Shown here piece by piece: positions 1 through 64,000 of a stretch of 64,000 bases of DNA. Below the pieces are notes generated by a model. It was not told the DNA's origin. It made no database searches and worked only from the letters and a program-made list of their open reading frames with translations. The position numbers and the translations under genes are program-made. The DNA comes from Bacillota bacterium. GTDB lineage: Bacteria; Bacillota; Clostridia; Acetivibrionales; DTU013. Within the stretch, counting starts at the first letter, position 1, and each line of letters starts with the position of its first letter. The DNA lies in NCBI GenBank assembly GCA_023435925.1, contig JAEZLF010000152.1, positions 5,589-69,588 of the forward strand. Reading direction: 5' to 3'.

Positions 1-1823
1 TCTTTAAAATGATTGGCGAAGGTAAAACGTCAGGTGTCTTTCAGTTGGAAAGTACCGGCATGACACAATTTATGAAGGAATTGCAGCCGGCCTCACTGGA
101 AGATATCATTGCAGGGATATCTCTGTACAGGCCGGGTCCTATGGACTCCATACCCAAGTATATCAAGAACAAAAATCACCCGGGCAATGTGGAATATGAA
201 CACCCGCTGCTGGAAGAAATTTTGGATGTGACCTATGGATGTATGGTGTATCAGGAGCAGGTTATGCAGATCGTAAGAGATCTGGCGGGATATTCCTATG
301 GCCGTTCGGATCTTGTGCGGCGCGCTATGTCAAAGAAAAAACACGATGTCATGCAAAAGGAACGGGAAAACTTTATTCACGGTATTGTGGACGAAAGTGG
401 CAAAATTTTGGTCATGGGTGCTGTAAGAAACGGCGTGGATGAGAAAATTGCCGACCGGATATTTGACCAGATGACGGACTTTGCCAGCTATGCCTTTAAC
501 AAGTCCCATGCTGCGGCTTATGCGGTTGTTGCCTATCAGACCGCCTGGATTAAGTACTATTATCCGGTTGAATTTATGGCAGCGTCTCTGAACAGCTTTC
601 TTGGCAGCAGCGAAAAGGTCTCACAATATGTCCATGAATGTAAGCAGATGGGGATTGAAGTATTGCCTCCGGATGTGAATGAAAGTGATGTCCGGTTCAC
701 GGTAATAGGTAAAAAGATTCGATTTGGTATGGCGGCAGTCAAAAACGTAGGCGAGAGTGCTGTCGGTGAATTGATATCTGAAAGAATAGAGAAAGGACCC
801 TATAAAAGCTTTGGTGATTTCTGCGAACGTATTGGCGGCAGGGACATCAATAAACGATGTGTAGAAAGTCTGATCAAATGTGGTGCATTTGATTCCTTCG
901 GCGTATTCCGATCGAAAATGCTTGCCGTATACGAAAAGCTTCTTGATGGCGTGCAGCAAAGCCGTAAGAGCAAGGTAGAAGGTCAATTATCGCTTTTTGA
1001 GATGCCCGGTGAAGCAAGCGTTGTCCAACCCGAGGAGAGTTTTCCGGATTTGAATGAATTTCCGCCCAAAGTGCTTCTAACAATGGAAAAGGAGATGCTC
1101 GGATTGTATGTTTCAGGGCATCCCCTTATGGAGTTTGAAGAAGAGCTGCGATTACAGACGACAATGAACAGTTCAGATCTGATTGAGGCAGGAACAGAAA
1201 ATGTAGAAAGCCCGGAAGCTCCTGCCGGAAACATGGATAATGGGAGCAGAACTGTAACAGATGGAAGATTTGTGACTGTAGGTGGAATAATCGCCGAGAA
1301 AAAAACCAAGACTACAAAAAGCAACAATCTTATGGCCTTTGTCACGCTGGAAGATATTTATGGAAGTATGGAGATTATTGTATTTCCGACTGTTCTGTCC
1401 CGCTTTAAAGATTTACTGGTGGATGAAAATGCTGTCTTTATTGATGGTAGAATCAGCATAAAGGAGGAAGAGCAGCCAAAAATCATCTGCGAAAGTGTAC
1501 GGCCTATCAAAAGTAGGGATGTTGGGTGTGGGAGTTTAGAAAATAGCAATGATCGTGTGAAAAACATAAGGGATAGGAAAGACAAAAGAGATAAGCTGTA
1601 TATTCTGACAGAGGAAGCAGCCGACAGTAAGGTTATGAGATCGACGTTTTCTTTGCTGAAGTATTTCAGCGGTAATATACCGGTATGTTTCTGTACGGTA
1701 GGAAGTGAGGGAAATATTACCAAAATGAACACCGAAGAATACGGTGTTGAAATTTGTGATACACTGCTTAATGAGCTAAATGAGCGATTTGGCAAAGAAC
1801 ATGTAAAAATTGTTCCCAAGTAA
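1..1823 (+). CDS. dnaE: DNA polymerase III alpha subunit, C-terminal part (5' end outside window)
   Basis: Frame stays open to the window start (FKMIGEGKTSGVFQLESTGM). YRPGPMD and NKSHAAAYAVVAYQTAW motifs, plus an OB-fold-like tail, are typical of DnaE. Confidence 0.9.
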   Translation, partial: FKMIGEGKTSGVFQLESTGMTQFMKELQPASLEDIIAGISLYRPGPMDSIPKYIKNKNHPGNVEYEHPLLEEILDVTYGCMVYQEQVMQIVRDLAGYSYGRSDLVRRAMSKKKHDVMQKERENFIHGIVDESGKILVMGAVRNGVDEKIADRIFDQMTDFASYAFNKSHAAAYAVVAYQTAWIKYYYPVEFMAASLNSFLGSSEKVSQYVHECKQMGIEVLPPDVNESDVRFTVIGKKIRFGMAAVKNVGESAVGELISERIEKGPYKSFGDFCERIGGRDINKRCVESLIKCGAFDSFGVFRSKMLAVYEKLLDGVQQSRKSKVEGQLSLFEMPGEASVVQPEESFPDLNEFPPKVLLTMEKEMLGLYVSGHPLMEFEEELRLQTTMNSSDLIEAGTENVESPEAPAGNMDNGSRTVTDGRFVTVGGIIAEKKTKTTKSNNLMAFVTLEDIYGSMEIIVFPTVLSRFKDLLVDENAVFIDGRISIKEEEQPKIICESVRPIKSRDVGCGSLENSNDRVKNIRDRKDKRDKLYILTEEAADSKVMRSTFSLLKYFSGNIPVCFCTVGSEGNITKMNTEEYGVEICDTLLNELNERFGKEHVKIVPK

Positions 1824-1904
1824 AAACAGGGAATGGTCGGTACCGGTTTAAGGCCTTATATATAAAGGGTTATAGCCATTTAAGGGACAAATTGTGTTGA
1901 TTTT

Positions 1905-2177
1905 TTGAATGAAATAATATATAGTAGTTGCGAGGTGGTTTTATTGGATGGGGAGTTAGAGAAGATTCTAGGTGAGTATGTTGTTATCAAAGCTGAAGAA
2001 AATGGTGTAAATGTGATTGGACTTACCAGAGGCAGAGATACCAAATTTCATCATACTGAAAAGCTTGATAAAGGAGAGGTATTATTGGCTCAGTTTACGG
2101 AGAATACTTCCGCAATAAAGGTGAGAGGAAAATCTAAAATATTGTGTCGACATGGGGAAATTTTGTCGGGTGAATAG
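1905..2177 (+). CDS. hypothetical small protein (90 aa, TTG start)
   Basis: ORF only. No recognisable motif and the start is uncertain. Confidence 0.3.
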
Positions 2178-2198
2178 GCCGAAAAGGGGCGTGTTAAA

Positions 2199-2396
2199 AT
2201 GTGGACAGTCGTATATATGGCTCAAAGCAAGGAAATAGCGACTACATTGCAAGAGCTGCTCACGAATGAAGGAATTCTTGTAAAACTCAGACCAATCAGT
2301 AAAAATCACGAAAATAATGATAATTATTTTGAAGTACTGGTGCCGGAAGCTGAAGTAGAAGAGGCACATAGCGTTATAATCGAAAAGGGATATTAA
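2199..2396 (+). CDS. hypothetical small protein (65 aa)
   Basis: ATG preceded by a purine-rich stretch (aaaagggg). Followed by a hairpin terminator. No function recognised. Confidence 0.4.
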   Translation: MWTVVYMAQSKEIATTLQELLTNEGILVKLRPISKNHENNDNYFEVLVPEAEVEEAHSVIIEKGY

Positions 2397-2423
2397 TTGC
2401 TTCCGATATCATGTTCGTACTTG

Positions 2424-2460
2424 AATCCCGTGTATGAAAGCAAACACGGGATTATTATAT
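2424..2460 (+). terminator. hairpin terminator
   Basis: aatcccgtgt / acacgggatt 10-bp stem followed by an A/T-rich tail. Confidence 0.45.
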
Positions 2461-2484
2461 GGGAAATTGTGTTAGGATGGTATC

Positions 2485-2901
2485 ATGTTTATTTCACAGA
2501 CATTTATTACAGTTCGATATGCGGAGACCGATCAAATGGGTGTTGTACATCACTCAAATTATGCGGTATGGTTTGAGGCGGGTAGGACAGATTTTATTAA
2601 AAAGATGGGTATGCCCTATTCCAAAATTGAGGAACATGGCGCAATGCTTCCATTATTGGAGTTGAAATGTTCGTTTAAGGGGTTTGCCAGATATGAGGAT
2701 GAGTTGGTCGTCAAAACGTACATAAAAGAATACACCGGTACCAGACTTCTTTTTCATTACGACGTATGTAAAATTAGCAATGATAAAGTGATAACAGAGG
2801 GCGAAACCCTGCATGTCTGGACAAATAGCAGTTTAAAGCCTGTCAATATAAAAAAATACAGACCGGAAATCAATGAGCTTATCGAAAAAACAGCTTTTTG
2901 A
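2485..2901 (+). CDS. acyl-CoA thioesterase, 4HBT/YbgC family
   Basis: The N-terminus ITVRYAETDQMGVVHHSNYAVWFEAGRTDF is the classic hot-dog 4HBT motif. Confidence 0.8.
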   Translation: MFISQTFITVRYAETDQMGVVHHSNYAVWFEAGRTDFIKKMGMPYSKIEEHGAMLPLLELKCSFKGFARYEDELVVKTYIKEYTGTRLLFHYDVCKISNDKVITEGETLHVWTNSSLKPVNIKKYRPEINELIEKTAF

Positions 2902-3084
2902 TTCGAAATCTTTTTCACGGCACAATCATTGCGTAAAAACATTATTATATGGTAAACTATAGCTGATTATATTCTCCGCAAGGAAGTAAATCAACAAGAA
3001 GCGGAGCATATAATGTGCTATTGCGGGCACATGAAAATCAACATGGAGTTTTGTGTCTGCGCACATTATAGCTTGGGTGGTGAT

Positions 3085-3642
3085 TTGGTGAACGTTCCGA
3101 ACATACTGACGGCAATACGGTTCTTAATGGTACCTGCTTTTGCATATCTTCTATGCACGGAGCACTACGTCTCAGCAGTGATCATTTTTCTTGCAGGTGG
3201 TTTAACAGATGTGTTGGATGGCTATATAGCAAGAAAGTATAACCTGATCACTTCCTTGGGAAAGATTGCGGACCCTATGGCTGACAAGCTGATGCAGTTA
3301 ACTGCACTGGTGATACTGTCGTTGGTTTTAAAGGTTATCCCCATTGAGTTGCTTCTCATTATTATGCTGAAGGAAATTTTTATGGGCATTGGCGCTCTTG
3401 TTTTATATAAGCAGGATCATTATGTGGTATCGGCAAATTGGTATGGGAAAATGGCTACCGTAGTTTTTTATCTGGCAATTGTCATGCTGATATTTGACAT
3501 GCCGTTCAGCAGGTGGATTGTATTAGGACTGCCTTTTAATAAATTCTTTTTTATTTTGGCGGTTATGGCAGCATTGTTCGCATTTTTTATGTATGTGAGG
3601 TCGTACTGGAAGATCAAAAAGATGAGTTCACAGAAGGTATAG
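3085..3642 (+). CDS. pgsA: CDP-diacylglycerol--glycerol-3-phosphate 3-phosphatidyltransferase
   Basis: CDP-alcohol phosphatidyltransferase motif GGLTDVLDGYIARKYNLITSLGKIADPMADKL. The ORF opens at 3013, but TTG 3085 or GVG-adjacent GTG 3088 behind GGGTGGTGA gives the usual MxNxPNxLT N-terminus. Confidence 0.85.
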   Translation: MVNVPNILTAIRFLMVPAFAYLLCTEHYVSAVIIFLAGGLTDVLDGYIARKYNLITSLGKIADPMADKLMQLTALVILSLVLKVIPIELLLIIMLKEIFMGIGALVLYKQDHYVVSANWYGKMATVVFYLAIVMLIFDMPFSRWIVLGLPFNKFFFILAVMAALFAFFMYVRSYWKIKKMSSQKV

Positions 3643-3653
3643 GATAGGGGTAC

Positions 3654-4532
3654 ATGTTTGGTTATATCGTTCCGGAAAAACCGGAAATGAAAATAAAGGA
3701 ATACGAACTTTTTAGAGCGTATTACTGCGGTGTGTGTAAATCAATCAGCAAAAGGCATGGACAGCTGGAGCGGCTGACATTAAACTATGACTCCACTTTT
3801 TTGGCGATTCTGTTGTCTGCAGTCGCCGGTGATCCTCTCAATGTGGGAAAAATGCGTTGTATTGCTCATCCTGTTGAGAGAAGACACATCATCCGGGATA
3901 ACGGTATTATTGATTACGCCTCAGACATGAATGTTTTGTTGGCGTATTATAATTTAGAGGATAAACGCCGGGATGGTAATGCAGTTGTACCGACAGCGGC
4001 AATGGTCGTGTTGGGAAGGGCATTCAGAAAGCTGAAGAAAAGATATGCCGGTCAGTGCTCCGTCATTGAGAAAAGACTGGACGATCTGGTACAGCTGGAA
4101 AAAGCGAAGTGCGCTTCTATGGATATGGCTGCAGAACCCTTCGCAAAGCTGATGGAAGAGGTTACTGCCTATAAACCGTTATGCGGCAATGAGAAAAATG
4201 AAAAAACTTTGAGATGGATCGGTTATAATCTGGGGAAATGGATTTATCTTCTGGATGCCTATGATGATATGGAGAAGGATATACAGTCAAAAAACTATAA
4301 CCCTCTAATATATCAGTATTCATATGACAATACCGATGTTGCTTCTTTCAAAGACAAAATTAAGGACAGGGTAGAGTTTAACCTGACCTATTCGCTGAAT
4401 GAAATTTCACGGGCGTTTGAACTGCTGGATATCAGGGCAAATAAAGAGATACTTGAAAACATCATCTACATGGGTATGCTCAGAAAGACGGAAAAAATTC
4501 TTGGAATGGGGAGATGTAATAGCATTGAATAA
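3654..4532 (+). CDS. conserved hypothetical protein (DUF5685-like, from memory)
   Basis: 292-aa ORF with N-terminus [29 protein letters not shown]. It abuts the J-domain gene. Confidence 0.55.
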
Positions 4533-5145
4533 TCCATATGAAGTTCTCGGAATCAAAGAAGGTGCTAGTGAGGATGAAATTAAAAAAGCCTATAGAGAGA
4601 TGGTCAAAAAATACCATCCGGATCAATACCAGGATAACCCGCTGTCAAAGCTCGCGGAGGAAAAGCTGCGAGAAGTAAATGAGGCGTATGATTATCTGAT
4701 GAAGAATTCTGCTCCGGGACGTGATACCTCATATCGTAGCAGCGGCAGCAGCGGTTGGAGCGGACAGCAGGGTGACAATGAGTTCTATAATAAGGTGAGA
4801 AGTCATATCAATAGCGGAAATGTCCAGTCAGCGGAAGATTTGCTTGACCGCAACAGCAACCGGACAGCACCCTGGTACTACCTGAAAGGCCTGATATTCA
4901 TGCGCAAGGGATGGTATGACGAAGCTTATACCCATTTGCAGCAAGCGGTCAATATGGATCCTTCCAATTATGAATACAGAAATGCATTGAACCGTATGAG
5001 TCAATCCAACAATGTGTACAGGACGAATTCATACAATAAAGGCTATAACAACGGCAATCCGGACCTTTGTACCTTATGCCAGTGTCTATGGTGCTCCGAT
5101 TGCTGTTGCGAATGTGCCGGCGCAGATTTGATTAGCTGCTGCTGA
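4525..5145 (+). CDS. J-domain protein with Cys-rich C-terminus
   Basis: [31 protein letters not shown] contains the HPD motif. The tail is [21 protein letters not shown] 4525 lies behind GGGGAG. The longer ORF from 4399 overlaps the upstream gene. Confidence 0.8.
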
Positions 5146-5232
5146 TGCTGACGGGGATCTGGTCAGCTGCTGCTGAATATAGGATGATCCGGTCTGCGGT
5201 GTGGCAATGGGTTATCAACGCGGAGGAATTGA

Positions 5233-5754
5233 ATGAATAATCATACGCTGAATACGAAAAAGGTTGCGTTAAACGGTATTCTGGGAGCACTTGCTGTAAC
5301 ATGTCTTGTACTGGCGACTGTGATGCCTGTCAACAGACTTTCATTTTACGCATTGAGTTCCTTTTTTGTTGCGGTTGTTATAGTCGAGAGCGGAAGCAGG
5401 GCAGGCTGGATCTTTTATGCGGCAACAAGTCTTCTTTCATTGATGGTTGTGCCTGAAAAGCTCGGCATTGTGCCTTATGTTATTTTTTTCGGAATATACG
5501 GCATTGTGAAATACTATGTTGAAAAGCTGAATAAAATCATTCCGGAGTATGCAATAAAGTTTGTGTACTTCAATGTTTGCGTGGGAGTTGCATTACTGAC
5601 GGTCAGCTCGCTATTTGGGAACAGCATTGTTGTCAAGCTGCCATGGGGGCTGGTTGTGATTGCTCTGGAGATCATTTTTTTTATTTATGATTTTGTATAT
5701 ACTTTATTTATCAATTATTACAGGGACAAACTAAGACCTCGGCTGAGATTGTAA
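5233..5754 (+). CDS. multi-pass membrane protein, function unknown
   Basis: GGAGGAATTGA-ATG RBS. Four to five hydrophobic segments. Confidence 0.6.
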   Translation: MNNHTLNTKKVALNGILGALAVTCLVLATVMPVNRLSFYALSSFFVAVVIVESGSRAGWIFYAATSLLSLMVVPEKLGIVPYVIFFGIYGIVKYYVEKLNKIIPEYAIKFVYFNVCVGVALLTVSSLFGNSIVVKLPWGLVVIALEIIFFIYDFVYTLFINYYRDKLRPRLRL

Positions 5755-5771
5755 AAAGAAAGGCGATCATT

Positions 5772-8156
5772 GTGGAAGATAAAACCTTAAGAATACTTGA
5801 GTTTGACAAGATAGTAAAAAAACTGACCGGAATGTGTGCTTCGGAGCTTGGCAGGGAGCTTGCCGAAGAAATGGAGCCTCAAAGAGATCTGTTACATATA
5901 ACCGGAATGCTCAAGGAAACAACAGATGCTGTGGATTTCATCCTCAGAAGAGGCAGTCCTCCACTGGGAGGCCTGCATGATGTCCGCAGCAACCTGAAAC
6001 GGGTTGAGCTGGGCTCTGTGTTGAATCCTGGCGAGCTGTTGCGGATTGGAGACACACTGCGGGCAGCCAGGAATCTGAAAAAATATTCTTCGATTGCGGA
6101 CAGGACGGATTCGGAAGGCACAAATTATATCAGCGGACTGATTGATTCTCTTGAATCCAATAAGCGTATTGAAGATAAGATCAATATGGCAATTGTGAAC
6201 GAGGAAGAAATTTCGGACAGTGCCAGCACAACATTATCAAATATCAGGAGGCAGATCAAGGAACAGCAGAATTCCATCAAAGAAAAGCTCAATAGTATGA
6301 TGAGATCTGCCACATATCAGAAGCTGATGCAGGACTCCATTGTGACCATGAGAGGCGACAGATATGTTGTGCCTGTGAAAGCGGAGTTTAAAAATGATGT
6401 GCCCGGTTTGGTACATGACTCATCAGCCAGCGGTTCCACTGTTTTTATAGAGCCTATGGCAGTGGTGGAGGCTAATAACAGTATCAAACAGCTTAAAGTC
6501 AAGGAGCAGCTGGAGATTGAGCGTATACTGCACGAGCTCACTGCAGACATTGCAGATATTCTTGAACCCTTAAAATACAACATGGGGCTTTTTGCCGATA
6601 TTGATTTTGCTTTTGCCAAAGCAAAGCTGAGTCTTGACTTAAAATGCGTTTGCCCTAAGCTTAATGTTGAAAAGCGAGTCCATATTAAGAAAGGCAGACA
6701 TCCCCTCCTGGACAGCAAAATTGTAGTCCCGATAAACCTGTGGGTGGGAAATGGTTTCAATACACTTGTGGTGACAGGACCTAATACAGGCGGAAAAACA
6801 GTCACATTAAAAACACTTGGGCTTTTCACGTTGATGGCGCAGTCGGGTCTTCACGTACCAGCGGCAGAAGGGACAGAACTAAGTATTTTTAACCGTATTT
6901 TCGCAGATATCGGTGATGAGCAAAGCATTGAACAAAGCCTTAGCACGTTTTCTTCCCATATGACCAATATTGTTAAAATACTGGCTGAAGCAGATGAGAA
7001 TTCGCTGGTGCTTTTTGATGAGCTTGGTGCCGGTACAGACCCTACAGAGGGAGCCGCGCTTGCGATGGCAATCCTTGAAAGGCTTCATCACATGGGTGCT
7101 ACCACCGTTGCTACCACGCATTACAGTGAGTTGAAGGTCTATGCCCTTACAACGGAAGGAGTAGAGAATGCCTGTTGTGAATTTGATGTGGAAACGCTGC
7201 GGCCTACCTACAATCTGCTGATCGGGGTACCAGGGAAGAGCAATGCTTTTGCAATATCCCGACGATTAGGACTTCAGGAGGATATACTGGAAAAAGCCAG
7301 GGAATTCTTATCCGGTGAAGAAATAGAGTTTGAAGATATTCTGATGACAATTGAGAAAAACCGAAGCGATACAGAGAAAGAAAGATTAAAAGCAGAAACC
7401 TTCCGGTTGGAAATTGAGGGATTGAAAAAGGAGCTGGAGGACCAAAAGCAAAAACTGTCGGTGCAAAAGGACAAGCTGCTGCGGGAGGCCAAAGAAGAGG
7501 CCAGGAAAGTACTCCTCAACGCGAAGCAGGATGTGGAAGACATGCTTGAGGAAATGAAGCGCGCCGCAAAAGAGCAGGATGAGGTTTTGAGAAATAAAGC
7601 AGCCGAAGAAGTTCGGGCAAAGCTGAGAAATGATATTAGCGGGCTTGAAGGTGCTATTTCTGAAAGTTTGTTCCCAAGACAGGGGTATATAAAGCCACCG
7701 GAGAATCTGAAACCGGGAGACAGTGTTTTGATCGTCAACCTGAATCAGAAGGGTACGGTTATTACGCCTCCCGACAAAGCCGGAGAAGCCATCATTCAAG
7801 CCGGAATAATGAAGATCAATGTTCATGTAACGAATCTGAAGCTTGTGGATGAGCAGGCCATAGAGACACGTAAATCCGGTGCGGGAAGGATTGGTATGTC
7901 CAAATCCATGAATGTCTCTTCCAGGGCGGATATCAGAGGCTTAAATGTGGACGAGGCTGTCGAAATACTGGGCAAGTTCCTGGATGATGCAGCTATTGCC
8001 GGTCTTTCAGAGGTTACAGTCATTCATGGGAAGGGTACAGGTATGCTGCGAAATGGTGTTCATCAATTCTTAAAATCAAATAGTCATGTCAAGGACTATC
8101 GGCTTGGGAAATATGGCGAGGGCGAATCTGGAGTCACAATAGTAACATTAAAGTAA
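5772..8156 (+). CDS. mutS2: endonuclease MutS2
   Basis: Walker A GPNTGGKTVTLKT, a long coiled-coil region, and a C-terminal Smr domain (DIRGLNVDEA...VIHGKGTGMLR). Confidence 0.95.
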   Translation: MEDKTLRILEFDKIVKKLTGMCASELGRELAEEMEPQRDLLHITGMLKETTDAVDFILRRGSPPLGGLHDVRSNLKRVELGSVLNPGELLRIGDTLRAARNLKKYSSIADRTDSEGTNYISGLIDSLESNKRIEDKINMAIVNEEEISDSASTTLSNIRRQIKEQQNSIKEKLNSMMRSATYQKLMQDSIVTMRGDRYVVPVKAEFKNDVPGLVHDSSASGSTVFIEPMAVVEANNSIKQLKVKEQLEIERILHELTADIADILEPLKYNMGLFADIDFAFAKAKLSLDLKCVCPKLNVEKRVHIKKGRHPLLDSKIVVPINLWVGNGFNTLVVTGPNTGGKTVTLKTLGLFTLMAQSGLHVPAAEGTELSIFNRIFADIGDEQSIEQSLSTFSSHMTNIVKILAEADENSLVLFDELGAGTDPTEGAALAMAILERLHHMGATTVATTHYSELKVYALTTEGVENACCEFDVETLRPTYNLLIGVPGKSNAFAISRRLGLQEDILEKAREFLSGEEIEFEDILMTIEKNRSDTEKERLKAETFRLEIEGLKKELEDQKQKLSVQKDKLLREAKEEARKVLLNAKQDVEDMLEEMKRAAKEQDEVLRNKAAEEVRAKLRNDISGLEGAISESLFPRQGYIKPPENLKPGDSVLIVNLNQKGTVITPPDKAGEAIIQAGIMKINVHVTNLKLVDEQAIETRKSGAGRIGMSKSMNVSSRADIRGLNVDEAVEILGKFLDDAAIAGLSEVTVIHGKGTGMLRNGVHQFLKSNSHVKDYRLGKYGEGESGVTIVTLK

Positions 8157-8170
8157 GAAAAATACAAACA

Positions 8171-8204
8171 AAATGTGAATTTTAACAAAAATTCACATTT
8201 TTTA
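8171..8204 (+). terminator. rho-independent terminator after mutS2
   Basis: aaatgtgaattt / aaattcacattt stem followed by a T-run. Confidence 0.6.
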
Positions 8205-8206
8205 TC

Positions 8207-8235
8207 TTGTATTTCTTTCCAATAACCAATATAAT
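8207..8235 (+). promoter_or_regulatory. sigma-A-type promoter candidate for the NRPS operon
   Basis: TTGTAT, 17 nt, TATAAT, located 58 nt upstream of the NRPS ORF. Confidence 0.45.
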
Positions 8236-8293
8236 TTATTTATATAGGATTTTATGTCGTCAAACATTATGATACCCCACTTATGATAACGAG

Positions 8294-11200
8294 GTGATCG
8301 CCTTGCACAATAATATTGATTTTTATCCTCTTACCCATCCACAAAAGGCAGTCTGGTTTACTGAAAAGCTGCACCCGGGCACATCCATCGGCAATGTCGC
8401 CGCAACTCTAAGAATGAAAGGAACAATCGATTTTTCAGTCCTTGAAAAGGCTATTAATCTGTTTATAAAAAATAATGATTCCATGCGTCTTCGTATTATT
8501 GAGATAGATGGAGAGCCGAAACAATATTTTTCAGAATATCAATATCATACATTTGAGACCATAGATTTTTCTGGTATGGATATCAACGAGTTATACAAAT
8601 GGGATTCATTACAATCAAAAACTCCGCTGGAATTGATTGATTCAGATTTATTTTACTTTGTACTGATAAAATTAAGTGATAATGATAACGGGTTTTACGT
8701 TAAATGCCACCATTTGATTGCAGATGCATGGTCCATGAATCTGCTCGGAAGCAGGATCATGCATATTTATTATGCAATGAAAGGTGAAAGTGAGATTCCT
8801 GAGTTGTATACTCCTTCTTATACTGACTTCATGATGAGTGAAGATCAATATATGGCTTCAAACAGATATATCAAGGATCAGGAATATTGGGACAAGATAT
8901 TTGAATCATTTCCCGAAAGGACTATATTAAAAGCAGATCCACCGGAGCATACCAGTATTAAAGCCAGACGGAAAACAATGATTGCACCAAAAAAACTCAC
9001 TGCCAGGATTTATCAATATTGCTATGAGAATAAAACTTCTGTTTTTTCTCTGTTTGTTGCCGCATTGTCGATGTATATCAACCGAGTGACTGATAAAAAT
9101 GATATCATTTTAGGGACTACGACTTTGAACAGGCTTAATACGAAAGAAAAGGAAACAGTCGGTATGTTCAATAACATTGTCCCAATTCGTATTGATATGA
9201 ATGACAACATGAATTTTAGAACCCTCATTGAGAATGTATCAAGGGAAGGGCTTAAACTATTAAGGCATCAGAAATACCCATATGATTATATTTTGAAATC
9301 GGTCAGGGAGAAGCATCAGATTACGGATAATATCTTTAATATTGTGTTGATTTATCAAAATACAAAGCTTGATATGGACCATATCAAAGAAGAATTTTCC
9401 TCTAGGTGGCATTTTAATGGTTATCAGGTAGATTCTCTGCATATTAGTATCAATGACAGAGAAAATGAAGGAAACCTTATTATTGACTATGACTATCAGA
9501 CAGACTTGTTCCATGCAAAAGAAATTGACTTTATTCATCAGAACATCATTAATGTTTTGTGGCATGCTTTGGACGATCCTGCGAAAACTGTCTCCAGATT
9601 GGAAATGCTCTCTGAAAAAGAGAAATGCAGAATACTACGAGAATTCAACAAGACCAAAATCATTTGCCCTGATGGGTTGGAAACTGATTCTTCGGAAGAA
9701 TATCACAAAGCAATGCTTAGAAAGATTCCAGCACAAACAAAATCCTATATTCTGGATAAAAATCTCAATCTTATGCCAATAGGAATTGCAGGGGATTTAT
9801 TTATTTCAGGAAAAAGCATATCAAATGACAGGCGAAAGGAACTGGTGTTTTTAGATGGAGCCGGCTTACCAAATCCGTATTCCGATGGTGACAGACTTTA
9901 TAGAACCGGTTATAAAGCCAGATGGTACCCGGACGGAGACATATTGTATCTGGGAAGTGTTGTGCCGGGAAACTCATTGAAGTCTGAAAGAATTTATAAT
10001 AAAAGTGAAATAGTAGTTGATATTTTATCCACTTTTACTGCTGAGCCTGTTGAAAGCTATATAAAATGGTGGGGAAGACAATTCGGATATCATTTAAAAA
10101 TAAACTTCGCAGGATACAACCAGATATTTCAGGAGCTTTTGAACCCTGAAAGCTTATTATCAAAGAATAATGACGGAATCAACGTCATTCTGATAAGGTT
10201 TGAGGATTTTATCAGATATGAAAACGGCTCTGATGAAGAAAAAATCAGTATACTGGAAAAAACACAGGAAGAGCTGAAGGACGCTTTTGGCAGTTTTGAG
10301 AGCAAAGCATCCACTGTGGTGGGAATTTTCCCACTGGCGCCTTATTTGGATATGAGTATAGTACTGCAGCAAAAAATTGAAAAGATCAGTATGGATTTCA
10401 AAAGAGCGCTTGAAAAGCATAAAAATGTATTCATTCTGGATTTTTGTGAGATGCAGGCAATATACGGTATTCATGAGGTATTCGATTCTCTTCAGGATAA
10501 AGAGGCGCATATGCCTTTTACAGAAGAATATTATGCAGCAATGGGAACTGAACTAGCGAGGAAAGTATGCGCGATTAGGAAGCAGACATTGAAGGTAATC
10601 GTACTGGATTGTGATAACACTCTGTGGAAAGGAATATGTGGAGAGCAGGGAGCTCTTGGTGTCCATATAACCGAACCTTACCGGCAGCTGCAGCAGTTTA
10701 TGCTTCAGAAATATCAGGAAGGATTTTTGCTTGCAGTTTGCAGTAAAAACAATGAGAAGGATGTTCTTGAAGTCTTTGAAAAGAACCCCGGAATGATTTT
10801 AGAGAAAAAACATTTTATTTCATGGAAAATCAACTGGAAAGAAAAAAGCATAAATATTAAAGAGATTGCAGAGGATTTAAATCTCGGCTTGGACAGCTTC
10901 ATTTTCGTGGATGATAATCCGCTGGAATGCTCCAAAATGGCGGAAAGCTGCCCTGAGGTATTAACTTTGCAGTTACCGTATGTAAATGAATACATACCAC
11001 TGTTTCTGAAACATGTTTGGGCCTTTGACAAGGTGAGGATAACCAATGAAGATATTCTAAGGAATGAGATGTATGAGGCAGAGGCAAAAAGAAAAACGCT
11101 ACAAAATGCAAATAGTACCTTTAAGCAATTTATGCACAGTCTCCATTTGAAAGTCAGCATGAGGGTTATTACAGACGATGAAATTGAAAGAGCGGCACAG

Positions 11201-14200
11201 CTGACACATCGTACAAATCAGTTTAATCTGAGCACGATCAGAAGAAGTGAAGAAGAATTGACTCTTTTATTAGAGAATAAATCCTATACAGGCTTTGTCG
11301 TTGAAGCGTCTGATAGATTTGGGGATTATGGCATCATCGGACTTGTCCTTTTGTATGATGACCGGGAAAAGATCTTCATTGATACATTCCTGATGAGCTG
11401 CAGAATATTTGGCAGAAATGTGGAAAATGTTATGCTCGCAGGAATCGGAAGATTTGCCCGCGAGAGAAAACGAGAGAGGATAGAGGCCGCTTTTGTATCA
11501 ACGGAAAAAAATAAACCCACTTATGAATTTATTATTCTCAATAAGTGGGAACTTCTGATGGAAGCGGATAAGCGGCAGTTGTACTGCATAAAAACAGAAG
11601 AGCTGAAAAAGAAAGTAGAGGGTGTTGAGTTTTATTATAATAAGAAGTTTGCAGATGCTAATGCAGACGGATTATATAAAGGAAATGTGTGTTTGGAACA
11701 CAAGGCAGGAGAGACCGCAAAGACTCATAGCAGCAGCTTCCTGCCGCAATATGATCCGGATTACAATGTGGAATCATATGAGCATATACGTCACAAGGAA
11801 TATATCCTGCCACTCAAATATTTGACGGCAGAAAAACTACTGCAAATTTCTTACGGGTATTGTTCTGATGCGACTTTGTCCGGATTTAATACTACTGAAA
11901 ATGGGAAACAGGAAAAACTCCTGCACATTTGGAAAAGGTTATTAAAAACAGACAAGATTGAGATAGAGGATGATTTTTTTAAGCTTGGTGGTGACTCGTT
12001 GAGTGCTGTTATTCTCCTATCAAACATCAGGAAAGAATTTGGCGTAGAGCTGGCCTTAAAGGATGTTTTCAGATCGGGTACCATTAAAAAGCTTGCACAG
12101 ATTATTGCGGGGTCAAGCAGTAAAAAGGAGGAGCATATAGAACCCGTTGAACCCAAAGCGTATTATGATCTTTCTTCTGCACAGAAAAGAATGTATATAC
12201 TCAATAAGATGGAAGGTCATTCTACAGTATATAATGAATGTCATAGAATTCTCATTGAAGGGAAACTGGATAGAAACAAGTTGGAATCCGCTTTCCAACA
12301 ATTTGTAAACAGACATGAAATTATGAGAACCGGATTTGAGATGATTGAATCGGGACCGGTTCAAATTGTATATGACGATGTAGACTTTAAAATTCCATTT
12401 GCAAAAGTAAAGGAAGAAGACGTACTTAAGGTGACGGATGAATTCATCCAGCCCTTTGATTTACGCAAACCGCCATTAATAAGAGCATCGTTGCTGGAGG
12501 TTGCTAAGGAACGTCATATTCTTTTGTTAGATGTCCATCATATTATTATTGACGGAGCGTCTTTCGGTATATTGATTAAAGAAATTCAGGCTTTATACCG
12601 GGGCAGTGCATTGAGACCGTTGCGAATCCAATATAAGGACTTTGCAAATTGGCAAAATAAATACTTAGTGTCGAATGCAATAAAGAAGCAGGAAGAATAC
12701 TGGAAGCAACAATTTAGCGATGGAATACCGGTGCTGAATATGCCGACAGATCATCCAAGGCCCGCAGTACAAAGCTTTCATGGAAGATGGTACTATTTTA
12801 AACTGGACTCTATTCAAACGGACAGACTAAAAAGCATTTGCGGCATAACAAACACAACACTGTTTATGCTGCTTTATGCTGCTTTTAATGTTTTGTTGCA
12901 CCGATACTCCAGTCAGGAGGATATTGTTGTTGGAATTCCCGTATCCGGCAGAAATCATGAGGATGTAAAAAACATTGCAGGTATGTTTGTCAATACGCTG
13001 CCAATCAGAACGAGTCCTAAAAGTAACTGCAAATTCAGCGAGTATTTAGAGGCAGTAAAAGAAACGATATTAAAGGGACTGGAGAATCAGGATTATCAAT
13101 ATGAAAATTTGGTAGACAAACTCAGCGTACAGAGAGAGCTTAACAGAAATCCGCTGTTTGATATCCTGTTTTCGATGCAGAATACGGATATACCGGATAT
13201 TCAGCTGGATGGCCTTTCTATGAAGCAGTGTAAAGTTGATAGTCACAAATCGAAATTTGATTTATCCCTGCTGGCAGCAGAAAAAAACAATGAATTAGAA
13301 TTTGGATTGGAATATTGCACAGATCTTTTTGAAGAGTATTCTATATTACGACTAAAGGATCATTTTTTGAATATTTTGAAGGACGTGTCAGACAACCTCC
13401 AAAAACCAATATCCGAAATAGAAATATTAAGTGAAGAGGAAAAGAATAAAATCTTATATGAATTTAATAGTACACAGGCGGACTATCCCCGAGATAAGAC
13501 CATACATCAATTGTTTGAAGAACAGGCAGCAAAAACACCGGATGATATTGCTGTTGTATTTGAGAATAAGGAATTGACATACTCCAGGCTTAATACGAGA
13601 GCGAATCAACTTGCAGCATTACTCAGGGATAAAGGTGTAGAACCCGGTGTAATTGTCGGAATTATGGTGAATCGATCATTGGAATTGGTTGTCGGGATTC
13701 TTGCTATCCTAAAAGCAGGTGGAGCCTATCTACCTGTCGATCCCGGTTACCCGGAGGAACGGATCAGATATATGCTTGAGGACAGCGGTATGAAGCTGCT
13801 ACTGACCTCAACTGCTCTTAACAGGCAAGCTTCTTTTGATGATATGATCTATATAAATGAGTGTTTTTCCGGTTTTGATGATGGCGTTTCTTGTTTTAAC
13901 CTCACGAATTTGAATAAATCCAGTGATTTGCTTTATGTAGTATATACTTCTGGTTCTACAGGACAGCCTAAAGGCGTAATGCTCGAGCACAGGAACATGG
14001 CAAACTTAATACATTTTCAGTACACAAAGACAGGGATCAATTTTAAGGAAAGAACCATGCAATTTGCTTCAATGAGCTTTGATGTATGTTCGCAGGAAAT
14101 ATTTTCTGCGCTGCTTACTGGTGGCACATTGGCAATCCTGAGTGATCGGGACAAGAACCGGGTTAACAGTATGTGCGAATTTATTAGGGTACAAAATATT

Positions 14201-15229
14201 AGTGTCATGTTTTTGCCTACTGCATTTTTTAAGTTTTTGGCAAGTCAGAAGGATTATTTGGAGTTGATTCCTGAAAGTGTGAAGCATATTATTGTAGCTG
14301 GAGAAAAACTAACACTAAATGAATATGCCAAGGATTTTTTCAAAAATAGGAATATCAGCCTGCATAATCATTATGGTCCTGCCGAAACCCATGTGGTGAC
14401 AACATATTCTATGGACAAAAACACAATGCTGAAGGATATCCCTTATATAGGGAAGCCCATTTCAAACACACAAATATATATTCTGGATAGCTTGCATCAT
14501 GTACAGCCAATCGGTATTTATGGAGAAATCTATATTGCCGGTGACAACGTAGGCAGAGGATACGCGAATAAGACAGATCTGACAATGAGAAGGTTTAAAA
14601 CCATTGAGATGGGCAAAACAAAAATCAGATGTTATCAAACCGGAGACGTAGGTCGGTGGATACATGACGGTAACATAGAATTTCTCGGCAGGAATGACAA
14701 TCAGGTAAAGATAAGAGGTTACAGGGTTGAACTGGAGGAGGTAGAGAAATGCTTATTAAAGCATGCCGGAATACGGGAATGTGTTGTCATAACGAGAAAG
14801 TTTCCAAACGGAAATACTGATTTGGTGGCATATTTCACTTCGGATGAAGTAGTTGATATCGATTCATTGAAAAGCACCCTAAAAAAGCATTTGCCTATTT
14901 ATATGATTCCGAAGTATTATATGCAAGTAGAAAAAATACAGTTGACGAAGAATGGAAAGGTAAATAAGGACAATTTACCAAATCTGATAATGAGTCCTGC
15001 AAAGAATAATTACACTCCTCCTGCAAGTGAAAAAGAAAAGGAACTTCTCAAAGTTTGGCGGAGTGTACTGGGAATTGACGATCTGAGTATCGAACATAAC
15101 TTTTTTGAAAATGGCGGAGACTCGCTTTTGCTTATTAAGGTTTTATTAGAAGCAGAAAAAAAGGGATATGAAATAACAGTAAAAGATATGTACTTAAAAC
15201 CGAGTGTCAAAGAATTATGCAGATCATAA
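8294..15229 (+). CDS. non-ribosomal peptide synthetase-like megasynthase, C-(A remnant)-FkbH-like-T-C-A-T
   Basis: Motifs in order: HHLIADAWS (C1); SYILDKNLNLMPIGIAGDLFISG...YRTGYKARWYPDGD (A6-A8-like remnant); VLDCDNTLW (HAD-IIIC/FkbH-type); FFKLGGDSLS (T1); HHIIIDGASF (C2). The A domain shows LTYSRLN, YTSGSTGQPKG, NHYGPAET, GEIYIAGDNVGRGY, YQTGDVGRW and GRNDNQVKIRG. T2 is FFENGGDSLL. The start may instead be TTG 8303, behind GAGGTGA. Confidence 0.9.
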   Translation: MIALHNNIDFYPLTHPQKAVWFTEKLHPGTSIGNVAATLRMKGTIDFSVLEKAINLFIKNNDSMRLRIIEIDGEPKQYFSEYQYHTFETIDFSGMDINELYKWDSLQSKTPLELIDSDLFYFVLIKLSDNDNGFYVKCHHLIADAWSMNLLGSRIMHIYYAMKGESEIPELYTPSYTDFMMSEDQYMASNRYIKDQEYWDKIFESFPERTILKADPPEHTSIKARRKTMIAPKKLTARIYQYCYENKTSVFSLFVAALSMYINRVTDKNDIILGTTTLNRLNTKEKETVGMFNNIVPIRIDMNDNMNFRTLIENVSREGLKLLRHQKYPYDYILKSVREKHQITDNIFNIVLIYQNTKLDMDHIKEEFSSRWHFNGYQVDSLHISINDRENEGNLIIDYDYQTDLFHAKEIDFIHQNIINVLWHALDDPAKTVSRLEMLSEKEKCRILREFNKTKIICPDGLETDSSEEYHKAMLRKIPAQTKSYILDKNLNLMPIGIAGDLFISGKSISNDRRKELVFLDGAGLPNPYSDGDRLYRTGYKARWYPDGDILYLGSVVPGNSLKSERIYNKSEIVVDILSTFTAEPVESYIKWWGRQFGYHLKINFAGYNQIFQELLNPESLLSKNNDGINVILIRFEDFIRYENGSDEEKISILEKTQEELKDAFGSFESKASTVVGIFPLAPYLDMSIVLQQKIEKISMDFKRALEKHKNVFILDFCEMQAIYGIHEVFDSLQDKEAHMPFTEEYYAAMGTELARKVCAIRKQTLKVIVLDCDNTLWKGICGEQGALGVHITEPYRQLQQFMLQKYQEGFLLAVCSKNNEKDVLEVFEKNPGMILEKKHFISWKINWKEKSINIKEIAEDLNLGLDSFIFVDDNPLECSKMAESCPEVLTLQLPYVNEYIPLFLKHVWAFDKVRITNEDILRNEMYEAEAKRKTLQNANSTFKQFMHSLHLKVSMRVITDDEIERAAQLTHRTNQFNLSTIRRSEEELTLLLENKSYTGFVVEASDRFGDYGIIGLVLLYDDREKIFIDTFLMSCRIFGRNVENVMLAGIGRFARERKRERIEAAFVSTEKNKPTYEFIILNKWELLMEADKRQLYCIKTEELKKKVEGVEFYYNKKFADANADGLYKGNVCLEHKAGETAKTHSSSFLPQYDPDYNVESYEHIRHKEYILPLKYLTAEKLLQISYGYCSDATLSGFNTTENGKQEKLLHIWKRLLKTDKIEIEDDFFKLGGDSLSAVILLSNIRKEFGVELALKDVFRSGTIKKLAQIIAGSSSKKEEHIEPVEPKAYYDLSSAQKRMYILNKMEGHSTVYNECHRILIEGKLDRNKLESAFQQFVNRHEIMRTGFEMIESGPVQIVYDDVDFKIPFAKVKEEDVLKVTDEFIQPFDLRKPPLIRASLLEVAKERHILLLDVHHIIIDGASFGILIKEIQALYRGSALRPLRIQYKDFANWQNKYLVSNAIKKQEEYWKQQFSDGIPVLNMPTDHPRPAVQSFHGRWYYFKLDSIQTDRLKSICGITNTTLFMLLYAAFNVLLHRYSSQEDIVVGIPVSGRNHEDVKNIAGMFVNTLPIRTSPKSNCKFSEYLEAVKETILKGLENQDYQYENLVDKLSVQRELNRNPLFDILFSMQNTDIPDIQLDGLSMKQCKVDSHKSKFDLSLLAAEKNNELEFGLEYCTDLFEEYSILRLKDHFLNILKDVSDNLQKPISEIEILSEEEKNKILYEFNSTQADYPRDKTIHQLFEEQAAKTPDDIAVVFENKELTYSRLNTRANQLAALLRDKGVEPGVIVGIMVNRSLELVVGILAILKAGGAYLPVDPGYPEERIRYMLEDSGMKLLLTSTALNRQASFDDMIYINECFSGFDDGVSCFNLTNLNKSSDLLYVVYTSGSTGQPKGVMLEHRNMANLIHFQYTKTGINFKERTMQFASMSFDVCSQEIFSALLTGGTLAILSDRDKNRVNSMCEFIRVQNISVMFLPTAFFKFLASQKDYLELIPESVKHIIVAGEKLTLNEYAKDFFKNRNISLHNHYGPAETHVVTTYSMDKNTMLKDIPYIGKPISNTQIYILDSLHHVQPIGIYGEIYIAGDNVGRGYANKTDLTMRRFKTIEMGKTKIRCYQTGDVGRWIHDGNIEFLGRNDNQVKIRGYRVELEEVEKCLLKHAGIRECVVITRKFPNGNTDLVAYFTSDEVVDIDSLKSTLKKHLPIYMIPKYYMQVEKIQLTKNGKVNKDNLPNLIMSPAKNNYTPPASEKEKELLKVWRSVLGIDDLSIEHNFFENGGDSLLLIKVLLEAEKKGYEITVKDMYLKPSVKELCRS

Positions 15230-15247
15230 TTCTTCAGGAGATTAGGA

Positions 15248-17161
15248 ATGACGAATAAAGTATATCTGATTCTGGTTTGTATTACTACCGTTTTACTTGC
15301 TTTACTGGAAGTTTACCTAAATAAAAGTGTGAAAAGTAAAAAAACGATACATGCTTTTTTTGAATATGCAATTCTAAGCATTGGCATTACAAACATTGGC
15401 TATATTTTGATGCTCACGCTGGAGATTTTTTTTCAGTATTATAATACGATTTCTTTTGTATATATCATATTTTTAGGCGCATCTTTTTTTCCTGTGTTTT
15501 TTCTTTTGTTTGGATTGGCTTTTGCAAAACGGGATTTTTCTTTTGAGAGAAAGTATTTGTTTTTATTTGTTATACCGGTGCTAACAAACATTGTTTTATG
15601 GACGAACAGCAGCCATAATCTTTTTTATAAAGAGTACCTTACAAGCTCGGAATACATATATGGACCGTATTTCCTGGTACACATTTTATGGCTATATGGG
15701 TGCGTATTGATTGGGATTGGTAAGCTCTTGTCCTTCTCTATAAAGAATGCAGGTTTCTTTTCCAAGCAGGCTTTGCTTATTATCGCAGGTACTGTACTAC
15801 CTCTCGTTCTTGATGTCGTGTGGATAATGGGAAGCTTTCTTGATATTGAATATTTGAAAATGTTTTCCCAATATGATATTACCCCGATAACTTTTACTTT
15901 TGCAATTATCTGTTATGCACTTGCAATTTTTAAGTTTGATTTTTTAAATGTCGTTCCAATTGCTCTGCAGAGAATAGTGGATATCATATCCGACGGTTTT
16001 ATTGTGATTGATGAAGATTTCAATATTATTGATTATAACGAAACATTTTTAAGTAATTTCAGTAAAATAGCGGATTTTAAGAGGAAAGATAATATCATTG
16101 ATGTATTGGTGGAAAACAATGTACCAGGCATAGATTCAGCGTTGCTCGCCGGTTACTTAAGAAAAGCAGTGGGAAATAAAGAATCTGTGCTGTTTGAAAA
16201 GCAAATAGTATCCAGTGATTTCAATAAATATTTCACAGTTGAAATAACCCCTATTTTTTCTGAAGATAAGAAGAGCTATAATAAGGAAAAGCTTGTAGAG
16301 CGCAAAGGAAAATCCAGTTTGATTGGCATTATCATCCTGCTTAAAGATATTACAGAGCATAAGATGAATCTGAAGGCATTAAAGGAAAACCAGGAAATCC
16401 TCCTCGAACAGGAGCGTCTTGCGTCGCTGGGGCAATTGATCGGTGGAATTGCACATAATCTGAAGACGCCGATCATGTCGATATCCGGAGGTATAGAGGC
16501 ACTTAGGGATCTGACATTCGAATACAGAGATTCAATTGATGATAAAAGTGTTACCGAACAGGATCACAAGGAAATCGCCAGAGAAATGATGTCCTGGTTG
16601 GACAGGATGAAGCCCTATTGCGGGTATATGTCGGATGTGATATCGGCAGTTAAGGGACAAGCTGTTCAGATGAATGCATCTGTAACAAGCAAATTTACAG
16701 TAGATGAACTCATCAAAAGGGTAGATCTGTTGATGAAACATGAACTGAAGAAATACCACTGTATTTTAAAGACTGAAATGAATATTGATAAGAGTACCGA
16801 AATCAAAGGGGAGATTACCAATCTGGTACAGGTTTTCGATAACATCATCATCAATGCCATGCAAGCATACGAAGGCGAAAATGGGTCAATTGACTTGAAA
16901 ATTACACGTAGTGGTGATAATGTTGAATTTATATTTAAAGATCAAGGGAAGGGTATTCCAAAGCAAATTGCGGATAGATTGTTTAAGGAAATGGTTACTA
17001 CGAAAGGCAAAAAAGGTACAGGACTGGGTTTATACATGTCATATTCCACCATTAAAGGCCGATTTGGCGGGAACATGTCTTTTGTATCGAAGGAAGGACA
17101 TGGAACTACCTTTTTTATATCCATACCGTGTATAGCATACAACAGACAGGAGGCAGAATAG
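15248..17161 (+). CDS. sensor histidine kinase with N-terminal polytopic (7TM-type) domain and PAS-like region
   Basis: About 7 hydrophobic helices in the first 240 aa. H-box LGQLIGGIAHNLKTPI. HATPase_c motifs (NLVQVFDNIIINAMQA, DQGKGIP, GTGLGLYMS). AGGAG RBS 18 nt after the NRPS stop. Confidence 0.85.
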   Translation: MTNKVYLILVCITTVLLALLEVYLNKSVKSKKTIHAFFEYAILSIGITNIGYILMLTLEIFFQYYNTISFVYIIFLGASFFPVFFLLFGLAFAKRDFSFERKYLFLFVIPVLTNIVLWTNSSHNLFYKEYLTSSEYIYGPYFLVHILWLYGCVLIGIGKLLSFSIKNAGFFSKQALLIIAGTVLPLVLDVVWIMGSFLDIEYLKMFSQYDITPITFTFAIICYALAIFKFDFLNVVPIALQRIVDIISDGFIVIDEDFNIIDYNETFLSNFSKIADFKRKDNIIDVLVENNVPGIDSALLAGYLRKAVGNKESVLFEKQIVSSDFNKYFTVEITPIFSEDKKSYNKEKLVERKGKSSLIGIIILLKDITEHKMNLKALKENQEILLEQERLASLGQLIGGIAHNLKTPIMSISGGIEALRDLTFEYRDSIDDKSVTEQDHKEIAREMMSWLDRMKPYCGYMSDVISAVKGQAVQMNASVTSKFTVDELIKRVDLLMKHELKKYHCILKTEMNIDKSTEIKGEITNLVQVFDNIIINAMQAYEGENGSIDLKITRSGDNVEFIFKDQGKGIPKQIADRLFKEMVTTKGKKGTGLGLYMSYSTIKGRFGGNMSFVSKEGHGTTFFISIPCIAYNRQEAE

Positions 17162-18670
17162 ATGCGGAGAAAAGCACAAGCAACCAGGTCAAACTACAGA
17201 ATCCTTGTCGTGGACGACGAGATAGGCATTATTGACTCTCTGTCCGTTGTTTTGAAGCGGAGCGGTTATGACTTTACCGGATTGGTGGATCCGCTGGAGG
17301 CTATTGAAAGAGTAAAGACGGAACATTTTGATTTGATGATTCTGGATTTTCTGATGTATCCTATTCATGGCGACAAGGTGGTGCAGACAATCCGGGAGTT
17401 TAATAGTGAATTGTACATTTTACTGCTAACAGGACATAAGGATCTGGCACCGCCTCTTGAAACTATCAAGGCTCTGGATATTCAGGGTTATTGCGAAAAG
17501 AGTGACCGATTTGACCAGCTGTTATTACTTGTAGAATCGGGAATCAAATCCATCTCGCAGATGCGGACTATCAAGAAATTCAGAGACGGTCTTAACAAAA
17601 TACTAGAAGCTGTGCCGAAGATTTATTCGCTCCAGCCTATCGATTCCATATTGCAGGATATACTGTCAGAAATCATGCCTTTGGTGGATAGTGAGAACGC
17701 GTTTATTTTAGTTGATGATACTACGGATATTATTGCCGGTAACAAAAGTATATTTAAAGGTATTGGTAAGTATAAGGCGGAGATTGACTGTTTTATGGAG
17801 ATGCTGAGCCCGAATCTCATGGAACACATCGGATATTCAAGGATATCCCGGCAGGTGGTTAAGCTGGAACAGAGTGTGATATTACCGTTGATCAACGAAT
17901 TTCATCAGACCATTGGCGTTATATTTGTTGAAAGTACAAATATTGAGGATGGCCTGAAGCTGTTGGAGATCTACTCGAATCAGGCGGCATCTTCAATTAA
18001 CAATGCCTTTCTTCATTCACTGGTCAATATGAAAAATGATGAACTCAATAAAACATATGACCTGCTCAAACTTAGATATATGGATACAATTGAAGCATTA
18101 AGGCAGGCCGTTGATGCAAAGGATATTTATACCAGAGGCCATTCTGACCGCGTTGCCTATTATGCCGTCAGAATCGGTGAAGCTGCAGGAATGACAGCAC
18201 ACGAGCTTGAAACTCTCCGAATCAGCGGTGTCTTTCATGATATCGGGAAGATTGGAACAGCGGACGACATTTTACTGAAAACCGACAGGCTTGACGACAG
18301 GGAGCTATTGGAGATACAAAAGCATCCAATTAAGGGAGCTCGAATTTTATCGGCGGTCTCCATGTTTAAGGATGTGGTTCCAATAGTGAAATGTCACCAT
18401 GAAAGAGTGGATGGAACGGGTTACCCGGATGGTTTAAAAAAAGATGAAATACCATTGTCGGCAAGAATTATATCAGTGTCCGATGCATTTGATGCCATGA
18501 TGTCCGACCGGCTTTACCGATCGAAGCTAAATCTTGAAGAAGCGAGGCAGCAGTTGATTAACGGCTCAGGCACACAATTCGATGAGGACATTGTCTCGAT
18601 ATTCATAAAGCTCATCGATGGCACAGGCTTTGGCGAAATGCTGAAGGAAACTGCTGCCACATATGAGTAA
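17162..18670 (+). CDS. response regulator with HD-GYP (c-di-GMP phosphodiesterase-type) output domain
   Basis: REC domain (ILVVDDE, DLMILDFLM), a central GAF-like spacer, and HD-GYP motifs HSDRVAYY, FHDIGKIG, HHERVDGTGYPDGL. The ATG directly abuts the kinase stop codon. Confidence 0.85.
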   Translation: MRRKAQATRSNYRILVVDDEIGIIDSLSVVLKRSGYDFTGLVDPLEAIERVKTEHFDLMILDFLMYPIHGDKVVQTIREFNSELYILLLTGHKDLAPPLETIKALDIQGYCEKSDRFDQLLLLVESGIKSISQMRTIKKFRDGLNKILEAVPKIYSLQPIDSILQDILSEIMPLVDSENAFILVDDTTDIIAGNKSIFKGIGKYKAEIDCFMEMLSPNLMEHIGYSRISRQVVKLEQSVILPLINEFHQTIGVIFVESTNIEDGLKLLEIYSNQAASSINNAFLHSLVNMKNDELNKTYDLLKLRYMDTIEALRQAVDAKDIYTRGHSDRVAYYAVRIGEAAGMTAHELETLRISGVFHDIGKIGTADDILLKTDRLDDRELLEIQKHPIKGARILSAVSMFKDVVPIVKCHHERVDGTGYPDGLKKDEIPLSARIISVSDAFDAMMSDRLYRSKLNLEEARQQLINGSGTQFDEDIVSIFIKLIDGTGFGEMLKETAATYE

Positions 18671-18748
18671 CCATCATCCTCCAGGGAGACTTTTTAGACT
18701 TTCCAGCAGTATTTTCGAAGAGACTTTCCAGCAGCGTTTTCGGAGAGG

Positions 18749-18777
18749 TTGACATTATTTGCTGTATACATTAAAAT
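18749..18777 (+). promoter_or_regulatory. sigma-A-type promoter candidate for typA
   Basis: TTGACA, 17 nt, TAAAAT. Confidence 0.5.
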
Positions 18778-18896
18778 AAAGTGTTGTATTTGGGCGCTAT
18801 TACACGTCTATAATAAAACTAGGGAAAATGCAACTTTATTTTACGTTTATAAGTCAAATAGTATGACTTGTTTATGAGGACTGGAAGGGGAACACA

Positions 18897-20717
18897 GTGG
18901 CAACGAAAAGAGAAGATATCAGAAACATTGCAATTATTGCACATGTAGATCATGGAAAAACAACACTGGTTGACGGAATGCTGCGACAAAGCGGTATTTT
19001 CAGGGAGAACGAGCAGGTACAGGAAAGGGTCATGGATTCCAACGACCTGGAGAGAGAACGAGGCATTACCATACTGGCAAAAAACACAGCAGTGCAGTAC
19101 AAAGGGACGAAAATTAATATCGTGGATACACCTGGACACGCGGATTTCGGCGGTGAGGTTGAGCGTGTTCTAAAGATGGTGGATGGCGTGCTGCTGCTTG
19201 TCGATGCATTTGAGGGTCCGATGCCTCAGACAAGATTTGTTTTGCGCAAAGCTTTGCAACTTAATTTAAAACCCATCGTCGTCGTAAATAAGATTGATAG
19301 ACCGGAGGCAAGGCCGGCTGAAGTTGTTGATGAAGTACTGGAGCTGTTTATTGAATTGGGCGCAGATGATGAGCAGCTGGAATTCCCTGTGATTTATGCC
19401 TCGTCAAGGGACGGATATGCAGTGCAGGATCCGCAGGATGAAAAGAAGAACCTGGAACCGTTGATGGCCTGTATCATGAAGTATGTACCGGCTCCCGCCG
19501 GTGAACCGGATAAACCTCTCCAACTATTGGTTTCCAACATCGACTACGATGAATATGTAGGCCGAATAGCCATCGGACGAATTGACAGGGGCAGTGTTAA
19601 ATCCGGTCAGCAAACCGTTGTTTGTAAAAAAGACGGAAAGATGCAGACAGGGAAAATCAGCAAGCTTTATAAATTCGAAGGGCTCAGAAGAGCTGAGGCA
19701 CCTGAAGCATCTCTTGGAGATATTGTTGCAGTTGCAGGTTTTGCCGAGATCAATATCGGCGAGACGATCTGTGATGTTGACACACCTGAAGCATTGCCTT
19801 TTATCAATATTGATGAACCAACCATTAATATGACCTTCAGCGTAAACAACAGCCCATTGGCAGGCAGAGAAGGCACCTATGTGACCTCAAGACATCTTCG
19901 CGACCGACTTTTCAAGGAGCTTGAGACGAATGTAAGCATGCGGATTGAGGAGACGGAAAGTCCGGATTCGTTCCTTATATCAGGCAGAGGCGAGCTTCAC
20001 CTTTCCATTCTTATTGAGACGATGAGGAGGCAGGGGTATGAGTTCCAGGTATCCAAGCCTAAGGTCATTATGAAGGAAATGGACGGCGTTGAATACGAGC
20101 CCATCGAACTGCTTATGATCGATGTACCTGAGGAATTCATGGGCGTTGTCATGGAAAAGCTGGGCACCCGGAAAGCTGAAATGGTGAATATGCACTCTGC
20201 TACAGAAGGTTACATGAGACTTGAGTTTAAAATTCCGGCCAGAGGCTTGATCGGTTACCGCTCAGAGTTTTTGACGGATACCAAGGGCAATGGTATAATG
20301 AACCATATATTCAATGGACACGAACCCTATAAAGGTGAGATAACAAGCAGAGCAAGGGGTTCGCTGGTTGCCTGGGAAGACGGAGAGGCAGTAACTTACG
20401 GCCTGTACAATGCACAGGAAAGAGGCATTTTATTTATATCTCCCGGTGCCAAGGTCTATGAGGGTATGGTGGTCGGAGAAAATGCCAGAAACGATGATAT
20501 TGTGGTGAATGTCTGCAAGAGAAAGCATGTCACAAATATGAGGGCCTCCGGTTCAGATGAAGCACTGCGGTTGACTCCTCCCAGAAATCTGAGTCTGGAA
20601 CAGGCGTTGGAATTTATTTCAGACGACGAGCTGGTAGAAATTACTCCGAAAACGATGAGAATCCGAAAAAGAATACTGAATACGGAACAAAGGGCAAAGA
20701 TCAGAAGTAAGCAATAA
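18897..20717 (+). CDS. typA: translational GTPase TypA/BipA
   Basis: [33 protein letters not shown] and NKIDR G-motifs. The full-length architecture is EF-G-like. Confidence 0.95.
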
Positions 20718-20762
20718 TAGTTATTGCTGTTTTACGGCAAAAAAAGAGCGGGTGGTGACTCT

Positions 20763-21917
20763 ATGATCGATCAAAATACGAAGGCTTCCAATACGAAGGG
20801 TCCTGTTACAAAGACTCCTAAAAAGAACAGGAGAAGAAGAGGAATGAAAGCTGTCTCTTGGCTGCTTGCTTTGCTGTTGTTTGCAGCTGTGGCAGTCATA
20901 GGGTTTGTCTCTGCCTATGATTATGTAATGAAAAATCATACGGATGCCAGCAAAAATGAGCCAATCGTTGTAGATGAAGCAAAAGCTGTTGAATTTGTGA
21001 TCGAGAAGGGCTCCAATACGTCAAAGATTGCCGCACAGCTTTTTGAGAAGGGCTTGATTGAAAATGAAACAATATTCAAGCTGCTTTCAAAAATCAATGG
21101 ATATGATTGGACGTATCAGTCGGGTACCCATATTGTAAGCAGTGAATTAAGTTATGATGAAATGATGAGGGTGCTTTCCAGCTCTGCTGCTACCAGAAAG
21201 GTAACCATACCGGAGGGTAAGACGTTCAGACAAGTGGTTGACATCCTGTATAACAAGCAGATCATCAAAAATAAAGACAGTTTTATAAAGGCTGCCAACA
21301 CAGAGGAATTTGATTATTCTTTCCTGAAGAGTATTCCTGATAGAGAGTACAGACTTGAAGGCTATCTGTTCCCTGATACATATGAATTTGATAGAAATGT
21401 AAGTGACAGGGAAGTCATTATCAAGATGCTGGACAATTTTGAAAGAAAGTTTAAATCGGATTATGTGGAAAAAATGAAGCTTCTTGATTATGAGATGACG
21501 ATGGACAAAATCATTACGTTGGCATCCATTATTGAAAGGGAGGCCAGCGATCCGGATGACCGCTATCTGATAGCGGGAGTATTGTACAACAGGCTGTCCA
21601 ATAAGGATAAGACCCTTAGAAAGCTTCAGGTGGATGCTACCATACAGTATATTTTATTAAAGAAAACAGGGGAATATAAAGACCGTGTCCTATATGCGGA
21701 TCTTGAGATAGACGACCCATATAACACTTACCTGTACGAGGGACTTCCGCCCGGACCCATTTGCTGCCCGGGTGAAGCATCCATTAAGGCTGCGTTGTAT
21801 CCGGAGAACACGAATTATTTATATTATGTGGCCAAGAACGATGGAACCGGCAGTCATCAGTTTTCGAGAACTTTTAAGGAGCATCAGGCGGCAATAAAGA
21901 AATACGGAGTGAAGTGA
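20763..21917 (+). CDS. mltG: endolytic murein transglycosylase MltG (YceG-like)
   Basis: N-terminal TM anchor. LEGYLFPDTYEF and IASIIEREA motifs. ATG 20763 lies behind GGTGGTGA; the ORF opens at TTG 20724. Confidence 0.85.
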   Translation: MIDQNTKASNTKGPVTKTPKKNRRRRGMKAVSWLLALLLFAAVAVIGFVSAYDYVMKNHTDASKNEPIVVDEAKAVEFVIEKGSNTSKIAAQLFEKGLIENETIFKLLSKINGYDWTYQSGTHIVSSELSYDEMMRVLSSSAATRKVTIPEGKTFRQVVDILYNKQIIKNKDSFIKAANTEEFDYSFLKSIPDREYRLEGYLFPDTYEFDRNVSDREVIIKMLDNFERKFKSDYVEKMKLLDYEMTMDKIITLASIIEREASDPDDRYLIAGVLYNRLSNKDKTLRKLQVDATIQYILLKKTGEYKDRVLYADLEIDDPYNTYLYEGLPPGPICCPGEASIKAALYPENTNYLYYVAKNDGTGSHQFSRTFKEHQAAIKKYGVK

Positions 21918-22011
21918 TGTTGAGGGGCTGTTTTGGTATTACGGAACAGCCTCTTTTAATGCGCGGACTGTGTCGGTGAAGTAAAAAGCAGAGCTTAGGA
22001 AAGGATAATGA

Positions 22012-22668
22012 ATGGTCAATCAGGATTTTATCAATGACTATATACGGAGCAGATTCAGACCAAGCACCGGGATACTTACGGAGCTGGAACAATATGCAAG
22101 GGATCATCATGTACCTGTTATTACTCCGGAAGTTGCCAGATTGCTTGTTGTCCTGGGCAAAATGATAAAGCCCGTCCGCATACTGGAGGTTGGGACCGCG
22201 ATTGGGTATTCTGCAATCCTTCTTGCCGGTGTTCTTGCACCCGGAGGAAGAATTGATACGATCGAACGCCATGAGGCCATGCTTTTAAAAGCACGGGAAA
22301 ATATAAAAAAAGCCGGGCTTGAGAATGTAATCAGCGTGATAGCAGGAGATGCACAAGAGGTTCTTCAATGTCTCGACAAGCAATATGACATGATTTTTTT
22401 AGACGCTGCTAAGGGGCAATACCCTGAATTTCTGCCGGAGTGTCTGAGGATGTTGAAGCCAGGCGGCCTTCTTGTATCGGACAATGTGCTTTTTAAAGGA
22501 ATGGTAGCAAGCAACGATTTGATTGTCAGAAGAAAGAAAACCATTGTAAACAGGATGCGTACATACCTTGACAGTATATGTGAGGATCCGTGGTTGGATA
22601 CGAGCATTCTGCCTGTCGGTGATGGCGTAGCACTTTCATATAAGCGGACGGAAAGGTTGGAAGACTGA
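22012..22668 (+). CDS. class I SAM-dependent O-methyltransferase (YrrM/TrmR-like)
   Basis: ILEVGTAIGYS SAM-binding motif and FLDAAKGQYPEF. Sits in the conserved mltG / methyltransferase / U32 context. Confidence 0.8.
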   Translation: MVNQDFINDYIRSRFRPSTGILTELEQYARDHHVPVITPEVARLLVVLGKMIKPVRILEVGTAIGYSAILLAGVLAPGGRIDTIERHEAMLLKARENIKKAGLENVISVIAGDAQEVLQCLDKQYDMIFLDAAKGQYPEFLPECLRMLKPGGLLVSDNVLFKGMVASNDLIVRRKKTIVNRMRTYLDSICEDPWLDTSILPVGDGVALSYKRTERLED

Positions 22669-23930
22669 TGATTGAAAATATGAAAGAAGTGGATAAAATT
22701 CAAAATAAAGTAGAACTTCTGGCTCCCGCAGGTAATCTGGAAAAACTAAAAATGGCAGTTATCTATGGAGCAGACGCAGTTTATCTGGGCGGTGAAGAAT
22801 TCGGGCTGAGAGCATCTGCCGGTAATTTCAGTGCGGAGGATTTGGCGGAAGGTATCGCTTTCGCTCATGACAGAGGCAAGAAGGTCTATATGACCATGAA
22901 TATTATTCCCCATAATGAAGACTTTGAAAATATGCCTGACTATATACGGCAGGTACGGGATGCAGGAGTGGATGCCGTTATTTTCTCCGACCCGGGCATT
23001 TTTGACATGCTGAGGCAGGAAGCTCCTGAAATGGAGCTCCACCTGAGCACCCAGGCCAACAATACCAATTGGAGAAGTGCTTCCTTCTGGCATAGAATGG
23101 GTGTAAAGAGGGTAATACTTGCAAGAGAATTATCCCTTCAGGAAATTAGCGAGATCCGGAGAAATGTCCCTGCGGATCTGGAACTGGAGATGTTTGTCCA
23201 CGGTTCCATGTGCATTTCCTACTCCGGCCGTTGCCTGCTCAGTAATTATATGGCGGACCGGGATTCCAACCGCGGCCTCTGTGCTCATCCCTGCAGATGG
23301 AAGTACCATCTGGTAGAAGAAAAAAGGCCCGGTGAGTATATGCCGGTGTTTGAAAATGAACGTGGCACCTATATCTTTAATTCAAAGGATCTCTGCCTGA
23401 TTGAACATATTCCGGAGATCATTGAGAGCGGTATAACCAGTCTGAAAATTGAAGGCAGGATGAAAAGCTCCTATTATGTAGCTACAGTGGTTAAATCCTA
23501 CCGTGAGGCGTTGGATGCGTATATTGCCGATCCGGAGAACTATAGCTATAATGGAGAATGGCTGGAAGAAATGTCAAAGGCCAGCCATAGGGAATACACT
23601 ACGGGGTTCTATTTAGGAAAGCCGACCGGTAAGGAACAGATATATGAGTCCGGTTCGTATATACGGGAGTATGATTTTGTCGGACTGGTCACTGCCTACG
23701 ATGTCGATTCCGGGATTGCGACAATCGAGCAGCGCAACCGGTTCGCAGTGGGGGAAGAGCTTGAGGTGGTTTCTCCCGTCGGGCCTTACTTTATTCAGAA
23801 AGTGCATTCCATGAGAAATGGCGATGGAGAGGAAATTGAAGTAGCACCCCATCCTCAGATGACAGTATACATGCCGGTGGACAGACCGGTGGAGCCCTAT
23901 ACGATGCTCCGGCGCAAGGGAAAAGATTAA
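22668..23930 (+). CDS. peptidase U32 family protein (YrrO/TrhP-like)
   Basis: ELLAPAGNLEKLKMAVIYGADAVYLGG N-terminus and E..VHGSMCISYSGRCLLS motif. Start overlaps the upstream stop (TGATG). Confidence 0.85.
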   Translation: MIENMKEVDKIQNKVELLAPAGNLEKLKMAVIYGADAVYLGGEEFGLRASAGNFSAEDLAEGIAFAHDRGKKVYMTMNIIPHNEDFENMPDYIRQVRDAGVDAVIFSDPGIFDMLRQEAPEMELHLSTQANNTNWRSASFWHRMGVKRVILARELSLQEISEIRRNVPADLELEMFVHGSMCISYSGRCLLSNYMADRDSNRGLCAHPCRWKYHLVEEKRPGEYMPVFENERGTYIFNSKDLCLIEHIPEIIESGITSLKIEGRMKSSYYVATVVKSYREALDAYIADPENYSYNGEWLEEMSKASHREYTTGFYLGKPTGKEQIYESGSYIREYDFVGLVTAYDVDSGIATIEQRNRFAVGEELEVVSPVGPYFIQKVHSMRNGDGEEIEVAPHPQMTVYMPVDRPVEPYTMLRRKGKD

Positions 23931-24015
23931 CCGCATTTTTCAAGCCCATTCATGTGATGAAGATCGGGTCAGGACTTTGATAATAGTGAAAGTAAAGTAC
24001 AGTAAACTGTATATG

Positions 24016-24066
24016 AACCCCTTTCAACGGAAAGAATTTAGATTAGTTTGTTGAAAGGGGTTTTTA
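24016..24066 (+). terminator. hairpin terminator after the U32 gene
   Basis: aacccctttcaac / gttgaaaggggtt 13-bp stem followed by TTTTT. Confidence 0.5.
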
Positions 24067-24067
24067 T

Positions 24068-25786
24068 TTGTTTAAAAAAAGAGCTCATATCATAACCGGT
24101 ATTTTTTTTACACTATTTATTTGCATATCAATAAGAATAGCTTTTATCTATTTCTTTTCAAACAGGCCACTGGCAGAGTCAGCCTTCCGCCAAAGGCTAT
24201 CCAGCAGCAACGTTGAGTCGTTTAGAGGTAATATTCTTGACAGAAACGGTATACCTTTTACGAACCGGGATGAGAAATATGAAGCTGTTATCAAACCGGC
24301 GTATATGCCTAAGCTGCAAAGCGAACGGGAGAAAGTCAGCACAGCACTCGGCATCAGCCCGGATATTATCAATCAGCTGACATCAAAGAGCAAGGCAACT
24401 ACCATTGAGACAAATGAAGCAGGAAGCAAGGCAATTCTGGAGATGAAGCCGGAATGGGTTTCGATATTGCATTCATTGAACCGGTACGATAACGGAACAC
24501 TGGCAAAGCATGTCATCGGGTATTTAAGCAAAAAGGATCAGGTTGGGCAGGCAGGCATTGAAAAGATGTATGACCGTGAACTTCGTGATAATTATCTATT
24601 TGAGCTTGGAACTGTGGTGGATGCCGCTAAGAATCCCATAAAAGGCATGGGCTACAGGGTAAAAAGATGGGGCACCGATCAAAAGCTGAATGTGAGGCTG
24701 ACATTGGATTACCATATTCAGAAGATTGTTGAGAGTACAATGGATGAAAACGGAATATCGGGTGCAGTAGTTGTAGAGGATATTGCAACCGGGGATATAC
24801 TGGCGATGGCCAGCAAGCCTGATTATGATCAGTATGCGGTTGAGGAATATCTGGGCAGCAGTCATAATGAGCTCTTCAATAAAGCAACCGCTGCTTATAA
24901 TCTTGGGTCCGTATTTAAAATCATTGATGTGGCCGCTCTGTATGAAAATAATATTACATTTCAGGATGAAAGCACAGAAAATGAAAGCCTTGACAGCGGC
25001 AATCTGTACGGGGATAGCCCTTTCGGGGACAGTCTGCATGATGATACCTATTTCTGTGAAGGTTCCGTTCAAATTAATGGCCTGATTTTTAAATGCTCTT
25101 CCTACTTTGATGGCGGACATGGTGAGGTAAATCTTGAACAAGCATTTGCAAAATCATGTAATGCTTATTTCATTGAATTATGTCAGAGAATCGGTTACAG
25201 GAATCTGATCCGTATGGCTCAAAAATTCGGGCTAGGTGCAGAAACAGGGGTAGCGGGGCAAGGCATCAGTGAGGCCAAAGGAAGTTTGCCTGGTATCAAC
25301 AGCTACTACAGTAAGGCGGATATCGCTAATCTGTCAATCGGACAAGGTGTACTGCTGGCAACTCCATTACAGGTTGCCGACATGGTTGCAACTGTTGCCA
25401 ACGGAGGAATAAAGAATCGGATCAATATAGTAGATTCGGTTATAGATCATGAAGGCCGGGTGGTTGCTGATATCCGGGTAAAACAAGGACAGCGGATCAT
25501 TGGGAAAAGCACGGCAGACAGGATCAAAGAACTCATGGAAGCTGTCACGATATACGGGACAGGAATGGATGCTGGAATGGAGTATTATGGCGGTGCAGGT
25601 GGAAAAACAGGCAGCGCTGAAACCGGTTCTGCGGATGTGGTACATGCATGGTTCGCGGGATATTTTCCGGTTGCCGATCCCAAATACGCCATAGCTGTTT
25701 TTGTAGAGAATGGACAGTATGGCGGTAAAACTGCGGCGCCTGTATTTGCTGAAATCGCAAGAGAGATGAAGGATAAGGGGTATTGA
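24068..25786 (+). CDS. class B penicillin-binding protein (PBP2/SpoVD/FtsI-type transpeptidase)
   Basis: N-terminal TM segment. SxxK (LGSVFK), SxN (KSCNAYF) and KTG (GGKTGSAE) motifs. TTG start. Confidence 0.85.
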   Translation: MFKKRAHIITGIFFTLFICISIRIAFIYFFSNRPLAESAFRQRLSSSNVESFRGNILDRNGIPFTNRDEKYEAVIKPAYMPKLQSEREKVSTALGISPDIINQLTSKSKATTIETNEAGSKAILEMKPEWVSILHSLNRYDNGTLAKHVIGYLSKKDQVGQAGIEKMYDRELRDNYLFELGTVVDAAKNPIKGMGYRVKRWGTDQKLNVRLTLDYHIQKIVESTMDENGISGAVVVEDIATGDILAMASKPDYDQYAVEEYLGSSHNELFNKATAAYNLGSVFKIIDVAALYENNITFQDESTENESLDSGNLYGDSPFGDSLHDDTYFCEGSVQINGLIFKCSSYFDGGHGEVNLEQAFAKSCNAYFIELCQRIGYRNLIRMAQKFGLGAETGVAGQGISEAKGSLPGINSYYSKADIANLSIGQGVLLATPLQVADMVATVANGGIKNRINIVDSVIDHEGRVVADIRVKQGQRIIGKSTADRIKELMEAVTIYGTGMDAGMEYYGGAGGKTGSAETGSADVVHAWFAGYFPVADPKYAIAVFVENGQYGGKTAAPVFAEIAREMKDKGY

Positions 25787-25899
25787 ACAAGGGCCATGAA
25801 CTGCGGATGAATGAAATCAAAACCAGAGTTTTCCCGATAAATAATTGAAACCATGTACTAAAATGAATACATGAGATTGTGAAATATTTATTTTATGGG

Positions 25900-25928
25900 T
25901 TGTAAATAATGGAAGTGCATGTTATAAT
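25900..25928 (+). promoter_or_regulatory. sigma-A-type promoter candidate (extended -10) for the hyd-like operon
   Basis: TTGTAA, 17 nt, (TGT)TATAAT. Confidence 0.45.
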
Positions 25929-25946
25929 GTACTTAAATCCAAACAA

Positions 25947-25964
25947 TAGTTAATAAATTAACAA
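25947..25964 (+). promoter_or_regulatory. Rex-type operator candidate
   Basis: TAGTTAATAAATTAACAA matches the clostridial Rex consensus TTGTTAA-N4-TTAACAA at 13 of its 14 specified positions (N4 unconstrained). It lies just downstream of the -10 box. Confidence 0.5.
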
Positions 25965-26207
25965 AAATAACGATCGATTTAAATCTTTATATTCCACTTC
26001 TTTGAACGGCTTTCGAACAGCATCATGTTGTACCGCACAGATTGCAGCATGGTTTTACACCGATTGTTTTCCGAAAAATTAACTTTAGCAAAAATCAACT
26101 TTCGAGAAGAATCAACATTTACAAGGAATTGTTAAAAAAACACCAATGTAAGCATTTGTATGGCGATATTCCCAATTCGATTCATGTTATCTGCGAGGAG
26201 GGTTTTT

Positions 26208-26741
26208 ATGGGTGTTCAGACGAAAGCATGCGCGTGCAGAAAAGAGACAGACCAGGAAAAGCTTGCAAGAATTGCTGCAGTCATCGAGGACTACAGAGAC
26301 AAAGAGGGCAGTCTGATACAAATATTACACATGGCACAGGGCATTTATGGATATCTGCCTCTCCAGGTCCAGCAATTCATTGCAGAAAAGCTTGAGAAAC
26401 CACTGTCTGAGGTCAGCGGCGTAGTTACCTTCTACTCTTTTTTCTCAACGCAGCCAAAAGGTGAAAATACCATACGGGTCTGTCTGGGTACAGCCTGCTA
26501 TGTAAGGGGCGGAAAGAAGATCATTGACAAGCTGAAGGAGATACTGGATGTAGACGTAGGAGGCACAACCAGGGACGGAAAGTTTTCATTGGAAGTCATG
26601 CGGTGTATCGGGGCTTGTGGGCTGGCACCGGCTATGACGATCAACGACAGGGTTTATAAACAGGTCAATCCTGATAAGCTCAGAAGCATTCTCAATACCT
26701 ATGGGGGAGGTGGAAAGCATGCCGCTGAAAACAAAAATTGA
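26208..26741 (+). CDS. NuoE/HydC-like [2Fe-2S] subunit
   Basis: VCLGTACYVRGG...RCIGACGLAP thioredoxin-like 2Fe-2S motif. ATG 26208 lies behind GAGGAGGG. Confidence 0.85.
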   Translation: MGVQTKACACRKETDQEKLARIAAVIEDYRDKEGSLIQILHMAQGIYGYLPLQVQQFIAEKLEKPLSEVSGVVTFYSFFSTQPKGENTIRVCLGTACYVRGGKKIIDKLKEILDVDVGGTTRDGKFSLEVMRCIGACGLAPAMTINDRVYKQVNPDKLRSILNTYGGGGKHAAENKN

Positions 26742-29700
26742 TCAAACGGATGACCTCTTTAAGATAAAAGAGTGCTATGATGAAAACCTGAAAAACATAG
26801 ATTTTGAAATACTGGTTTGCTCCGGTGCCGGGTGCATTTCTTCCAATTGCCAGGAGGTAAAGGATGCATTGATCAAATGCCTGGAAGAAAGGCTGCTGAC
26901 AGAAAAGGTAATTGTGGCTGAAACCGGTTGTATCGGTACTTGTGACCTGGGACCAGTGATGATCATTCATACTTTAAAGGAGTTTGGAGATCTATTGCGG
27001 GGAAAAGGTGTTATCTATACAAAGCTGACACCGCAGGACATCCCGTCTATCGTGGAAGCACATCTGGTCAATGGCAGTATCATATCAGATAAAACCTATT
27101 TTGATCCGAGGAAGAATGTGAACGTGCCATATATTGAGGATATTGACTACTTTAAAAATCAGGTGAAAATAGCGCTGAGAAACTGTGGTACTATTGATTT
27201 TGCTTCCATGGAGCAGTACATTGCAAAGGATGGGTATATGGCCATTGCAAAAGTATTGAAGGAGTATACACCACAGCAGGTAGTTGACGAGGTGAAAAAG
27301 GCAGGTTTGAAAGGGAGAGGCGGTGCAGGCTTTCCCACCGGAGTGAAGCTGGAATCAGGTATGAAAGCTCCAGGACCGGTAAAATATCTGGTTTGTAATG
27401 CGGATGAGGGTGATCCCGGGGCTTTTATGGACAGAAGTATTCTTGAAGGCGACCCCCACAGCATCATTGAAGGGATGCTGATCAGCGGTTATGCGATTGG
27501 TGCTGCGAATGGTTATGTTTATGTCCGTGCAGAATATCCGCTGGCTGTGGAAAGACTTGATCTGGCAATCCAAAAGGCAAGGAAGGCCGGACTCCTCGGC
27601 GATCATATACTGGGTACAGGCTTCTCATTCGATCTGGAGATCCGAATTGGGGCAGGTGCTTTTGTCTGCGGAGAAGAAACCGCGCTGATGGCATCGATTG
27701 AGGGGGAACGCGGAGAACCTCGTCAAAAGCCTCCATTTCCGTTCCAGCGGGGCCTATTTGGAAAGCCGACGATTATCAGCAATGTAGAGACCTATGCAAA
27801 CATTCCACCGATCATTCTGAAAGGCAGCAGCTGGTTTTCCCGTTTTGGAACAGAAAACAGCAAAGGAACAAAGGTTTTTGCTCTGGCCGGTGCTATCAAT
27901 AATACAGGAATTGTGGAAGTACCTATGGGCACAACACTGGGGGAAATTGTTTTTAATATCGGTGGAGGCATACGAAAAAATAAGGAGTTTAAAGCCGCTC
28001 AGACCGGTGGACCTTCCGGAGGCTGCATCACCAGAGACCACTTAAATACGCCGATGGACTATGATTCTCTTGTGAAGCTCGGCGCGATTATGGGCTCCGG
28101 TGGCTTGATTACCATGGATGAGGACACCTGTATGGTGGATATGGCACGATTTTTTATGGAATTCATACAGGAGGAATCCTGTGGAAAGTGTGTACCTTGC
28201 AGGCTGGGCACGAAACGGATGTTGGAAATCCTTGAAAGAATCACGAAAGGACAGGGCGAAGAAGGAGATATTGAAACGCTGGAGGAGCTTGGCGAAATGA
28301 TTAAGGAAGCTGCCGTATGCGGACTTGGTCAAACTGCGCCGAATCCTGTGCTTAGCATGATTCATAATTTCAGAGAAGAGTACGAGGAGCATATTAAATA
28401 CAAGTACTGCAGAGCCGGGGTATGTGCTGATCTGTTTATTTCACCTTGCCAGAACGCCTGTCCGGCGGGTGTTAATGTTCCCGGTTATGTCTCGCTGGTA
28501 GCTGCTGGGAGATTGAGAGATGCGTATAATCTTATCAGAAAGGAAAATCCTTTTCCTGCTGTGTGCGGCAGGGTATGCACCCATGAGTGTGAAAGCAAAT
28601 GCAGAAGAGGCCAGTTGGACGAACCAGTTGCCATAGCCGACCTGAAACGGTATGTAGCGGACTATGTGCTGAAAAATGAAATGCCTTATCTGGATCTGGT
28701 ATTTCCAAAGAAGGGAAAGAGTGTCGCAATTATCGGTGCCGGACCATCCGGACTGACCTGCGGATATTATCTGGCAAGACTTGGCTATGAGGTGGATGTT
28801 TATGAATCTCAGCCTATAGCAGGCGGTGTTTTAGCCTTTGGAATTCCTGAATACCGGTTGCCTAACGAAGTACTGCAGCATGAAATCAGAATGATTGAAC
28901 AGGTTGGCGTCAAGATCCATCTTAATACCGAAATAGGCTCCGATATCACCTTCTACCAACTGAAGAGCAGCCATGATGCGCTTTATATAGCAACGGGGAC
29001 ACAATTTTCCAATCAGATCCGTATTCCTGGAGAGGATTTGAAAGGAGTATATCACGGACTGGATTTTCTCAGAGACGTCAATCTGAAGCACGATGTAAAA
29101 ATCGGAGGCTCCGTAGCGGTCATCGGAGGCGGTAATACGGCAATTGACGCTGCAAGAACAGCATTAAGGCTTGGGGCAAAAGAAGTTACAGTTCTTTACA
29201 GACGGTGCATGGAGGATATGCCTGCTGACAGCAGAGAGATAAGGGACGCAGAGGAAGAAGGCATCCGAATAATTCCTCTGGTGGCGCCGTTAAGCTTTAT
29301 TGGAAAGGACAGAGTCAGGGAAATCGAATGTGTCCGAATGGAACTGAAGGACTTTGATAATAGCGGGCGCAGAAAACCAAAGCCTATACCGGGATCGGAG
29401 TTTCAACTGAAGGTGGATCTGGTGATCCCGGCTGTCAGTCAGTATTCCGATCTTCCGTTTATTAACAGGGATGAGGTAGAGGTTACTCAGTGGGGAACAT
29501 TTGTCACAGACCGGGATACGTTGATGACAAAGATGAGAGGTGTATTTGCAGGCGGGGATGTTGTACGGGGCTCGGACACGGTCATTAAGGCTATTGCCGA
29601 CGGTAAAAATGCGGCAAAGGCCATCGACAAGTATCTTGGAGGCAAAGGCGTTCTGAATACCGGCGAAGATATTGATATTCCTGTGGCAGTGGATGAAAAA

Positions 29701-29847
29701 GAAATACTGGAGCATGAGAGATTTCCGATGAAATTCCTTCCTCCGCAAGAGCGCCGCTACAGCTTTGATGAGGTAGCTGTGGGCTTCCACAAGCTCAATG
29801 CCATTGCAGAAGCCATGAGATGTCTCAGATGCGACAGGAGGTGCTGA
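26719..29847 (+). CDS. NuoF/HydB-like flavoprotein fused to a GltD/NfnB-like NADPH-FAD module (1042 aa)
   Basis: GRGGAGFPTG (FMN/NADH site) and ESCGKCVPCR mark the NuoF part. From about 28396 the GltD-like part shows CGRVCTHECESKC, VAIIGAGPSGLTCGYYLA, VAVIGGGNTAIDAART and GVFAGGDVV. Confidence 0.85.
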   Translation: MPLKTKIDQTDDLFKIKECYDENLKNIDFEILVCSGAGCISSNCQEVKDALIKCLEERLLTEKVIVAETGCIGTCDLGPVMIIHTLKEFGDLLRGKGVIYTKLTPQDIPSIVEAHLVNGSIISDKTYFDPRKNVNVPYIEDIDYFKNQVKIALRNCGTIDFASMEQYIAKDGYMAIAKVLKEYTPQQVVDEVKKAGLKGRGGAGFPTGVKLESGMKAPGPVKYLVCNADEGDPGAFMDRSILEGDPHSIIEGMLISGYAIGAANGYVYVRAEYPLAVERLDLAIQKARKAGLLGDHILGTGFSFDLEIRIGAGAFVCGEETALMASIEGERGEPRQKPPFPFQRGLFGKPTIISNVETYANIPPIILKGSSWFSRFGTENSKGTKVFALAGAINNTGIVEVPMGTTLGEIVFNIGGGIRKNKEFKAAQTGGPSGGCITRDHLNTPMDYDSLVKLGAIMGSGGLITMDEDTCMVDMARFFMEFIQEESCGKCVPCRLGTKRMLEILERITKGQGEEGDIETLEELGEMIKEAAVCGLGQTAPNPVLSMIHNFREEYEEHIKYKYCRAGVCADLFISPCQNACPAGVNVPGYVSLVAAGRLRDAYNLIRKENPFPAVCGRVCTHECESKCRRGQLDEPVAIADLKRYVADYVLKNEMPYLDLVFPKKGKSVAIIGAGPSGLTCGYYLARLGYEVDVYESQPIAGGVLAFGIPEYRLPNEVLQHEIRMIEQVGVKIHLNTEIGSDITFYQLKSSHDALYIATGTQFSNQIRIPGEDLKGVYHGLDFLRDVNLKHDVKIGGSVAVIGGGNTAIDAARTALRLGAKEVTVLYRRCMEDMPADSREIRDAEEEGIRIIPLVAPLSFIGKDRVREIECVRMELKDFDNSGRRKPKPIPGSEFQLKVDLVIPAVSQYSDLPFINRDEVEVTQWGTFVTDRDTLMTKMRGVFAGGDVVRGSDTVIKAIADGKNAAKAIDKYLGGKGVLNTGEDIDIPVAVDEKEILEHERFPMKFLPPQERRYSFDEVAVGFHKLNAIAEAMRCLRCDRRC

Positions 29848-29849
29848 GA

Positions 29850-31637
29850 ATGATTAATCTGATCATAAACAATAAAGAAGTTTCGGCCCGGGAGGGCGAT
29901 ACGATACTGGAGGCAGCAAAGAGAAATAACATTGTGATTCCGCATTTCTGCTATATGGAAGGTGTACATCAGGCGGGTTCCTGCAGGATCTGTGTGGTTG
30001 AGGTAGAGGGGGCAAAAACACTTCAGGCCTCTTGCCTGGTACAGGTTCGCGAGGGAATGGTTGTCCGGACCAATACGCAGAAGGTGAAAAAAACCAGAAA
30101 GCTTCTATATGAGCTGATGCTGTCGGATCATCCGAAGGATTGCCTGAGCTGCGGAAGGAATCAGAGCTGTGAATTTCAGAAGCTGGGAGAAATGATGGGG
30201 ATTCAGGAGCAGCGATTTGAAGGAGAAAAATCGAAATCATATCTGGATGACCAATCCCCGTCTATTGTAAGAGATACCTCTAAATGTATTTTGTGCAGGC
30301 GATGTGTTGCGGTATGTAATCAAATACAGGGGGTCGGTGTGCTGAATGTTCAGCACAGAGGTTTTAAGACGGTGATCGGGCCTGCCGCAGAGCTTCCGTT
30401 GAATCAGGTGAACTGTACTTATTGCGGTCAATGTACAACGGTTTGTCCGGTGGGTTCATTACAGGAAAAGGACTCCACAAAAGCGGTGTGGGATGCGCTC
30501 TATAACACTGGTAAGAGGGTGGTGATTCAGACGGCCCCTGCAGTGCGAGCCGCTCTGGGAGAGGAATTTGGCTATGAGCCCGGCACACTGGTTACGGGAA
30601 AAATGGCAGCGGCATTGAAGGAACTAGGTTTTGACGATGTATTTGACACGAATTTTGCTGCCGATCTTACCATCATAGAGGAGGGAAGTGAGCTCCTTTC
30701 CAGAATAAACGATGCTTTCTCCGGAAAAGGGACAGTACTTCCCATGATTACGAGCTGCAGCCCCGGCTGGATCAAATATGTGGAGCATACGTGGCCAGAC
30801 GAGCTGGATCACCTATCCAGCTGCAAATCGCCCCATATGATGTTGGGAGCTCTTGTCAAAAGCTATTACGCGGATAAGCTGGGCATTGATCCTCAAAAAC
30901 TGTTTGTTGTATCTGTAATGCCCTGTACTGCTAAAAAGTATGAGATTACGCGGCAGGAAATGAGGAACAACGGGTTGGCTGACGTTGATGCGGTGCTGAC
31001 AACAAGAGAGCTGGCGCATATGATAAAGGAATCGGGAATTGATTTTTGTTCTCTGGAAGATAAGGAATTTGATCATCCGCTTGGATTGTCCACCGGAGCG
31101 GCTGATATTTTCGGTACTACCGGCGGTGTAATGGAAGCGGCTTTGCGAACGGTTTATGAGCTGATCACAGGTCGGGAACTGCCTTTTGATAAGCTGCATG
31201 TTGAGCCGATCGCAGGGCTGGAGAGAATAAAAACAGCGCAGCTTCTGATTCAGGATCCTTTACCCGATTACAAATTCCTTGACGGGGTTATATTAAAAAT
31301 TGCAGTCACCAGTGGATTAAACGGAGCCGCAGAACTGATGAAGGAAGTATCCGCGGGCACATCGCCTTATCACTTTATTGAAGTAATGGGATGCCCGGGC
31401 GGTTGTATCAGCGGTGGCGGGCAGCCAAGAACGACGACAAACGAGGTCAGATTGAAGCGGTTGGAAGCAATATACAGAGAGGATGAAGGGAAGACGCTGA
31501 GGAAATCCCATGAGAACCCGGCTGTCACCCGTCTGTACGAGGAATTTCTGATGAAACCTCTTGGTCACAAATCCCATGAACTGCTTCATACCCATTACAG
31601 GAAAAGGGGAATATTTAATCAATATGATAATGAATAA
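29850..31637 (+). CDS. [FeFe]-hydrogenase HydA-like protein (M3-type) with variant L1 motif
   Basis: N-terminal 2Fe-2S, HPKDCLSCGRNQSCE and 2x CxxCxxCxxxCP motifs. H-domain motifs: TSCSPGW (L1 variant), MPCTAKKYE (L2), EVMGCPGGCISGGGQP (L3). ATG lies behind AGGAGG. Confidence 0.85.
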   Translation: MINLIINNKEVSAREGDTILEAAKRNNIVIPHFCYMEGVHQAGSCRICVVEVEGAKTLQASCLVQVREGMVVRTNTQKVKKTRKLLYELMLSDHPKDCLSCGRNQSCEFQKLGEMMGIQEQRFEGEKSKSYLDDQSPSIVRDTSKCILCRRCVAVCNQIQGVGVLNVQHRGFKTVIGPAAELPLNQVNCTYCGQCTTVCPVGSLQEKDSTKAVWDALYNTGKRVVIQTAPAVRAALGEEFGYEPGTLVTGKMAAALKELGFDDVFDTNFAADLTIIEEGSELLSRINDAFSGKGTVLPMITSCSPGWIKYVEHTWPDELDHLSSCKSPHMMLGALVKSYYADKLGIDPQKLFVVSVMPCTAKKYEITRQEMRNNGLADVDAVLTTRELAHMIKESGIDFCSLEDKEFDHPLGLSTGAADIFGTTGGVMEAALRTVYELITGRELPFDKLHVEPIAGLERIKTAQLLIQDPLPDYKFLDGVILKIAVTSGLNGAAELMKEVSAGTSPYHFIEVMGCPGGCISGGGQPRTTTNEVRLKRLEAIYREDEGKTLRKSHENPAVTRLYEEFLMKPLGHKSHELLHTHYRKRGIFNQYDNE

Positions 31638-31962
31638 GCTGCTACAGTTCGTCTAAAAAAGGGGAAGAAGAGTATACCTCACATATTGGAAACGAACTGG
31701 AAACCTTATGGTTATGGCTTTCAGTTCGTTTCCGGGAGATGTGTATATAAAATCCAGTAGCTATTGACCATATCTATTACCGCATTCTCCCATTGGAGGA
31801 TGTTTTCAAGGTCCGGTAAGCTTCATGTGAAATAGAAGGGCGAAAGCAATAGTTGAAGATTTATGCGGAACATCCAACCATGCTTATTGATATTTGTCGG
31901 AACTTTTGATAATATGCTCGTAGACATTGCGGATGAGAGCTGTTCTTGAGGATAATGAGAAA

Positions 31963-33774
31963 ATGGGCGTGTTTAAAAAGTTATCTATAAAAATCCAATT
32001 ATTTCTACTGATATCATGCATCATTATTGTGGTACTATTTGTAATTTATTTTATTTACAACAGGACTTCCGGAATCGTTACCAATACAAATAAGGATTAT
32101 ACCAACAAGATCATTTACCAGATTAAAAACAACATATCCTCCAACTGTAATGTAATCAATAGAATATCCTACAGTGTAGTATACAACAAGGTTGTACAGC
32201 AATACATGCTGGAAAGCGACGCTGCAACTAAGTACAGTCTATATGATAAGCTGATCAACTTTTTAAGCAATATGATAGAGATTAAGGATGGAATCATTGA
32301 TATTGCCTTTATTTCAGAAGAGGGCAACAGCTTTGATATGAATGGATTTTCCGATATTTGTGGGGAAATTGGCGACATACCGTTTATGGATAACAAAACA
32401 CCGTATTACACCGGTTTAATGTCCTATGAAGAAGGTGGCAGGATTGAAAACTGCATCATTGCATGTTCAAATGTGGTTTCGGTTGAGAAAGGCAGGCAAT
32501 ATGGACAAAAAATCGGTACTGTATACATTGTCCTGGACCCAAATGCAATTATCAGTGAAGACTATGATAAGGAGAATGATGTCGGGAGCTATATCTACCT
32601 TATGGATCGGAACCGGAATATATTGTTTAACGGAAGAAATGCGGCTCTGGAAGCAGAACTGGTAAACATGGACTATCACCAGCAAATACAAATGAATATT
32701 CTGGAAGGTAAGCTGGGGAAAACGGACAACCTGATTCAGCTTCAGGAAATAGAACAACTGGAAGGCTGGATTGTATGCATCACACCAATGCAGGTCCTTT
32801 TAAAAGAGGTCGACATCATTAAAAAGCTGGGAATCACTGTGCTGCTGCTGGCATTAACGTTGATAGCCATACCTTTCAGGATCATTGGAAATAACATTAT
32901 CCGCCCCATGAAAAAGTTCATCGCTTTTATGACAGAAGTAAAAGAGGGAAATTTGAAAAATCTGAAAAAGAGAATTCATCTTGAAGGTTATGCGGAAATA
33001 AACGCTGTCGCGCAGGAGTTTAATTCAATGCTTGATGAAATAGACTCCCTGACTCGCAGGCTGGTTGAAACAAACAGTATGCTATATAAAGCGGAGCTTG
33101 AAAACAAACAGTCGGAGCTGGCGTTTTTAAGGAGCCAGATCAATCCTCATTTCCTATATAATACCTTTGAATCTTTTAAAGGTATGGCATCGGCAAAGGG
33201 TGTACCTGAAATAAAGCAAATGCTCACGTCACTGAGCAATATCTTTAAATACAGCGTTAGAAGCGCGTCGATGGTTTCATTAGGGGAGGAAATTGAAATT
33301 GTCAAGTCCTATATCAGCATTCAGCAAATTCGCTTTTGCGACCGATTTGATGTTTTCTATGAGCTTGAGGAGGACGTATTGGATTATAAAATTCCTAAAA
33401 TGATACTTCAGCCGATTGTTGAAAACTCTGTTTTCCACGGCCTTGAACCAAAGCTTGAGAAGGGGCATTTATGGATAGGGGGAAGGAAGACGGTAGAGGA
33501 TGAACTTATTGTATGGGTCAGAGATGATGGAATAGGACTCGCAAGTGGCAGCTTGAGAAACCTTTCAGATAAGCTGAACGACAATAGTGAGAAAACCGGG
33601 GAACAAGAAAATTCTAATTATAGCGTTGGACTGAAAAATGTAAGCAACCGTATAAAATTAATGTATGGCAAAGAGTATGGAATTGAAATAACCAGCATAC
33701 AAGGGGAATATACTCAGGTATTGGTTAGAATCCCCATAGGAGGGAACAGCGATTTACAAAGTATACATTGTTGA
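31963..33774 (+). CDS. sensor histidine kinase, YesM/LytS-type (HAMP + His_kinase + HATPase)
   Basis: Two TM segments flank an extracellular domain. FLRSQINPHFLYNT H-box. MILQPIVENSVFHG and VRDDGIGL motifs. Confidence 0.8.
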   Translation: MGVFKKLSIKIQLFLLISCIIIVVLFVIYFIYNRTSGIVTNTNKDYTNKIIYQIKNNISSNCNVINRISYSVVYNKVVQQYMLESDAATKYSLYDKLINFLSNMIEIKDGIIDIAFISEEGNSFDMNGFSDICGEIGDIPFMDNKTPYYTGLMSYEEGGRIENCIIACSNVVSVEKGRQYGQKIGTVYIVLDPNAIISEDYDKENDVGSYIYLMDRNRNILFNGRNAALEAELVNMDYHQQIQMNILEGKLGKTDNLIQLQEIEQLEGWIVCITPMQVLLKEVDIIKKLGITVLLLALTLIAIPFRIIGNNIIRPMKKFIAFMTEVKEGNLKNLKKRIHLEGYAEINAVAQEFNSMLDEIDSLTRRLVETNSMLYKAELENKQSELAFLRSQINPHFLYNTFESFKGMASAKGVPEIKQMLTSLSNIFKYSVRSASMVSLGEEIEIVKSYISIQQIRFCDRFDVFYELEEDVLDYKIPKMILQPIVENSVFHGLEPKLEKGHLWIGGRKTVEDELIVWVRDDGIGLASGSLRNLSDKLNDNSEKTGEQENSNYSVGLKNVSNRIKLMYGKEYGIEITSIQGEYTQVLVRIPIGGNSDLQSIHC

Positions 33775-35182
33775 TGATGAGAGCTGGATTGTTGAAGGTC
33801 TAAAATCAGATATCAATTGGCAGGAATATGGTTATTATGTCATAGGTCAATCTTACAATGGGTTTGATGCTTTTGATAAAATTATTGATAACAGGCCGGA
33901 TCTGGTATTTACCGACATCAGAATGCCGGGAATGAACGGGCTGGAGCTTATTGAAAAATGCAGCCATATTTTGCCTTATACTGCATTTATCGTGATGAGC
34001 GGATATGCCGAGTTTTCCTATGCCAAGGAAGCGATGCAATATGGTGCTATGGGATATTGCCTGAAACCCCTTGACGAAGATGAAATAACAGGCTTGCTCA
34101 AGAAAACCAAAACCTTTCTTGAAAAGAACCGGGCATCTGCCGGGGATGATTTACTTTTGCACATAGGAAGCTGGAGCACAATGTCGGAGGAGAGAGTATC
34201 GAGTATACTCGAAGCAAGAGGATTGTTTTTAGGAAAAAAGGAACCGGTAATACCTATTGTTTCCATTGGACCTGAAAAGCTTGTTTTTCCCAGCTCTATC
34301 AGTGTAATAGGCTTAAATTTGGGCCTGGACGAAAACGGATATTTAATTCAACAAAGCGAAGAAACGGATAGGGATATTGTCGAACACCTGAAAATGGCCG
34401 TCAGTGAAAGTATGCCGGGTATAGGCATAGGCAACGGTATCAGGTCAGCGGGTGATATAAGAGTGTGTATGGAGTCGGCTATTCTGGGAGCATATCAGTT
34501 TTTTGCCGTAGGAAGACCCGGCGTATACAAGGCAGAGGAAATCTCAGACAGCAGTATTCGAAGTATCCTGACGTTGCTTGAAGAAAAGATAACAGCGAAG
34601 GACATGGTTGAAACTGACAGAATAATGAATGAAATTACAGATGAATTCAGGGCAGGTAAATATAATATAAAGCATGCCTTTATCATATATAATACAATTA
34701 TGTCGGTATTATACAAAGGTGCTTCCGAGCAATATGAGGACTTTGTGTTTGCTTCCGAAGAGCTGGTTAAAATGTTCGGCAATGCCTTTAATATGCTGGC
34801 AAGTTTGAAAAAATCAATACTTGGAGATATTAACACCCTCCGTAACTATTTGCCGTCGGATATAAAAAATGATTATTTCAAAGAGATTGTGAAATACATA
34901 GATGAAAACTTTTACAAGGATATATCCATACAAACCGTATCACAAAGGTTTAGCATTAATCTGAACTATTTATGCCAGCTTTTTAAAAAAGAAATGGATA
35001 CCACCTTTACAAATTATCTAAGAAGGCTCAGAATATCCTACGCATGTAAGCTACTGAAAGAGACTGATTTAAGCGTAAGCATAATCAGCGAAAGAGCCGG
35101 CTTTGGCGATTATTTCTATTTCAGCCGTATTTTCAAAAAATATACCGGTACAACTCCCAGCTTATATAGACAAGCCCAATAA
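33752..35182 (+). CDS. response regulator, REC + AraC-type HTH (YesN-like), probable ATT start
   Basis: The REC N-terminus YKVYIVDDESWIVEGL...DLVFTDIRMPGMNG lies upstream of the first ATG (33923). The only plausible initiator after the in-frame TAG (33737) is ATT 33752, 7 nt after AGGAGGG. C-terminal AraC HTH (GFGDYFYFSRIFKKYTG). Confidence 0.75.
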   Translation: MYKVYIVDDESWIVEGLKSDINWQEYGYYVIGQSYNGFDAFDKIIDNRPDLVFTDIRMPGMNGLELIEKCSHILPYTAFIVMSGYAEFSYAKEAMQYGAMGYCLKPLDEDEITGLLKKTKTFLEKNRASAGDDLLLHIGSWSTMSEERVSSILEARGLFLGKKEPVIPIVSIGPEKLVFPSSISVIGLNLGLDENGYLIQQSEETDRDIVEHLKMAVSESMPGIGIGNGIRSAGDIRVCMESAILGAYQFFAVGRPGVYKAEEISDSSIRSILTLLEEKITAKDMVETDRIMNEITDEFRAGKYNIKHAFIIYNTIMSVLYKGASEQYEDFVFASEELVKMFGNAFNMLASLKKSILGDINTLRNYLPSDIKNDYFKEIVKYIDENFYKDISIQTVSQRFSINLNYLCQLFKKEMDTTFTNYLRRLRISYACKLLKETDLSVSIISERAGFGDYFYFSRIFKKYTGTTPSLYRQAQ

Positions 35183-35217
35183 CAAACTAAAAATAGGACA
35201 TATTATAAGTTATTTTC

Positions 35218-35247
35218 AACTATACGCAAAAGTATAGTTTTATTTTA
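35218..35247 (+). terminator. hairpin terminator
   Basis: aactatac / gtatagtt stem followed by a T-rich tail. Confidence 0.4.
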
Positions 35248-35282
35248 TTATTGATATCAGCAAATGAACAGGGGGTCTAAAG

Positions 35283-36203
35283 TTGAACAAATCGTTGAAC
35301 AAATCATTGTACAAAAAATTGTATAAAAACAGGTATATCTATATTTTACTTCTTCCTCTTTTATTGTATTATGTAATATTTGCATATGTTCCAATGTATG
35401 GAATTACCCTTGCCTTCAAGGAATTCAATTATGCCAAGGGCATTACAGGAAGCACATGGATCGGCCTGCAGAATTTTCAAAACCTTTTCATCTATGATGA
35501 TTTCTGGACTGCTGTAAAGAATACGATAGTGATCAGTGGCAGCAGACTGGTTTTTGAATTTCCCTTTCCGATTGTATTAGCATTATTGTTAAATGAAATT
35601 AGTAGCGATAAAATAAAAAGAATTTACCAGACGGTTTTTACATTTCCCCACTTCTTATCCTGGGTTGTTCTGGGCGGTATTTTGATGAACGCTCTAAATG
35701 ACATGGGGGTAGTGAATCAAGTTCTTTCAGCTTTAGGCATGGAAAAGTTTAGCTTCTTCACAAATCCGACAATATTTAGACCTTTGTTATACATAACTAA
35801 TTTGTGGAAAGAGGCGGGCTGGGGGGCGATTATCTACCTCGCCGCGATAGCCGGAATAAATCCGGAGCTTTATGAGGCGGCTCATGTTGACGGCGCCAAT
35901 AGGCTGCAACAGATGAGGGCCATTACCTGGCCTTCCATACGAAGCACAGCGGTGATTATGCTTATTTTGGCAGTGGGACAAATGATGAATGCAGGCTTTG
36001 ACCAGGTATATAATCTTTATAACGCTGCAGTTTACAATGTGGGAGATATATTGGATACGTTTATTTTCCGCAGGTCCTTTACTGGGGCCATGAGCTTTGG
36101 TGCATCAACTGCCGTTGGGTTGATCAAGTCAGTCATTGCATTTACACTACTGTTTAGCACAAACTTCATTGCAAAAAAAATGGGAGAGGAAGGAATCGTA
36201 TAA
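35283..36203 (+). CDS. ABC sugar transporter permease (LplB/YteP-type)
   Basis: Six TM segments. EAA-like loop (AAIAGINPELYEAAHVDGANRLQQMRAITWPSI). Confidence 0.85.
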   Translation: MNKSLNKSLYKKLYKNRYIYILLLPLLLYYVIFAYVPMYGITLAFKEFNYAKGITGSTWIGLQNFQNLFIYDDFWTAVKNTIVISGSRLVFEFPFPIVLALLLNEISSDKIKRIYQTVFTFPHFLSWVVLGGILMNALNDMGVVNQVLSALGMEKFSFFTNPTIFRPLLYITNLWKEAGWGAIIYLAAIAGINPELYEAAHVDGANRLQQMRAITWPSIRSTAVIMLILAVGQMMNAGFDQVYNLYNAAVYNVGDILDTFIFRRSFTGAMSFGASTAVGLIKSVIAFTLLFSTNFIAKKMGEEGIV

Positions 36204-37111
36204 TGGATGTATCTGGTGTTGCGGAGAGAACCGCTGCAAGAGGAAAGAAAGACTTTTTTGAAAGAATGATTGTAATTTTTCTAGGACTACTCGCTATTGG
36301 AGTTGCATTTCCGTTTTACAACACACTGATTATATCCTTTGCGGATGAAGCGGCGGTTGGGAAACAGTTGGTCTACCTTCTTCCGGTCTCAATTGATTTC
36401 TCTGCATATAAGGTCATTTTTGAGGACAGCACGATTGTAAGTTCATTCCTGGTGTCAGTGTTTATTACGGTTGCAGGGACCGCTGCAAGTATGCTTATTT
36501 CCACAGCGGGCGCATATGCCTTATCGAAAAAGGACTATCCAGGAAGAAATTTCTTTATGAATGCCATCGTATTTACCATGCTCTTTAGCGGAGGATTGAT
36601 ACCATTTTATTTAACAGTAAAGAATCTGGGACTTACGAACACCTTGGCCTCTTTGATTTTACCATCTTTGGCAAATACGTTTTATTTAATAATTATGATA
36701 AATTATTTTAGGGGAATACCCGCAAGCATTGAAGAATCAGCTAAGATAGACGGAGCAAACGACATTTTAATACTAGTGAGGATTATCATACCCGTTTCGG
36801 TTCCGACCATTGCGGCTATCTCTCTCTTTTATGCTGTTGACAAGTGGAATGCATTCTACCATGCAATGCTTTTCATGAGCGATCCGAAGAAATATCCTCT
36901 GCAGTTAATGCTGCGTGAAATTCTGGTGAACTACAGTCAGATGTTCAATTCAACAGCGGCGGTTTCCATGAGCGTGTCCAGCAAACCGGTTTACCAGGAA
37001 TCACTTAAGATGGCGGTGGTTGTTGTTACGGCTCTTCCTATTTTGATGGTGTATCCGTTTATTCAGAAGTATTTTGCGAAAGGCATTATGATCGGCTCCG
37101 TAAAAGGCTGA
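36203..37111 (+). CDS. ABC sugar transporter permease (LplC/YtcP-type)
   Basis: EAA-like loop (IEESAKIDGANDILILVRIIIP). Start overlaps the upstream stop. Confidence 0.85.
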   Translation: MDVSGVAERTAARGKKDFFERMIVIFLGLLAIGVAFPFYNTLIISFADEAAVGKQLVYLLPVSIDFSAYKVIFEDSTIVSSFLVSVFITVAGTAASMLISTAGAYALSKKDYPGRNFFMNAIVFTMLFSGGLIPFYLTVKNLGLTNTLASLILPSLANTFYLIIMINYFRGIPASIEESAKIDGANDILILVRIIIPVSVPTIAAISLFYAVDKWNAFYHAMLFMSDPKKYPLQLMLREILVNYSQMFNSTAAVSMSVSSKPVYQESLKMAVVVVTALPILMVYPFIQKYFAKGIMIGSVKG

Positions 37112-37191
37112 TTACAGGTGCAAAAAAGTGTTTTAAACCTGAAAATAGCGGCGTACATGCTGTTATTAATAAAAATGGAGGGATTTATATC

Positions 37192-38865
37192 ATGAAAAGA
37201 ATGAAACAACTGTGGGCAATTCTATTGGTCATTGTATTGATCGGAAGTTGCTTCGTCGGCTGTGGCCAAAGCAATGAAAAAGACACGGGAACGACCACGA
37301 CCACCGGCTCACAAACAGTGTCGGGGACCGACAATTCAACGCAAGAGGAAAAAGTCGAAGACAATCCTTTTGCAGAACCTATGGAATTTACAATCGCTAA
37401 TGCAGAGATTACAGATTATGAATTAAATGATGAGCTTGCGCAATACTATTTTGAGAAATTTAATTTCAAACTCAAGCCTGTGCCTGTGACACAAAATGAC
37501 TATAAAGAAAAGGGTAAAATTTGGGCTGCTTCAGGAGAATTACCGGATATATTTACCTATGGTATAACCGGTTCAGAGGAAGCTGCAACCAAAAAGAGCT
37601 GGATTGACCAAAAGATTATCAGAGCATTACCGAAGGATTTGAGTGCGTATCCGAATGTACAAACCATTATGTCGCAGCCGGATGTACAATCACAAAAGGA
37701 GCCTGATGGAAGTTTTTACTTCTTTGCCATAAGCGCTTATGCGACACCTGATGGGTGGGCTTCCGATAGAAACCTTCTGGTCAGGAAGGACTGGATGGAA
37801 AAGCTCGGATTCAAAGATCCGCAGAATTTTGATGAATTTATAGCAATGTGCAAGGCATTTGCCGAGAAAGATCCGGATGGGAATAATAAAGCAGATACCA
37901 TAGGATTTGCTCCGAATTTTTACGCATATATGGCACAGCTTTCTCTTTCTACAGATTTACCTAACATTACAAACGGTTCCTGGGTGAATGAAGACGGAAA
38001 ATGGATACCATATTATGCATCACCTAAATACGTTGACTATTTGAGGCTTATCAGAAGAATGTACACAGAAGGTGCATTAGATAAGGATTTTGCCATAAGA
38101 AAGAATAACGAAGGTGGGGATCTTTTCGCACAAGGAAGAATCGGATGTATGGCATATAATTCACAGCCTAAACTTCTTAAAGTAGTTAAAGATAATTTTG
38201 AAAAAAATACCGGCCTAAAATTTTTCGATAGTGTAAAGGTATTAAGAATGTGGCCAAATTCTCAAGGTGACGTGTATCACTATACAGAAAGCACTTATTG
38301 GACAGATATGATCTTTAACGCCGCAACTGTTGATGATAAAAAGATGGATAGGTTCCTTCGTTTCCTGGATTTTGTAAATTCTGATGAGGGTATAATGATC
38401 AAAAGATACGGTATCCCGGAAAAAGACTTTAAACTTGAAGACGGAAAGCCTGTAATACTAAGAGAAAAGAATGCAGATGGCACTTATAAGGAATTATTAA
38501 CTCTTTACCCTTCACTTTTTATGTGGAGAGACTTGCCTGGAGCAATGGTGGATTTGGATTTTATCGAAGATGCAGCAAACTATGCAAATTTTGGCGAGGA
38601 TGTTGTAAATCATTCTGCAACTGAACGTAACCATCAATTAGAAAACACAAAAACCATTCCTACAAATTTTGCGATTAACGGGATGGATGTACCCGCAAAG
38701 GCAAACTATTCTATTACGATGAAGGATGAGGTTATAAAGGTTGTGCTGGGTAACGAAGACCCTGAGAAGATGTGGAAGGCAACTCTGGAGAGATTTAACA
38801 AGATTGGTCTTCAGGATGTAATCAATCAAGTCAACGAAAAGGCACAGGAGCTGGGGATAAAGTAG
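37192..38865 (+). CDS. extracellular solute-binding lipoprotein (LplA-type, family 1)
   Basis: Signal peptide with lipobox LIGSCFVGCG. At 557 aa the size is typical of LplA-like binding proteins. Confidence 0.85.
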   Translation: MKRMKQLWAILLVIVLIGSCFVGCGQSNEKDTGTTTTTGSQTVSGTDNSTQEEKVEDNPFAEPMEFTIANAEITDYELNDELAQYYFEKFNFKLKPVPVTQNDYKEKGKIWAASGELPDIFTYGITGSEEAATKKSWIDQKIIRALPKDLSAYPNVQTIMSQPDVQSQKEPDGSFYFFAISAYATPDGWASDRNLLVRKDWMEKLGFKDPQNFDEFIAMCKAFAEKDPDGNNKADTIGFAPNFYAYMAQLSLSTDLPNITNGSWVNEDGKWIPYYASPKYVDYLRLIRRMYTEGALDKDFAIRKNNEGGDLFAQGRIGCMAYNSQPKLLKVVKDNFEKNTGLKFFDSVKVLRMWPNSQGDVYHYTESTYWTDMIFNAATVDDKKMDRFLRFLDFVNSDEGIMIKRYGIPEKDFKLEDGKPVILREKNADGTYKELLTLYPSLFMWRDLPGAMVDLDFIEDAANYANFGEDVVNHSATERNHQLENTKTIPTNFAINGMDVPAKANYSITMKDEVIKVVLGNEDPEKMWKATLERFNKIGLQDVINQVNEKAQELGIK

Positions 38866-38891
38866 TAGAACGAGCTTCTTAGGACACCCAA

Positions 38892-39013
38892 AAATAATAG
38901 CTTCCGATTCTTTTCCGGGGAACCATGCTAACCAGGTTGCATAGGCGAGTAGAAAGCTTTAGCTTGCGACCAGCCTGCTCCATTCCTCAGAAAAGAATCG
39001 GAGCTATTTATTT
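38892..39013 (+). repeat. long inverted repeat (24-nt arms, 74-nt loop)
   Basis: aaataatagcttccgattcttttc ... gaaaagaatcggagctatttattt. The arms are complementary apart from two 1-nt indels. Confidence 0.6.
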
Positions 39014-39264
39014 AGCGAAAGCTTCTGTAAAGGCTGCCGGCTGGGAATTCCCGGCAATTTGAGCAACGTCACAGTCCCACTCCTCTTAGTTCAGATCCCG
39101 ACGGAATTACTGCAATACACCTTACAGACTCATTTAGTTTTGTTGGCGGCTTCATTGCACGGTGGTACAAAGATCCTGCAGGTGTGGAGCATAGCTCGGA
39201 AACACTTAGAGTAATGTGCGGAGAATTTTTAAAGATAAATATGGAGATATATGGGGGTGCTTAG

Positions 39265-40341
39265 ATGCAATACGTTCAAAACTGGGAAAAAACAAAAGCC
39301 CGACTTAAAGCATTCTGGGATGGGGAGATCGTAGACCGATGCTGTATAGCTGCATTTGCGCCAAAGGAAAACAGTAAATACAAGCGAATACCATTTCCAA
39401 CAGACGAGAAAGAAAAAATTAGATATTGGACAGATGGGGAAGCTGTATTAGAGCGAGAGGTGAATCACTTCGAAAACACCTTCTTCGGAGGCGATGCGTT
39501 CCCACAGGTTTTTTTAGACCTGGGAGCTGCAGGACATGCAGGATTTATCAAAGGAAGCAGGTACCGTTTTGAAAATACGGTATGGTTTTCCCCTATATTT
39601 GATGATATTGAGGCCAATGATGTGAAATTTGACGAGAATTCCTTCTTATACCAGAAAACAATAGAACTGGCAAAATACTATGTTAGTATGAGTAATGGTA
39701 GGTATTTCGTGTCTATGCCTGACATTTCCGGAAATGCGGATGCTCTTGCTCATTTAAGAGGAAGCGAAAATCTGCTGGTGGACATGATTACTGAAAAGGA
39801 TTGGGTTCACAGGTCACTCGACAGGATCCAGGACATATCTCTAAAAGTCCATGAAGAAATCTATAACATTGTGAAAGAGAACAATGAAGGTGGATCCAGC
39901 ATCGGGTGGCTGAATACCTGGGCACCGGGCAAGCACGGTCAGATGCAGTGCGACATGTCGGTCATGATTTCTCCGGAATGCTTTCAGGAGTTTATCATGC
40001 CTGAGCTTAAGATGCAGACGGATTGGATGGATCGATCTTTATACCATTTCGACGGTATAGAACAACTTAGGCATCTTCCGGCTCTTCTTTCAATCCAGAA
40101 GCTGGATGCCATCCAATGGACCTGTGTAGAGGGACAGCCGTCTCCACTGGAATATATTCCATATTTGAGGGAGATTCAGAAGGCTGGAAAGAAATTAGTG
40201 ATTCGCTATAACAACCTTGCAGAAATTGAAATCTTACTTGAGCAGCTCTCTTCAAAGGGTTTACTGATTGTAACGCGGGCACCGTCGGAAGATGAAGCGA
40301 AACGAATTATTAAGGTGGCTGAAAAGCTTACGCATGAATAA
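39265..40341 (+). CDS. uroporphyrinogen-decarboxylase (URO-D)-like family protein, function unknown
   Basis: 358-aa ORF. DMSVMISPECFQEFIMPELK resembles the URO-D/MtaA family core. Assignment is from memory only. Confidence 0.4.
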   Translation: MQYVQNWEKTKARLKAFWDGEIVDRCCIAAFAPKENSKYKRIPFPTDEKEKIRYWTDGEAVLEREVNHFENTFFGGDAFPQVFLDLGAAGHAGFIKGSRYRFENTVWFSPIFDDIEANDVKFDENSFLYQKTIELAKYYVSMSNGRYFVSMPDISGNADALAHLRGSENLLVDMITEKDWVHRSLDRIQDISLKVHEEIYNIVKENNEGGSSIGWLNTWAPGKHGQMQCDMSVMISPECFQEFIMPELKMQTDWMDRSLYHFDGIEQLRHLPALLSIQKLDAIQWTCVEGQPSPLEYIPYLREIQKAGKKLVIRYNNLAEIEILLEQLSSKGLLIVTRAPSEDEAKRIIKVAEKLTHE

Positions 40342-40419
40342 CCTTCTAACATGAAACGGTTTCAGAAATATGCAGAAAAAGTAATTAGAGAAGGTTGTTA
40401 AGATATATCTAGGGAGAAT

Positions 40420-43197
40420 GTGATGATGATCAATCAGTATATGGAGTTGTTGAAAAACCCGCCTGCCGACGCAAGAAGCTGGACAAGGTGGTGGTGGTAT
40501 GGGTGTGCAGTGACAAAAGAGGAGATCACAAGGCATCTAAGCTTCATGAGGGATGCCAATATAGGTGGTGTCGAGATACAGGTGGTATATCCGCTGCATC
40601 GGGACGACAATGTTAAGGGGATCAGAAATATTGATTACTTTTCACCTGATTTTTTTGATGTAATAAAGCATGCCGTTGACACAGCCGAGAGCTTTGGGAT
40701 AAAGGTGGATTTCACCCCGGGATCCTTCTGGCCCTTTGGAGGTCCTGTGGTAACCCGTGAGATGGCGCCGCAGTCAGCCATACCGATTCAGATAGATGTG
40801 TGCGGACCCCGCAGCTTCAGCTTCGATTTCACCACAAGGATTTGCGGAGATATCGTGGGTGCTGTGATGGGAAAAATGGAACAGGGCTGTATGATAGAGG
40901 AAACCATAAGGGATATACGGGAAAAAATAAAGCCCAAATATCTTTATTCCTGGCCTTGGGGCGAGGAGCTTAAAGAGCTTGAAATACCGGAGGGGGACTG
41001 GAAGATCGTTGCTTTTGTGGTGGCGGACTACAGGCAAACGCTGCCTGCCCCCGGGCGCAATGCGGGAGGCTACGCCATTGACCACTGCAGGAAGGATATT
41101 GCTCAATATTTCTTTAATACAGCCGTAGGCCCGCTGGTGGAGAAGATTGGAAGAGGCAGACTGAACGGGTTCTTCTGTGATTCCATCGAGGTTGCGGGAC
41201 ATAACTGGACAGAAGGGCTTTTTGATGAATTTAAAAAGCGCAGAGGATATGATCTTAAACCGTATATATATGCGTTGTGGGGTGAGGTTGGAAATGTGAC
41301 TCCCCATATACGCTATGATTATTATAAAACCATGTCCGAGCTTACGGTGGAGAATTTCTTTGAGGAATTCGGAAAGTGGTGCAGGGAAAACGGGTCCAAG
41401 TCAAGGATACAGGCTCATGGAACGTGGGGAGATATTTTGAAAGCCTATGCTGCTGCTGATATACCGGAGGGGGAGACCTTTGGTGAGAATGACAGGCTGG
41501 CGGTGAACACAATACATAGAAGGCTTCCGGCTTCGGCGGGACATCTATATGGCAAAAATATTATTTCCAATGAGTCCTTCACCTGGCTTAGAATGCCGAG
41601 GTTCAAGGAAACGCTGGAGAACATGAAAGCCGCTGTTGACGCGATATTCCTGGACGGAATGAACATGATTGTAAACCATGGCTATTCATACACTCCGGAG
41701 AGCGCCGGAAAGCCTGGCTGGGCTTTCTACGCCTCATCACATATATGTCACACAAACACCTGGTGGCCTTATTATAGAAATTTATCAGAATACATTCAAA
41801 GAGTGTCAGCCTTCCTGAGACTGGGGAGAAATGTGGCTGAAGTGGGAATATACCTGCCCCAGGCTGATGTTTGGTCTGAGAACCAGATGGGGGATCTGCA
41901 CCTTGCAATGAAGCTTGAGGAATATATCGGACGGGATGTAGCGGACAAAATCAACAAAGCGGGGTATTGGTTTGACTATCTGAACGATGAGGCATTGACA
42001 AGCCTTGGCAGGATGGAGGAAGAGGGGCTTGTCATAAATGACAATGCTTATAAAGTGATTATCCTGCCTGAGGTGAAAAGACTACCTTTAGATACCATTG
42101 GTAAGCTTACAGAGTTTGTGGAAAACGGAGGTATCCTTATTGCAGCCGGATGCATACCAAGTGAAGGCTGTGGTTTGCTTAATGCAGAGGATAATAGCAA
42201 GACTGTAAGGGAGTCGATGCAAAGACTTTTTGGAAACAGCTCAGGGAGGTCTCATACTGTCGGCAAAGGCATTGCGCTAAAGACAGATGATAAATATGAC
42301 AGCCTTATTGAAGCAGTTAGTAAGGTTATTATACCGGATGCAAAGATCGTTGGAAATGACGATTGTATCGGGTATATTCACCGCAGGGTTGAAAGAAAAA
42401 GCAGCAAAGATAAGGCATGGGATGATATTTATTTTATCTCCAACATCTCTGATGGTTATAAGGAAACAGTAATCGAATTTAAAAACAGCAGAAAAGATTA
42501 TATTATTCTAGACCCCATGAATGGCATTCAAAGAACGGATATGAGAAATGATAAGCTCTCTGAGGGAAGAACATGTGTAAATATAGGGTTTGAACCTTAT
42601 GAATCAGTGATCATTATTTTCTCTGAAGAGGTATCGGAAGAAAATGCCGTGCTTTTTGAAAAGTTCTTTTATTCAACAAAGCATGTTGATTTATCGGAAG
42701 GCTGGGAATTTTCAGTGCCCGCGAAAAAATACAGCTGTCATATGGATGAAATCAACACCTGGGAAAGTATTCAGGAGCTTAAGCATTTTACGGGGCAGGG
42801 AATATATAAAAAGACGGTTCATTTAGATAAAAGTATCCTTGAGGCGGGTGCAATCACGCTGGAATTTGAAAAGGTGGGAGAGGTTGCTGAGGTCTGGGTG
42901 AATGGAATACAGGCTGGAGTTCTGTGGAAAGCACCGAGAAAGCTTGACATAAGAGAGCAGCTTCGCGAAGGTAAGAATGAAATTGTTGTGAAGGTGGTAA
43001 ATCTCTGGATTAATGCGGTGATTGGCCCTGATTGGGTTGATGAGCGTATTGAGGGAGCAGTGATTGAGGAGTGGCCATATTTTAGTGACGTAATTAATCA
43101 TACAACAAAAAGAAGGCTGAATCCCTGGAGAGAAAGGAACATGGTTTTAGAACCTTTACCGTCGGGATTAGGAGGCAAGGTTACTCTAAGCTACTAA
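40420..43197 (+). CDS. large glycoside hydrolase-like protein (GH106-like N-terminus, C-terminal galactose-binding-like domain)
   Basis: 925 aa. FxNPPADARSWTRWWWYG N-terminus is typical of this glycosidase family. C-terminal VWVNG...LREGKNEIVVKV jelly-roll motif. Sugar-utilisation context. Confidence 0.55.
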   Translation: MMMINQYMELLKNPPADARSWTRWWWYGCAVTKEEITRHLSFMRDANIGGVEIQVVYPLHRDDNVKGIRNIDYFSPDFFDVIKHAVDTAESFGIKVDFTPGSFWPFGGPVVTREMAPQSAIPIQIDVCGPRSFSFDFTTRICGDIVGAVMGKMEQGCMIEETIRDIREKIKPKYLYSWPWGEELKELEIPEGDWKIVAFVVADYRQTLPAPGRNAGGYAIDHCRKDIAQYFFNTAVGPLVEKIGRGRLNGFFCDSIEVAGHNWTEGLFDEFKKRRGYDLKPYIYALWGEVGNVTPHIRYDYYKTMSELTVENFFEEFGKWCRENGSKSRIQAHGTWGDILKAYAAADIPEGETFGENDRLAVNTIHRRLPASAGHLYGKNIISNESFTWLRMPRFKETLENMKAAVDAIFLDGMNMIVNHGYSYTPESAGKPGWAFYASSHICHTNTWWPYYRNLSEYIQRVSAFLRLGRNVAEVGIYLPQADVWSENQMGDLHLAMKLEEYIGRDVADKINKAGYWFDYLNDEALTSLGRMEEEGLVINDNAYKVIILPEVKRLPLDTIGKLTEFVENGGILIAAGCIPSEGCGLLNAEDNSKTVRESMQRLFGNSSGRSHTVGKGIALKTDDKYDSLIEAVSKVIIPDAKIVGNDDCIGYIHRRVERKSSKDKAWDDIYFISNISDGYKETVIEFKNSRKDYIILDPMNGIQRTDMRNDKLSEGRTCVNIGFEPYESVIIIFSEEVSEENAVLFEKFFYSTKHVDLSEGWEFSVPAKKYSCHMDEINTWESIQELKHFTGQGIYKKTVHLDKSILEAGAITLEFEKVGEVAEVWVNGIQAGVLWKAPRKLDIREQLREGKNEIVVKVVNLWINAVIGPDWVDERIEGAVIEEWPYFSDVINHTTKRRLNPWRERNMVLEPLPSGLGGKVTLSY

Positions 43198-43306
43198 AAG
43201 GAATATGGGGAGGCGCCGGATCGTGTGAAAAGTTCAGGACGCCTCCTCTGCATACAAAATCTCAATTGTTGCTTCACGCAATTGTTGCTTCTACAACAAA
43301 ATTTCA

Positions 43307-43335
43307 TTGACAATGTTTGTAAACCAACATATAAT
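43307..43335 (+). promoter_or_regulatory. consensus sigma-A promoter
   Basis: TTGACA, 17 nt, TATAAT (perfect consensus). Confidence 0.6.
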
Positions 43336-43375
43336 TGAAATGCAATTATGACTATTTTTGAAAGGAGTTGTTTTA

Positions 43376-43411
43376 ATGTCTGTAAAAATAGTAAAGGTGG
43401 TTTTTTACTAA
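43376..43411 (+). other. 11-codon mini-ORF (MSVKIVKVVFY) behind a strong RBS, leader-peptide candidate
   Basis: GAAAGGAG, 8 nt, then ATG. A paralogous arrangement occurs at 59447. Confidence 0.3.
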
Positions 43412-43611
43412 CTGAATATTGGCACGGGAATACAAATGTCCATGAAGCTAACGGCGTTATTTGTATGACCGGTGCAACTCTTTTCGAGCAACCGAGTGGC
43501 AGGGATGAAGCATTGGCTGCATTAACGGACGTATGAACAAGCAGAATTTAAGCATACGGCTGGTTACTGAGTTATTGTTCAGCCTTGAAATGTGTATAAA
43601 ACGTATGGTAG

Positions 43612-43637
43612 ACACGCATTGGTAGCGTGTTTTTTTA
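43612..43637 (+). terminator. rho-independent terminator (hairpin 1)
   Basis: acacgc / gcgtgt stem followed by TTTTTTT. Confidence 0.5.
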
Positions 43638-43669
43638 TTGTATTTTTACTGCTTTTATACTTCTTTCAG

Positions 43670-43702
43670 AAACCCGCAGGTGGTCGTTACCTGCGGGTTT
43701 TT
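43670..43702 (+). terminator. rho-independent terminator (hairpin 2)
   Basis: aaacccgcaggt / acctgcgggttt 12-bp stem followed by a T-run. Confidence 0.65.
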
Positions 43703-43749
43703 GCATGCTTTTTTGGTTGCAGGATGAGAATAATGATAAGGAGTGATGT

Positions 43750-43905
43750 ATGATGAAAAAGAAGAAGAGTGCATTTGATTATATGAAGGAAATACGAAAT
43801 AGTTGGGTGATAAACCCTCGTACCAGAGTACAGGAAAATGAACTGAAGAACAAAAAGAAACGAAGACAGGAAGAAAGAAATTTGACGAAGGATGGGTATG
43901 AATAA
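43750..43905 (+). CDS. small basic protein (51 aa), unannotated in the ORF track
   Basis: AAGGAG RBS 6 nt upstream of the ATG. Sequence MMKKKKSAFDYMKEIRNSWVINPRTRVQENELKNKKKRRQEERNLTKDGYE. The stop overlaps the rsgA ATG (TAATG). Confidence 0.45.
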   Translation: MMKKKKSAFDYMKEIRNSWVINPRTRVQENELKNKKKRRQEERNLTKDGYE

Positions 43906-44975
43906 TGAATATAAAGGATTATGGTTGGAACGAATTTTTTGAACAGGAGTGGAGGGGGCTGGTCGCAGACAAAGTCTGCTGCTCGCCCATGCATCCGGCC
44001 AGAGTTGTGGCGGATTATGGGCAGCGGATCCGAATGGCATCAGACTTAGGAGAACTGGTTCTGAACAGACCGTTGCATAAGTCCGGCAATGGTATGCAGT
44101 TGGCTGTCGGAGATTGGGTTGCTGTTGAGAATGCCGGCGATGCTAATAATGCAGCGATCCGCTTTATATTGGCAAGAAAAACGAAGTTTTCCAGGGCTGC
44201 AGCCGGAGTTGAAGTGAAGGAGCAGATTGTAGGAGCTAATGTAGATATCGTTTTTCTTCTCCAATCTCTTAATAAGGATTTCAATATGAGAAGGCTGGAA
44301 AGATATCTGATTGCGGCATGGGAGAGCGGGGCGATGCCTGTAGTTATACTGACCAAAGCGGATTGCTGTGAGGATATTGCAGAGAAGCTGGCTATCGTCT
44401 ATAACACTGCACCGGGGACGGAAGTTCATGTCATCAGTTGTGTAACCGGTGAAGGAATTGCTGAAATAAGGAAATATTTCGAACAGGGAAAGACAGTGGC
44501 GCTTCTGGGGTCATCCGGTGTTGGCAAATCCACATTGGTCAACACGCTGGTGGGAAAAGAGCTTTTTAAAACCCAGGAAATCCGCGAGGATGACAGCAAG
44601 GGAAGGCACACCACAACTCATAGAGAGCTTCTGCTTTTGCCTGAGGGAGGACTGATTCTTGACACACCCGGAATGCGGACATTGTCGCTGTGGGAAGCAG
44701 ATACAGGGATGGAGATGATGTTTGGCGATGTGGAGGAGCTGATCAAGCAGTGTCGTTTTTATGATTGCAAACATAACAGTGAGCCGGGGTGTGCAGTCAG
44801 AGCAGCACTCCATAGCGGAACACTGGAAATGAAAAGGTGGGAAAGCTGGTTGAAGCTGCAAAAAGAGCTGGTACATCTGGAAGCCAAGAAGGACGGAAAG
44901 CTGCGGCTTCAGGAGAAGAACTGGGGCAAGCAGATTGCAAGGTTTCAAAAGGAACTATATAAGGGGAGGGTATAA
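43905..44975 (+). CDS. rsgA: ribosome small-subunit-dependent GTPase A
   Basis: Circularly permuted GTPase motifs (LTKADC, GSSGVGKSTLVN, DTPGMR) and a C-terminal zinc motif CRFYDCKHNSEPGCAV. Confidence 0.9.
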   Translation: MNIKDYGWNEFFEQEWRGLVADKVCCSPMHPARVVADYGQRIRMASDLGELVLNRPLHKSGNGMQLAVGDWVAVENAGDANNAAIRFILARKTKFSRAAAGVEVKEQIVGANVDIVFLLQSLNKDFNMRRLERYLIAAWESGAMPVVILTKADCCEDIAEKLAIVYNTAPGTEVHVISCVTGEGIAEIRKYFEQGKTVALLGSSGVGKSTLVNTLVGKELFKTQEIREDDSKGRHTTTHRELLLLPEGGLILDTPGMRTLSLWEADTGMEMMFGDVEELIKQCRFYDCKHNSEPGCAVRAALHSGTLEMKRWESWLKLQKELVHLEAKKDGKLRLQEKNWGKQIARFQKELYKGRV

Positions 44976-44976
44976 A

Positions 44977-45966
44977 ATGGATATCAAAATACGAAGTGAG
45001 AGAATTTCGGATTATAACAGTATAGCAAGTATTAATTACGAGGCTTTTCTTGGATGGCATCCCGATAATCCGTATGTTTCAGAACCCATATTGGTGGATC
45101 TGCTCAGACACAATTCAATGTTTGACCCTGAATTATCATTAGTTGCAGAATTTGATGATAAAGTTATCGGACATGTGCTTTTTTCTCCATTCAGGTTTAT
45201 TGTTTTAGGCAGGGAGCAGGTGGGGGTAGTATTGGCTCCCGTGGCTGTGAAACCGGAATTCCAGAATAAAGGTGTAGGAAGTATGCTGATAGAAGAAGGT
45301 CACAAAAGAGCCAGGGAAAAAGGATTCGCTTTTTCCCTGCTTTGTGGACATGTGGAATATTATCCGAGATTCGGTTATAAGACCGGCATGTTTTCACTAT
45401 CCGGAGTTAATGTAAGCATCTGTTTGGAAAGTTTTAATGATGAAGGCTTTCATGAAAGGCCGGTCAATGGGAGGGATACGGAATGGATTTTTGAAGAATG
45501 GAAAAGCCAACATGCATCGGATGCTCTTGCAATATCATCCGGCAAGAATATTAGTGAATGGAGTAATCACAATATGCAATGCCGTTGTTCAGTTATTAGC
45601 AAGAATAACAGAATCTTGGGATATGTCAGATATGCCCGTTCAAAAAGACTGAACATCAAGGAATTGGTGTGTAAGAGTGAGGATATTACGGATATACTGT
45701 CATATCTTGCCTGGAAAAGCTATGGTAGGGCTCAGGGGGAAATGAGCATTGCATTACCTTTTGAAACATTACAAGCATCACTTGGTAATGCCGGTGATTA
45801 CAAAGTAACTGATGAGCGAGTTGCATATAAAGCTTTTATGATAAGGACTCTAGAGTATACGAGCCCTATTGATGAGTATTGTGAAAAAGTTGAAAAAGAG
45901 GTGATAAAGCCCGGCATCATTGCTTTCCCTGCAATGTTTGATGTAGATGACGGGAGGGATGAATAA
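44977..45966 (+). CDS. GNAT family N-acetyltransferase (YhbS-like N-domain plus unknown C-domain)
   Basis: VAVKPEFQNKGVGSMLIEEG acetyl-CoA motif and GHVEYYPRFGY. ATG lies behind GGGGAGGG. Confidence 0.75.
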   Translation: MDIKIRSERISDYNSIASINYEAFLGWHPDNPYVSEPILVDLLRHNSMFDPELSLVAEFDDKVIGHVLFSPFRFIVLGREQVGVVLAPVAVKPEFQNKGVGSMLIEEGHKRAREKGFAFSLLCGHVEYYPRFGYKTGMFSLSGVNVSICLESFNDEGFHERPVNGRDTEWIFEEWKSQHASDALAISSGKNISEWSNHNMQCRCSVISKNNRILGYVRYARSKRLNIKELVCKSEDITDILSYLAWKSYGRAQGEMSIALPFETLQASLGNAGDYKVTDERVAYKAFMIRTLEYTSPIDEYCEKVEKEVIKPGIIAFPAMFDVDDGRDE

Positions 45967-46077
45967 ATGAAAGGAAAGATATTTAAAGCAATGAGACTGT
46001 AGACTTATAAAATTGCAGCTCTGTAAAAATTAGCTTTAGAGTATTTACATATTGAGGTAAAATAAGGTATAATGTTC

Positions 46078-46106
46078 TAAATAGAACATAAGTTCTTTTT
46101 GGCTTT
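46078..46106 (+). promoter_or_regulatory. -10 box with overlapping LexA (Cheo/SOS) box candidate
   Basis: TATAAT (46078-46083) is followed by aGAACataaGTTCt (46093-46106), a perfect GAAC-N4-GTTC core. Confidence 0.4.
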
Positions 46107-46504
46107 CAAGAATGAGTCTGGATAATCATTGTTGATATTGATGAAATTGTTTTATGGGGGGAAGAAAATGATAAGTGATATGAAAAAGGCGATTATCCCG
46201 ATATCCTGTTTGGACGATATTAGAAATGATATATCCTCATTTGCACAGCGCAGTGATTTGAATGGATTTCAAAAATAGAAAGTTGCGGAATGAAATGGTA
46301 TTACGAAAGCGTACCAAGAAATCTAAAAGTACTATTTGATAATGTGACATAAGCATGCAGAGTACAGAAGGCACAGTGCGGAAACCAGAACGCAGCAGCA
46401 GCCTGCCCTCAAGAAAGCTGGAGAAAAGTATAACTGAAAATAGTTATTGTAATATACAGCTTATTATATGAATGTGATATAATTAAGGTCTGGGGGAAGA
46501 GAGT

Positions 46505-46864
46505 ATGGCAGATAATATTTTTGAGTTCATGGAAAAGATGTACGCTGATTTAAAGAGCGATATCAACTCTGTAAAGAGCGACATAAGTTCTTTAAAGAGC
46601 GATATGGTCTCTGTAAAAGGCGACATAAGTTCTTTAAAAAGCGATATCAACTCTGTAAAGGCTGAGCTTAAAGCAGAAATACAGTCTGTAGGTAATCAGG
46701 TTGCAAGACTTGAGAATGACCACGGTAAAAAGCTGGATGCTTTGTTTGATGGTTATAAGCAGTTGGCAGAAGGGCAAGAGGAGTTAAAATCACAGTTGCA
46801 TGATTTGGCTTTAAAGGTAGATAAACAAGAAGTAGAGATCAAAGTTATCAAGGGCGGTAGATAA
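46505..46864 (+). CDS. coiled-coil protein with five perfect heptad (21-nt) repeats
   Basis: GGGGGAAGAGAG RBS. Heptads SDINSVK/SDISSLK/SDMVSVK/GDISSLK/SDINSVK, then a further heptad-like coiled coil. Confidence 0.6.
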   Translation: MADNIFEFMEKMYADLKSDINSVKSDISSLKSDMVSVKGDISSLKSDINSVKAELKAEIQSVGNQVARLENDHGKKLDALFDGYKQLAEGQEELKSQLHDLALKVDKQEVEIKVIKGGR

Positions 46865-46954
46865 ACGGTGTAATCTCTACTTTCAATGGAGGTTAAATAT
46901 TGTTCAGAAATCTTAGGATTGACATATAGCTTAAATCAAATGTATACTAGTCAG

Positions 46955-47285
46955 AAATATATAAAGCAAGGGCATTGATGAGAAGAAGTAAGAATTGATT
47001 GGTTTCTACAGAGAGTTCCCGGTTGGTGAGAGGGGCAGAAAACATCATTCTGAATACATCTCTGAGCTTCACACCGAAAAGAAGGGATGGAAAACGTGTC
47101 TCTCGCTTTAGTAGGCTGTTGACGGAATCCTGCACCCGTTATAGTGCTAGAGGATAACATGCTGTTGCAAGCATTCGTCCTTGATAAGGTCTGCACTGCA
47201 AAGTGCCGGTAAATTGAGGTGGTACCACGGGAACAAGACTCTCGTCCTCTGAGTAATTCAGAAGACGAGGGTTTTTTTATTCTGC
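46955..47285 (+). promoter_or_regulatory. T-box leader (Tyr specifier) with terminator
   Basis: Promoter TTGACA-18-TATACT (46919-46948). AGAGA and GGTGAGA stem I elements. GAA-UAC-A specifier (47055-47057). T-box AAATTGAGGTGGTACCACGG (47211-47230). Terminator 47239-47279. Confidence 0.85.
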
Positions 47286-47358
47286 GGGGAATAATATTTT
47301 CTGTTTTCTGCACATGGGGGTCGGAAAACTGATGCATCAAAATGGCGAAAGGAGCACG

Positions 47359-48579
47359 ATGATGGTTTCAATGGATGAGCAAATTAGAATTATTGCAAAA
47401 GGAGCCGAAGAAATTATTAACACAGATGACCTGAAGAGAAAGCTTGAGAGGTCACAAAAGACTGGAATACCGCTAAAGGTTAAGCTTGGTCTTGACCCGA
47501 CTGCCCCGGATATTCATATCGGGCATGCGGTTGTGCTGCGTAAAATCAAGCAGTTTCAGGATCTGGGGCATAGAGCGGTTATTGTCATTGGGGATTTTAC
47601 CGGTATGATTGGAGACCCTACCGGAAAATCCAAAACAAGAAAGCCGCTGACTCGAGAGGAAGTTATAGAGAATGCTAGGACCTATGAAAGGCAGATTTTT
47701 AAAATACTTGACAGAGAAAAGACAGAAGTCCGGTTTAACAGTGAATGGCTGTCAAAACTGAATTTTGCAGATGTTATCGGTTTGGCCTCCAAGTGCACGG
47801 TTGCAAGAATACTGGAGAGGGATGATTTTCAAAGCCGCTTTCAAGCCCACGAGAGTATTGGGGTTCATGAGTTTTTCTATCCTTTGATGCAGGGCTTTGA
47901 TTCCGTAGAGCTGAAATCAGATGTTGAGCTTGGTGGTACAGATCAGAGGTTTAATATTCTGATGGGGAGAAATCTGCAAAAGGACTATGGACAAGAAAGC
48001 CAGATCGCCTTATTTATGCCTATTCTTGAAGGGACCGATGGAGTAGAAAAAATGAGTAAAAGCCTGGGAAATTATATCGGCATTCATGAGGAGCCAAACG
48101 ATATCTATGGAAAGGTAATGTCGATACCCGACAATTTAATCGTAAGATATTTTATGCTTGCCACCGATATACATCCGGATGAATTAAGCGAAATAAAAGA
48201 AGCATTGGACTCCGGCAAGATGAACCCTCGTGATATGAAGATGAAGCTTGCAAGAGAAATTACAGGCTTATACCACGGATCAGAAGCGGCTGCATTGGCA
48301 CAGGAGCATTTCACAATAGTGTTTCAGAAGCATGAAATGCCGGAAAATGTTCCTGAGTATTGGATTTCCGCAAGCATGTTTGAAAAAGATGAAATTGACC
48401 TTGTGAAGCTGTTGGTACAGATAGGCTTTTCATCAAGCAACAGTGAAGCCAGAAGGCTGATTTCACAAGGAGCCGTAAAAGTGAATGGCAATAGAGTTGA
48501 TGCTTTTAAAGTAAAAGGCCTCTGTGATGGTGATGTGGTTCAGGCCGGCAAGCTCAGGTTCATACGAATCAGAGTCTAG
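47359..48579 (+). CDS. tyrS: tyrosine--tRNA ligase
   Basis: HIGH (DIHIGHAV) and KMSKS (EKMSKSLGN) motifs. C-terminal S4-like domain. ATG lies behind AAAGGAG. Confidence 0.95.
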   Translation: MMVSMDEQIRIIAKGAEEIINTDDLKRKLERSQKTGIPLKVKLGLDPTAPDIHIGHAVVLRKIKQFQDLGHRAVIVIGDFTGMIGDPTGKSKTRKPLTREEVIENARTYERQIFKILDREKTEVRFNSEWLSKLNFADVIGLASKCTVARILERDDFQSRFQAHESIGVHEFFYPLMQGFDSVELKSDVELGGTDQRFNILMGRNLQKDYGQESQIALFMPILEGTDGVEKMSKSLGNYIGIHEEPNDIYGKVMSIPDNLIVRYFMLATDIHPDELSEIKEALDSGKMNPRDMKMKLAREITGLYHGSEAAALAQEHFTIVFQKHEMPENVPEYWISASMFEKDEIDLVKLLVQIGFSSSNSEARRLISQGAVKVNGNRVDAFKVKGLCDGDVVQAGKLRFIRIRV

Positions 48580-49043
48580 AGTTGGTTGCTTGTTTATGCT
48601 TCTTTATTATTCGTACAATTTAGAATTCAATTAGAAATTGGACGGGGAAGAGGTGCTTTATATACGTTAATCGCCACGTAATATTGATATTAAAGTGAAA
48701 AAAGATGATTGCGACATGCAGGAAAAATTGCAAAAGGTCTTGACAAGGCCGTGTCCACTGTGTAATAATATTCCAAATAATACGGCAATGCTGCGAAAAA
48801 GGGTTGTGATTATATCACCCAAAGATGGATAATGGCAAACAGCTGCGTGTATGATAATAAGGTAGATTATGCCGCCGATGGCGGATAATATTTAGTGAGT
48901 GTGCATAAGAGCTGATAGCTTGAGCTGCATAGGGGTGCAGAAGCCCTACACGTGGGACAATACCCCGCGGAGTCACTTGGAATGTATCATTCATTCAATG
49001 TGATTCTGCGGGGTTTTTATATTTAATGTGGGGGGGAGTGGAA

Positions 49044-49823
49044 ATGATGAATGCACTTATTAAATACTATGAGGAGTATGATGAAGATGCACGCTTGCAA
49101 AAAGATAAGACGCACTCCATAGAATTTCTGACAACTGTTAAATATTTTGAAAAGATATTTCCGAAAGGAGCCTCGGTGCTTGATGCATGTGCGGGAACAG
49201 GTGCTTATTCCTTCTATCTTGCAAAAAAGGGTTATAAAGTTACCGCAGGCGACCTTGTACCCTATAACGTAGGTTTAATTGAAAAAAAGCAATCAGAAAC
49301 AAAACTGCTTGAAAATATTTACTTAGGTAATGTACTAGATTTGTCTATGTTTGAGGATGAATGCTTTGATGTGGTTTTGTGTATGGGAGCACTATATCAT
49401 CTTCAGAAAAAAGTAGAAAGGGTTAAAGCTATAAAAGAATGCTTGCGGGTATTGAAAAAAGACGGAATTCTTGCAACAGCTTATATCAACAGATATGCAG
49501 CTATATTGTGCAATTGCGGGGATGAACTTGCTAATATTGATGAACTACTGGAATACAGTAAAAATAGCTTCAAGAACAATTTCTACGGGTCAACACCTAA
49601 AGAAATAAAAGAGATTATGTCGGGAGCGGGGATTGAGGAAATTTGCAACATAGGTACGGATGGAATAGCTTATGCTATCAAACCGAAAATCGATCATTCT
49701 GATGATAAAGCATTTGAAAAATGGCTTGAGTATCACTTTGCAGCTTGTGAAGATGAAAATATTCTGGGGTATAGTTTACATGGTTTGCATTTTGGAAGGA
49801 AGAGGCGAGATCATGCAAAATGA
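49044..49823 (+). CDS. class I SAM-dependent methyltransferase
   Basis: VLDACAGTGAYSFYLAKKGYKVTAGDL motif I and a FDVVLCMGALYHL post-motif. ATG lies behind GGGGGGAG. Confidence 0.8.
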   Translation: MMNALIKYYEEYDEDARLQKDKTHSIEFLTTVKYFEKIFPKGASVLDACAGTGAYSFYLAKKGYKVTAGDLVPYNVGLIEKKQSETKLLENIYLGNVLDLSMFEDECFDVVLCMGALYHLQKKVERVKAIKECLRVLKKDGILATAYINRYAAILCNCGDELANIDELLEYSKNSFKNNFYGSTPKEIKEIMSGAGIEEICNIGTDGIAYAIKPKIDHSDDKAFEKWLEYHFAACEDENILGYSLHGLHFGRKRRDHAK

Positions 49824-50026
49824 TACTTATAACATATATACAAAATCAGCAAAATACTACGATATCGTATGGGATAAGAGCTATAGAAAGATATAGAAGA
49901 AAAGCTATCGCTCAAATACAGTTATTATCAGCAGCTTAAAGAATATCTATCATTAATAAGTAATCCGCAGATGAACAAAGTGGAGAAATTACTCGAAATA
50001 TAATAGGTGGAGGGAAAAGGTTCAAG

Positions 50027-50578
50027 ATGGAAAATCCGAAATTAGTGAAGCCTTCTGTTGAATATATGAGCAGTTATATAGCTGCATGCAGGGAGTATGC
50101 AGAAGCAGGATTAAAGGAATATGATGTTTTTGGTGGAGAAAGTCCTGCTCCCGAGCTTATTCAAACTCTGCTCATGAAATATGAAAATGAAAGCAGAGGA
50201 ATCGGGCTTCCTGAGGGATGGGTGCCAAGCACCGTTTTCTGGCTTGTTGATGAAGGCGAATACATTGGGGCCGGGAATATCAGACATACTTTGACAGAAC
50301 CGCTGAAAAAGTTCGGCGGACATATCGCTTACGAAATAAGACCTTCAAAATGGGGAAATGGCTATGGTACATTGCTGCTTAAACTGCTTCTAAGGGAAGC
50401 TGCAAGGTTAGGTATTCAAAGTGCGCTTCTGACTTGTGCTGCCGGTAATTCAGCGTCAGCCAGGGTAATGGAGAAAAATGGCGGGACCTTGATAGATTGC
50501 ATTACCAATATCATTGACGGGAATGAGCGTCCGACTCGCAGGTACAGAATTGATACAGGTCAATTAGTGAAGGAATAG
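50027..50578 (+). CDS. GNAT family acetyltransferase
   Basis: IRPSKWGNGYGTLLLKLLLREAARLG acetyl-CoA-binding-like motif. Confidence 0.65.
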   Translation: MENPKLVKPSVEYMSSYIAACREYAEAGLKEYDVFGGESPAPELIQTLLMKYENESRGIGLPEGWVPSTVFWLVDEGEYIGAGNIRHTLTEPLKKFGGHIAYEIRPSKWGNGYGTLLLKLLLREAARLGIQSALLTCAAGNSASARVMEKNGGTLIDCITNIIDGNERPTRRYRIDTGQLVKE

Positions 50579-50644
50579 TGAAAATGAAACAGATAGTTTT
50601 TCCTACTGCATATGATAAAATGCACTTTAACGAGGTTATGAATT

Positions 50645-51571
50645 ATGATACTTAGTGCATCACGCAGGACAGATATTCCGGCATATTATTCTCAATGGCT
50701 ACTTAACCGGTTGCAGGCAGGATTCGTATTGTCACGGAATCCCATGAACCATGCTCAGGTGAGCAAAATTGAGTTATCGCCTGACGTTGTTGATTGCATT
50801 GTATTTTGGACGAAGAATCCCCGAAATATGATGGATAAGCTGGAAGCCATTGATGCATTGGGCTATCGATACTATTTCCAATTTACATTAACGCCTTATG
50901 ATCAATCCGTCGAAAAAGGATTGGGTGATAAGGAAGAAATCATAAAGACCTTCTGTTTGCTGAGTGAGAAGATTGGAAAAGAAAAGGTTGTATGGAGATA
51001 TGATCCCATTATCATAAATGAAACACTAGACTTTAGGTATCATACAGAACGGTTTTCAAGGCTTTGCAGCAAACTCTACAAGCATACCGACCAGTGTATT
51101 ATAAGCTTTGTAGACCAATACGCCAAATTGAAAACCAATCTTTTGAGGGATATCAGCACAGAAGAGATGATTGAACTAAGTAAAATGATTTCATCAACGG
51201 CAAGAGACTTCGGTATTGCAGTGAAAGCCTGCTCCGAGATGCCTTTTCTGTCTGAGTATGGCGTTGGACAAGCCCATTGCGTTGACAGAGGACTCGTAGA
51301 GAAAATTTGCGGATATAGCCTTGATATTAAGAATGACAAAAATCAACGTGATTCCTGTGGTTGCTTTGAAAGCTTTGATATTGGTGCATACAACACTTGC
51401 AGGAATGGTTGTGTTTACTGTTATGCCAATTACAGCGATGCATCTGTAAGCAATAACTGCCAAAGGCACGATCCCGAAGGTGAGTTGTTAATTGGCAGTA
51501 TTGCTGATAAAGATAAAATAGTAGTAAGAAATGTAAAGTCACATCGATGCGGGCAACTAAAATTATTTTAG
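50645..51571 (+). CDS. DUF1848 domain protein (Cys-rich, putative Fe-S)
   Basis: ILSASRRTDIPAYY N-terminus and C-terminal Cys cluster CGCFESFDIGAYNTCRNGCVYCYAN. Confidence 0.7.
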   Translation: MILSASRRTDIPAYYSQWLLNRLQAGFVLSRNPMNHAQVSKIELSPDVVDCIVFWTKNPRNMMDKLEAIDALGYRYYFQFTLTPYDQSVEKGLGDKEEIIKTFCLLSEKIGKEKVVWRYDPIIINETLDFRYHTERFSRLCSKLYKHTDQCIISFVDQYAKLKTNLLRDISTEEMIELSKMISSTARDFGIAVKACSEMPFLSEYGVGQAHCVDRGLVEKICGYSLDIKNDKNQRDSCGCFESFDIGAYNTCRNGCVYCYANYSDASVSNNCQRHDPEGELLIGSIADKDKIVVRNVKSHRCGQLKLF

Positions 51572-51698
51572 ATATTGAATTGATGGTGACAGGGGGCGTG
51601 TGGTAGGGGGACGGGGTTGTTGTCACACATCTCCCAGTCACGCGTCCCCCGCTGTCATGACGTCACGGACGCATTGGCGAGCGGCTGCCTGAACTCAA

Positions 51699-53324
51699 CT
51701 AACTTGTGTGTAGTTTTTGTTCTTCCTCCTGGATCACTTTCTTATCGATCCGTTCAAAGAGAATTTCCACCTGCCCAAGCTCCCGACCGACGGGAATTTG
51801 TGTATGCTGCCATGTTGCGTTTTCTATCCCTAAGAAATTTCTTACCTTTGCAGACGAAAAGGGAAGAAAGGGGTCAAGCAGGATTGAAAGATTTGCAATG
51901 AGCTGCACACAGGTATTCAGAGTTTCCTTACACTTTTCCATATCGCTTTTTACTGTTATCCAGGGCTGCTCTTCATCAAAGTATTTGTTTGCTGCACGAA
52001 TCAATGTAAAAATGTTATCAAGAGCTTCCTTGAAGTTACCTTTCTCTATGAGTCCTCCTATGGTGGAGAATAGCCGGCTTAGCGGCTGTATAATTGCCGG
52101 ATTGGTATTTGCCTCAGGCACCTTGCCTTCAAAGGATTTCAGTATAAACAGTAAACTGCGGTTTACAAAGTTCCCGTAAGCACCGAGAAGCTCACCGTTA
52201 TGACTGTTGATGAATTCCCTCCAGGTAAAGTCGGTATCCCTTTTTTCCGGTCCGTTGCTGATCAAAAAATATCGAATGGAATCCGGATGGTACCGTTCAA
52301 GGATATCTTTTGCCCATATAGCCCAATTGCCGCTGGTTGAAATTTTCTTGCCCTCTAAGGTCAGGTACTCGCTGGATATGATATCGTCCGGCAGCTTTAG
52401 TTGCACATCGGTGCGGCCCAAAAGCAGCGAAGGCAGAATAATGGTATGAAAGGGTATATTGTCCTTTCCGTGAACATAATAGTGCCTGCAGCTATTCCAG
52501 ATTTCAGTAAAATCGAGCCCTTGTTGTTGACATAATGTGTGACAGTCCGAAAGGTATCCAAGGACATTTTCGGCCCAGATATATATTTTTTTACCGTCAA
52601 ATTCATCCTTCGGGACATCGATACCCCAATCCAGGTCCCGTGTCAGGCTTCTGTCACGAAGTCCTTCATAGATATACCTTTTGGATAGTTCATATGCATT
52701 TTTCCTCCATCCAGTGTGGTTTTCAACATATTGCTCCAGTTGATCCTTCATACGGGTCACAGCCAGGAAAAGATGGTTAGTGGATCGAAATTCAGGCGTT
52801 TCACCACAGATACTGCATTTTGCCTGAAGGAGGCTTTCCGGTTCCAGTACACTTCCACAGGCTTCGCACTGATCTCCTCTGGCAAATTCACCGCAATGCG
52901 GGCATAGCCCCTTCACAAAACGGTCGGGCAGAAACTGCCTGCATTTCGCACAGTACGCTTGTGGGGTACTTTTTTCGTAAACATATCTGCCTTTGTATAG
53001 ATTTCGGTGGAAATCTGTAACAAAGTTTTTGTGCTCTTGACTGGATGTCTTACCATAAAGGGTATAGGAAAAGCCCAGGCGGCAAAAGCAGTCGCAAAAT
53101 TCATGATGGTAGAAGTCACTGATTTCTACAGGCGTCTTGTTCTCCTGCCTGGCTCTGATTGTTACAGGCGTACCATGGCAGTCGCTGCCGGAAACAAAAA
53201 AGACTGTGTCACCTTTTGCTCTGTAGTATCGAGCCAGTACATCCCCCGGCAATAATGCAGCTATATGTCCAATATGCAATGAACCGTTTGCATATGGCCA
53301 CGCTCCTCCGATTAATACATTCAT
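51699..53324 (-). CDS. metG: methionine--tRNA ligase (short form, four CxxC knuckle motifs)
   Basis: PYANGSLHIGH (HIGH) and KISTSGN (KMSKS variant). CAKC, CPHC, CEAC and CSIC in the connective peptide. No C-terminal tRNA-binding appendix. Confidence 0.95.
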   Translation of the reverse strand: MNVLIGGAWPYANGSLHIGHIAALLPGDVLARYYRAKGDTVFFVSGSDCHGTPVTIRARQENKTPVEISDFYHHEFCDCFCRLGFSYTLYGKTSSQEHKNFVTDFHRNLYKGRYVYEKSTPQAYCAKCRQFLPDRFVKGLCPHCGEFARGDQCEACGSVLEPESLLQAKCSICGETPEFRSTNHLFLAVTRMKDQLEQYVENHTGWRKNAYELSKRYIYEGLRDRSLTRDLDWGIDVPKDEFDGKKIYIWAENVLGYLSDCHTLCQQQGLDFTEIWNSCRHYYVHGKDNIPFHTIILPSLLLGRTDVQLKLPDDIISSEYLTLEGKKISTSGNWAIWAKDILERYHPDSIRYFLISNGPEKRDTDFTWREFINSHNGELLGAYGNFVNRSLLFILKSFEGKVPEANTNPAIIQPLSRLFSTIGGLIEKGNFKEALDNIFTLIRAANKYFDEEQPWITVKSDMEKCKETLNTCVQLIANLSILLDPFLPFSSAKVRNFLGIENATWQHTQIPVGRELGQVEILFERIDKKVIQEEEQKLHTS

Positions 53325-53384
53325 TATAAAACCTCATTTCTTATTATTTAGTGGGATAATCAAATTGTTACTCAAAATATGCAT

Positions 53385-53715
53385 TAAAAAAGCCCTCACC
53401 TCCAGGATACTATCCTGGGGACGAGAGCATGATACTTCGTGTTACCACCCCGGTTTATTGATACTTCGCAGCATCAACCTCAGTAAGAACTAATGTAAGC
53501 AGATACATCCTTCCAGGCTTACACGCCATTCTCCGGCACGGTAACGGGTGCATACGTTGCAGCCTATAAGCGGAGGGACATATCGTTTGTTCTGCCTCGC
53601 TTATTCGGTGCAATAGCTCCAAGACCATCTTCAGTCAGCTATTCTTTACTCCCTCTCAGCAAACGGAGTTCTCTGTAAAAGACATCCATGACTTACTCTT
53701 CTTTTCATCGCGTTT
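53385..53715 (-). promoter_or_regulatory. T-box leader upstream of metG (minus strand)
   Basis: Minus-strand reading: promoter TTGACT-17-TAATAT (53749-53721). cAGAGAac and gcTGAGAggg stem I elements. AUG in the specifier region (53628-53626). T-box AACCGGGGTGGTAACACG. Terminator ccccaggat/atcctggagg followed by a T-run (53425-53386). Confidence 0.75.
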
Positions 53716-53855
53716 CCAGTTTTTCTCTATATATTAATACGCTTAAAGGTTCAAGTCAATAGGTTGTGAAGGAATTACTTCAAAACCTTTGCCGAATTTT
53801 ACCTCAGATGCTTATGGAGCGGTTCCGGGGTTGGAGAATATAAGCAAACGATGTG

Positions 53856-53884
53856 TTGACAATATAGTTCAACAGACATATAAT
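53856..53884 (+). promoter_or_regulatory. consensus sigma-A promoter
   Basis: TTGACA, 17 nt, TATAAT (perfect consensus). Confidence 0.55.
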
Positions 53885-53922
53885 ATGTTTATTAAATACA
53901 TAAACAGAAGTGGAGTGAGTAA

Positions 53923-54693
53923 ATGATACACAAACTAGCAAACATGACTATAGAAGAAATTAAAAATGGATATGCATTTTTGAACCAAGATGATAAATAC
54001 ATTTGTAACATTTGTGGAATGGAATATCAAAATGGAGAGATTTTTAAGGTGAAGGAGAAATATTATGCTGCCAGCAAGATGATAAAAATGCATATTCAGA
54101 CCGACCATAATGATATGCTGCACATACTCTGTTCCTATGACAAAAAGCATGCAGGAGTCACTGAAAATCAAAAGGAACTGCTGAGTATGATTTCATCAGG
54201 TATGACGGATAATGAAATCGCAAAAAAAACAGGTGTCGCTCCCTCTACGATCCGGCATCAGAGGTTTGTATTCAGGGAGAGAGCGAAACAGGCAAAGCTT
54301 TATCTGGCAATTTATGAACTTGCTATGCAGGGAGCTGAGAGCAATAAAAAGGCAACAAGTAAAAAGGAAAGAATTATTGATGTTCATAAAGGAGCGAAAA
54401 TGGTGGATGATAGATACTTTACAACAGAAGAAGAGGAAGAGAAAATCATTCAAAATATGTTCTCATCATTTGAACCGTTAAAGCTGAAGGTTCTTTCTTC
54501 AAAAGAAAAAAAGAAGATCATAATACTGAAGAAGATCTCGGAACAGTTTGACAAAAAGAGGCGATACAGCGAGAAGGAAATCAATTCGATCATTAAGGAG
54601 ATATATGATGATTTCGCAACGGTACGGCGTTACCTGATCGAATATGGATTTATGGAACGGACAAATGATTGCAAGGAGTATTGGCTGAAATAG
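53923..54693 (+). CDS. transcriptional regulator, HTH + C-terminal DUF2087 domain
   Basis: LuxR/sigma-70 r4-like HTH (MTDNEIAKKTGVAPSTIRHQRF). The DUF2087-type tail is RRYSEKEINSIIKEIYDDFATVRRYLIEYGFMER. Confidence 0.65.
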   Translation: MIHKLANMTIEEIKNGYAFLNQDDKYICNICGMEYQNGEIFKVKEKYYAASKMIKMHIQTDHNDMLHILCSYDKKHAGVTENQKELLSMISSGMTDNEIAKKTGVAPSTIRHQRFVFRERAKQAKLYLAIYELAMQGAESNKKATSKKERIIDVHKGAKMVDDRYFTTEEEEEKIIQNMFSSFEPLKLKVLSSKEKKKIIILKKISEQFDKKRRYSEKEINSIIKEIYDDFATVRRYLIEYGFMERTNDCKEYWLK

Positions 54694-54811
54694 CAATCTA
54701 CACAATTAAGATTTGAATATGACACATAGCTGTCAAATTTGCTGATATATAATTTGATCAGATTATAGCAGTGAGCACAATACAATACAGTATATCTAAA
54801 GGAAAATAGAC

Positions 54812-55681
54812 ATGCACTTTAAAGAGGTAAAGTCAATTTTATCGCCCCGCAACGGTATGAACATATACCGCGGCTGCACCCATGGCTGCATATACTGCGA
54901 CAGCAGGAGCAAATGCTACAATATGGAGCATGACTTTGAGGATATTGAGGTTAAAAGCAATGCACCGGAGCTATTGGAAGCGGCTCTTCGGAAAAAACGC
55001 AAAAAGTGTATGATTGGCACCGGTTCCATGTGTGACTCCTATATGCATATTGAGCTTGAGCTGAACCACACCAGAAGGTGCCTTGAGATCATTGACCGAT
55101 ATGGATTCGGCCTGTCTATTCAGACAAAATCCAACCGTATTCTGCGTGATCTGGAGCTGCTGAAAAGTATAAACCGGAAATCAAAATGCGTTGTTCAAAT
55201 GACACTCACCACCTATGACGAAAGCTTGTGTAAAATCATTGAACCAGCTGTAAGCACCACAAAAGAACGTTTTGAAGTATTGAAAATCATGCGTGACAAT
55301 GGTATCCCAACAGTTGTCTGGCTTGATCCGATTCTGCCGTTCATCAATGATACAGAGGAAAATCTAAGAGGGATTCTGGATTATTGCATTAGGGCTCAGG
55401 TATATGGCATTATATGCTTCGGTATGGGGCTGACTTTGCGGGATGGCGACAGGGAATATTTCTATGCAAAGCTTGACCGGCATTTTCCCGGACTGAAGCA
55501 GCGATATATAAAGAAATATGGATATGGCTACGAGGTTATGAGCGATAACAACGATAAGCTGATGGGCATTTTTTACAATGACTGTAAAAACCATGGTATT
55601 GTCAGCAATAATGATGAGATTTTCAGGTATTTGAATACATTTGAAGAGAAACTGCAAGTGGAGCAGCTCAGCCTGTTTTGA
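54812..55681 (+). CDS. radical SAM protein, SPL/DNA-repair-photolyase-like family
   Basis: NIYRGCTHGCIYCDS (CxxxCxxC) near the N-terminus. Size and layout resemble SplB-like proteins. Confidence 0.75.
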   Translation: MHFKEVKSILSPRNGMNIYRGCTHGCIYCDSRSKCYNMEHDFEDIEVKSNAPELLEAALRKKRKKCMIGTGSMCDSYMHIELELNHTRRCLEIIDRYGFGLSIQTKSNRILRDLELLKSINRKSKCVVQMTLTTYDESLCKIIEPAVSTTKERFEVLKIMRDNGIPTVVWLDPILPFINDTEENLRGILDYCIRAQVYGIICFGMGLTLRDGDREYFYAKLDRHFPGLKQRYIKKYGYGYEVMSDNNDKLMGIFYNDCKNHGIVSNNDEIFRYLNTFEEKLQVEQLSLF

Positions 55682-55702
55682 GCACTGAAAGCTTCAGAGC
55701 GA

Positions 55703-55948
55703 TTATCTTTTGCGTTTTTTATTTATTAAGAAATCATACATATCTTCCAAATCATTGAACCCCATTTGCAGAGCATTCTGCCTTGCTGTGCCTACGAGAA
55801 CCTGAACGCCATCGCCGTGATCATGAATGTAGGTCTGCAAAAAATTACCGTTCAGGTCAACACCGCTCCACTTCTTACTGTTGATTTTTTGCAATCCAAG
55901 TCTTAAGGCTATTGATTTGATATCACCTGTTGTAAATCTGTATGGCAT
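55703..55948 (-). CDS. HicA-fold-like small protein, putative toxin partner (lacks the usual GSH(H) motif)
   Basis: 81 aa. The pattern ...IHDHGDGVQVLVGTARQNALQMGF resembles the HicA C-terminal H..d.l..GTl..il.qaG. Overlaps the upstream ORF by 40 nt. Confidence 0.3.
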   Translation of the reverse strand: MPYRFTTGDIKSIALRLGLQKINSKKWSGVDLNGNFLQTYIHDHGDGVQVLVGTARQNALQMGFNDLEDMYDFLINKKRKR

Positions 55949-56382
55949 TCAGATAATACCTCCATGATTTTGTGCATATCGTTGTACCTTGCAAGCCTTC
56001 GCAAATAAGGGTAGTGGCCTCTTCTGTTTTCGATATGTCTGAAGAAATCAACCCTTTTCAGATAGTCGGCAGCATAATCCAATACATTCCCAGCTAAATC
56101 CTCCAGCGCGTCGATTAGTGTAGTACCTTCACCATGGATCAGAAGCTCATTGAGTGAAATGGTGAATCCGCCAAGTTCCTGGTCTTCCTCTATGAATGGG
56201 TGAAACTTATAGTTACTGTCCAGAATTTCTTCAAATATATCGGTTGAAACAATAGAAACTCGTCCCTCAACAGAGCTTTTTTGATTTTTCGTAATAACTT
56301 CATAGCCAGCAGCGGCTTCTCTGATAATGGACGGTAAATGCTGTTTTGTATCGCTTATGGATTTTTCATGAATGATACCCAT
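55909..56382 (-). CDS. Phd/YefM-like antitoxin-type protein with extended C-domain
   Basis: ISDTKQHLPSIIREAAAGYEVITKN resembles the Phd/YefM N-terminus. AAAGGAG RBS. Tandem operator-like repeats lie upstream. Confidence 0.4.
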   Translation of the reverse strand: MGIIHEKSISDTKQHLPSIIREAAAGYEVITKNQKSSVEGRVSIVSTDIFEEILDSNYKFHPFIEEDQELGGFTISLNELLIHGEGTTLIDALEDLAGNVLDYAADYLKRVDFFRHIENRRGHYPYLRRLARYNDMHKIMEVLSECHTDLQQVISNQ

Positions 56383-56417
56383 ATAATTCAGCTCCTTTTA
56401 CTATTTCTATTATAAAA

Positions 56418-56453
56418 CATAATGTCCATAATGTCCATAATGGTCATAAAATA
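56418..56453. repeat. 9-bp tandem repeat x4 (CATAATGTC CATAATGTC CATAATGGT CATAAAATA)
   Basis: Read directly. On the minus strand it sits immediately upstream of a TATAAT box (56414-56409) of the TA-like operon. Confidence 0.8.
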
Positions 56454-56588
56454 AAATTATTAAACATATTATTTTTTGAGTAATTTTGTTGAGGTACCAA
56501 TATTTATGATAAAATTGTGGGTGGGGTAGTTCTTTAATTAAATAGCTCATGAAAACCGTAAATGATTACCTTGGGGAGGAATACAAAA

Positions 56589-57044
56589 ATGTTTGATATA
56601 AGTAGATTTAAAGGAATTGTTGAGTCTTTTTACAAACAACTGCTTAATACGAATACAGAAATCACCAGTATAAAATTATCGGAGGAAAAATTCTCTCTTA
56701 GAGAAATCATAGGACATCTGATTGATTCAGCGTCCAACAATCATCAAAGATTTGTCAGACTGCAATTTGAGGATCTGCTGGATTTTCCCGGGTATGACTG
56801 TGAAGAATGGGTAAGAATTCAGAAATATAATAGTCTGGACTGGAATGTGTTGGTTACGCTTTGGTACCAATACAACGTTCTGCTCCTTCATGTTATTGAA
56901 AAAATAGATGAGACAAAGCTTAAAAATGTATGGGTTAAAAATGAAGAAACTCCCTGCCTGGAGTTTTTGGTTAATGACTATTACAGACATCTGAAAGTTC
57001 ATATGGAGCATTTTTCCAATAGGCGAGACGAGCTGCCTGAATGA
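56589..57044 (+). CDS. DinB/YfiT-like family protein
   Basis: REIIGHLIDSASNNHQRF (DinB-type His motif) and a C-terminal YRHLKVHMEH. ATG lies behind GGGGAGG. Confidence 0.65.
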   Translation: MFDISRFKGIVESFYKQLLNTNTEITSIKLSEEKFSLREIIGHLIDSASNNHQRFVRLQFEDLLDFPGYDCEEWVRIQKYNSLDWNVLVTLWYQYNVLLLHVIEKIDETKLKNVWVKNEETPCLEFLVNDYYRHLKVHMEHFSNRRDELPE

Positions 57045-57273
57045 GGAGACATTCTATTTTGTTTGCTTCTTTCCCAAATATGACATACTGTTGTCAACTG
57101 TATTTTATTACAATGAGGAAGAACAATTTATAATGAACATAGCGATTTTGGTTACTGTAATCAAACAAGAGGGTACAAGGCATAAACATCGCTGTTAAAG
57201 ACCTTATTGTTGATGTAATAATATACATAATATAGATAAGATAATATAGATAGGATTTGGAGGGAGAAGAAAA

Positions 57274-58101
57274 ATGATAGAACTGCCGGAAGCCTCTACA
57301 TTGGCAAAACAGATCAATGCCACCATAAGTGGGAAAAAAGTGATGAATGTGTATGCGGCTCAATCGCCTCACAAATTTGCCTGGTATTATGGAGATCCGC
57401 AAAATTATCATCATTTACTCCAGGGGAAGGTAATCGGAAGGGCTGCAGGTTTTGGCGGAATGGTTGAAATCAAAGCAGAAGATGCAATTTTGCTGTTTGG
57501 AGACGGAACAAATTTAAGATTTTACTCAGAGAATGAGAAACGGCCTTTAAAACATCAGCTTCTTATTGAATTTGAGGATTTTACTGCAATGAGTGCATCC
57601 ATTCAGATGTATGGCGGGATATGGTGCTTTCCGGCTGGTGAGTTTGATAACAAGTATTATCTTATTGCAAAAGAAAGGCCATCTCCTCTTTCGGACCAAT
57701 TTAATGAAACACTTTTTTATGCTATTGTATCGGAGCCGGATAACGAAGGACTAAGTGCAAAAGCACTACTTGCTACAGAGCAAAGAATACCCGGTCTGGG
57801 CAATGGCGTATTACAGGATATTCTTTATAATGCAGGGATCCATCCGAAGAAAAAGGTTAAGTCATTCACTGATCAGGAAAAATCCATTCTGTTTCATGCT
57901 ATCAAATCTACGCTTGCCGAAATGACTTTCCTGGGTGGCAGAGATACGGAAAGAGACCTGTTTGGCTGCTTTGGCGGGTATAAGACCAAGGTTAGCAAAA
58001 ATACGGTAGACAAGCCCTGCCCTAAATGCAATACTATAATCAGGAAAGAAGCTTATCTGGGAGGAAGCGTTTATTTTTGCCCCACGTGTCAAAGCCTATA
58101 G
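57274..58101 (+). CDS. Fpg/Nei-family DNA glycosylase-like protein (Ile2 instead of Pro2)
   Basis: MIELPEA N-terminus (canonical is MPELPEV). H2TH-like region EQRIPGLGNGVLQDILYNAGIHP. C-terminal zinc finger CPKCNTIIRKEAYLGGSVYFCPTCQ. Confidence 0.75.
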   Translation: MIELPEASTLAKQINATISGKKVMNVYAAQSPHKFAWYYGDPQNYHHLLQGKVIGRAAGFGGMVEIKAEDAILLFGDGTNLRFYSENEKRPLKHQLLIEFEDFTAMSASIQMYGGIWCFPAGEFDNKYYLIAKERPSPLSDQFNETLFYAIVSEPDNEGLSAKALLATEQRIPGLGNGVLQDILYNAGIHPKKKVKSFTDQEKSILFHAIKSTLAEMTFLGGRDTERDLFGCFGGYKTKVSKNTVDKPCPKCNTIIRKEAYLGGSVYFCPTCQSL

Positions 58102-58202
58102 AGGCGGCTTAGCGAGATATAGGCGAGATATAGGATATCGTAGCAAGAAATCGGTTATTTACCATGACAGATCATATGATAAAAGAAAGAAGGTGCAAAA
58201 TT

Positions 58203-58646
58203 ATGCAATGGAATGAAATCTTTCCGCAGGAACAGAAACCCACAATGGAGGATATTGCAGACTATATTGGCGGAGATGCTAAAGAATTATGGCAGGGACT
58301 TATGAATTACATGGAAACGGCCTATAATGTGAAACCTAAGCTATCCTACAGCGGATGCTCCGGTAAGCCCGGTTGGAATGTGAAGTTCCAGAAGAGTGGT
58401 CAGTCATTTGGCACATTGTATCCTGAGGAAAACTCATTTTCAGTATTAGTCGTCATCAGTTATAAATTATCCTCCTCAATGGAAGCAATTCTTCCAAAGC
58501 TGAATCCGGACATTGCTGAAATGTACAGACAGGCTGGAGACTATATGAAGCTGGGCAAGTGGATGATGTTTCAAATTCGGGATGCATCGGGAGTGGAGGA
58601 TTATAAAAACATTATATCTGTAAAGATGCTTCCGAAGTCAGCATGA
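58203..58646 (+). CDS. DUF3788-like protein
   Basis: MQWNEIFPQEQKPTMEDIADYIGG...KPGWNVKFQKSGQSFGTLYP. Family assignment is from memory. ATG lies behind GAAGGTG. Confidence 0.55.
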   Translation: MQWNEIFPQEQKPTMEDIADYIGGDAKELWQGLMNYMETAYNVKPKLSYSGCSGKPGWNVKFQKSGQSFGTLYPEENSFSVLVVISYKLSSSMEAILPKLNPDIAEMYRQAGDYMKLGKWMMFQIRDASGVEDYKNIISVKMLPKSA

Positions 58647-58670
58647 TTTTTGTAAGCAGAGGTGATATGT

Positions 58671-58991
58671 ATGAATGTTATTATTACTTTGATTGTAATT
58701 GACATATTATTACCCGGACTTATAACATGGGTATTGTACAGGTTTAAGCCCAAATTCCTATGGTGTGCTCCGGTTTTTGTACTGTTGGCTTTATCCTTCT
58801 TATTCATAAGAGATATTAATGTAATTACAACCGAACCTACTTTTGCAGAAAAATGGGAACTATACTTTCACAACGATTGGTCGATGGGATTGTATCTAGT
58901 ATACTTACCTATCGTTGCAGCAAGTTCTATTTTTACACTGGTAGCTTATTTGATCAAACTTTTTAAAAAGAAAAATTTCCAAACCGAGTGA
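58671..58991 (+). CDS. small membrane protein (3 TM), unknown function
   Basis: GAGGTGA RBS. Hydrophobic segments. Confidence 0.5.
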   Translation: MNVIITLIVIDILLPGLITWVLYRFKPKFLWCAPVFVLLALSFLFIRDINVITTEPTFAEKWELYFHNDWSMGLYLVYLPIVAASSIFTLVAYLIKLFKKKNFQTE

Positions 58992-59097
58992 CGGATACAA
59001 AGTGGTAGTTGCAGAAGCATTCATTACGTCTGCACATAGACAGTTGAATGCCAAGGAGAGAGCTTGGGGCAGACTTTAGCTATAGCTGTTTAGTGTC

Positions 59098-59272
59098 TTG
59101 AGAAGGGAACCTGGCAGGTTTATAATGTAATTGTACATGATGTTGTGTACATTGCGGTATCCGGAGCCGACTTTTGTACAGAAGGGAGTGGTCTGAGTTG
59201 AAGATTGCAATGGAGGTGGCCATTAATTAATGGCCGGAGGCGTGTCAGGCTGAAAGGTCTGACCGCCTTTTT
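59098..59272 (+). ncRNA. orphan promoter-to-terminator unit (about 140 nt), sRNA or cis-regulatory RNA candidate
   Basis: TTGAGA-17-TATAAT (59098-59126). TGTACA occurs three times. An 18-bp perfect palindrome GGCCATTAATTAATGGCC is flanked by GGAGG. Terminator ggcgtgtcag/ctgaccgcc followed by TTTTT (59239-59272). No ORF with an RBS. Confidence 0.3.
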
Positions 59273-59359
59273 GTATATACGCCCGATATGGATCCCGTTC
59301 TGAAACGATAGAGCAGCTTGAAGAAGTCTTAAGCAAAAATGTTTATAACTGTTCTTTCT

Positions 59360-59389
59360 CTTGACTGACAGTAAAATATTGTAATACAA
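59360..59389 (+). promoter_or_regulatory. sigma-A-type promoter candidate
   Basis: TTGACT, 18 nt, TACAAT. Confidence 0.45.
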
Positions 59390-59446
59390 TGGTTATAGGT
59401 ACATGCAAATTATTTTTGAAATCAACACGAAAGGAGTGTTTTAATA

Positions 59447-59482
59447 ATGATTATAGTATGCGTTGAGGTGGCCATCCTTTAA
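59447..59482 (+). other. 11-codon mini-ORF (MIIVCVEVAIL) behind a strong RBS, leader-peptide candidate
   Basis: GAAAGGAG, 9 nt, then ATG. The 5' module is homologous to the one at 43340-43411. Confidence 0.3.
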
Positions 59483-59641
59483 TTGAATAAATGCAAAGCG
59501 TACAGCAGCAGCCATACTCCGGAATTTTGGCCGGTTTGCTTATTATGCCTTTGCATCATCGTTATGTAATAACCCTTAGCCTGATCATGCAGGTGAATGA
59601 AAGAAGTGCGGTAGAGGTTATCGTGCTTTTGTTTTATGTAA

Positions 59642-59703
59642 GGGGACATTTAAAACAGTGTCCTTTTGTAAAACCACAGGTGGTTATTCTCTGTGGTTTT
59701 TTT
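59642..59703 (+). terminator. two consecutive terminator-like hairpins
   Basis: First hairpin: ggggaca/tgtcc(tt) followed by TTTT. Second hairpin: aaaaccacag/ctgtggtttt followed by a T-run. Confidence 0.55.
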
Positions 59704-59725
59704 ATGCCCGGAGAGGTAGATGTGT

Positions 59726-59819
59726 CCGGATAGGGCGATATGCCAGCCGGATAGGGTGATATGCCAGCCGGATAGGGCGATATGCCAGAGAGGCAGGTGC
59801 GCCCGGATAGGGAGATGGG
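59726..59819. repeat. 21-bp tandem repeat, 3 full copies plus 1 partial (CCGGATAGGG[C/T]GATATGCCAG)
   Basis: Full copies at 59726-59746, 59747-59767 and 59768-59788. A partial copy ccggatagggagatggga lies at 59802-59819. Confidence 0.9.
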
Positions 59820-59832
59820 AGTGTGAATCCAA

Positions 59833-60147
59833 TTGAAATACCGAAATGCAAAAGCAATTCTTCCGGAACATCTCTGGAGAGAACTGCAGCAATATGTTCA
59901 GGGAGAAATTATTTATGTTCCGGAGAATAAGCCGATAAGAGCCGGATGGGGCGAGACAAACGGCACAAGGGAAAAATACAGCAGCAGAAATAACGAAATC
60001 ATAATGCTTTACAGAAATGGAGTCAGCAGGGAGGAGATTGCAGAAAAATATCATCTTTCGGAATACAGTATCAAGAAGATCATATACTGCAGTAAGCAAT
60101 TTTATGAAAGAGTAAGTGCGGGTGCCGGAAATCAATTGGTCAAATGA
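59833..60147 (+). CDS. small HTH protein (CD3324/Mor-like family, from memory)
   Basis: 104 aa with a TTG start. ILPEHLWRELQQYVQGEIIYVP...WGE..G.R N-terminus and a C-terminal HTH-like GVSREEIAEKYHLSEYSIKKIIY. Confidence 0.55.
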   Translation: MKYRNAKAILPEHLWRELQQYVQGEIIYVPENKPIRAGWGETNGTREKYSSRNNEIIMLYRNGVSREEIAEKYHLSEYSIKKIIYCSKQFYERVSAGAGNQLVK

Positions 60148-60164
60148 TATGAAACATACATGAA

Positions 60165-60193
60165 AAATAAGCCTGGTCAGGCTTATTTTTTTT
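60165..60193 (+). terminator. rho-independent terminator
   Basis: aaataagcctg / caggcttattt stem followed by a long T-run. Confidence 0.65.
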
Positions 60194-60403
60194 ATGTAAA
60201 GGAAGTTTAACAGAAACGTAACGGAAGCCTAAAATAAGGCTGAAAGCAGTTGAAAGCGGCGGTAAGAGACGGAAAGAAGAGTGGAAAGCGGTTGAAAGCG
60301 GCAGCTTAGGATGAATCATGAAAAAAGCTTTGCAAATTGGAATAGTTGCGATAAAATAGTACTTCCATGGGAGTAAAAGGAAGTCTGTATTTGGAGGGTC
60401 ACT

Positions 60404-61381
60404 ATGATTGCTGTTAAAGGGCTGTGTAAAACTTTTAAAGTAGCAAAGCGCTCTGCCGGCTTCAAAGCGGCGGCAAAGGCATTATTTAAAAGGGAATATG
60501 CAGAAATTGAGGCCTTGCAGAATGTTTCCTTCAACATCAGCGAGGGTGAGGTGGTGGGCTATATTGGACCCAACGGGGCAGGAAAGTCCACCACCATTAA
60601 GATCATGAGCGGTATTTTACTGCCTGACAGAGGTGATTGCCGAATCATGGACAGAGTTCCATGGAAGGAGAGAATCGAGCATGTCAGAAATATTGGTGTT
60701 GTTTTCGGCCAGCGATCACAGCTTTGGTGGGATGTGCCGGTTATTGATTCCTTTGAGCTTCTGAAAGATATATATAAAATACCTCAGCCGGAATACAAAA
60801 AGAGTTTTGATATGCTTGTTGAAATGCTTGACATAGCAGAGATTATTCAATCGCCAGTCAGACAGCTGAGTCTTGGACAGAGAATGCGCTGTGAAATCGC
60901 TGCATCCCTGCTCCACAGCCCAAGGATACTTTTCCTTGACGAACCGACTATTGGGCTGGATGCAGTTTCAAAGATTGCTGTCCGAAATTTCATTAAAAGC
61001 ATCAATAAAGAAAAGAAAGTCACTGTTATTCTGACGACTCATGACATGCACGACATTGAGGCTTTAGCTGAACGGATCCTGCTGATCGGAAAAGGCAGAA
61101 TACTGTATGATGGGGATATTGGCAGCCTGAGAAGCCGATTTGGAGCAAGTAAAACGATCACGGTGGAATATGTAGAAAATAACCGGCCTCTAAAAATCCC
61201 CGGGACAAAACTGATCTCCCAAACGCCGGAACGTGCGTCATTATCTGTGGATACCAGAGTGAGCAATGTTTCCGAGGTAATATCCATGCTTTCCGATCGG
61301 TTGCAATTATTGGATGTAACCATAGAAAATCCGCCAATTGAAGACATTATCGTTGATTTATACAGGGAGTATGAAATATGA
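60404..61381 (+). CDS. ABC transporter ATP-binding protein
   Basis: Walker A GPNGAGKST, signature LSLGQRMR and Walker B ILFLDEPT. GGAGGG RBS. Confidence 0.9.
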   Translation: MIAVKGLCKTFKVAKRSAGFKAAAKALFKREYAEIEALQNVSFNISEGEVVGYIGPNGAGKSTTIKIMSGILLPDRGDCRIMDRVPWKERIEHVRNIGVVFGQRSQLWWDVPVIDSFELLKDIYKIPQPEYKKSFDMLVEMLDIAEIIQSPVRQLSLGQRMRCEIAASLLHSPRILFLDEPTIGLDAVSKIAVRNFIKSINKEKKVTVILTTHDMHDIEALAERILLIGKGRILYDGDIGSLRSRFGASKTITVEYVENNRPLKIPGTKLISQTPERASLSVDTRVSNVSEVISMLSDRLQLLDVTIENPPIEDIIVDLYREYEI

Positions 61382-62181
61382 GAATGTACCTTTCAGTGTT
61401 CAAATTGCGGCTGCTCAATGGCCTGCAATACAGAACAGCAGCCTTGGCCGGTTTGGCAACACAATTTTGCTGGGGTTTTATGTTTATTATGGTTTATGAA
61501 GCCTTTTATCTGAATGGAACGGCAGGAGCTGCTATTTCGTTGGAACAACTGGTTGATTATATGTGGCTACAGCAGGCGTTTCTTGTGTTTATCGCTCTTT
61601 GGTTAAGAGATTCAGAGCTTTTCAGCCTGATTACAAGCGGAAACATTGCATATGAGCTATGCCGTCCCTGTGGGATTTATGAGTTCTGGTATGCCAAGCT
61701 GTTGGCCCAAAGATTTTCCGGAGCAATGCTGCGGTGCTTTCCCGTTCTCATCATTGCTGCTTTACTACCCGATCCTTACGGATTATCGGGGCCTTCGGGC
61801 ATTGCTGCTGCTGTTTTGTTTGCGGTGACGCTTATGCTTGGACTGCTGATGGTAGTATCCATCTCTATGCTGATTTACATATCCGTTTTTATCACCATGT
61901 CTCCGGTAGGGTCCTTTCTAATGATAGGTGTTTTGGGAGAATTTTTTGCCGGAATGATTATTCCTATACCGTTAATGCCTCATTGGCTTCAAAGAATAGC
62001 ATATTTTCTTCCGTTTCGGTTGGCGGTGGATCTGCCGTTCCGGGTTTATAGCGGAAATATTCCGGTAATGGAAGGAATCCGGAGTATTATTATTCAGGCG
62101 ATATGGCTCGTATTTCTTGTTTTACTGGGAAGAGTTTTAATGAAGAAGGCAATAAAAAAAGTTGTTGTGCAGGGAGGTTGA
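61378..62181 (+). CDS. ABC-2 family permease (DUF990-like)
   Basis: Six hydrophobic segments. Start overlaps the ATPase stop (ATGA). Confidence 0.7.
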   Translation: MRMYLSVFKLRLLNGLQYRTAALAGLATQFCWGFMFIMVYEAFYLNGTAGAAISLEQLVDYMWLQQAFLVFIALWLRDSELFSLITSGNIAYELCRPCGIYEFWYAKLLAQRFSGAMLRCFPVLIIAALLPDPYGLSGPSGIAAAVLFAVTLMLGLLMVVSISMLIYISVFITMSPVGSFLMIGVLGEFFAGMIIPIPLMPHWLQRIAYFLPFRLAVDLPFRVYSGNIPVMEGIRSIIIQAIWLVFLVLLGRVLMKKAIKKVVVQGG

Positions 62182-62186
62182 TATAT

Positions 62187-62969
62187 ATGAAGCTGTACTT
62201 AAAATACTTTCTTATCCTCTGGAAGTCACAAATGCAGTATCGGACTTCCTTTTGGCTCCTTTCTGCCGGACAGTTTTTTATACCGTTTTCCGTTTTTGCA
62301 GGTCTGTACTTTTTATTTGAAAGGTTTGGGAGCATCAAAGGGTGGAGCTTTTTCGAGGTAGCTTTATGCTTTTCGGTTGTACATATGGCTTTTTCAATCA
62401 GCGAGTGTTTTGCCAGGGGATTTGATTCCTTTTCGGGAATGGTATCAACAGGCGAGTTTGACAGGGTATTGGTTAGACCGAGAAGTACGGTTGTGCAGGT
62501 GATAGGGTCTAAATTTGAATTTACTCGAATAGGCCGGTTGTTTCAAAGTATTGTTGTTATGGTGTGGGCACTGATTAACCTACCAGTTAGCTGGAATGTG
62601 TTAAAAGTAATAACATTGGTTTTAATGGTAATAAGCGGAGTTTTCATATTTACCGGAATATTTATTCTGGCAGCGACATTGTGCTTTTGGACAATTCAGG
62701 GGATCGAGGTTGCTAATATTTTTACCGATGGCGGGAGGGAAATGTCACAGTATCCCCTCAACATATATAAGAAATGGGTTACGCGCTTTTTCACTTTTGT
62801 CATTCCCTTTGGGTGTGTGAATTATTACCCCTTGTTGTACATAATTGACAAGGTTGACAGTAACCAAATCTTATATATGCTGTCGCCGCTATGTGGGATT
62901 GTGTTCATCCTGCCTTGCATCCTGATATGGAGAATCGGAGTGAAGCACTACAAGTCCGCCGGATCATAG
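62187..62969 (+). CDS. ABC-2 family permease (DUF990-like), second subunit
   Basis: ATG 62187 lies behind GGGAGG. MKLYLKYFLILWKSQMQYRTSFWL N-terminus and multiple TM segments. Confidence 0.7.
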   Translation: MKLYLKYFLILWKSQMQYRTSFWLLSAGQFFIPFSVFAGLYFLFERFGSIKGWSFFEVALCFSVVHMAFSISECFARGFDSFSGMVSTGEFDRVLVRPRSTVVQVIGSKFEFTRIGRLFQSIVVMVWALINLPVSWNVLKVITLVLMVISGVFIFTGIFILAATLCFWTIQGIEVANIFTDGGREMSQYPLNIYKKWVTRFFTFVIPFGCVNYYPLLYIIDKVDSNQILYMLSPLCGIVFILPCILIWRIGVKHYKSAGS

Positions 62970-63049
62970 TTTAGTGATACACCACCGTCCTCAGCCCGTC
63001 CCCCCGTCCTCTTTATCCCTCTGTCGCATATACGTTGCAATAACTTATG

Positions 63050-64000
63050 TTATTTTATAGGCTGCAGGCTAATCCTGCGGCTTTTAACAAAACCCATTAC
63101 ACTGTCAATAGCATAACCGATGATGGAAAGCACGATGAATGCGGTTGCCAAAGTGTGATAACCTGACATTGCACTGGAAACAGGAACGTTGACGGCTTCG
63201 GCAAAAAGAGATACAAATCCGGCATCAATCAGCAATTTATCAGTGAACATGAAGTAAATCAATATGCTTACAGCGATGTTGTTTATGGTGTTGAAAATAG
63301 CCAGCGGAAGATCCCATCGCATGACGATGAATTTATAGATTGAAAGGATAAACTGCACAATGGCCAATATTACAATTGCAAAAATGTATGACTGCAGCTG
63401 TTCGATATTAAAGAACGGCGCCAGAAGAGTTAACTCATTACCATTCATGCCATACCATCCAATAATATGAGGCCGGACTACAAATAGTACGGTGAAGAAC
63501 ACGTTAAAGAACAAACCTACTATCGTTTCCACTCGTGATATTTTATTCTTGGAGGGTGTTGGCCATGGAGGCAAATCATCAACGGACCATTTTGCTTTTT
63601 TAAAGGGCAGATTTCCTTCATGAACACCGACTCTATCTAACATGACAAAAATGATTGTGACCCAAAGGAATCCATTAGTAATACCGCTAAAGGCCGAAGA
63701 GAGTATACTTGCAAAAAAATCTGCTGCGAATTGAAAAGAGACCTCCGCCGGCTTTGATACCAAACCGATCAGATCAATAAAAACAAATACAATAGCTGCA
63801 ATTCCTGTTACCAGCTTGAGAATGGAAATGTAGCTGTCATATAAAGCAGGTCCGATGAGGTATTTATTTGTCTGACGGTATTCGTTTGCAAGCTTCATAG
63901 GGTTGCCCAATTGTTCCAGCGCATCGCGAATATCCTCCTGTGTTGGCTGCTCCGGCAGCATGTCTTCTATATTGGCCTTCAGCTCTCTCTTTACATCATC
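63050..64000 (-). CDS. polytopic membrane protein with N-terminal cytoplasmic helical domain (HAAS/DUF1700-like?), 5' end outside window
   Basis: The reading frame stays open upstream of the first Met to the window edge (..DDVKRELKANIEDMLPEQPTQEDIRDALEQLGNP). At least six TM segments follow. Confidence 0.5.
   Translation of the reverse strand, partial: DDVKRELKANIEDMLPEQPTQEDIRDALEQLGNPMKLANEYRQTNKYLIGPALYDSYISILKLVTGIAAIVFVFIDLIGLVSKPAEVSFQFAADFFASILSSAFSGITNGFLWVTIIFVMLDRVGVHEGNLPFKKAKWSVDDLPPWPTPSKNKISRVETIVGLFFNVFFTVLFVVRPHIIGWYGMNGNELTLLAPFFNIEQLQSYIFAIVILAIVQFILSIYKFIVMRWDLPLAIFNTINNIAVSILIYFMFTDKLLIDAGFVSLFAEAVNVPVSSAMSGYHTLATAFIVLSIIGYAIDSVMGFVKSRRISLQPIK

Follow-up and report, generated by a model that had tools for sequence, protein, structure and literature searches.

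A conserved serine at a cluster-ligand position in the L1 motif of an [FeFe]-hydrogenase encoded beside a HydB-GltD fusion

Genes of the hydC, hydB::gltD, hydA operon

The window, that is, the whole stretch of 64 kb that was analysed, contains three adjoining genes for the subunits of a multimeric hydrogenase:

26208..26741, + strand: hydC, NuoE-like [2Fe-2S] subunit (Pfam PF01257, E 3.5e-50)
26719..28440, + strand: hydB, NuoF-like part with an N-terminal thioredoxin-like [2Fe-2S] domain, an FMN/NAD(H) site and the NuoF [4Fe-4S] cluster (Pfam and PDB matches)
28441..29847, + strand: hydB, GltD/NfnB-like part with a 2x[4Fe-4S] domain (Fer4_20) and a FAD/NAD(P)H Rossmann module (Pfam PF14691, PF07992)
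29850..31637, + strand: hydA, [FeFe]-hydrogenase catalytic subunit, 595 aa (Pfam, NCBIfam and PDB matches, start context)

The likely start codons are ATG 26208 for hydC, with GAGGAGGG upstream (the mechanically called open reading frame begins at 26160), ATG 26719 for hydB (frame from 26701), and ATG 29850 for hydA, with AGGAGG 9 nt upstream (frame from 29820). HydC also matches the NCBIfam HoxE/NuoE models, under their curated cut-offs. The NuoF-like part of HydB (PF01512, PF10589, PF01257) matches 7t2r_B (E 6e-219) and 7q4v_B (E 7e-213) over residues 36-581. The homology stops at residue 544 of the 599 residues of Acetobacterium woodii HydB, and the GltD module of approximately 465 aa follows directly. 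It takes the place of the C-terminal 2x[4Fe-4S] ferredoxin-type domain in which canonical HydB proteins, including the one from A. woodii, end. The best PDB matches of the module are the GltD-like modules of 9bov_A (9e-130), 9n5u_A NfnA (1e-123) and Sporomusa ovata StnC 8oh5_C (7e-109).

HydA consists of an N-terminal [2Fe-2S] domain, a NuoG-type [4Fe-4S] domain, a 2x[4Fe-4S] domain, the H-domain and a small-subunit-like C-terminus (PF13510, PF10588, PF12838, PF02906 with E 6.4e-93 over the full-length profile, and PF02256 with E 1.1e-25), so both parts expected of a group A HydA, the H-domain (Fe_hyd_lg_C) and the small-subunit-like C-terminus, are present. The protein scores 881.6 bits against NF040763 (FeFe_hydrog_A6; curated cutoff 765) and 508 bits against TIGR02512 (cutoff 406), and its best PDB match is A. 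woodii HydA1 (7q4v_A, E 1.3e-185). The synteny of hydC and hydB with hydA is kept in nearly all of 80 loci, and the operon appears to be of a conserved A2/A3-hybrid type.

The L1 motif and the remaining active site

Three motifs that build the H-cluster are encoded in hydA:

30750..30770, + strand: L1, TSCSPGW (sequence, translation, HMMER alignments)
30918..30944, + strand: L2, MPCTAKKYE, intact (equivalents of CpI M353, C355, K358 and E361; translation and column check)
31380..31427, + strand: L3, EVMGCPGGCISGGGQP, intact (equivalents of CpI M497, C499 and C503; translation and column check)

L1 is encoded by ACG AGC TGC AGC CCC GGC TGG in the frame of the open reading frame 29820..31637, exactly as an earlier note on this DNA had read it. 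The motif deviates from TSCCPxW of group A HydA proteins in one residue: it keeps the relay Cys but has Ser instead of the ligand Cys. The Cys (TGC, 30756-30758) is in the proton-relay position, corresponding to C299 of CpI, and the Ser (AGC, 30759-30761) is in the position of the ligand of the H-cluster [4Fe-4S] subcluster, [4Fe-4S]H (C300 of CpI, C299 of Thermoanaerobacter kivui, S301 of A. woodii). In the HMMER alignments the motif is matched with FTSCCPGW of CpI (C299/C300), FTSCCPSW of T. kivui HydA1 (C298/C299) and ITSCSPGW of A. woodii HydA1 (C300/S301). No indels are seen in or beside L1 in these alignments, the closest gap being approximately 8-10 residues upstream; therefore, the alignments place the replaced residue at the [4Fe-4S]H ligand, which confirms the assignment made in the earlier note.

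As the two residues are adjacent, a change of register might be considered, with the only remaining L1 Cys ligating [4Fe-4S]H and the Ser acting as the proton relay, which would make the protein similar to a C299S rather than to a C300S variant. The absence of indels relative to CpI and T. kivui argues against such an exchange. Moreover, replacing the relay Cys by Ser severely impairs CpI and CrHydA1, yet the activity and infrared states of A. woodii HydABC, which has the same L1 residues, are normal. The corresponding loop around C170 of CrHydA1 is flexible (PMC5855289), but the A. woodii structure paper names Ser301, not its neighbor, as the cluster ligand (PMC10021017), and the exchange appears very unlikely.

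A. woodii HydA1, the catalytic subunit of the electron-bifurcating HydABC (7Q4V/7Q4W/8A5E), is the closest characterized parallel. Its L1 decapeptide, PMITSCSPGW, is the same as in the window protein, with Ser in place of the Cys ligand of [4Fe-4S]H, and the two proteins share the domain order, L2 and L3, the LSSCKSP loop and partner subunits of the NuoE/NuoF type. According to the authors of a moderately resolved cryo-EM model, Ser301 of the A. woodii protein ligates the H-cluster [4Fe-4S], and both the infrared signature and the activity of the enzyme are normal (Katsyv et al. 2023, PMC10021017), which supports the Ser-ligated H-cluster that had been proposed for the window protein. Since this proven hydrogenase deviates from TSCCP in the same way, strict TSCCP is not necessary for assigning a protein to HydA.

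The same substitution at the same position has been made artificially in CrHydA1 (C170S, equivalent to C300S of CpI). This variant retains [4Fe-4S], takes up the [2Fe] subcluster and has the highest activity among the ligand variants, with a bias towards H2 evolution, though the activity is below the wild type and maturation is slow (Kertess et al. 2017, PMC5855289). As C170S is less active than the wild type, high activity in a natural Ser enzyme must rest on its context; unlike this single mutant of a minimal algal enzyme, the natural enzymes evolved together with the substitution.

Apart from L1, the window protein resembles canonical group A enzymes, which have all-Cys [4Fe-4S]H (CpI, HydA of T. 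kivui and Thermotoga maritima), in fold, accessory-cluster domains, L2, L3, the proton pathway and the relay Cys. L2 and L3 had been described as intact, and this holds: the three other Cys ligands, including the bridging one, are present (L2 MPCxxKxxE, L3 ExMxCxxGCxxGGGxP). A column-by-column check finds the equivalents of M353, C355, K358, M497, C499 and C503 in the window protein and in all 26 sampled orthologues, and the proton path (equivalents of E279, E282, R286, S319 and C299 of CpI) is likewise intact in the window protein and in 26/26 sampled clade members.

A mutual-information scan yielded no columns strongly co-varying with the L1 Ser. The top column corresponds to A498 of CpI, where Gly is enriched in the window clade (24/26 sampled members), whereas A. 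woodii and most other HydA proteins have the usual Ala. Another difference from CpI is LSSCKSP, found in the window and A. woodii proteins, versus LSSAKSP. The additional Cys was considered as a compensating ligand, but it is common in Ser-type (19/24) and Cys-type (55/103) representatives alike, and for this reason the idea was dropped.

Distribution of the L1 serine

AGC, the codon of the Ser, differs from the Cys codon TGC by a single nucleotide, and the earlier note had listed a sequencing error or a recent mutation among the possible explanations. For a single-residue variant chance is not the relevant test, and this one was judged by conservation. SCSPGW is present in 120/120 nearest database homologues (75-100% identity) and in every one of the 78 orthologues from named genomes in which the motif could be read (65-84% identity), the latter originating from Bacillota, Bacteroidota, Spirochaetota, Synergistota, Sumerlaeota and Thermoanaerobaculia, with an uncultured Bacillota MAG as the closest (84%). 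An independently deposited protein of 595 aa, P0001, is 100% identical to the window HydA. Orthologues uniformly carrying canonical TSCCP, which would have pointed to a strain-specific lesion, were not observed: all 198 examined ones have SCSP.

The codon usage leads to the same conclusion. Among 79 loci with a readable codon, Ser is encoded by AGC (43), AGT (26), TCG (5), TCC (3) and TCT (2), i.e. by AGY in 69 and by TCN in 10 loci, while the adjacent Cys remains TGY. As a switch between AGY and TCN takes two nucleotide changes, Ser has been kept across switches of the codon family. Hence, the probability that the Ser results from an error in sequencing or assembly, or from a Cys-to-Ser mutation that arose recently in this strain, is practically negligible. 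The survey identifies the AGC codon as a genuine, selected, lineage-wide substitution, and the L1 Ser as a conserved natural variant, an ordinary trait of the lineage rather than a lesion.

At a larger scale, 94 of the 150 closest representatives at 50% identity have xSCCP and 25 have xSCSP, the share of the Ser type among related representatives being about one in five. In a neighbor-joining tree, a pure Ser clade of 29 proteins surrounds the window HydA, and an adjacent but separate Ser clade of 5 surrounds A. woodii HydA1; their common node comprises 41 Ser, 11 Cys and 1 other protein, and the L1 state requires 19 parsimony changes on the whole tree. The tree, built on BLOSUM distances, is rough and thus indicative only. 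With this reservation, the 11 Cys proteins in the common node and the 19 changes speak against strict monophyly of TSCSP, and the Ser type appears to be concentrated in the region of the window and A. woodii proteins without strictly defining a clade.

Nor is the Ser specific to HydA proteins linked with the GltD fusion, as 7/8 second-copy HydA proteins with a readable motif are of the Ser type and are paired with short NuoF. Ser-type HydA proteins are found with three different types of HydB partners; therefore, the Ser characterizes a large branch of multimeric HydA proteins rather than one complex. As to whether TSCSP defines a clade, the motif is found over much of the HydA radiation that is associated with NuoE/NuoF, but is neither strictly monophyletic nor bound to the fusion.

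A literature search for 'TSCSP' yielded only a Melainabacteria paper of 2013, in which the variant is mentioned. Given the published natural Ser ligand in an active enzyme and the tolerance of the site to Ser, the L1 change alone raises no new question. The survey adds that Ser is universal in the examined orthologues of a phylogenetically broad clade and that, as the codon usage shows, it is under selection. In practice, motif screens requiring strict TSCCP would mislabel about one in five relatives as degenerate.

Function, class assignment and regulation of the complex

Taken together, HydA is likely to be a working hydrogenase subunit with Ser-ligated [4Fe-4S]H and a Cys proton relay, acting in a HydC/HydB::GltD/HydA complex. 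The [4Fe-4S]H ligands would be the L2 Cys, two L3 Cys (one of them bridging to [2Fe]) and the hydroxyl of the L1 Ser, as reported for Ser301 of A. woodii, while the Cys preceding the Ser would still be the last relay that passes protons to the [2Fe] subsite; with both in place, HydA would be a functional [FeFe]-hydrogenase catalytic subunit. Its activity is predicted from the conserved site and from the A. woodii and CrHydA1 precedents. Ligation by Ser oxygen probably tunes the potential of [4Fe-4S]H or the catalytic bias. The complex of three subunits would be linked to pyridine nucleotides, with the FMN/NAD(H) site and an extra FAD/NADP(H) site.

The GltD module brings in another possibility, raised in the earlier note as a non-hydrogenase role: HydA could have lost H2 chemistry and serve as an Fe-S conduit in a NADH:NADPH transhydrogenase similar to Stn or Nfn, the Ser being the mark of a degenerate site with at most a plain [4Fe-4S] cluster. 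Indeed, the module is most similar to NADPH modules of Stn/Nfn-Bfu enzymes (see the PDB matches above), and the class of hydrogenases linked to glutamate synthase is functionally uncharacterized. Moreover, no HydE, HydF or HydG maturase genes are present within the 64-kb window or as conserved neighbors in 80 loci. Maturase genes are frequently unlinked to hydrogenase genes. Against a conduit, all residues specific to the [2Fe] subsite and to the proton path (the relay and bridging Cys, E279/E282/R286/S319, K358, M353 and M497) are kept in the window protein and in all sampled orthologues, which come from several phyla. This would not be expected for a mere conduit, and HydA scores above the cutoff of the curated NCBI hydrogenase model (NF040763). 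The same L1 sequence, in addition, belongs to the fully active A. woodii hydrogenase (PMC10021017).

The comparison with Stn itself points in the same direction. S. ovata StnABC and Nfn-Bfu (8OH5, 9BOV, 9N5U) share with the window operon the NuoE-like and NuoF-like core, and their GltD-like NADPH/FAD module, which carries two [4Fe-4S] clusters, is closely related to the one in the window. However, true Stn/Nfn-Bfu enzymes have no H-domain at all. In S. ovata, the GltD module is within the NuoG-like subunit, StnC, which combines GltD with a NuoG/FdhF-like part (an inactive FdhF-like domain) and has neither an H-domain nor an H-cluster (Stn papers), and StnB retains the C-terminal ferredoxin domain. 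In the window, in contrast, GltD is fused to the NuoF-like subunit, where it replaces the ferredoxin domain, and the H-domain of the NuoG-like subunit is complete. As StnC lacks the H-domain, the window operon is not Stn, and a role without hydrogenase activity is improbable.

Among hydrogenase classes, genetic linkage of the hydrogenase with a GltD domain is also seen in group A2 of HydDB, 'glutamate synthase-linked (putative)', as well as in the trimeric hydrogenase of Vallitalea guaymasensis L81 (peg.3894-3896). The assignment to A2 depends on the rule applied. HydDB in 2016 accepted A2 only with a neighbor having GltD/GltA but not NuoF, while a 2026 preprint accepts any glutamate-synthase domain nearby; the neighbor protein in the window has both NuoF and GltD, and thus falls outside A2 by the former rule and inside it by the latter. 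The role of group A2 is listed as undetermined in HydDB, and the group is still functionally uncharacterized according to the 2026 preprint; neither treatment of A2 mentions the L1 Ser.

The partner subunit is of more interest than L1: a HydB with a NADPH/FAD module for the ferredoxin-type domain is found across phyla and is biochemically uncharacterized. Bfu enzymes all conserve the B3/B4 ferredoxin-type domain, the proposed ferredoxin site (PMC9304861), and this hallmark, the C-terminal 2x[4Fe-4S] domain, is absent from the window HydB. All examined members of the HydC/HydB::GltD/HydA clade have Ser-type L1. A tentative and rather doubtful extension would be that the clade comprises ferredoxin-independent hydrogenases, in which the NADP(H)/FAD module stands in for the ferredoxin-docking domain, the FMN bifurcation site couples H2 with NAD(H) as well as with NADP(H), and the Ser has been selected to shift the potential of [4Fe-4S]H or the catalytic bias for such chemistry. 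If true, this could mean that NADH and NADPH are confurcated to produce H2 when its pressure is low, or that H2 drives the formation of NADPH, and would be a new reaction type of the Bfu/HydABC enzymes as well as a function for a part of group A2.

The region upstream of hydC contains two candidate regulatory elements:

25900..25928, + strand: best sigma-70-like promoter, TTGTAA-17-TATAAT with extended -10 TG (consensus match only)
25947..25964, + strand: Rex-like operator TAGTTAATAAATTAACAA, one mismatch to TTGTTAANNNNTTAACAA (18-bp motif scan)

The sequence TTGTTAANNNNTTAACAA is a consensus of the Rex operator. The scan for the 20-bp Rex form, TTGTGAAN6TTCACAA, gave nothing above chance. Rex-like sites of the 18-bp form are enriched upstream of hydC, with 17 sites in 15/64 orthologous loci as compared to 0.78 +/- 0.85 in shuffles. 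Expression of the operon is probably controlled by Rex, i.e. by the NADH/NAD+ ratio, and the enrichment of the operators is consistent with a redox-balancing hydrogenase.

Active site of the HydA protein

The ORF at 29820..31637 is a complete catalytic subunit of a group A [FeFe]-hydrogenase according to Pfam and NCBIfam profiles, scoring 881.6 bits against NF040763 ("NADH-dependent [FeFe] hydrogenase, group A6"; curated cutoff 765). The true start of hydA is likely ATG 29850, preceded by AGGAGG, and the resulting 595-aa protein is identical to the database protein P0001. Its Pfam domains are Fer2_4, NuoG-type [4Fe-4S], 2x[4Fe-4S], Fe_hyd_lg_C (E 6e-93) and Fe_hyd_SSU.

Features of the hydrogenase operon (window coordinates)
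25900-25928: best sigma-70-like promoter match
25947-25964: near-perfect 18-bp palindrome, upstream of hydC
26208..26741 (likely): hydC, NuoE-like, upstream of hydA
26719/26701..29847: hydB, 1042-1048 aa, upstream of hydA, GltD junction near 28441
29820..31637: hydA ORF
30750-30770: H-cluster motif L1
31380-31427: H-cluster motif L3

The L1 codons in this frame, ACG AGC TGC AGC CCC GGC TGG, encode TSCSPGW with AGC (30759-30761) as the Ser codon, as the earlier note had read them, and motifs L2 (MPCTAKKYE) and L3 (EVMGCPGGCISGGGQP) are both present, again in agreement with it. In HMMER alignments to solved structures, the Cys-Ser pair stands opposite C299-C300 of Clostridium pasteurianum hydrogenase I (CpI) and C298-C299 of T. 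kivui HydA1, with no indel in or beside L1. This ungapped alignment places Ser at the predicted ligand position of the H-cluster [4Fe-4S] subcluster, where the earlier note had correctly put it, the retained Cys being the predicted proton relay.

The proton path (E279, E282, R286, S319, C299), K358, M353, M497 and the ligands C355, C499 and C503 (CpI numbering) are kept in the window protein and in all 26 sampled clade members. L3 of the window clade reads EVMGCPGGC, with Gly at CpI A498, beside the ligand C499, while most HydAs, including the one of A. woodii, have Ala here. Gly is observed in 24 of 26 sampled clade members and in none of the top residues of 103 Cys-type (L1 xSCCP) representatives, this column being the only one associated with the Ser state, and modestly so. 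The Cys of LSSCKSP was rejected as a compensation for the L1 Ser, since it is frequent in Ser-type (xSCSP) and Cys-type enzymes alike.

The top solved-structure match is A. woodii HydA1 (7Q4V/7Q4W/8A5E; E 1.3e-185), which shares the identical decapeptide PMITSCSPGW. Its Ser301 is reported to be a [4Fe-4S] subcluster ligand, with normal IR signature and activity (Katsyv et al. 2023, PMC10021017), and thus the Ser-ligated state is already published. The same change engineered in CrHydA1 (C170S) retained the [4Fe-4S] cluster, took up the [2Fe] subcluster and had the highest activity among the ligand variants, with a bias to H2 evolution, the authors concluding that exchange is well tolerated at this position (Kertess et al. 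2017, PMC5855289). TSCSPGW has also been mentioned in passing for Melainabacteria hydrogenases in a 2013 paper. Of the explanations offered in the earlier note, a Ser-ligated H-cluster, for which A. woodii provides the precedent, best accounts for the window HydA, which would then be a functional hydrogenase whose [4Fe-4S] subcluster has a Ser ligand.

Spread of the Ser variant

The alternative of a sequencing error or private mutation, likewise raised in the earlier note, is refuted by the orthologs, which carry SCSP and not the canonical TSCCP. SCSPGW with intact L2 and L3 is found in 120/120 nearest database homologs (75-100% identity). When one genome per GTDB species was scanned, 80 loci with 65-84% identity were recovered, belonging to Bacillota, Bacteroidota (Prolixibacteraceae), Spirochaetota, Synergistota, Sumerlaeota and Thermoanaerobaculia, and xTSCSPGW is present in all 78 whose simple translation spans the motifs; in the remaining two this translation ends early. 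With one of these two read from DNA, the Ser codons in 79 loci are AGC (43), AGT (26), TCG (5), TCC (3) and TCT (2), and the relay Cys next to it is always TGC or TGT. Since two substitutions separate the AGY family from the TCN family, the use of both shows that Ser is maintained by selection across codon-family switches.

Of the 150 best cluster representatives at 50% identity, drawn from 1.84 billion proteins, 25 contain xSCSP and 94 contain xSCCP, with the Ser forms clustering among the closest ones. In the neighbor-joining tree of H-domains, which is indicative only, the window protein, all sampled orthologs and two representatives form a pure Ser clade of 29, and A. woodii HydA1 belongs to an adjacent Ser clade of 5, but the node joining these clades comprises 41 Ser, 11 Cys and 1 other. 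Hence TSCSP, which the earlier note proposed to examine as a clade marker, is concentrated in this region of the tree without strict monophyly, and the Ser state typifies a large part of the NuoE/NuoF-associated HydA radiation.

The best-scoring match in the representative library, P0121 (4122 aa), contains H-domain-like repeats, seven in tandem; L2 and L3 motifs are present in every repeat, whereas L1 is not recognizable in any.

Partner operon

HydB falls into two parts: residues 36-581 align with HydB subunits of the bifurcating type (7t2r_B, 6e-219; A. woodii 7q4v_B, 7e-213), and residues 581-1045 find their closest matches in the GltD-like NADPH/FAD modules that belong to the "A" subunits of Stn/Nfn-Bfu (9bov_A, 9e-130; 9n5u_A, 1e-123; S. 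ovata StnC 8oh5_C, 7e-109). The junction corresponds to residue 544 of 599 in A. woodii HydB, indicating that a GltD/NfnB-like FAD/NADP(H) module replaces the canonical C-terminal 2x[4Fe-4S] ferredoxin-type domain. The order hydC / hydB::gltD / hydA is retained in essentially all those of the 80 loci that have sufficient upstream DNA, and the operon type in at least six phyla; its architecture lies between HydDB groups A2 and A3. The clearest exception, a Peptococcaceae MAG (L009), encodes a 589-aa HydB with no GltD match (L009 6169-9713) and a Ser-type HydA (76% identity to the window one); it could be a real variant or an assembly problem.

The earlier note also considered a non-hydrogenase role, and the StnABC transhydrogenase has a closely related GltD-like module. 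However, S. ovata StnC (GltD plus NuoG/FdhF-like) has no H-domain, while HydA of the window operon keeps it; the architecture is therefore not Stn, and a non-hydrogenase role is unlikely. The same architecture is known from Vallitalea guaymasensis, where it was described on the basis of annotation only and a second NAD(P)H site was suggested, and a HydB with a GltA domain has been noted in archaeal hybrid hydrogenases; no biochemical characterization of hydC / hydB::gltD / hydA was found in the literature. What is new here is another Ser-type HydA, in a complex type different from that of A. woodii.

Directly downstream of the HydB::GltD operon, 9-11 loci have another trimeric operon arranged in tandem with it, which encodes NuoE (164 aa), NuoF (~395 aa, too short for the terminal domains) and HydA (~596 aa). 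Its distance from hydA is ~1.8 kb in loci L030, L041, L043, L047 and L051, and it is also present in L003, L005, L067 and L019. Of the eight second-copy HydAs that contain the motif, seven are Ser-type, with PMATSCSPGW in most loci, only L019 being canonical. Together with A. woodii, where a Ser-type HydA1 is combined with canonical HydB, unlike the GltD-fused one of the window, this shows that the Ser state does not depend on the GltD fusion.

Regulation and neighboring genes

The palindrome upstream of hydC, TAGTTAATAAATTAACAA, is located just downstream of the promoter-like site and has one mismatch to the clostridial Rex consensus. With at most two mismatches to this consensus, 15/64 orthologous loci have Rex-like sites in the 400 nt that precede hydC, 17 sites in total, versus 0.78 +/- 0.85 (maximum 4) in composition-matched shuffles; the site is identical in loci L001 and L002. 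This enrichment supports a putative Rex-like operator with NADH/NAD+-responsive control of the hydC-hydA operon, as expected for a redox-balancing hydrogenase.

Directly 3' of hydA (31927-35182), genes for a sensor kinase (dCache/His_kinase) and a response regulator of the AraC type precede those for sugar ABC transporter permeases and a GH106 rhamnosidase; these genes probably form a separate carbohydrate-utilization unit rather than regulating the hydrogenase. No hydrogenase maturase genes are present in the 64-kb window. After an NRPS-like ORF (2311 aa, 8294-15229) with two condensation, one AMP-binding adenylation and two PP-binding domains come genes for a 7TM histidine kinase (15248-17161) and for a response regulator (17162-18670) that combines an HD-GYP-type HD domain with DUF3369. 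Outside the hydrogenase operon, the genes of the window are ordinary chromosomal ones (DnaE, MutS2, TypA, a PBP, TyrRS, MetRS, sugar transport and GH106 among them).

Follow-up and report, generated by a model that had tools for sequence, protein, structure and literature searches.

The closest described counterpart of the element analysed here is the rli80/hflXr leader of Listeria monocytogenes, together with the uORFC-6-1 motif upstream of hflX in Bacillales (PMC6310831, PMC8632094). The hflXr leader encodes a 14-aa RLR peptide (PMC6310831). The present element, leader A, lies in a window of 64,000 nucleotides from a Bacillota bacterium (Clostridia, Acetivibrionales, DTU013), upstream of a small-protein/rsgA/GNAT operon; all coordinates are window positions, and the features described are on the + strand. 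Like the hflXr leader, it carries a short upstream open reading frame (uORF) in a structured leader, for which alternative terminator/antiterminator folds are predicted, and it stands upstream of a presumed paralogue of a ribosome-associated GTPase, an arrangement for which a response to stalled ribosomes was proposed in the case of hflXr (PMC6310831, PMC8632094). However, leader A lacks an RLR motif, and neither its sequence nor Rfam reveals a relationship to the hflXr leader. Its Shine-Dalgarno (SD) sequence is predicted to be sequestered through long-range pairing with a 16S-like strand, a second, internal SD precedes the stop codon at a fixed distance of 9 nt, and some 200 nt separate the uORF from the terminator downstream, which is one of two in tandem. 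The GTPase is RsgA, involved in 30S biogenesis, and not HflX.

The drug-inducible attenuators of ermC/ermB, cat/cmlA, bmrB-bmrCD, tlrB/yxjB, msrD and vmlR (PMC4191407, PMC6851288, 10.1101/2021.11.29.470318) are similar in that ribosome occupancy of a short ORF selects the RNA fold and that the cargo concerns the ribosome or drug modification. In these systems, the peptide programmes the arrest, and the stalled ribosome opens a hairpin beside the regulated site. Leader A, in contrast, is conserved at the nucleotide level, and its predicted switch consists of SD sequestration and a distal antiterminator. The toiL uORF of E. coli topAI-yjhQP, also very short, has been proposed to sense translation stress in general, responding to ribosome inhibitors of several classes (PMC12121999). 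It acts in a proteobacterium through Rho-dependent termination and exposure of a ribosome-binding site, whereas leader A has intrinsic terminators and no sequence similarity to it. The amino-acid leaders (trp, his, phe, leu) share the uORF, the pause or alternative hairpins and the intrinsic terminator, but leader A lacks runs of regulatory codons, and no tandem regulatory-amino-acid codons occur in the leader peptides listed. The Trp_leader and His_leader matches of Rfam to the leader score 24 bits, where the gathering scores are 41-49, and come from the terminator alone.

Judging from the comparison of related loci, the A-type leader is a real, conserved regulatory leader in cellulolytic Clostridia. 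It is apparently new to description, with no matching family in Rfam. At the gathering score, Rfam 15 matches the window only at two T-boxes outside the leader, and at E<=10 both copies of the leader gave only weak, terminator-driven matches, in agreement with the initial annotation, which had assigned the element to no known riboswitch or leader family. A literature search on an rsgA leader or CD3324 found nothing relevant. Via neighbouring proteins, 15 A-type leaders were found (14 besides the window), and a DNA pattern yielded about 20 more in metagenomes; the pattern matches L025, L026, L027 and L034 were rejected as chance occurrences in eukaryote-like DNA. Scans of viral contigs with the ORF motif of the related B-type leaders and the motif of the second terminator (T2) gave chance matches in coding DNA only. 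Downstream of every A-type leader is a divergent rsgA, the gene for a basic protein of 50 aa, or both; genes for SAM-methyltransferases or an Eis-like GNAT accompany them in some cases. The carriers are Ruminiclostridium, Acetivibrionales and Oxobacter, comprising cellulolytic and anaerobic-digester Clostridia. A covariance model of the A-type 5' domain scored held-out A-types at 63-129 bits and detected all B-types with E values from 8e-9 to 8e-3.

Sequence and comparison indicate that leader A is about 360 nt long and driven by a strong promoter. This is the sigma-70-type TTGACA-17-TATAAT at 43307-43335 (12/12 matches), which had already been described as perfect, and a TTGACA...TATAAT promoter occupies the equivalent place in most related loci. 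All features listed in the initial annotation are present where it had placed them, including the direct repeat CAATTGTTGCTTC x2 (43263-43275 and 43279-43291), a 13-bp exact repeat within a 16-bp tandem duplication 5' of the -35 hexamer. The repeat had also been counted as the beginning of the element, and this part did not stand. In the same region (43263..43291), the relative L060, with 94% identity over the leader, has a single 16-nt unit, and the repeat is absent from all other related loci compared. On this comparison, the 16-bp duplication is strain-specific and lies outside the conserved leader.

The uORF encodes MSVKIVKVVFY (43376-43411, 11 codons plus stop) and is preceded by the SD GAAAGGAG at 43360-43367, as previously noted. 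The following 200 nt or so had been described as having no credible ORF, which needs a small amendment: a 62-aa ORF in another frame (43348-43536) overlaps the stretch 3' of the mini-ORF, with no match in a Pfam search. An SD together with an ATG and a short closed ORF (9-13 codons) was found in all 29 distinct A/B elements and likewise in further members, the exception to this length being the B-type L053 with 17 codons. The constancy of mini-ORF length and position among copies, to which the initial annotation had drawn attention, thus takes the form of a closed short ORF conserved in every member examined. Within the ORF, an SD-like AAGGUGG (43394..43400), replaced by GAGGUGG in most members and presumably complementary to the 16S 3' end, ends 9 nt 5' of the stop codon. 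The module common to A-, B- and C-type leaders begins with an SD and a start codon, continues with 5-7 codons and GAGGUG, and closes with 9 nt and a stop; in a few A-type exceptions, RRGGUG is separated from the stop by 8, 10 or 12 nt.

One explanation for such an ORF is effector-specific nascent-peptide arrest of the erm/cat/HflXr type, in which the tail E-V-(A/V/I)-(F/L)-x stalls with a bound antibiotic or metabolite, the leader is remodelled and the operon is induced. The C-terminal residues are indeed the most conserved, the B-type tail E-V-A-F-L shows some synonymous variation (GCC/GCT, TTC/TTT, GTG/GTA), and a length of 10-13 codons is like that of known arrest leaders. The cargo (ribosome GTPase, Eis-like GNAT, SAM-methyltransferases) is resistance-like, and the hflXr leader provides a precedent (PMC6310831). 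However, the entropy at codon positions 1/2/3 across the mini-ORFs is 1.12/0.96/0.92, so the third position is not relaxed; the test for codon periodicity gave no sign of selection on the peptide, and translation is therefore deduced from signals rather than from substitution patterns. The 'Glu' codon may be GAG, GGG, AAG or AGG (E/G/K/R), while the nucleotides GGUG are constant. In L012 and L020, the frame is shifted and the retained motif nucleotides are read in another frame, and the 1-nt indels of L012, L020 and L058 leave the ORF closed by a second-frame stop (UAAnUGA). Known arrest motifs (RLR, IFVI, +x+ and the like) are absent from the mini-ORF peptides, and because some 200 nt lie between the end of the ORF and the first terminator (T1), the ORF cannot act sterically in A- and B-type leaders. 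Entropy, codon variation, frame shifts and the motif search provide no evidence that the peptide sequence is the sensor, and arrest of this kind is considered improbable.

The attenuator reading favoured here relies instead on the RNA folds. The helix P1 was found both in the minimum free energy (MFE) fold and as an inverted repeat; its 5' strand (43358..43371) holds the SD, and its 3' strand (43474..43487) is the pyrimidine-rich anti-SD GCAACUCUUUUCGA, which resembles the 16S 3' end. In A-type leaders, P1 is predicted to form a helix of 12-14 bp that pairs the SD with the 16S-like strand and closes a three-way junction containing the 11-codon ORF, partly as a hairpin, and the P2 hairpin (43425..43471 in the MFE fold). 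P1 is nearly invariant, with 96.7% of its cells paired across 25 sequences, although about 20 alignment sequences were chosen by a pattern fixing both of its strands. In L010, the pairing is retained despite a different sequence. P2, whose tip is variable, shows changes on both sides in 5 of 9 basal pairs, and a hairpin at 43567-43582 has compensatory changes between the window and L060. Taken over the entire structure, covariation is weak (double changes in 7 pairs versus 4.6 in shuffles), because P1, T1 and T2 hardly vary. The boxA consensus in Gram-positive bacteria is UGUUCUUUGAAAAC. The anti-SD strand, as GCUUCUUUCGAGCAAC, bears a loose likeness to it, which was judged coincidental or unsupported, since SD complementarity explains the strand; the same judgement was reached for a likeness of T2 to 16S helix 45.

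A scan for T-tailed hairpins found the two already annotated in the leader, compared with 0.6 in shuffles. T1 (43610-43636 in one delimitation, 43612..43636 in another) consists of ACACGC, the loop AUUGGUA and GCGUGU, followed by U7, and is nearly invariant across the family. T2 (43667-43707) is a long hairpin of 17 pairs with the core CCCGCAGGUGG...CCUGCGGG, followed by U5. A-type and B-type leaders alike retain both terminators. The 5' strand of the antiterminator helix AT1 is the hub GAGCAACC (43486..43493), the 8 nt immediately following P1 on its 3' side, which pairs with GGUAGC of T1. After a variable insert with P3 hairpins (43494..43590), missing from many members, UGUGU (43591..43595; CGUGU in most members) forms, in MFE structures, the 5' strand of the inner antiterminator helix AT2, whose partner is the 5' arm of T1. 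The hub and the downstream CGUGU are thus predicted to be capable of pairing with three parts of T1, namely its 5' arm, its loop and the upper end of its 3' arm, and the antiterminator and T1 are mutually exclusive in the predicted folds. The motif (A)UCGUGUAUA at the inner antiterminator strand is conserved across loci. Folding of 30 sequences gave a mean P(AT1) of 0.66 versus a P(T1) of 0.19, and P(AT1) reached 0.98 in the window. In A-type leaders, AT1 contains one covarying pair (C-G to U-A in four sequences), and the A-type GCAACC:GGUAGC corresponds to AUAACC:GGUUAU in B-type leaders, where complementarity is kept despite the difference.

The polarity of the switch was calculated by equilibrium folding without co-transcriptional kinetics, with a mixed result in a minority of sequences: P(T1) was 0.47 with the anti-SD strand free versus 0.23 with it engaged, and was lower in the engaged state in 18 of 21 sequences. 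In full-length simulations of ribosome positions, also based on equilibrium folding, only coverage of the SD or start codon altered P(T1), mostly upward. A weak lead from duplex energies, about 1.5-2 kcal/mol better than shuffles, is that the hub may also pair with GGUGG of the ORF and with T2; the T2 of B-type leaders carries a perfect GGUUAUU, relevant to the latter pairing.

The second copy that had been noted at 59.4 kb exists as a B-type leader (59361..59706), homologous to leader A and located upstream of a CD3324-family gene (59833-60147). Its promoter lies at 59361-59390, the SD at 59429-59436, the ORF MIIVCVEVAIL at 59447-59482, P2 at about 59496-59555, the hub AUAACC at 59569-59574, T1 at 59606-59635 (GGUUAU at 59616-59621) and T2 at 59670-59704 (GGUUAUU at 59682-59688). 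The two copies had been thought to lack obvious similarity between their shared ends. This is contradicted by the A-type covariance model, which matches 59436-59559 (E=1e-6, 35.6 bits, 242-kb search) and aligns the ORF and the hairpin that follows. Seven further loci have a B-type leader ahead of a CD3324-family HTH gene. The window also contains a shorter leader of the C-type (59098..59273), which comprises a promoter at 59098-59126, an SD at 59181-59188, the ORF MKIAMEVAIN with a TTG start (59198-59230), a hairpin H1 across the stop codon (59218-59235) and a single terminator (59236-59273). Its fold has a z of -4.2, its start codon alternates between TTG and GTG only across loci, and H1 covaries among C-type loci (GGCCA..UGGCC to GGCCG..CGGCC). 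The C-type geometry suggests that a ribosome parked at the stop codon would block the terminator, and therefore one polarity for the whole family is not established.

The same folds could belong to a riboswitch-like or protein-binding leader, in which a ligand of the three-way junction, either a small molecule or a protein such as RsgA, the 50-aa protein or a ribosomal protein, stabilises P1 and thereby chooses between terminator and antiterminator, with the mini-ORF as a secondary or regulated output. Conservation at the nucleotide level, which includes the unpaired junction bases UAAnnnAAUAUUGGCAC and GAGCAACC, the recurrent mismatch in the lower stem of P2 and a fold more stable than shuffles (z=-3.9) would all be consistent with such binding, and autoregulation would suit the basic mini-protein as the most constant downstream gene. 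However, the B- and C-type leaders differ in architecture and RNA fold from the A-type and still keep the SD-start-GAGGUG-9 nt-stop module, all members keep a perfect SD and start codon, B-types control CD3324 mostly with no rsgA or mini-protein gene nearby, and no Rfam aptamer matches. Binding of a ligand by the junction is consequently regarded as unlikely.

The attenuator reading requires that transcription continues into the genes downstream, whose families in the window agree with the operon initially annotated, RsgA and GNAT being assigned by profile. The first regulated gene (43750-43905) encodes a Lys/Arg-rich protein of 51 aa, conserved at 50-51 aa, which has 185 related protein clusters, all unnamed, and no match in Pfam or NCBIfam. 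It is followed by rsgA (43905-44975; Pfam RsgA_GTPase 5.7e-51; TIGR00157 164.8 bits, cutoff 100) and by a gene for an Eis-like GNAT acetyltransferase (44977..45966), present in some operons only. The RsgA diverges from all solved RsgAs, scoring 106-118 bits to most of them, including B. subtilis YloQ, and lower to a few; a look-up of the exact protein returned no record. A GGAAYNNTAAT motif, seen by eye, is conserved 3' of T2. The gap between T2 and rsgA is about 45 nt in L008, L009 and L035, and that between T2 and the CD3324 gene is about 30 nt in B-type loci. Read-through is needed because these loci have no room for a promoter and a scan of the window finds none after T2. An independent small gene, whose RNA of about 270-360 nt would end at T1/T2, possibly act both as RNA and through its 11-aa peptide, and be merely syntenic with a self-promoted rsgA, would suit the strong promoter, the two efficient-looking terminators, a T2 predicted always to fold and the 150-250 nt gaps of L001, L003, L006, L007, L011 and L059, in which GGAAYNNTAAT could be part of a promoter, but it is very unlikely given the short gaps, the empty promoter scan and the same-strand, immediately upstream position kept with three kinds of downstream gene.

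With a confidence slightly above even, element A is interpreted as a cis-acting, translation-coupled transcription attenuator of the small-protein/rsgA/GNAT operon, and on the folding models it most likely couples transcription of the operon to ribosome load on the leader. In this mechanism, ribosomes would compete with the intramolecular anti-SD strand for the SD. Should no ribosome occupy the SD by the time the anti-SD strand is transcribed, P1 would form, followed by the antiterminator, and polymerase would pass T1. This may occur when initiation-competent 30S subunits are few, or when a ribosome detained within the short ORF, or where it ends, excludes a second one. Continued loading of ribosomes would leave the anti-SD strand free, so that T1 forms and transcription stops. 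With the stop codon in the A site, GAGGUG, located 9 nt 5' of the stop codon, would stand 6 nt from the P site, a spacing like that in initiation, and probably keeps the terminating ribosome at this point, setting leader occupancy. T2 would be a second brake, apparently unconditional or relieved by some factor. The model is at odds with the predicted behaviour of T2, which folds at p>=0.94 both ribosome-free and at nearly every simulated ribosome position, with no alternative pairing found by folding; an ORF through T1-T2 that might carry a ribosome past T2 was sought, and no consistent frame was found. The initial proposal of a leader-peptide attenuator is thus retained for the conserved leader, the uORF, the terminators and the predicted antiterminator of T1, and does not extend to T2. 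By analogy with the HflXr leader, the output of a divergent RsgA, a basic mini-protein and modifying enzymes fits a translation-stress response.

A more specific and rather doubtful possibility is that the leader gauges translation-competent 30S subunits or termination and recycling. An intramolecular mimic of the 16S 3' end would compete with ribosomes for a perfect SD and a second SD would hold the terminating ribosome, which together would decide transcription of the operon of a 30S-biogenesis GTPase paralogue, RsgA, with the SD-start-GAGGUG-9 nt-stop module reused in three architectures ahead of different genes. If this is true, the leader would let ribosome supply feed back homeostatically on the assembly or rescue of ribosomes.

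The leader family would join the few uORF-attenuated ribosome-associated GTPase paralogues, for which HflXr is the precedent. Its internal SD, fixed before the stop codon, and the predicted sequestration of an SD by a 16S-like strand are both design elements undescribed among known attenuators. The divergent RsgA, the ubiquitous 50-aa basic protein and the CD3324-family regulators point to a candidate translation-stress regulon. If this RsgA does rescue 30S subunits or mature them anew during antibiotic stress or assembly stress, it would represent a new route to resistance or tolerance.

The leader ahead of the rsgA operon carries a perfect TTGACA-17-TATAAT promoter (43307-43335, promoter scan), a Shine-Dalgarno sequence (SD, GAAAGGAG) placed 8 nt before the ATG of an 11-codon ORF encoding MSVKIVKVVFY (43376-43411), and two terminator-like hairpins, T1 (43610-43636) and T2 (43667-43707), the terminator scan giving 2 against 0.6 in shuffles. 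The operon behind it comprises a 51-aa ORF, a gene for a GTPase of the RsgA family (Pfam 5.7e-51, and over the cutoff of TIGR00157), and a gene for a GNAT protein closest to Eis and AAC(6') among NCBIfam models. A second leader copy is located at 59361-59706. All of these features, listed in the initial annotation together with a direct repeat (CAATTGTTGCTTC, 43263-43275 and 43279-43291), are present in the window sequence. However, L060, a relative 94% identical over the leader, has a single 16-nt unit at the repeat, which is therefore a recent duplication outside the element, not a part of it as had been described. The earlier statement that the element could not be assigned to any known riboswitch or leader family agrees with an Rfam 15 search of both copies, which gave only sub-threshold matches driven by the terminator hairpins.

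Several further features were observed around the leader. A GC-rich hairpin lacking a T-tract, GGGGAGGCGCC...GGACGCCTCCTC (43210-43250), lies 3' of a glycoside-hydrolase-like ORF and is kept in L060. Possible roles for it are stabilisation of a 3' end and atypical termination. T1 and T2 are followed by similar tails consisting of a U-tract, AUUGY or GCAUGC, and a second U-tract (43625-43646 and 43693-43714, 73% identical), and many loci share the motif AUGCUUUUUU 3' of T2. In the stretch separating T2 from the small ORF, a G(A/T)GGAAYNNTAAT-like motif (window 43722-43737; 9760-9775 in L003) appears by eye to be conserved in short- and long-spacer loci alike and is not recognisable as a sigma-70 promoter. 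Elsewhere in the window, two T-box leaders exceed the Rfam gathering score, one on the forward strand (46966-47252) upstream of a tyrosyl-tRNA synthetase-like ORF (47314-48579), and one on the reverse strand (53414-53717). In a 119-aa ORF (46505-46864), repeats of a heptad-like motif, SDI(S/N)S(L/V)K, suggest a coiled-coil product, with no obvious tie to the leader.

An RsgA protein search limited to one genome per species yielded 12 Ruminiclostridium-like loci (56-70% protein identity), with a leader upstream of rsgA in 11. The leader of the rsgA operon, termed A-type, occurs in 10 RsgA-anchored loci (L001, L003, L004, L006-L012), while L002 carries a leader of the second type (B-type), then a CD3324 gene and rsgA. 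Two loci look degenerate: L005 (3780-3926) retains, upstream of rsgA, only the promoter, remnants of an SD, and a hairpin like T1, and in L036 (2103-2650) a full leader directly precedes the final 99 codons of rsgA, seemingly owing to a deletion. A metagenome pattern search returned 27 loci, 23 of them genuine and all ahead of a gene for a 50-aa protein and/or rsgA. The small-protein search gave 185 clusters, all unnamed, and anchoring on this protein revealed the leader in Oxobacter pfennigii, a R. cellobioparum-like contig, and Clostridium thermosuccinogenes. The cargo of the latter (L058, 2501-4213) comprises the 50-aa protein and two generic class I SAM-methyltransferases in place of rsgA; in L059 (3778-4635) such a methyltransferase follows rsgA behind the A-type leader and 50-aa protein. 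The leader cargo is therefore modular. The window RsgA is roughly equidistant from most solved RsgAs (106-118 bits, a few scoring lower; 106 bits to B. subtilis YloQ), suggesting from sequence comparison a divergent protein and candidate paralogue.

Seven other contigs (six distinct sequences) show the B-type layout, again before CD3324-family HTH genes. No obvious similarity had been seen between the shared ends of the two window copies. A covariance model trained solely on A-type 5' domains, scoring held-out A-type members at 63-129 bits, nevertheless matched every B-type member (E 8e-9 to 8e-3), including window 59436-59559 (E=1e-6), with no other match in the window; homology of the two copies therefore extends over the ORF and the following hairpin, beyond their ends. 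A 21-nt tandem repeat, CCGGATAGGGCGATATGCCAG, present three times between the B-type T2 and the CD3324-family gene (59726-59788), has fewer units in the close relative L050 and is absent from other B-type loci.

In the A-type fold, the SD region (43358-43371) pairs with a pyrimidine-rich, 16S-like strand (43474-43487) to form helix P1, with 96.7% of cells paired, although the helix is nearly invariant and the metagenome members had been picked by both P1 strands. L010 keeps the pairing with a different sequence. P1 encloses the ORF, part of which pairs with a conserved AAUAUU after the stop codon, and hairpin P2, which shows compensatory changes in five pairs. The strand directly 3' of P1, the hub GAGCAACC, is invariant. 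Folding of the hub-to-T1 segment gives a composite antiterminator in most sequences, consisting of AT1, in which hub GCAACC pairs with GGUAGC (the T1 loop together with bases 1 and 2 of the 3' arm), and AT2, in which ACACG of the T1 5' arm is bound by (C/U)GUGU. Over 30 sequences the mean P(AT1) is 0.66 versus 0.19 for T1, and P(AT1) reaches 0.98 in the window. Covariation of AT1 within the A-type is confined to one pair, C-G to U-A in four sequences. The B-type hub counterpart, AUAACC, matches T1 (GGUUAU) as well as the T2 apical loop (GGUUAUU) of that type, and this difference with a matching T1 is regarded as the best single argument that hub-terminator pairing is probably real.

All three leader types, including a shorter C-type described below, share a module of SD, 7-12 nt, start codon, 5-7 codons, (G/A)(A/G)GGUG, 9 nt, and stop. 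GAGGUG(A/G)U can presumably pair with the 5' part of the 16S anti-SD, and GAAAGGAG with its 3' part. When the stop codon occupies the A site, 6 nt separate the internal SD from the P-site codon, a distance resembling that used for initiation. Entropy at codon positions 1, 2, and 3 is 1.12, 0.96, and 0.92, the 'Glu' codon varies among GAG, GGG, AAG, and AGG, and 1-nt indels in L012 and L020 shift the frame while the nucleotides are kept. Mini-ORF conservation is thus at the nucleotide level. The ORF remains closed in L012, L020, and L058 because the stop region has stops in two frames (UAAnUGA or UAAUUAA). The proposed reading as a ribosome-dependent attenuator finds partial support, in that the ORF is very probably translated and a T1 antiterminator is predicted, whereas a peptide-specific sensor is not supported.

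By equilibrium modelling, a ribosome footprint on the full-length leader alters the fold only over the SD or start codon, making T1 likelier in most sequences (from 0.25 to 0.92 in the window), and in a local model the mean P(T1) is 0.47 with a free anti-SD strand versus 0.23 when this strand is in P1 (lower in 18 of 21 sequences). In the proposed mechanism, an unoccupied SD would allow P1 and the antiterminator to form, so that T1 is read through, while an occupied SD would lead to termination at T1. The SD could be left empty when initiation-competent 30S subunits are scarce, or when a ribosome arrested in, or held at the end of, the ~11-codon ORF leaves no space for a second. By either route, the leader would act as a general sensor of translation stress.

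T2 folds with a probability of at least 0.94 both in the absence of a ribosome and with a ribosome simulated at almost any position. No consistent ORF spans T2, the scan detected no promoter 3' of it, and 30-45 nt separate it from the start of the regulated gene in several loci. T2 might act as a constant but leaky brake, or a further factor might relieve it, with the candidates being a hub handover from T1 to T2, the basic mini-protein, and CD3324. Hub-T2 and hub-ORF duplexes are only slightly better than in shuffled controls.

The closest analogues of the A-type leader are the rli80/hflXr attenuator of Listeria and uORFC-6-1 upstream of hflX in Bacillales, in which a uORF in a structured leader controls a ribosome-associated GTPase paralogue (PMC6310831, PMC8632094). 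The present leader differs from these in its lack of an arrest motif (RLR or other), in the sequestration of its SD by a 16S-like strand, in an internal SD at a fixed distance from the stop, in its tandem terminators, and in its RsgA cargo. toiL, a uORF for multi-drug translation stress, is a functional analogue but is Rho-dependent (PMC12121999). Literature searches returned no description of an rsgA leader and no report on CD3324.

The C-type leader lies directly upstream of the B-type (59098-59273) and comprises a promoter, 5' hairpin, SD, 10-codon ORF, and single terminator. Its ORF starts with TTG or GTG and encodes KIAMEVAIx (MKIAMEVAIN*, TTG start, in the window), and the leader is conserved in L002, L050/51, and L053-L056, preceding a DUF218 gene in L055. 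A hairpin across the stop codon covaries between loci and abuts the terminator. This geometry suggests a different mechanism, in which a ribosome lingering at the stop codon would sit over the foot of the neighbouring terminator; the signal common to the family may therefore be how long ribosomes dwell at the stop codon. The rsgA leader element is a new conserved family and a variation on a known regulatory theme.

Follow-up and report, generated by a model that had tools for sequence, protein, structure and literature searches.

A leader with a mini-ORF and tandem terminators upstream of a CD3324-family HTH gene: a probable ribosome-dependent attenuator in Bacillota

Sequences that resemble Shine-Dalgarno (SD) sites can act on elongating or terminating ribosomes, as at the prfB frameshift site and in termination-reinitiation coupling. 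ermK has a leader-peptide attenuator with two terminators. Among the closest described systems, wblC/whiB7 is induced through uORF-mediated attenuation, and its regulon includes Eis GNATs, ABC transporters, HflX, and an RsgA/EngC paralogue (PMC7157823). Antibiotic-inducible attenuators in Bacillota include hflXr/rli80 of Listeria (PMC6310831) and vmlR (PMC9226507).

We analyzed a 64,000-nt stretch of DNA (the window) from a Bacillota bacterium of the Clostridia. An earlier note, made from the sequence alone, had proposed that 59360-59703 is a leader-like element (element B), that element A is a paralogue of it, and that both belong to a cis-regulatory family. Sequence comparison suggests that element B is a copy of a widespread, apparently undescribed leader in spore-forming Bacillota. 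Within a long leader, element B is probably the proximal portion, and the leader as a whole would control a CD3324-family HTH gene through transcription attenuation that depends on the ribosome.

Element B and its relatives

The proposed span of element B held up (59361-59703), but the note did not cover a third related module, B0, just upstream. Elements A, B, and B0, the repeats, and the HTH gene are on the + strand. Element B begins with the promoter that the note had recognized (TTGACT-18-TACAAT, 59361-59390), whose TTGAC and TAcAAT are kept across the aligned loci. The mini-ORF (59447-59482) encodes MIIVCVEVAIL and ends in TAA, with 11 codons, as claimed. It is preceded by a strong Shine-Dalgarno sequence (GAAAGGAG, 59429-59436) that is invariant in alignments A1, A3, and A4, and it contains an SD-like GAGGTG, the X-box (59465-59470), 9 nt before the stop codon. 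The stop codon lies in a block (TAATTGAATA, 59480-59489; family consensus TAACTGAATA) that is a candidate 3' strand of a helix, P0. Next come helix P1 (GCAAAGCGTA ... TATGCCTTTGC, 59493-59554), which shows covariation and encloses a variable hairpin, and a CC-rich region with AACC boxes (AATAACCC TTAG CCTGA, 59568-59584), which is a candidate antiterminator strand. Terminator T1 (59602-59637) consists of a hairpin (59602-59630), whose loop (GGTAGAGGTTATC) is conserved, and a T run; terminator T2 (59670-59703) is an inverted repeat (AAAACCACAG GTGGTTATTCT CTGTGGTTTT) with a hairpin at 59670-59700 and a T run. Another hairpin between T1 and T2 (~59641-59667) is variable and is missing in many relatives. 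The note had counted two hairpins, about 160 nt after the ORF; there are three, and T1 begins ~120 nt after the stop codon.

The sister leader, element A (43307-43702), gives profile matches with E = 5.8e-7 and 7.2e-5. It has a promoter (43307-43335), an SD (43360-43367), a mini-ORF of 11 codons plus TAA (MSVKIVKVVFY, 43376-43411), and both T1 (43612-43636) and T2 (43670-43702). The similarities between A and B that had been pointed out are all real. The two 5' leaders align with the expected 11-nt gap (global alignment score 159, versus 102 +/- 9 for shuffles), and the mini-ORFs have RAG-GTG-G in common. The last hairpin of each, followed by a T run, shares AAACCnCAGGTGGT, while its arms differ compensatorily (ACCACAG/CTGTGGT in B versus ACCCGCAGG/CCTGCGGGT in A). 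Element A is upstream of genes for a 51-aa basic protein, an RsgA-like GTPase, and a GNAT. When we scanned metagenomes with a pattern, we obtained 120 matches, of which 111 were by chance and 9 were true members. Six metagenome contigs have A-type leaders. Some precede a small basic protein and an RsgA-like GTPase, at times along with a GNAT; the others precede either a UvrA-like gene or a GNAT.

B0 has a promoter that is conserved in the B0 alignment (TTGAGA-17-TATAAT, 59098-59126), followed in the consensus fold by a 5' hairpin (TGTACA...TGTACA, 59132-59151) whose pairs are kept through U-G, U-A, and G-C changes. Its mini-ORF starts with TTG (59198-59230; (M)KIAMEVAIN plus TAA) and has GGAGGTGG 9 nt before the stop codon. 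In hairpin H1 (GGCCAT / ATGGCC, 59218-59235), two pairs show 5 and 9 double changes, and the stop codon runs from the loop's end into the first base of the 3' arm. The intrinsic terminator (59239-59272) has a stem that begins 9 nt past the stop codon. Conservation of B0 extends over 23 loci and includes a 10-codon ORF and the covarying hairpin across the stop codon; its peptides are fairly uniform (MKxxMEVA[IV]x).

The note had also described 21-bp repeats, a CD3324/Mor-like HTH gene, and an ABC-2 exporter downstream of element B, and all of these are in the window. The repeat occurs five times (59708-59823) in the interval from T2 to the HTH gene, whereas loci L002 and L003 have fewer copies and L005-L007 have none; across the loci compared, the repeats are lineage-specific and lie outside the core of the family. 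The HTH gene (59833-60147) encodes a small protein of the CD3324 family (NF040785; 104.6 bits, versus a curated NCBIfam cut-off of 65) and has its own terminator at 60163-60190. The CD3324 model has only weak matches to a C-terminal HTH of the LuxR/GerE/Mu C type, a fold search of the HTH model gave no significant match, and a literature search found no papers on CD3324. Although the leader is upstream of both the HTH gene and the ABC-2 transporter, as the note had it, gene order across loci indicates that the direct cargo is the HTH gene and not the transporter: in L005, L006, and L007, the leader stays with the HTH gene even though no ABC transporter follows, and metagenome relatives without a following transporter conserve it. 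ABC-2 homologues are nevertheless among the neighbours in five other loci, and RsgA-like genes are directly after CD3324 genes in 8 loci.

Using nhmmer, we found a match to the B profile directly upstream of, and on the same strand as, CD3324-family genes in 44 of 80 species genomes. The 3' end of the match was 22-186 nt before the gene. The other 36 CD3324 loci, mostly from Paenibacillus, had no profile match. In all, nhmmer gave over 50 copies, each immediately before a gene and always in the orientation of that gene. This supports the note's reading of a cis-regulatory family rather than a chance pair, and the note's worry that the two copies might be the only ones anywhere can be dropped. 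Nor is the similarity confined to generic ribosome-binding sites and terminators, as it includes the RAGGTG-N9-TAACTGAATA block, the covarying P1, and conserved terminator loops. The position and strand of the leader are kept before several unrelated cargo genes. We found no paper about this type of leader in a literature search, and no Rfam family matches it: Rfam 15, at gathering or permissive thresholds (E up to 10), gave nothing at A, B, or B0. T-boxes (RF00230) were found in the window only at 46966-47252 and 53414-53717, and the Trp and His leader models gave only sub-threshold, terminator-like matches.

The mini-ORF and the X-box

We compared 51 distinct leaders. By script, 50 of these have an intact mini-ORF, and once L143 was read manually, all 51 do. 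The start codon is 7-13 nt after GAAAGGAG, and the ORF ends in the TAACTGA block. The note took a constant ORF length with a different peptide as the mark of the family. The peptides do differ, but the length is not fixed: both length (10-20 codons) and sequence vary.

Within the mini-ORF, these alignments indicate that nucleotides are conserved rather than the peptide, and the common feature is the SD-like box. In 47 of 50 leaders, a spacer of 9 nt separates RAGGTG from the stop codon. Codon -5 is GAG in 47 leaders, AAG in 3, and never GAA; at codon -4, GTG accounts for 45 of 49 valine codons. In contrast, GAA outnumbers GAG (245:118) in the adjacent CD3324 genes, and just 21 of their 171 valine codons are GTG. 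L112 and L086 keep the nucleotides of the box although the reading frame or the spacing differs. Amino-acid-level selection, as for an arrest peptide of the Erm or TnaC type, was not apparent among these mini-ORFs: where codons are constant, it is the nucleotides that are fixed.

RAGGTG is complementary to the 3' tail of 16S rRNA, and several loci carry GAGGTGATCC, which complements the 16S 3' end in full. From the end of GAGG to the last sense codon, the distance is 8 nt, and the same leaders use this spacing between SD and start codon, so pairing of the X-box with the anti-SD would be expected precisely when the A site holds the stop codon. We also considered frameshifting or read-through, but in the aligned leaders neither a slippery codon nor a restart codon is conserved, and no downstream frame is either. 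We likewise rejected a protein gene concealed in the stretch from the mini-ORF to T1 (a six-frame comparison of A and B showed no common coding).

RNA structure of the leader

P1 begins 10 nt past the stop codon of the mini-ORF. It has 10 pairs, which are 92.7% paired across the alignment, and 5 of these have double (compensatory) changes. Both the interior of P1 and the stretches between the boxes are hypervariable, in length as well as in sequence. T1 is 99% paired across the alignment, and in T2, one pair shifts from G-C to A-U in five sequences. In the candidate P0, TCAA at 59422-59425 would pair with the stop-codon block. P0 is 75% paired across loci, with one compensatory change (G-C to A-U, in the window and L002).

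The loops of T1 and T2 carry the same GGTT(A/G)T motif, and the leader has highly conserved unpaired nucleotides. The complementarity of the AACC boxes to GGTTAT of both terminators is kept. Three nested AACC:GGTT pairings (i:T2, j:T1, and j':T1-5') are 92.8% paired, versus 24-51% when slid; over all tests of AACC:GGTT pairings, the values are 91-93% and 15-51%. Because the sequences involved are invariant (zero double changes), these candidate antiterminator pairings have no support from covariation. They do appear in prefix folds of L012, L007, and L010. T1 and T2 are thermodynamically far stronger than every alternative pairing that we found, and they always dominated when we folded constrained or prefix sequences with a ribosome footprint at the stop codon; no clear switch between terminator and antiterminator was seen. 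Duplex-energy tests of the antiterminator against shuffles were weak or had no power; landmark by landmark, the z-scores are powerless, as even T1 versus the AACC region gives z = -0.4. RNAalifold on the match columns of the profile was uninformative because of the variable inserts.

We looked for a consistent anti-antiterminator among the leaders and identified none. The X-box pairs with the AACC region no better than shuffles do (mean z of -0.5), and the TAACTGAATA block has no downstream partner that is consistent across loci. Some leaders have a GGTT-type box near the 5' end that could sequester the AACC boxes (it is strong in L011, L018, L019, L024, L016, and L030). This box is found only in leaders with a long 5' part; we rejected it as a general explanation because it is absent from members with short leaders, probably including the window.

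T2 is 22-70 nt from the start of the cargo gene in most loci, and in the window we found no promoter-like site between T2 and the HTH gene (59703 to 59833). With two tandem intrinsic terminators tens of nucleotides before its start codon, the cargo would be made only by read-through.

Possible mechanism and comparison with known systems

Element B has the parts of an attenuator: a promoter, an SD with a short ORF, and an intrinsic terminator before a gene that has no separate promoter. A translated mini-gene and two stop signals before genes for regulators or ribosome-related proteins would probably couple their expression to the performance of the ribosome. By pairing with the anti-SD, the X-box might park a terminating or post-termination ribosome over the TAACTGAATA block, beside P1; we infer this from the spacing and the complementarity. 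The occupancy of the mini-ORF (a ribosome that is parked, stalled upstream, or absent) would then select between two outcomes for the RNA. Either the AACC boxes after P1 pair with the GGTT(A/G)T sequences that T1 and T2 carry in their 5' arms and loops, and this pairing would lead to antitermination, or the T1 and T2 hairpins form. B0 could be a smaller version of the same design, with a terminator that begins at the leading edge of a ribosome at the stop codon. The signal would most likely be impaired translation, for example due to ribosome-targeting antibiotics or other translation stress, as the cargo genes and the analogy to WhiB7/WblC suggest. The note called the module plausibly drug- or peptide-responsive; a response to drugs may be suggested by the cargo genes.

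Several other explanations could account for parts of these data. The leader might bind a ligand, a protein (such as the CD3324 protein or another factor), or an RNA, with the mini-ORF as an accessory and the single-stranded blocks CTGAATAT, AATAACCC, and the GGTTAT loops as the sensor. The conserved unpaired nucleotides, including GGTT(A/G)T in both terminator loops, would fit, and so would the length (~250-350 nt) and the multi-helix region that P1 closes. But an ORF with a canonical SD and spacing is intact in every leader, the interior of P1 and the stretches between the boxes are hypervariable, there is no match in Rfam, and A-type leaders keep the ORF block without having the GGTTAT/ATAACC sequences. 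We consider a binding leader, and this choice of sensor, to be unlikely. Just about as unlikely, in our view, is a nascent peptide that arrests the ribosome through its C-terminal [E/K]-V-x-x-x-stop, possibly together with a drug or metabolite (as for ErmCL/ErmAL or TnaC), so that nucleotide conservation would be secondary. In 48 of 50 ORFs, E/K-V is at positions -5/-4, followed by mostly hydrophobic residues, and the uniformity of the B0 peptides also fits. However, the mini-ORFs hardly ever use the synonyms GAA, GTT, GTA, and GTC, which are the dominant codons in the neighbouring genes; L112 (MSDKMLRWFLTN), L086 (..QRGARP), and L074 (..REAARL) lose the peptide but keep the nucleotide block; and positions -3 to -1 are highly variable.

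It is quite improbable that B0, B, or both are independent small genes (stand-alone sRNAs or micropeptides, or dual-function RNAs) and that the downstream gene is expressed separately. B0 does carry both a promoter and a terminator of its own, and a second promoter lies downstream of it; strong tandem terminators would yield a discrete RNA of ~300 nt. On the other hand, the short distance from T2 to the cargo leaves no room for a promoter in most loci, none is apparent in the window, the peptides are not conserved, and the leader keeps its place and strand before unrelated genes. Finally, single motifs are not rare individually within the window, so one might ask if two generic regions with a ribosome-binding site and a terminator resemble each other by chance. 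We give this essentially no credence: the profile matches (E down to 1e-76, in dozens of species, at a homologous position) and the covariation in P1 refute it.

If ribosome-dependent attenuation is correct, then this would be a widespread regulatory RNA of anaerobic and spore-forming Bacillota that is new to the Rfam models and to searchable papers. It would give the uncharacterised CD3324 family its first function-related context, and it would connect the family to RsgA-like GTPase paralogues and Eis-like acetyltransferases, both of which might underlie intrinsic tolerance to drugs that target the ribosome. The design principle would be simple (an SD-like box within the ORF, spaced from the stop codon as for initiation), and it could be tested in the culturable Ruminiclostridium cellobioparum and in Paenibacillus. 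It is also possible, though we would bet against it, that Clostridia and Paenibacillus have here a counterpart of WhiB7/WblC, in which one family of leaders switches both the CD3324 regulator and effector operons by X-box parking and AACC competition. The effectors would be the RsgA paralogue, the Eis-like acetyltransferase, and the small basic protein, with ABC-2 exporters nearby, and anti-SD-like AACC boxes would compete for SD-like sequences that are displayed in the two tandem terminators.

As with wblC/whiB7, a gene for a small transcription factor lies behind a leader with a uORF and a terminator; beyond this layout, the likeness is in gene content only (an Eis-like GNAT, an RsgA/EngC paralogue, and ABC transporters). 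The regulators are unrelated (a CD3324-family HTH protein here versus a WhiB Fe-S protein), wblC/whiB7 is from another phylum (Actinobacteria), and the leaders have no sequence similarity. Here, the same type of leader is also found directly on effector operons, and it has an in-ORF SD-like box and two terminators.

The resistance-gene attenuators of Bacillota also have a short uORF and then at least one intrinsic terminator upstream of a gene for a ribosome-associated factor, and element A precedes a GTPase paralogue of the ribosome-biogenesis type, which it would control much as hflXr is controlled. There is no sequence relation, however, and our leaders have no recognisable drug-specific arrest motif; instead, what they conserve is an SD-like box whose distance from the stop codon is fixed, in a much longer leader with a covarying P1 and AACC/GGTT boxes. 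The trp/his/ilv attenuators share the promoter, SD, short ORF, alternative pairings (which are candidates here), and intrinsic terminator. In contrast to those, our mini-ORFs have no runs of regulatory codons and end over 100 nt before the first terminator, and the cargo is not biosynthetic. SD-like sites of the prfB type likewise place an internal complement of the 16S 3' tail at a defined distance from a stop codon. At prfB, a spacing of 3 nt drives +1 frameshifting, while the X-box is 6 nt from the P-site codon, which is a relaxed, initiation-like spacing, and unlike prfB or termination-reinitiation sites, these leaders conserve neither a slippery codon nor a restart codon.

Element B and its relatives

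Element B (59361-59703), the leader in front of the CD3324-family helix-turn-helix (HTH) gene, begins with a sigma-70-type promoter (TTGACT-18-TACAAT, 59361-59390) and a strong Shine-Dalgarno (SD) sequence (GAAAGGAG, 59429-59436). These are followed by an 11-codon mini-ORF (MIIVCVEVAIL, with a TAA stop; 59447-59482). The promoter and the mini-ORF are as the earlier note described them. The note was also right that hairpins follow the mini-ORF, but there are three, not two: an intrinsic terminator, T1 (59602-59630, then a T run); a second hairpin at about 59641-59667; and another terminator, T2 (59670-59700, then TTTTTTT). The sister leader, element A (43307-43702), has the same parts in the same order, and its mini-ORF (MSVKIVKVVFY) is of equal length. 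The likeness of the two that the note reported is borne out by global alignment, which scores 159 (shuffles: 102 +/- 9). Between the mini-ORF and the terminators, A and B share no protein coding.

An nhmmer profile built from B was run against 80 species-level genome loci with genes for CD3324-family proteins. The element is present on the same strand as the CD3324 gene in 44 of the 80 loci, with E-values as low as 1e-76, although these counts do not represent independent events, since many loci are from related MAGs. The gene lies 22-186 nt downstream of the 3' end of the element. The hosts include Ruminiclostridium cellobioparum, R. hungatei, many Bacillota MAGs, Thermoclostridium, Caldicoprobacterales, and some Paenibacillus. 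In the window as a whole, there are no profile matches other than B and A (the latter in two pieces, E = 5.8e-7 and 7.2e-5). In metagenome relatives, the ~750 nt upstream of the CD3324 gene are 68-87% identical, and this conservation persists where no ABC transporter follows the gene (L005, L006, and L007). On this evidence, all of which is comparative and computational, the leader family is real and widespread, as the note proposed in preferring a regulatory family to a chance pair, and the cargo of element B is the HTH gene.

That gene (59833-60147) does belong to the CD3324 family (NF040785, 104.6 bits; the cut-off is 65). The note had placed an ABC-2 exporter in the same module, but the HTH gene is followed by a bidirectional terminator of its own (60163-60190), so the ABC-2 genes are probably a separate unit. 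A structural model of the HTH protein (pLDDT 79) has only weak LuxR/GerE/Mu C-like matches. A full-text literature search found nothing on CD3324 or on the leader family.

Several other features surround these genes. Five copies of a 21-bp repeat (CCGGATAGGGYGATATGCCAG; 59708-59823, + strand) lie between T2 and the HTH start and may be an operator array; the number of copies is lower in the closest relatives (L002 and L003), and the repeat is absent from other species. Within the HTH gene there is a similar 15-mer (59940-59954). Repeated GTTGAAAGCGGC / GTGGAAAGCGG motifs (60242-60302, +), between the HTH terminator and the start of the ABC ATPase (60404), could serve to regulate the transporter operon. 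The opposite strand downstream of the ABC-2 genes encodes a membrane-anchored sensor/repressor pair, namely a HAAS-domain protein (PF22564) with a regulator of the PadR family (63050-63961, -; L001 2648-3979).

Conserved anatomy and the mini-ORF

Across the family, the promoter is followed in many members by a 5' segment with a GGTT-type box, and then by (T)TTCAGT and GAAAGGAGTGT, with the start codon 7-13 nt downstream. A variable run of codons leads to RAG GTG nnn nnn nnn TAA CTGAATAT. Next come helix P1 (GCAAAGG...CCTTTTGC) around a hypervariable hairpin; one to three AACC-containing boxes (AACAACCTG, AATAACCC, AACCTGA); T1 (AGTACGGTA-AAGGT-TATCGTGCT and a T run); in some members, a variable hairpin; and T2 (CCACAG-GTGGTTATTCT-CTGTGG and a T run). 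In an alignment of 25 sequences, 90% of helix cells are paired overall, and 37-48% are if the 3' partner is slid. P1 (10 pairs, 92.7% paired) has double changes in 5 pairs, and in T2 five sequences carry a double change from G-C to A-U. T1 (9 pairs, 99% paired) has only single-sided, wobble-type changes and no double changes. A further helix, P0 (TTCAGT : ACTGAA; 7 pairs, 75% paired), has one G-C to A-U change, in the window and L002.

The mini-ORF frame is intact, from a start codon at SD-like spacing to the conserved TAACTGA block, in 50 of 51 distinct leaders, and reading the 51st (L143) by hand gave the same intact frame. The start codons are ATG (42), GTG (5), or TTG (3). The N-terminal part is not conserved. 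In 47 of 50 leaders, the RAGGTG motif, or X-box, precedes the stop codon by exactly 9 nt. If this were an arrest peptide, then the peptide should be conserved, and the leader does not pass that test. Codon -5 is GAG in 47 leaders, AAG in 3, AGA in 1, and never GAA, whereas the adjacent CD3324 genes use GAA 245 times and GAG 118 times; at codon -4, GTG makes up 45 of 49 valine codons in leaders as against 21 of 171 in those genes. This codon usage shows that the constraint on RAGGTG is at the nucleotide level. Exceptional leaders also keep the nucleotide block while the peptide differs: in L112 it is read in a different frame (MSDKMLRWFLTN), which ends with the TGA inside AACTGA; in L086 the spacer is 8 nt, so that the peptide becomes ...QRGARP; and L074 has the variant GAGGCA. 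Judging from these patterns, the mini-ORF is translated and its conserved part is RNA, not peptide.

In several loci, RAGGTG is extended to GAGGTGATCC. The motif is complementary to the 3' end of 16S rRNA (GGAUCACCUC), as is established for Bacillota; the rRNA itself is outside the window. From the end of GAGG to the last sense codon is 8 nt, the same distance as from the real SD to the start codon in these leaders. Mini-ORFs have 10-20 codons, and the minimum and the mode (11-12) correspond to about the P-site spacing of two adjacent ribosomes; one ribosome at the start codon and one at the stop codon would just fit.

A proposed switch and an upstream module

The leader is very probably a cis-acting attenuator, and probably one that depends on ribosomes. 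We propose that occupancy of the mini-ORF by ribosomes selects between the terminators and alternative pairings. The anti-SD would pair with the X-box precisely at the moment when the stop codon occupies the A site. This pairing would keep a terminating or post-termination ribosome in place over TAACTGAATA, and the front of that ribosome would extend to the first pair of P1, 10 nt past the stop. Whether the SD-like box holds the terminating ribosome in this way is, to us, an even call.

In the terminators, GGTT(A/G)T is conserved at the loop and the upper part of the stem, and the boxes after P1 contain its complement. In compact members, three nested pairings could form: AACAACC with T2 GGTTGTT, ATAACC with T1 GGTTAT, and ACCG or CC with CGG in the T1 5' arm. 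These are 92.8% paired (vs. 24-51% if slid; 91% in a wider set), but the AACC and GGTT sequences hardly vary and hence show no statistical covariation. L019 has the box AAAACC and the T2 loop GGTTTTT. AACC:GGTT pairing is a candidate antiterminator, with a somewhat less than even chance of being correct.

We looked for what governs access to the AACC boxes and found nothing that would do so in every member. Pairing of the X-box with the AACC region was no better than in shuffles, the 5' GGTT box is present in just a subset of members, and the block after the stop codon had no consistent partner. Folding constrained by ribosome footprints gave no clear switch, and duplex z-scores had no power.

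Another mini-ORF/terminator module, B0 (59098-59272, +), lies just 5' of element B as delimited by the earlier note. B0 has a promoter (TTGAGA-17-TATAAT), a 5' hairpin, an SD that is partly paired with an upstream CTTTY stretch, and a 10-codon ORF, (M)KIAMEVAIN (59198-59230), with GGAGGTGG 9 nt before the stop. The stop codon spans the loop end and the first base of the 3' arm of a hairpin (GGCCAT/ATGGCC), and the stem of a terminator starts 9 nt past the stop. B0 is upstream of B-type leaders (those before CD3324-family genes) in 23 loci (E = 1e-66 to 1e-15), and its stop-codon hairpin covaries, with 5 and 9 double changes at two pairs. A ribosome on the stop codon would open this hairpin and abut or cover the terminator base, which would give translation a simple means of lowering termination. 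B0 could be a first attenuation stage or a separate small RNA. Upstream of the -35 in B-type promoters, TTATAA-N4-5-TTCTTTCTCTTGAC is strongly conserved (e.g., 59344-59366); it could be an operator or UP element, or it could act as an anti-SD-like RNA segment in read-through transcripts from B0.

Recurrent cargo and comparison with known systems

A pattern scan of metagenomes returned 120 loci, and by profile 9 of them are true members. Six of these are A-type leaders (before RsgA-like GTPase, GNAT, or UvrA-like genes), and in L143 and L112, T1 (CACGCATTGGYAGCGTG) and T2 (AAACCCGCAGGTGGTCGATATCTGCGGG) are identical to those of element A. Element A has three cargo genes (43750-45966, +): one for a 51-aa protein that is rich in lysine and arginine and matches no family, one for an RsgA-like GTPase (TIGR00157, 164.8 bits), and one for a GNAT of 343 aa (best match Eis, weak). 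This trio, or pairs from it, recur behind the leader elsewhere. An RsgA-like GTPase is found in L112; after a small basic protein and before a 277-aa ORF with no family match in L143; before a 228-aa ORF (possibly a GNAT, with no family match) in L141; and after small ORFs in L200. L185 has a small basic protein and, at some distance downstream, a UvrA-like gene, and L184 has a GNAT-like gene that is weakly similar to the window's. Behind B-type leaders, an RsgA-like gene directly follows the CD3324 gene in 8 genome loci, and in L051 a GNAT lies between the two. These associations therefore define a recurrent set: CD3324 HTH, RsgA-like GTPase paralogue, GNAT, and small basic protein. ABC-2 transporters are frequent neighbours of this set; homologues of the window's (35-42% identity) adjoin the leader/CD3324 unit in L011, L015, L018, L029, and L041. 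Element A has a candidate operator just 5' of its -35: a direct repeat (CAATTGTTGCTTC; 43263-43275 and 43279-43291, +) that overlaps the palindrome TTGTTG...CAACAA.

We considered whether the leader is a T-box or belongs to another Rfam family, but neither A nor B has an Rfam match. The only matches in the window are two T-boxes elsewhere, both above the gathering threshold (46966-47252, +, 108.8 bits; 53414-53717, -, 95.9 bits), and the 421-aa and 541-aa ORFs behind them are probably aminoacyl-tRNA synthetases. In L006, the B0-B-HTH unit is flanked by TyrRS-like and MetRS-like genes.

Like leader-peptide attenuators, element B has a short ORF that is translated, terminators ahead of the gene, and no second promoter for that gene. 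It is unusual in four respects: the ORF contains an SD-like box whose distance from the stop codon is fixed, the loops of the tandem terminators have matching motifs, B0 and B form two tiers, and a single type of leader serves a regulator gene as well as ribosome-related effector genes. By analogy with whiB7, hflXr, and erm-type leaders, disturbed translation of the mini-ORF most likely leads to read-through. In actinobacteria, the gene for the regulator WblC/WhiB7 is induced via uORF-mediated attenuation, and its regulon includes Eis acetyltransferases, ABC transporters, HflX, and an RsgA/EngC paralogue (PMC7157823). The leader family, with its cargo and neighbouring genes, parallels this in gene content (regulator, GNAT, RsgA-like paralogue, and ABC transporters), and because of this parallel we tentatively suggest, with some doubt, that the signal might be translation stress or an antibiotic.
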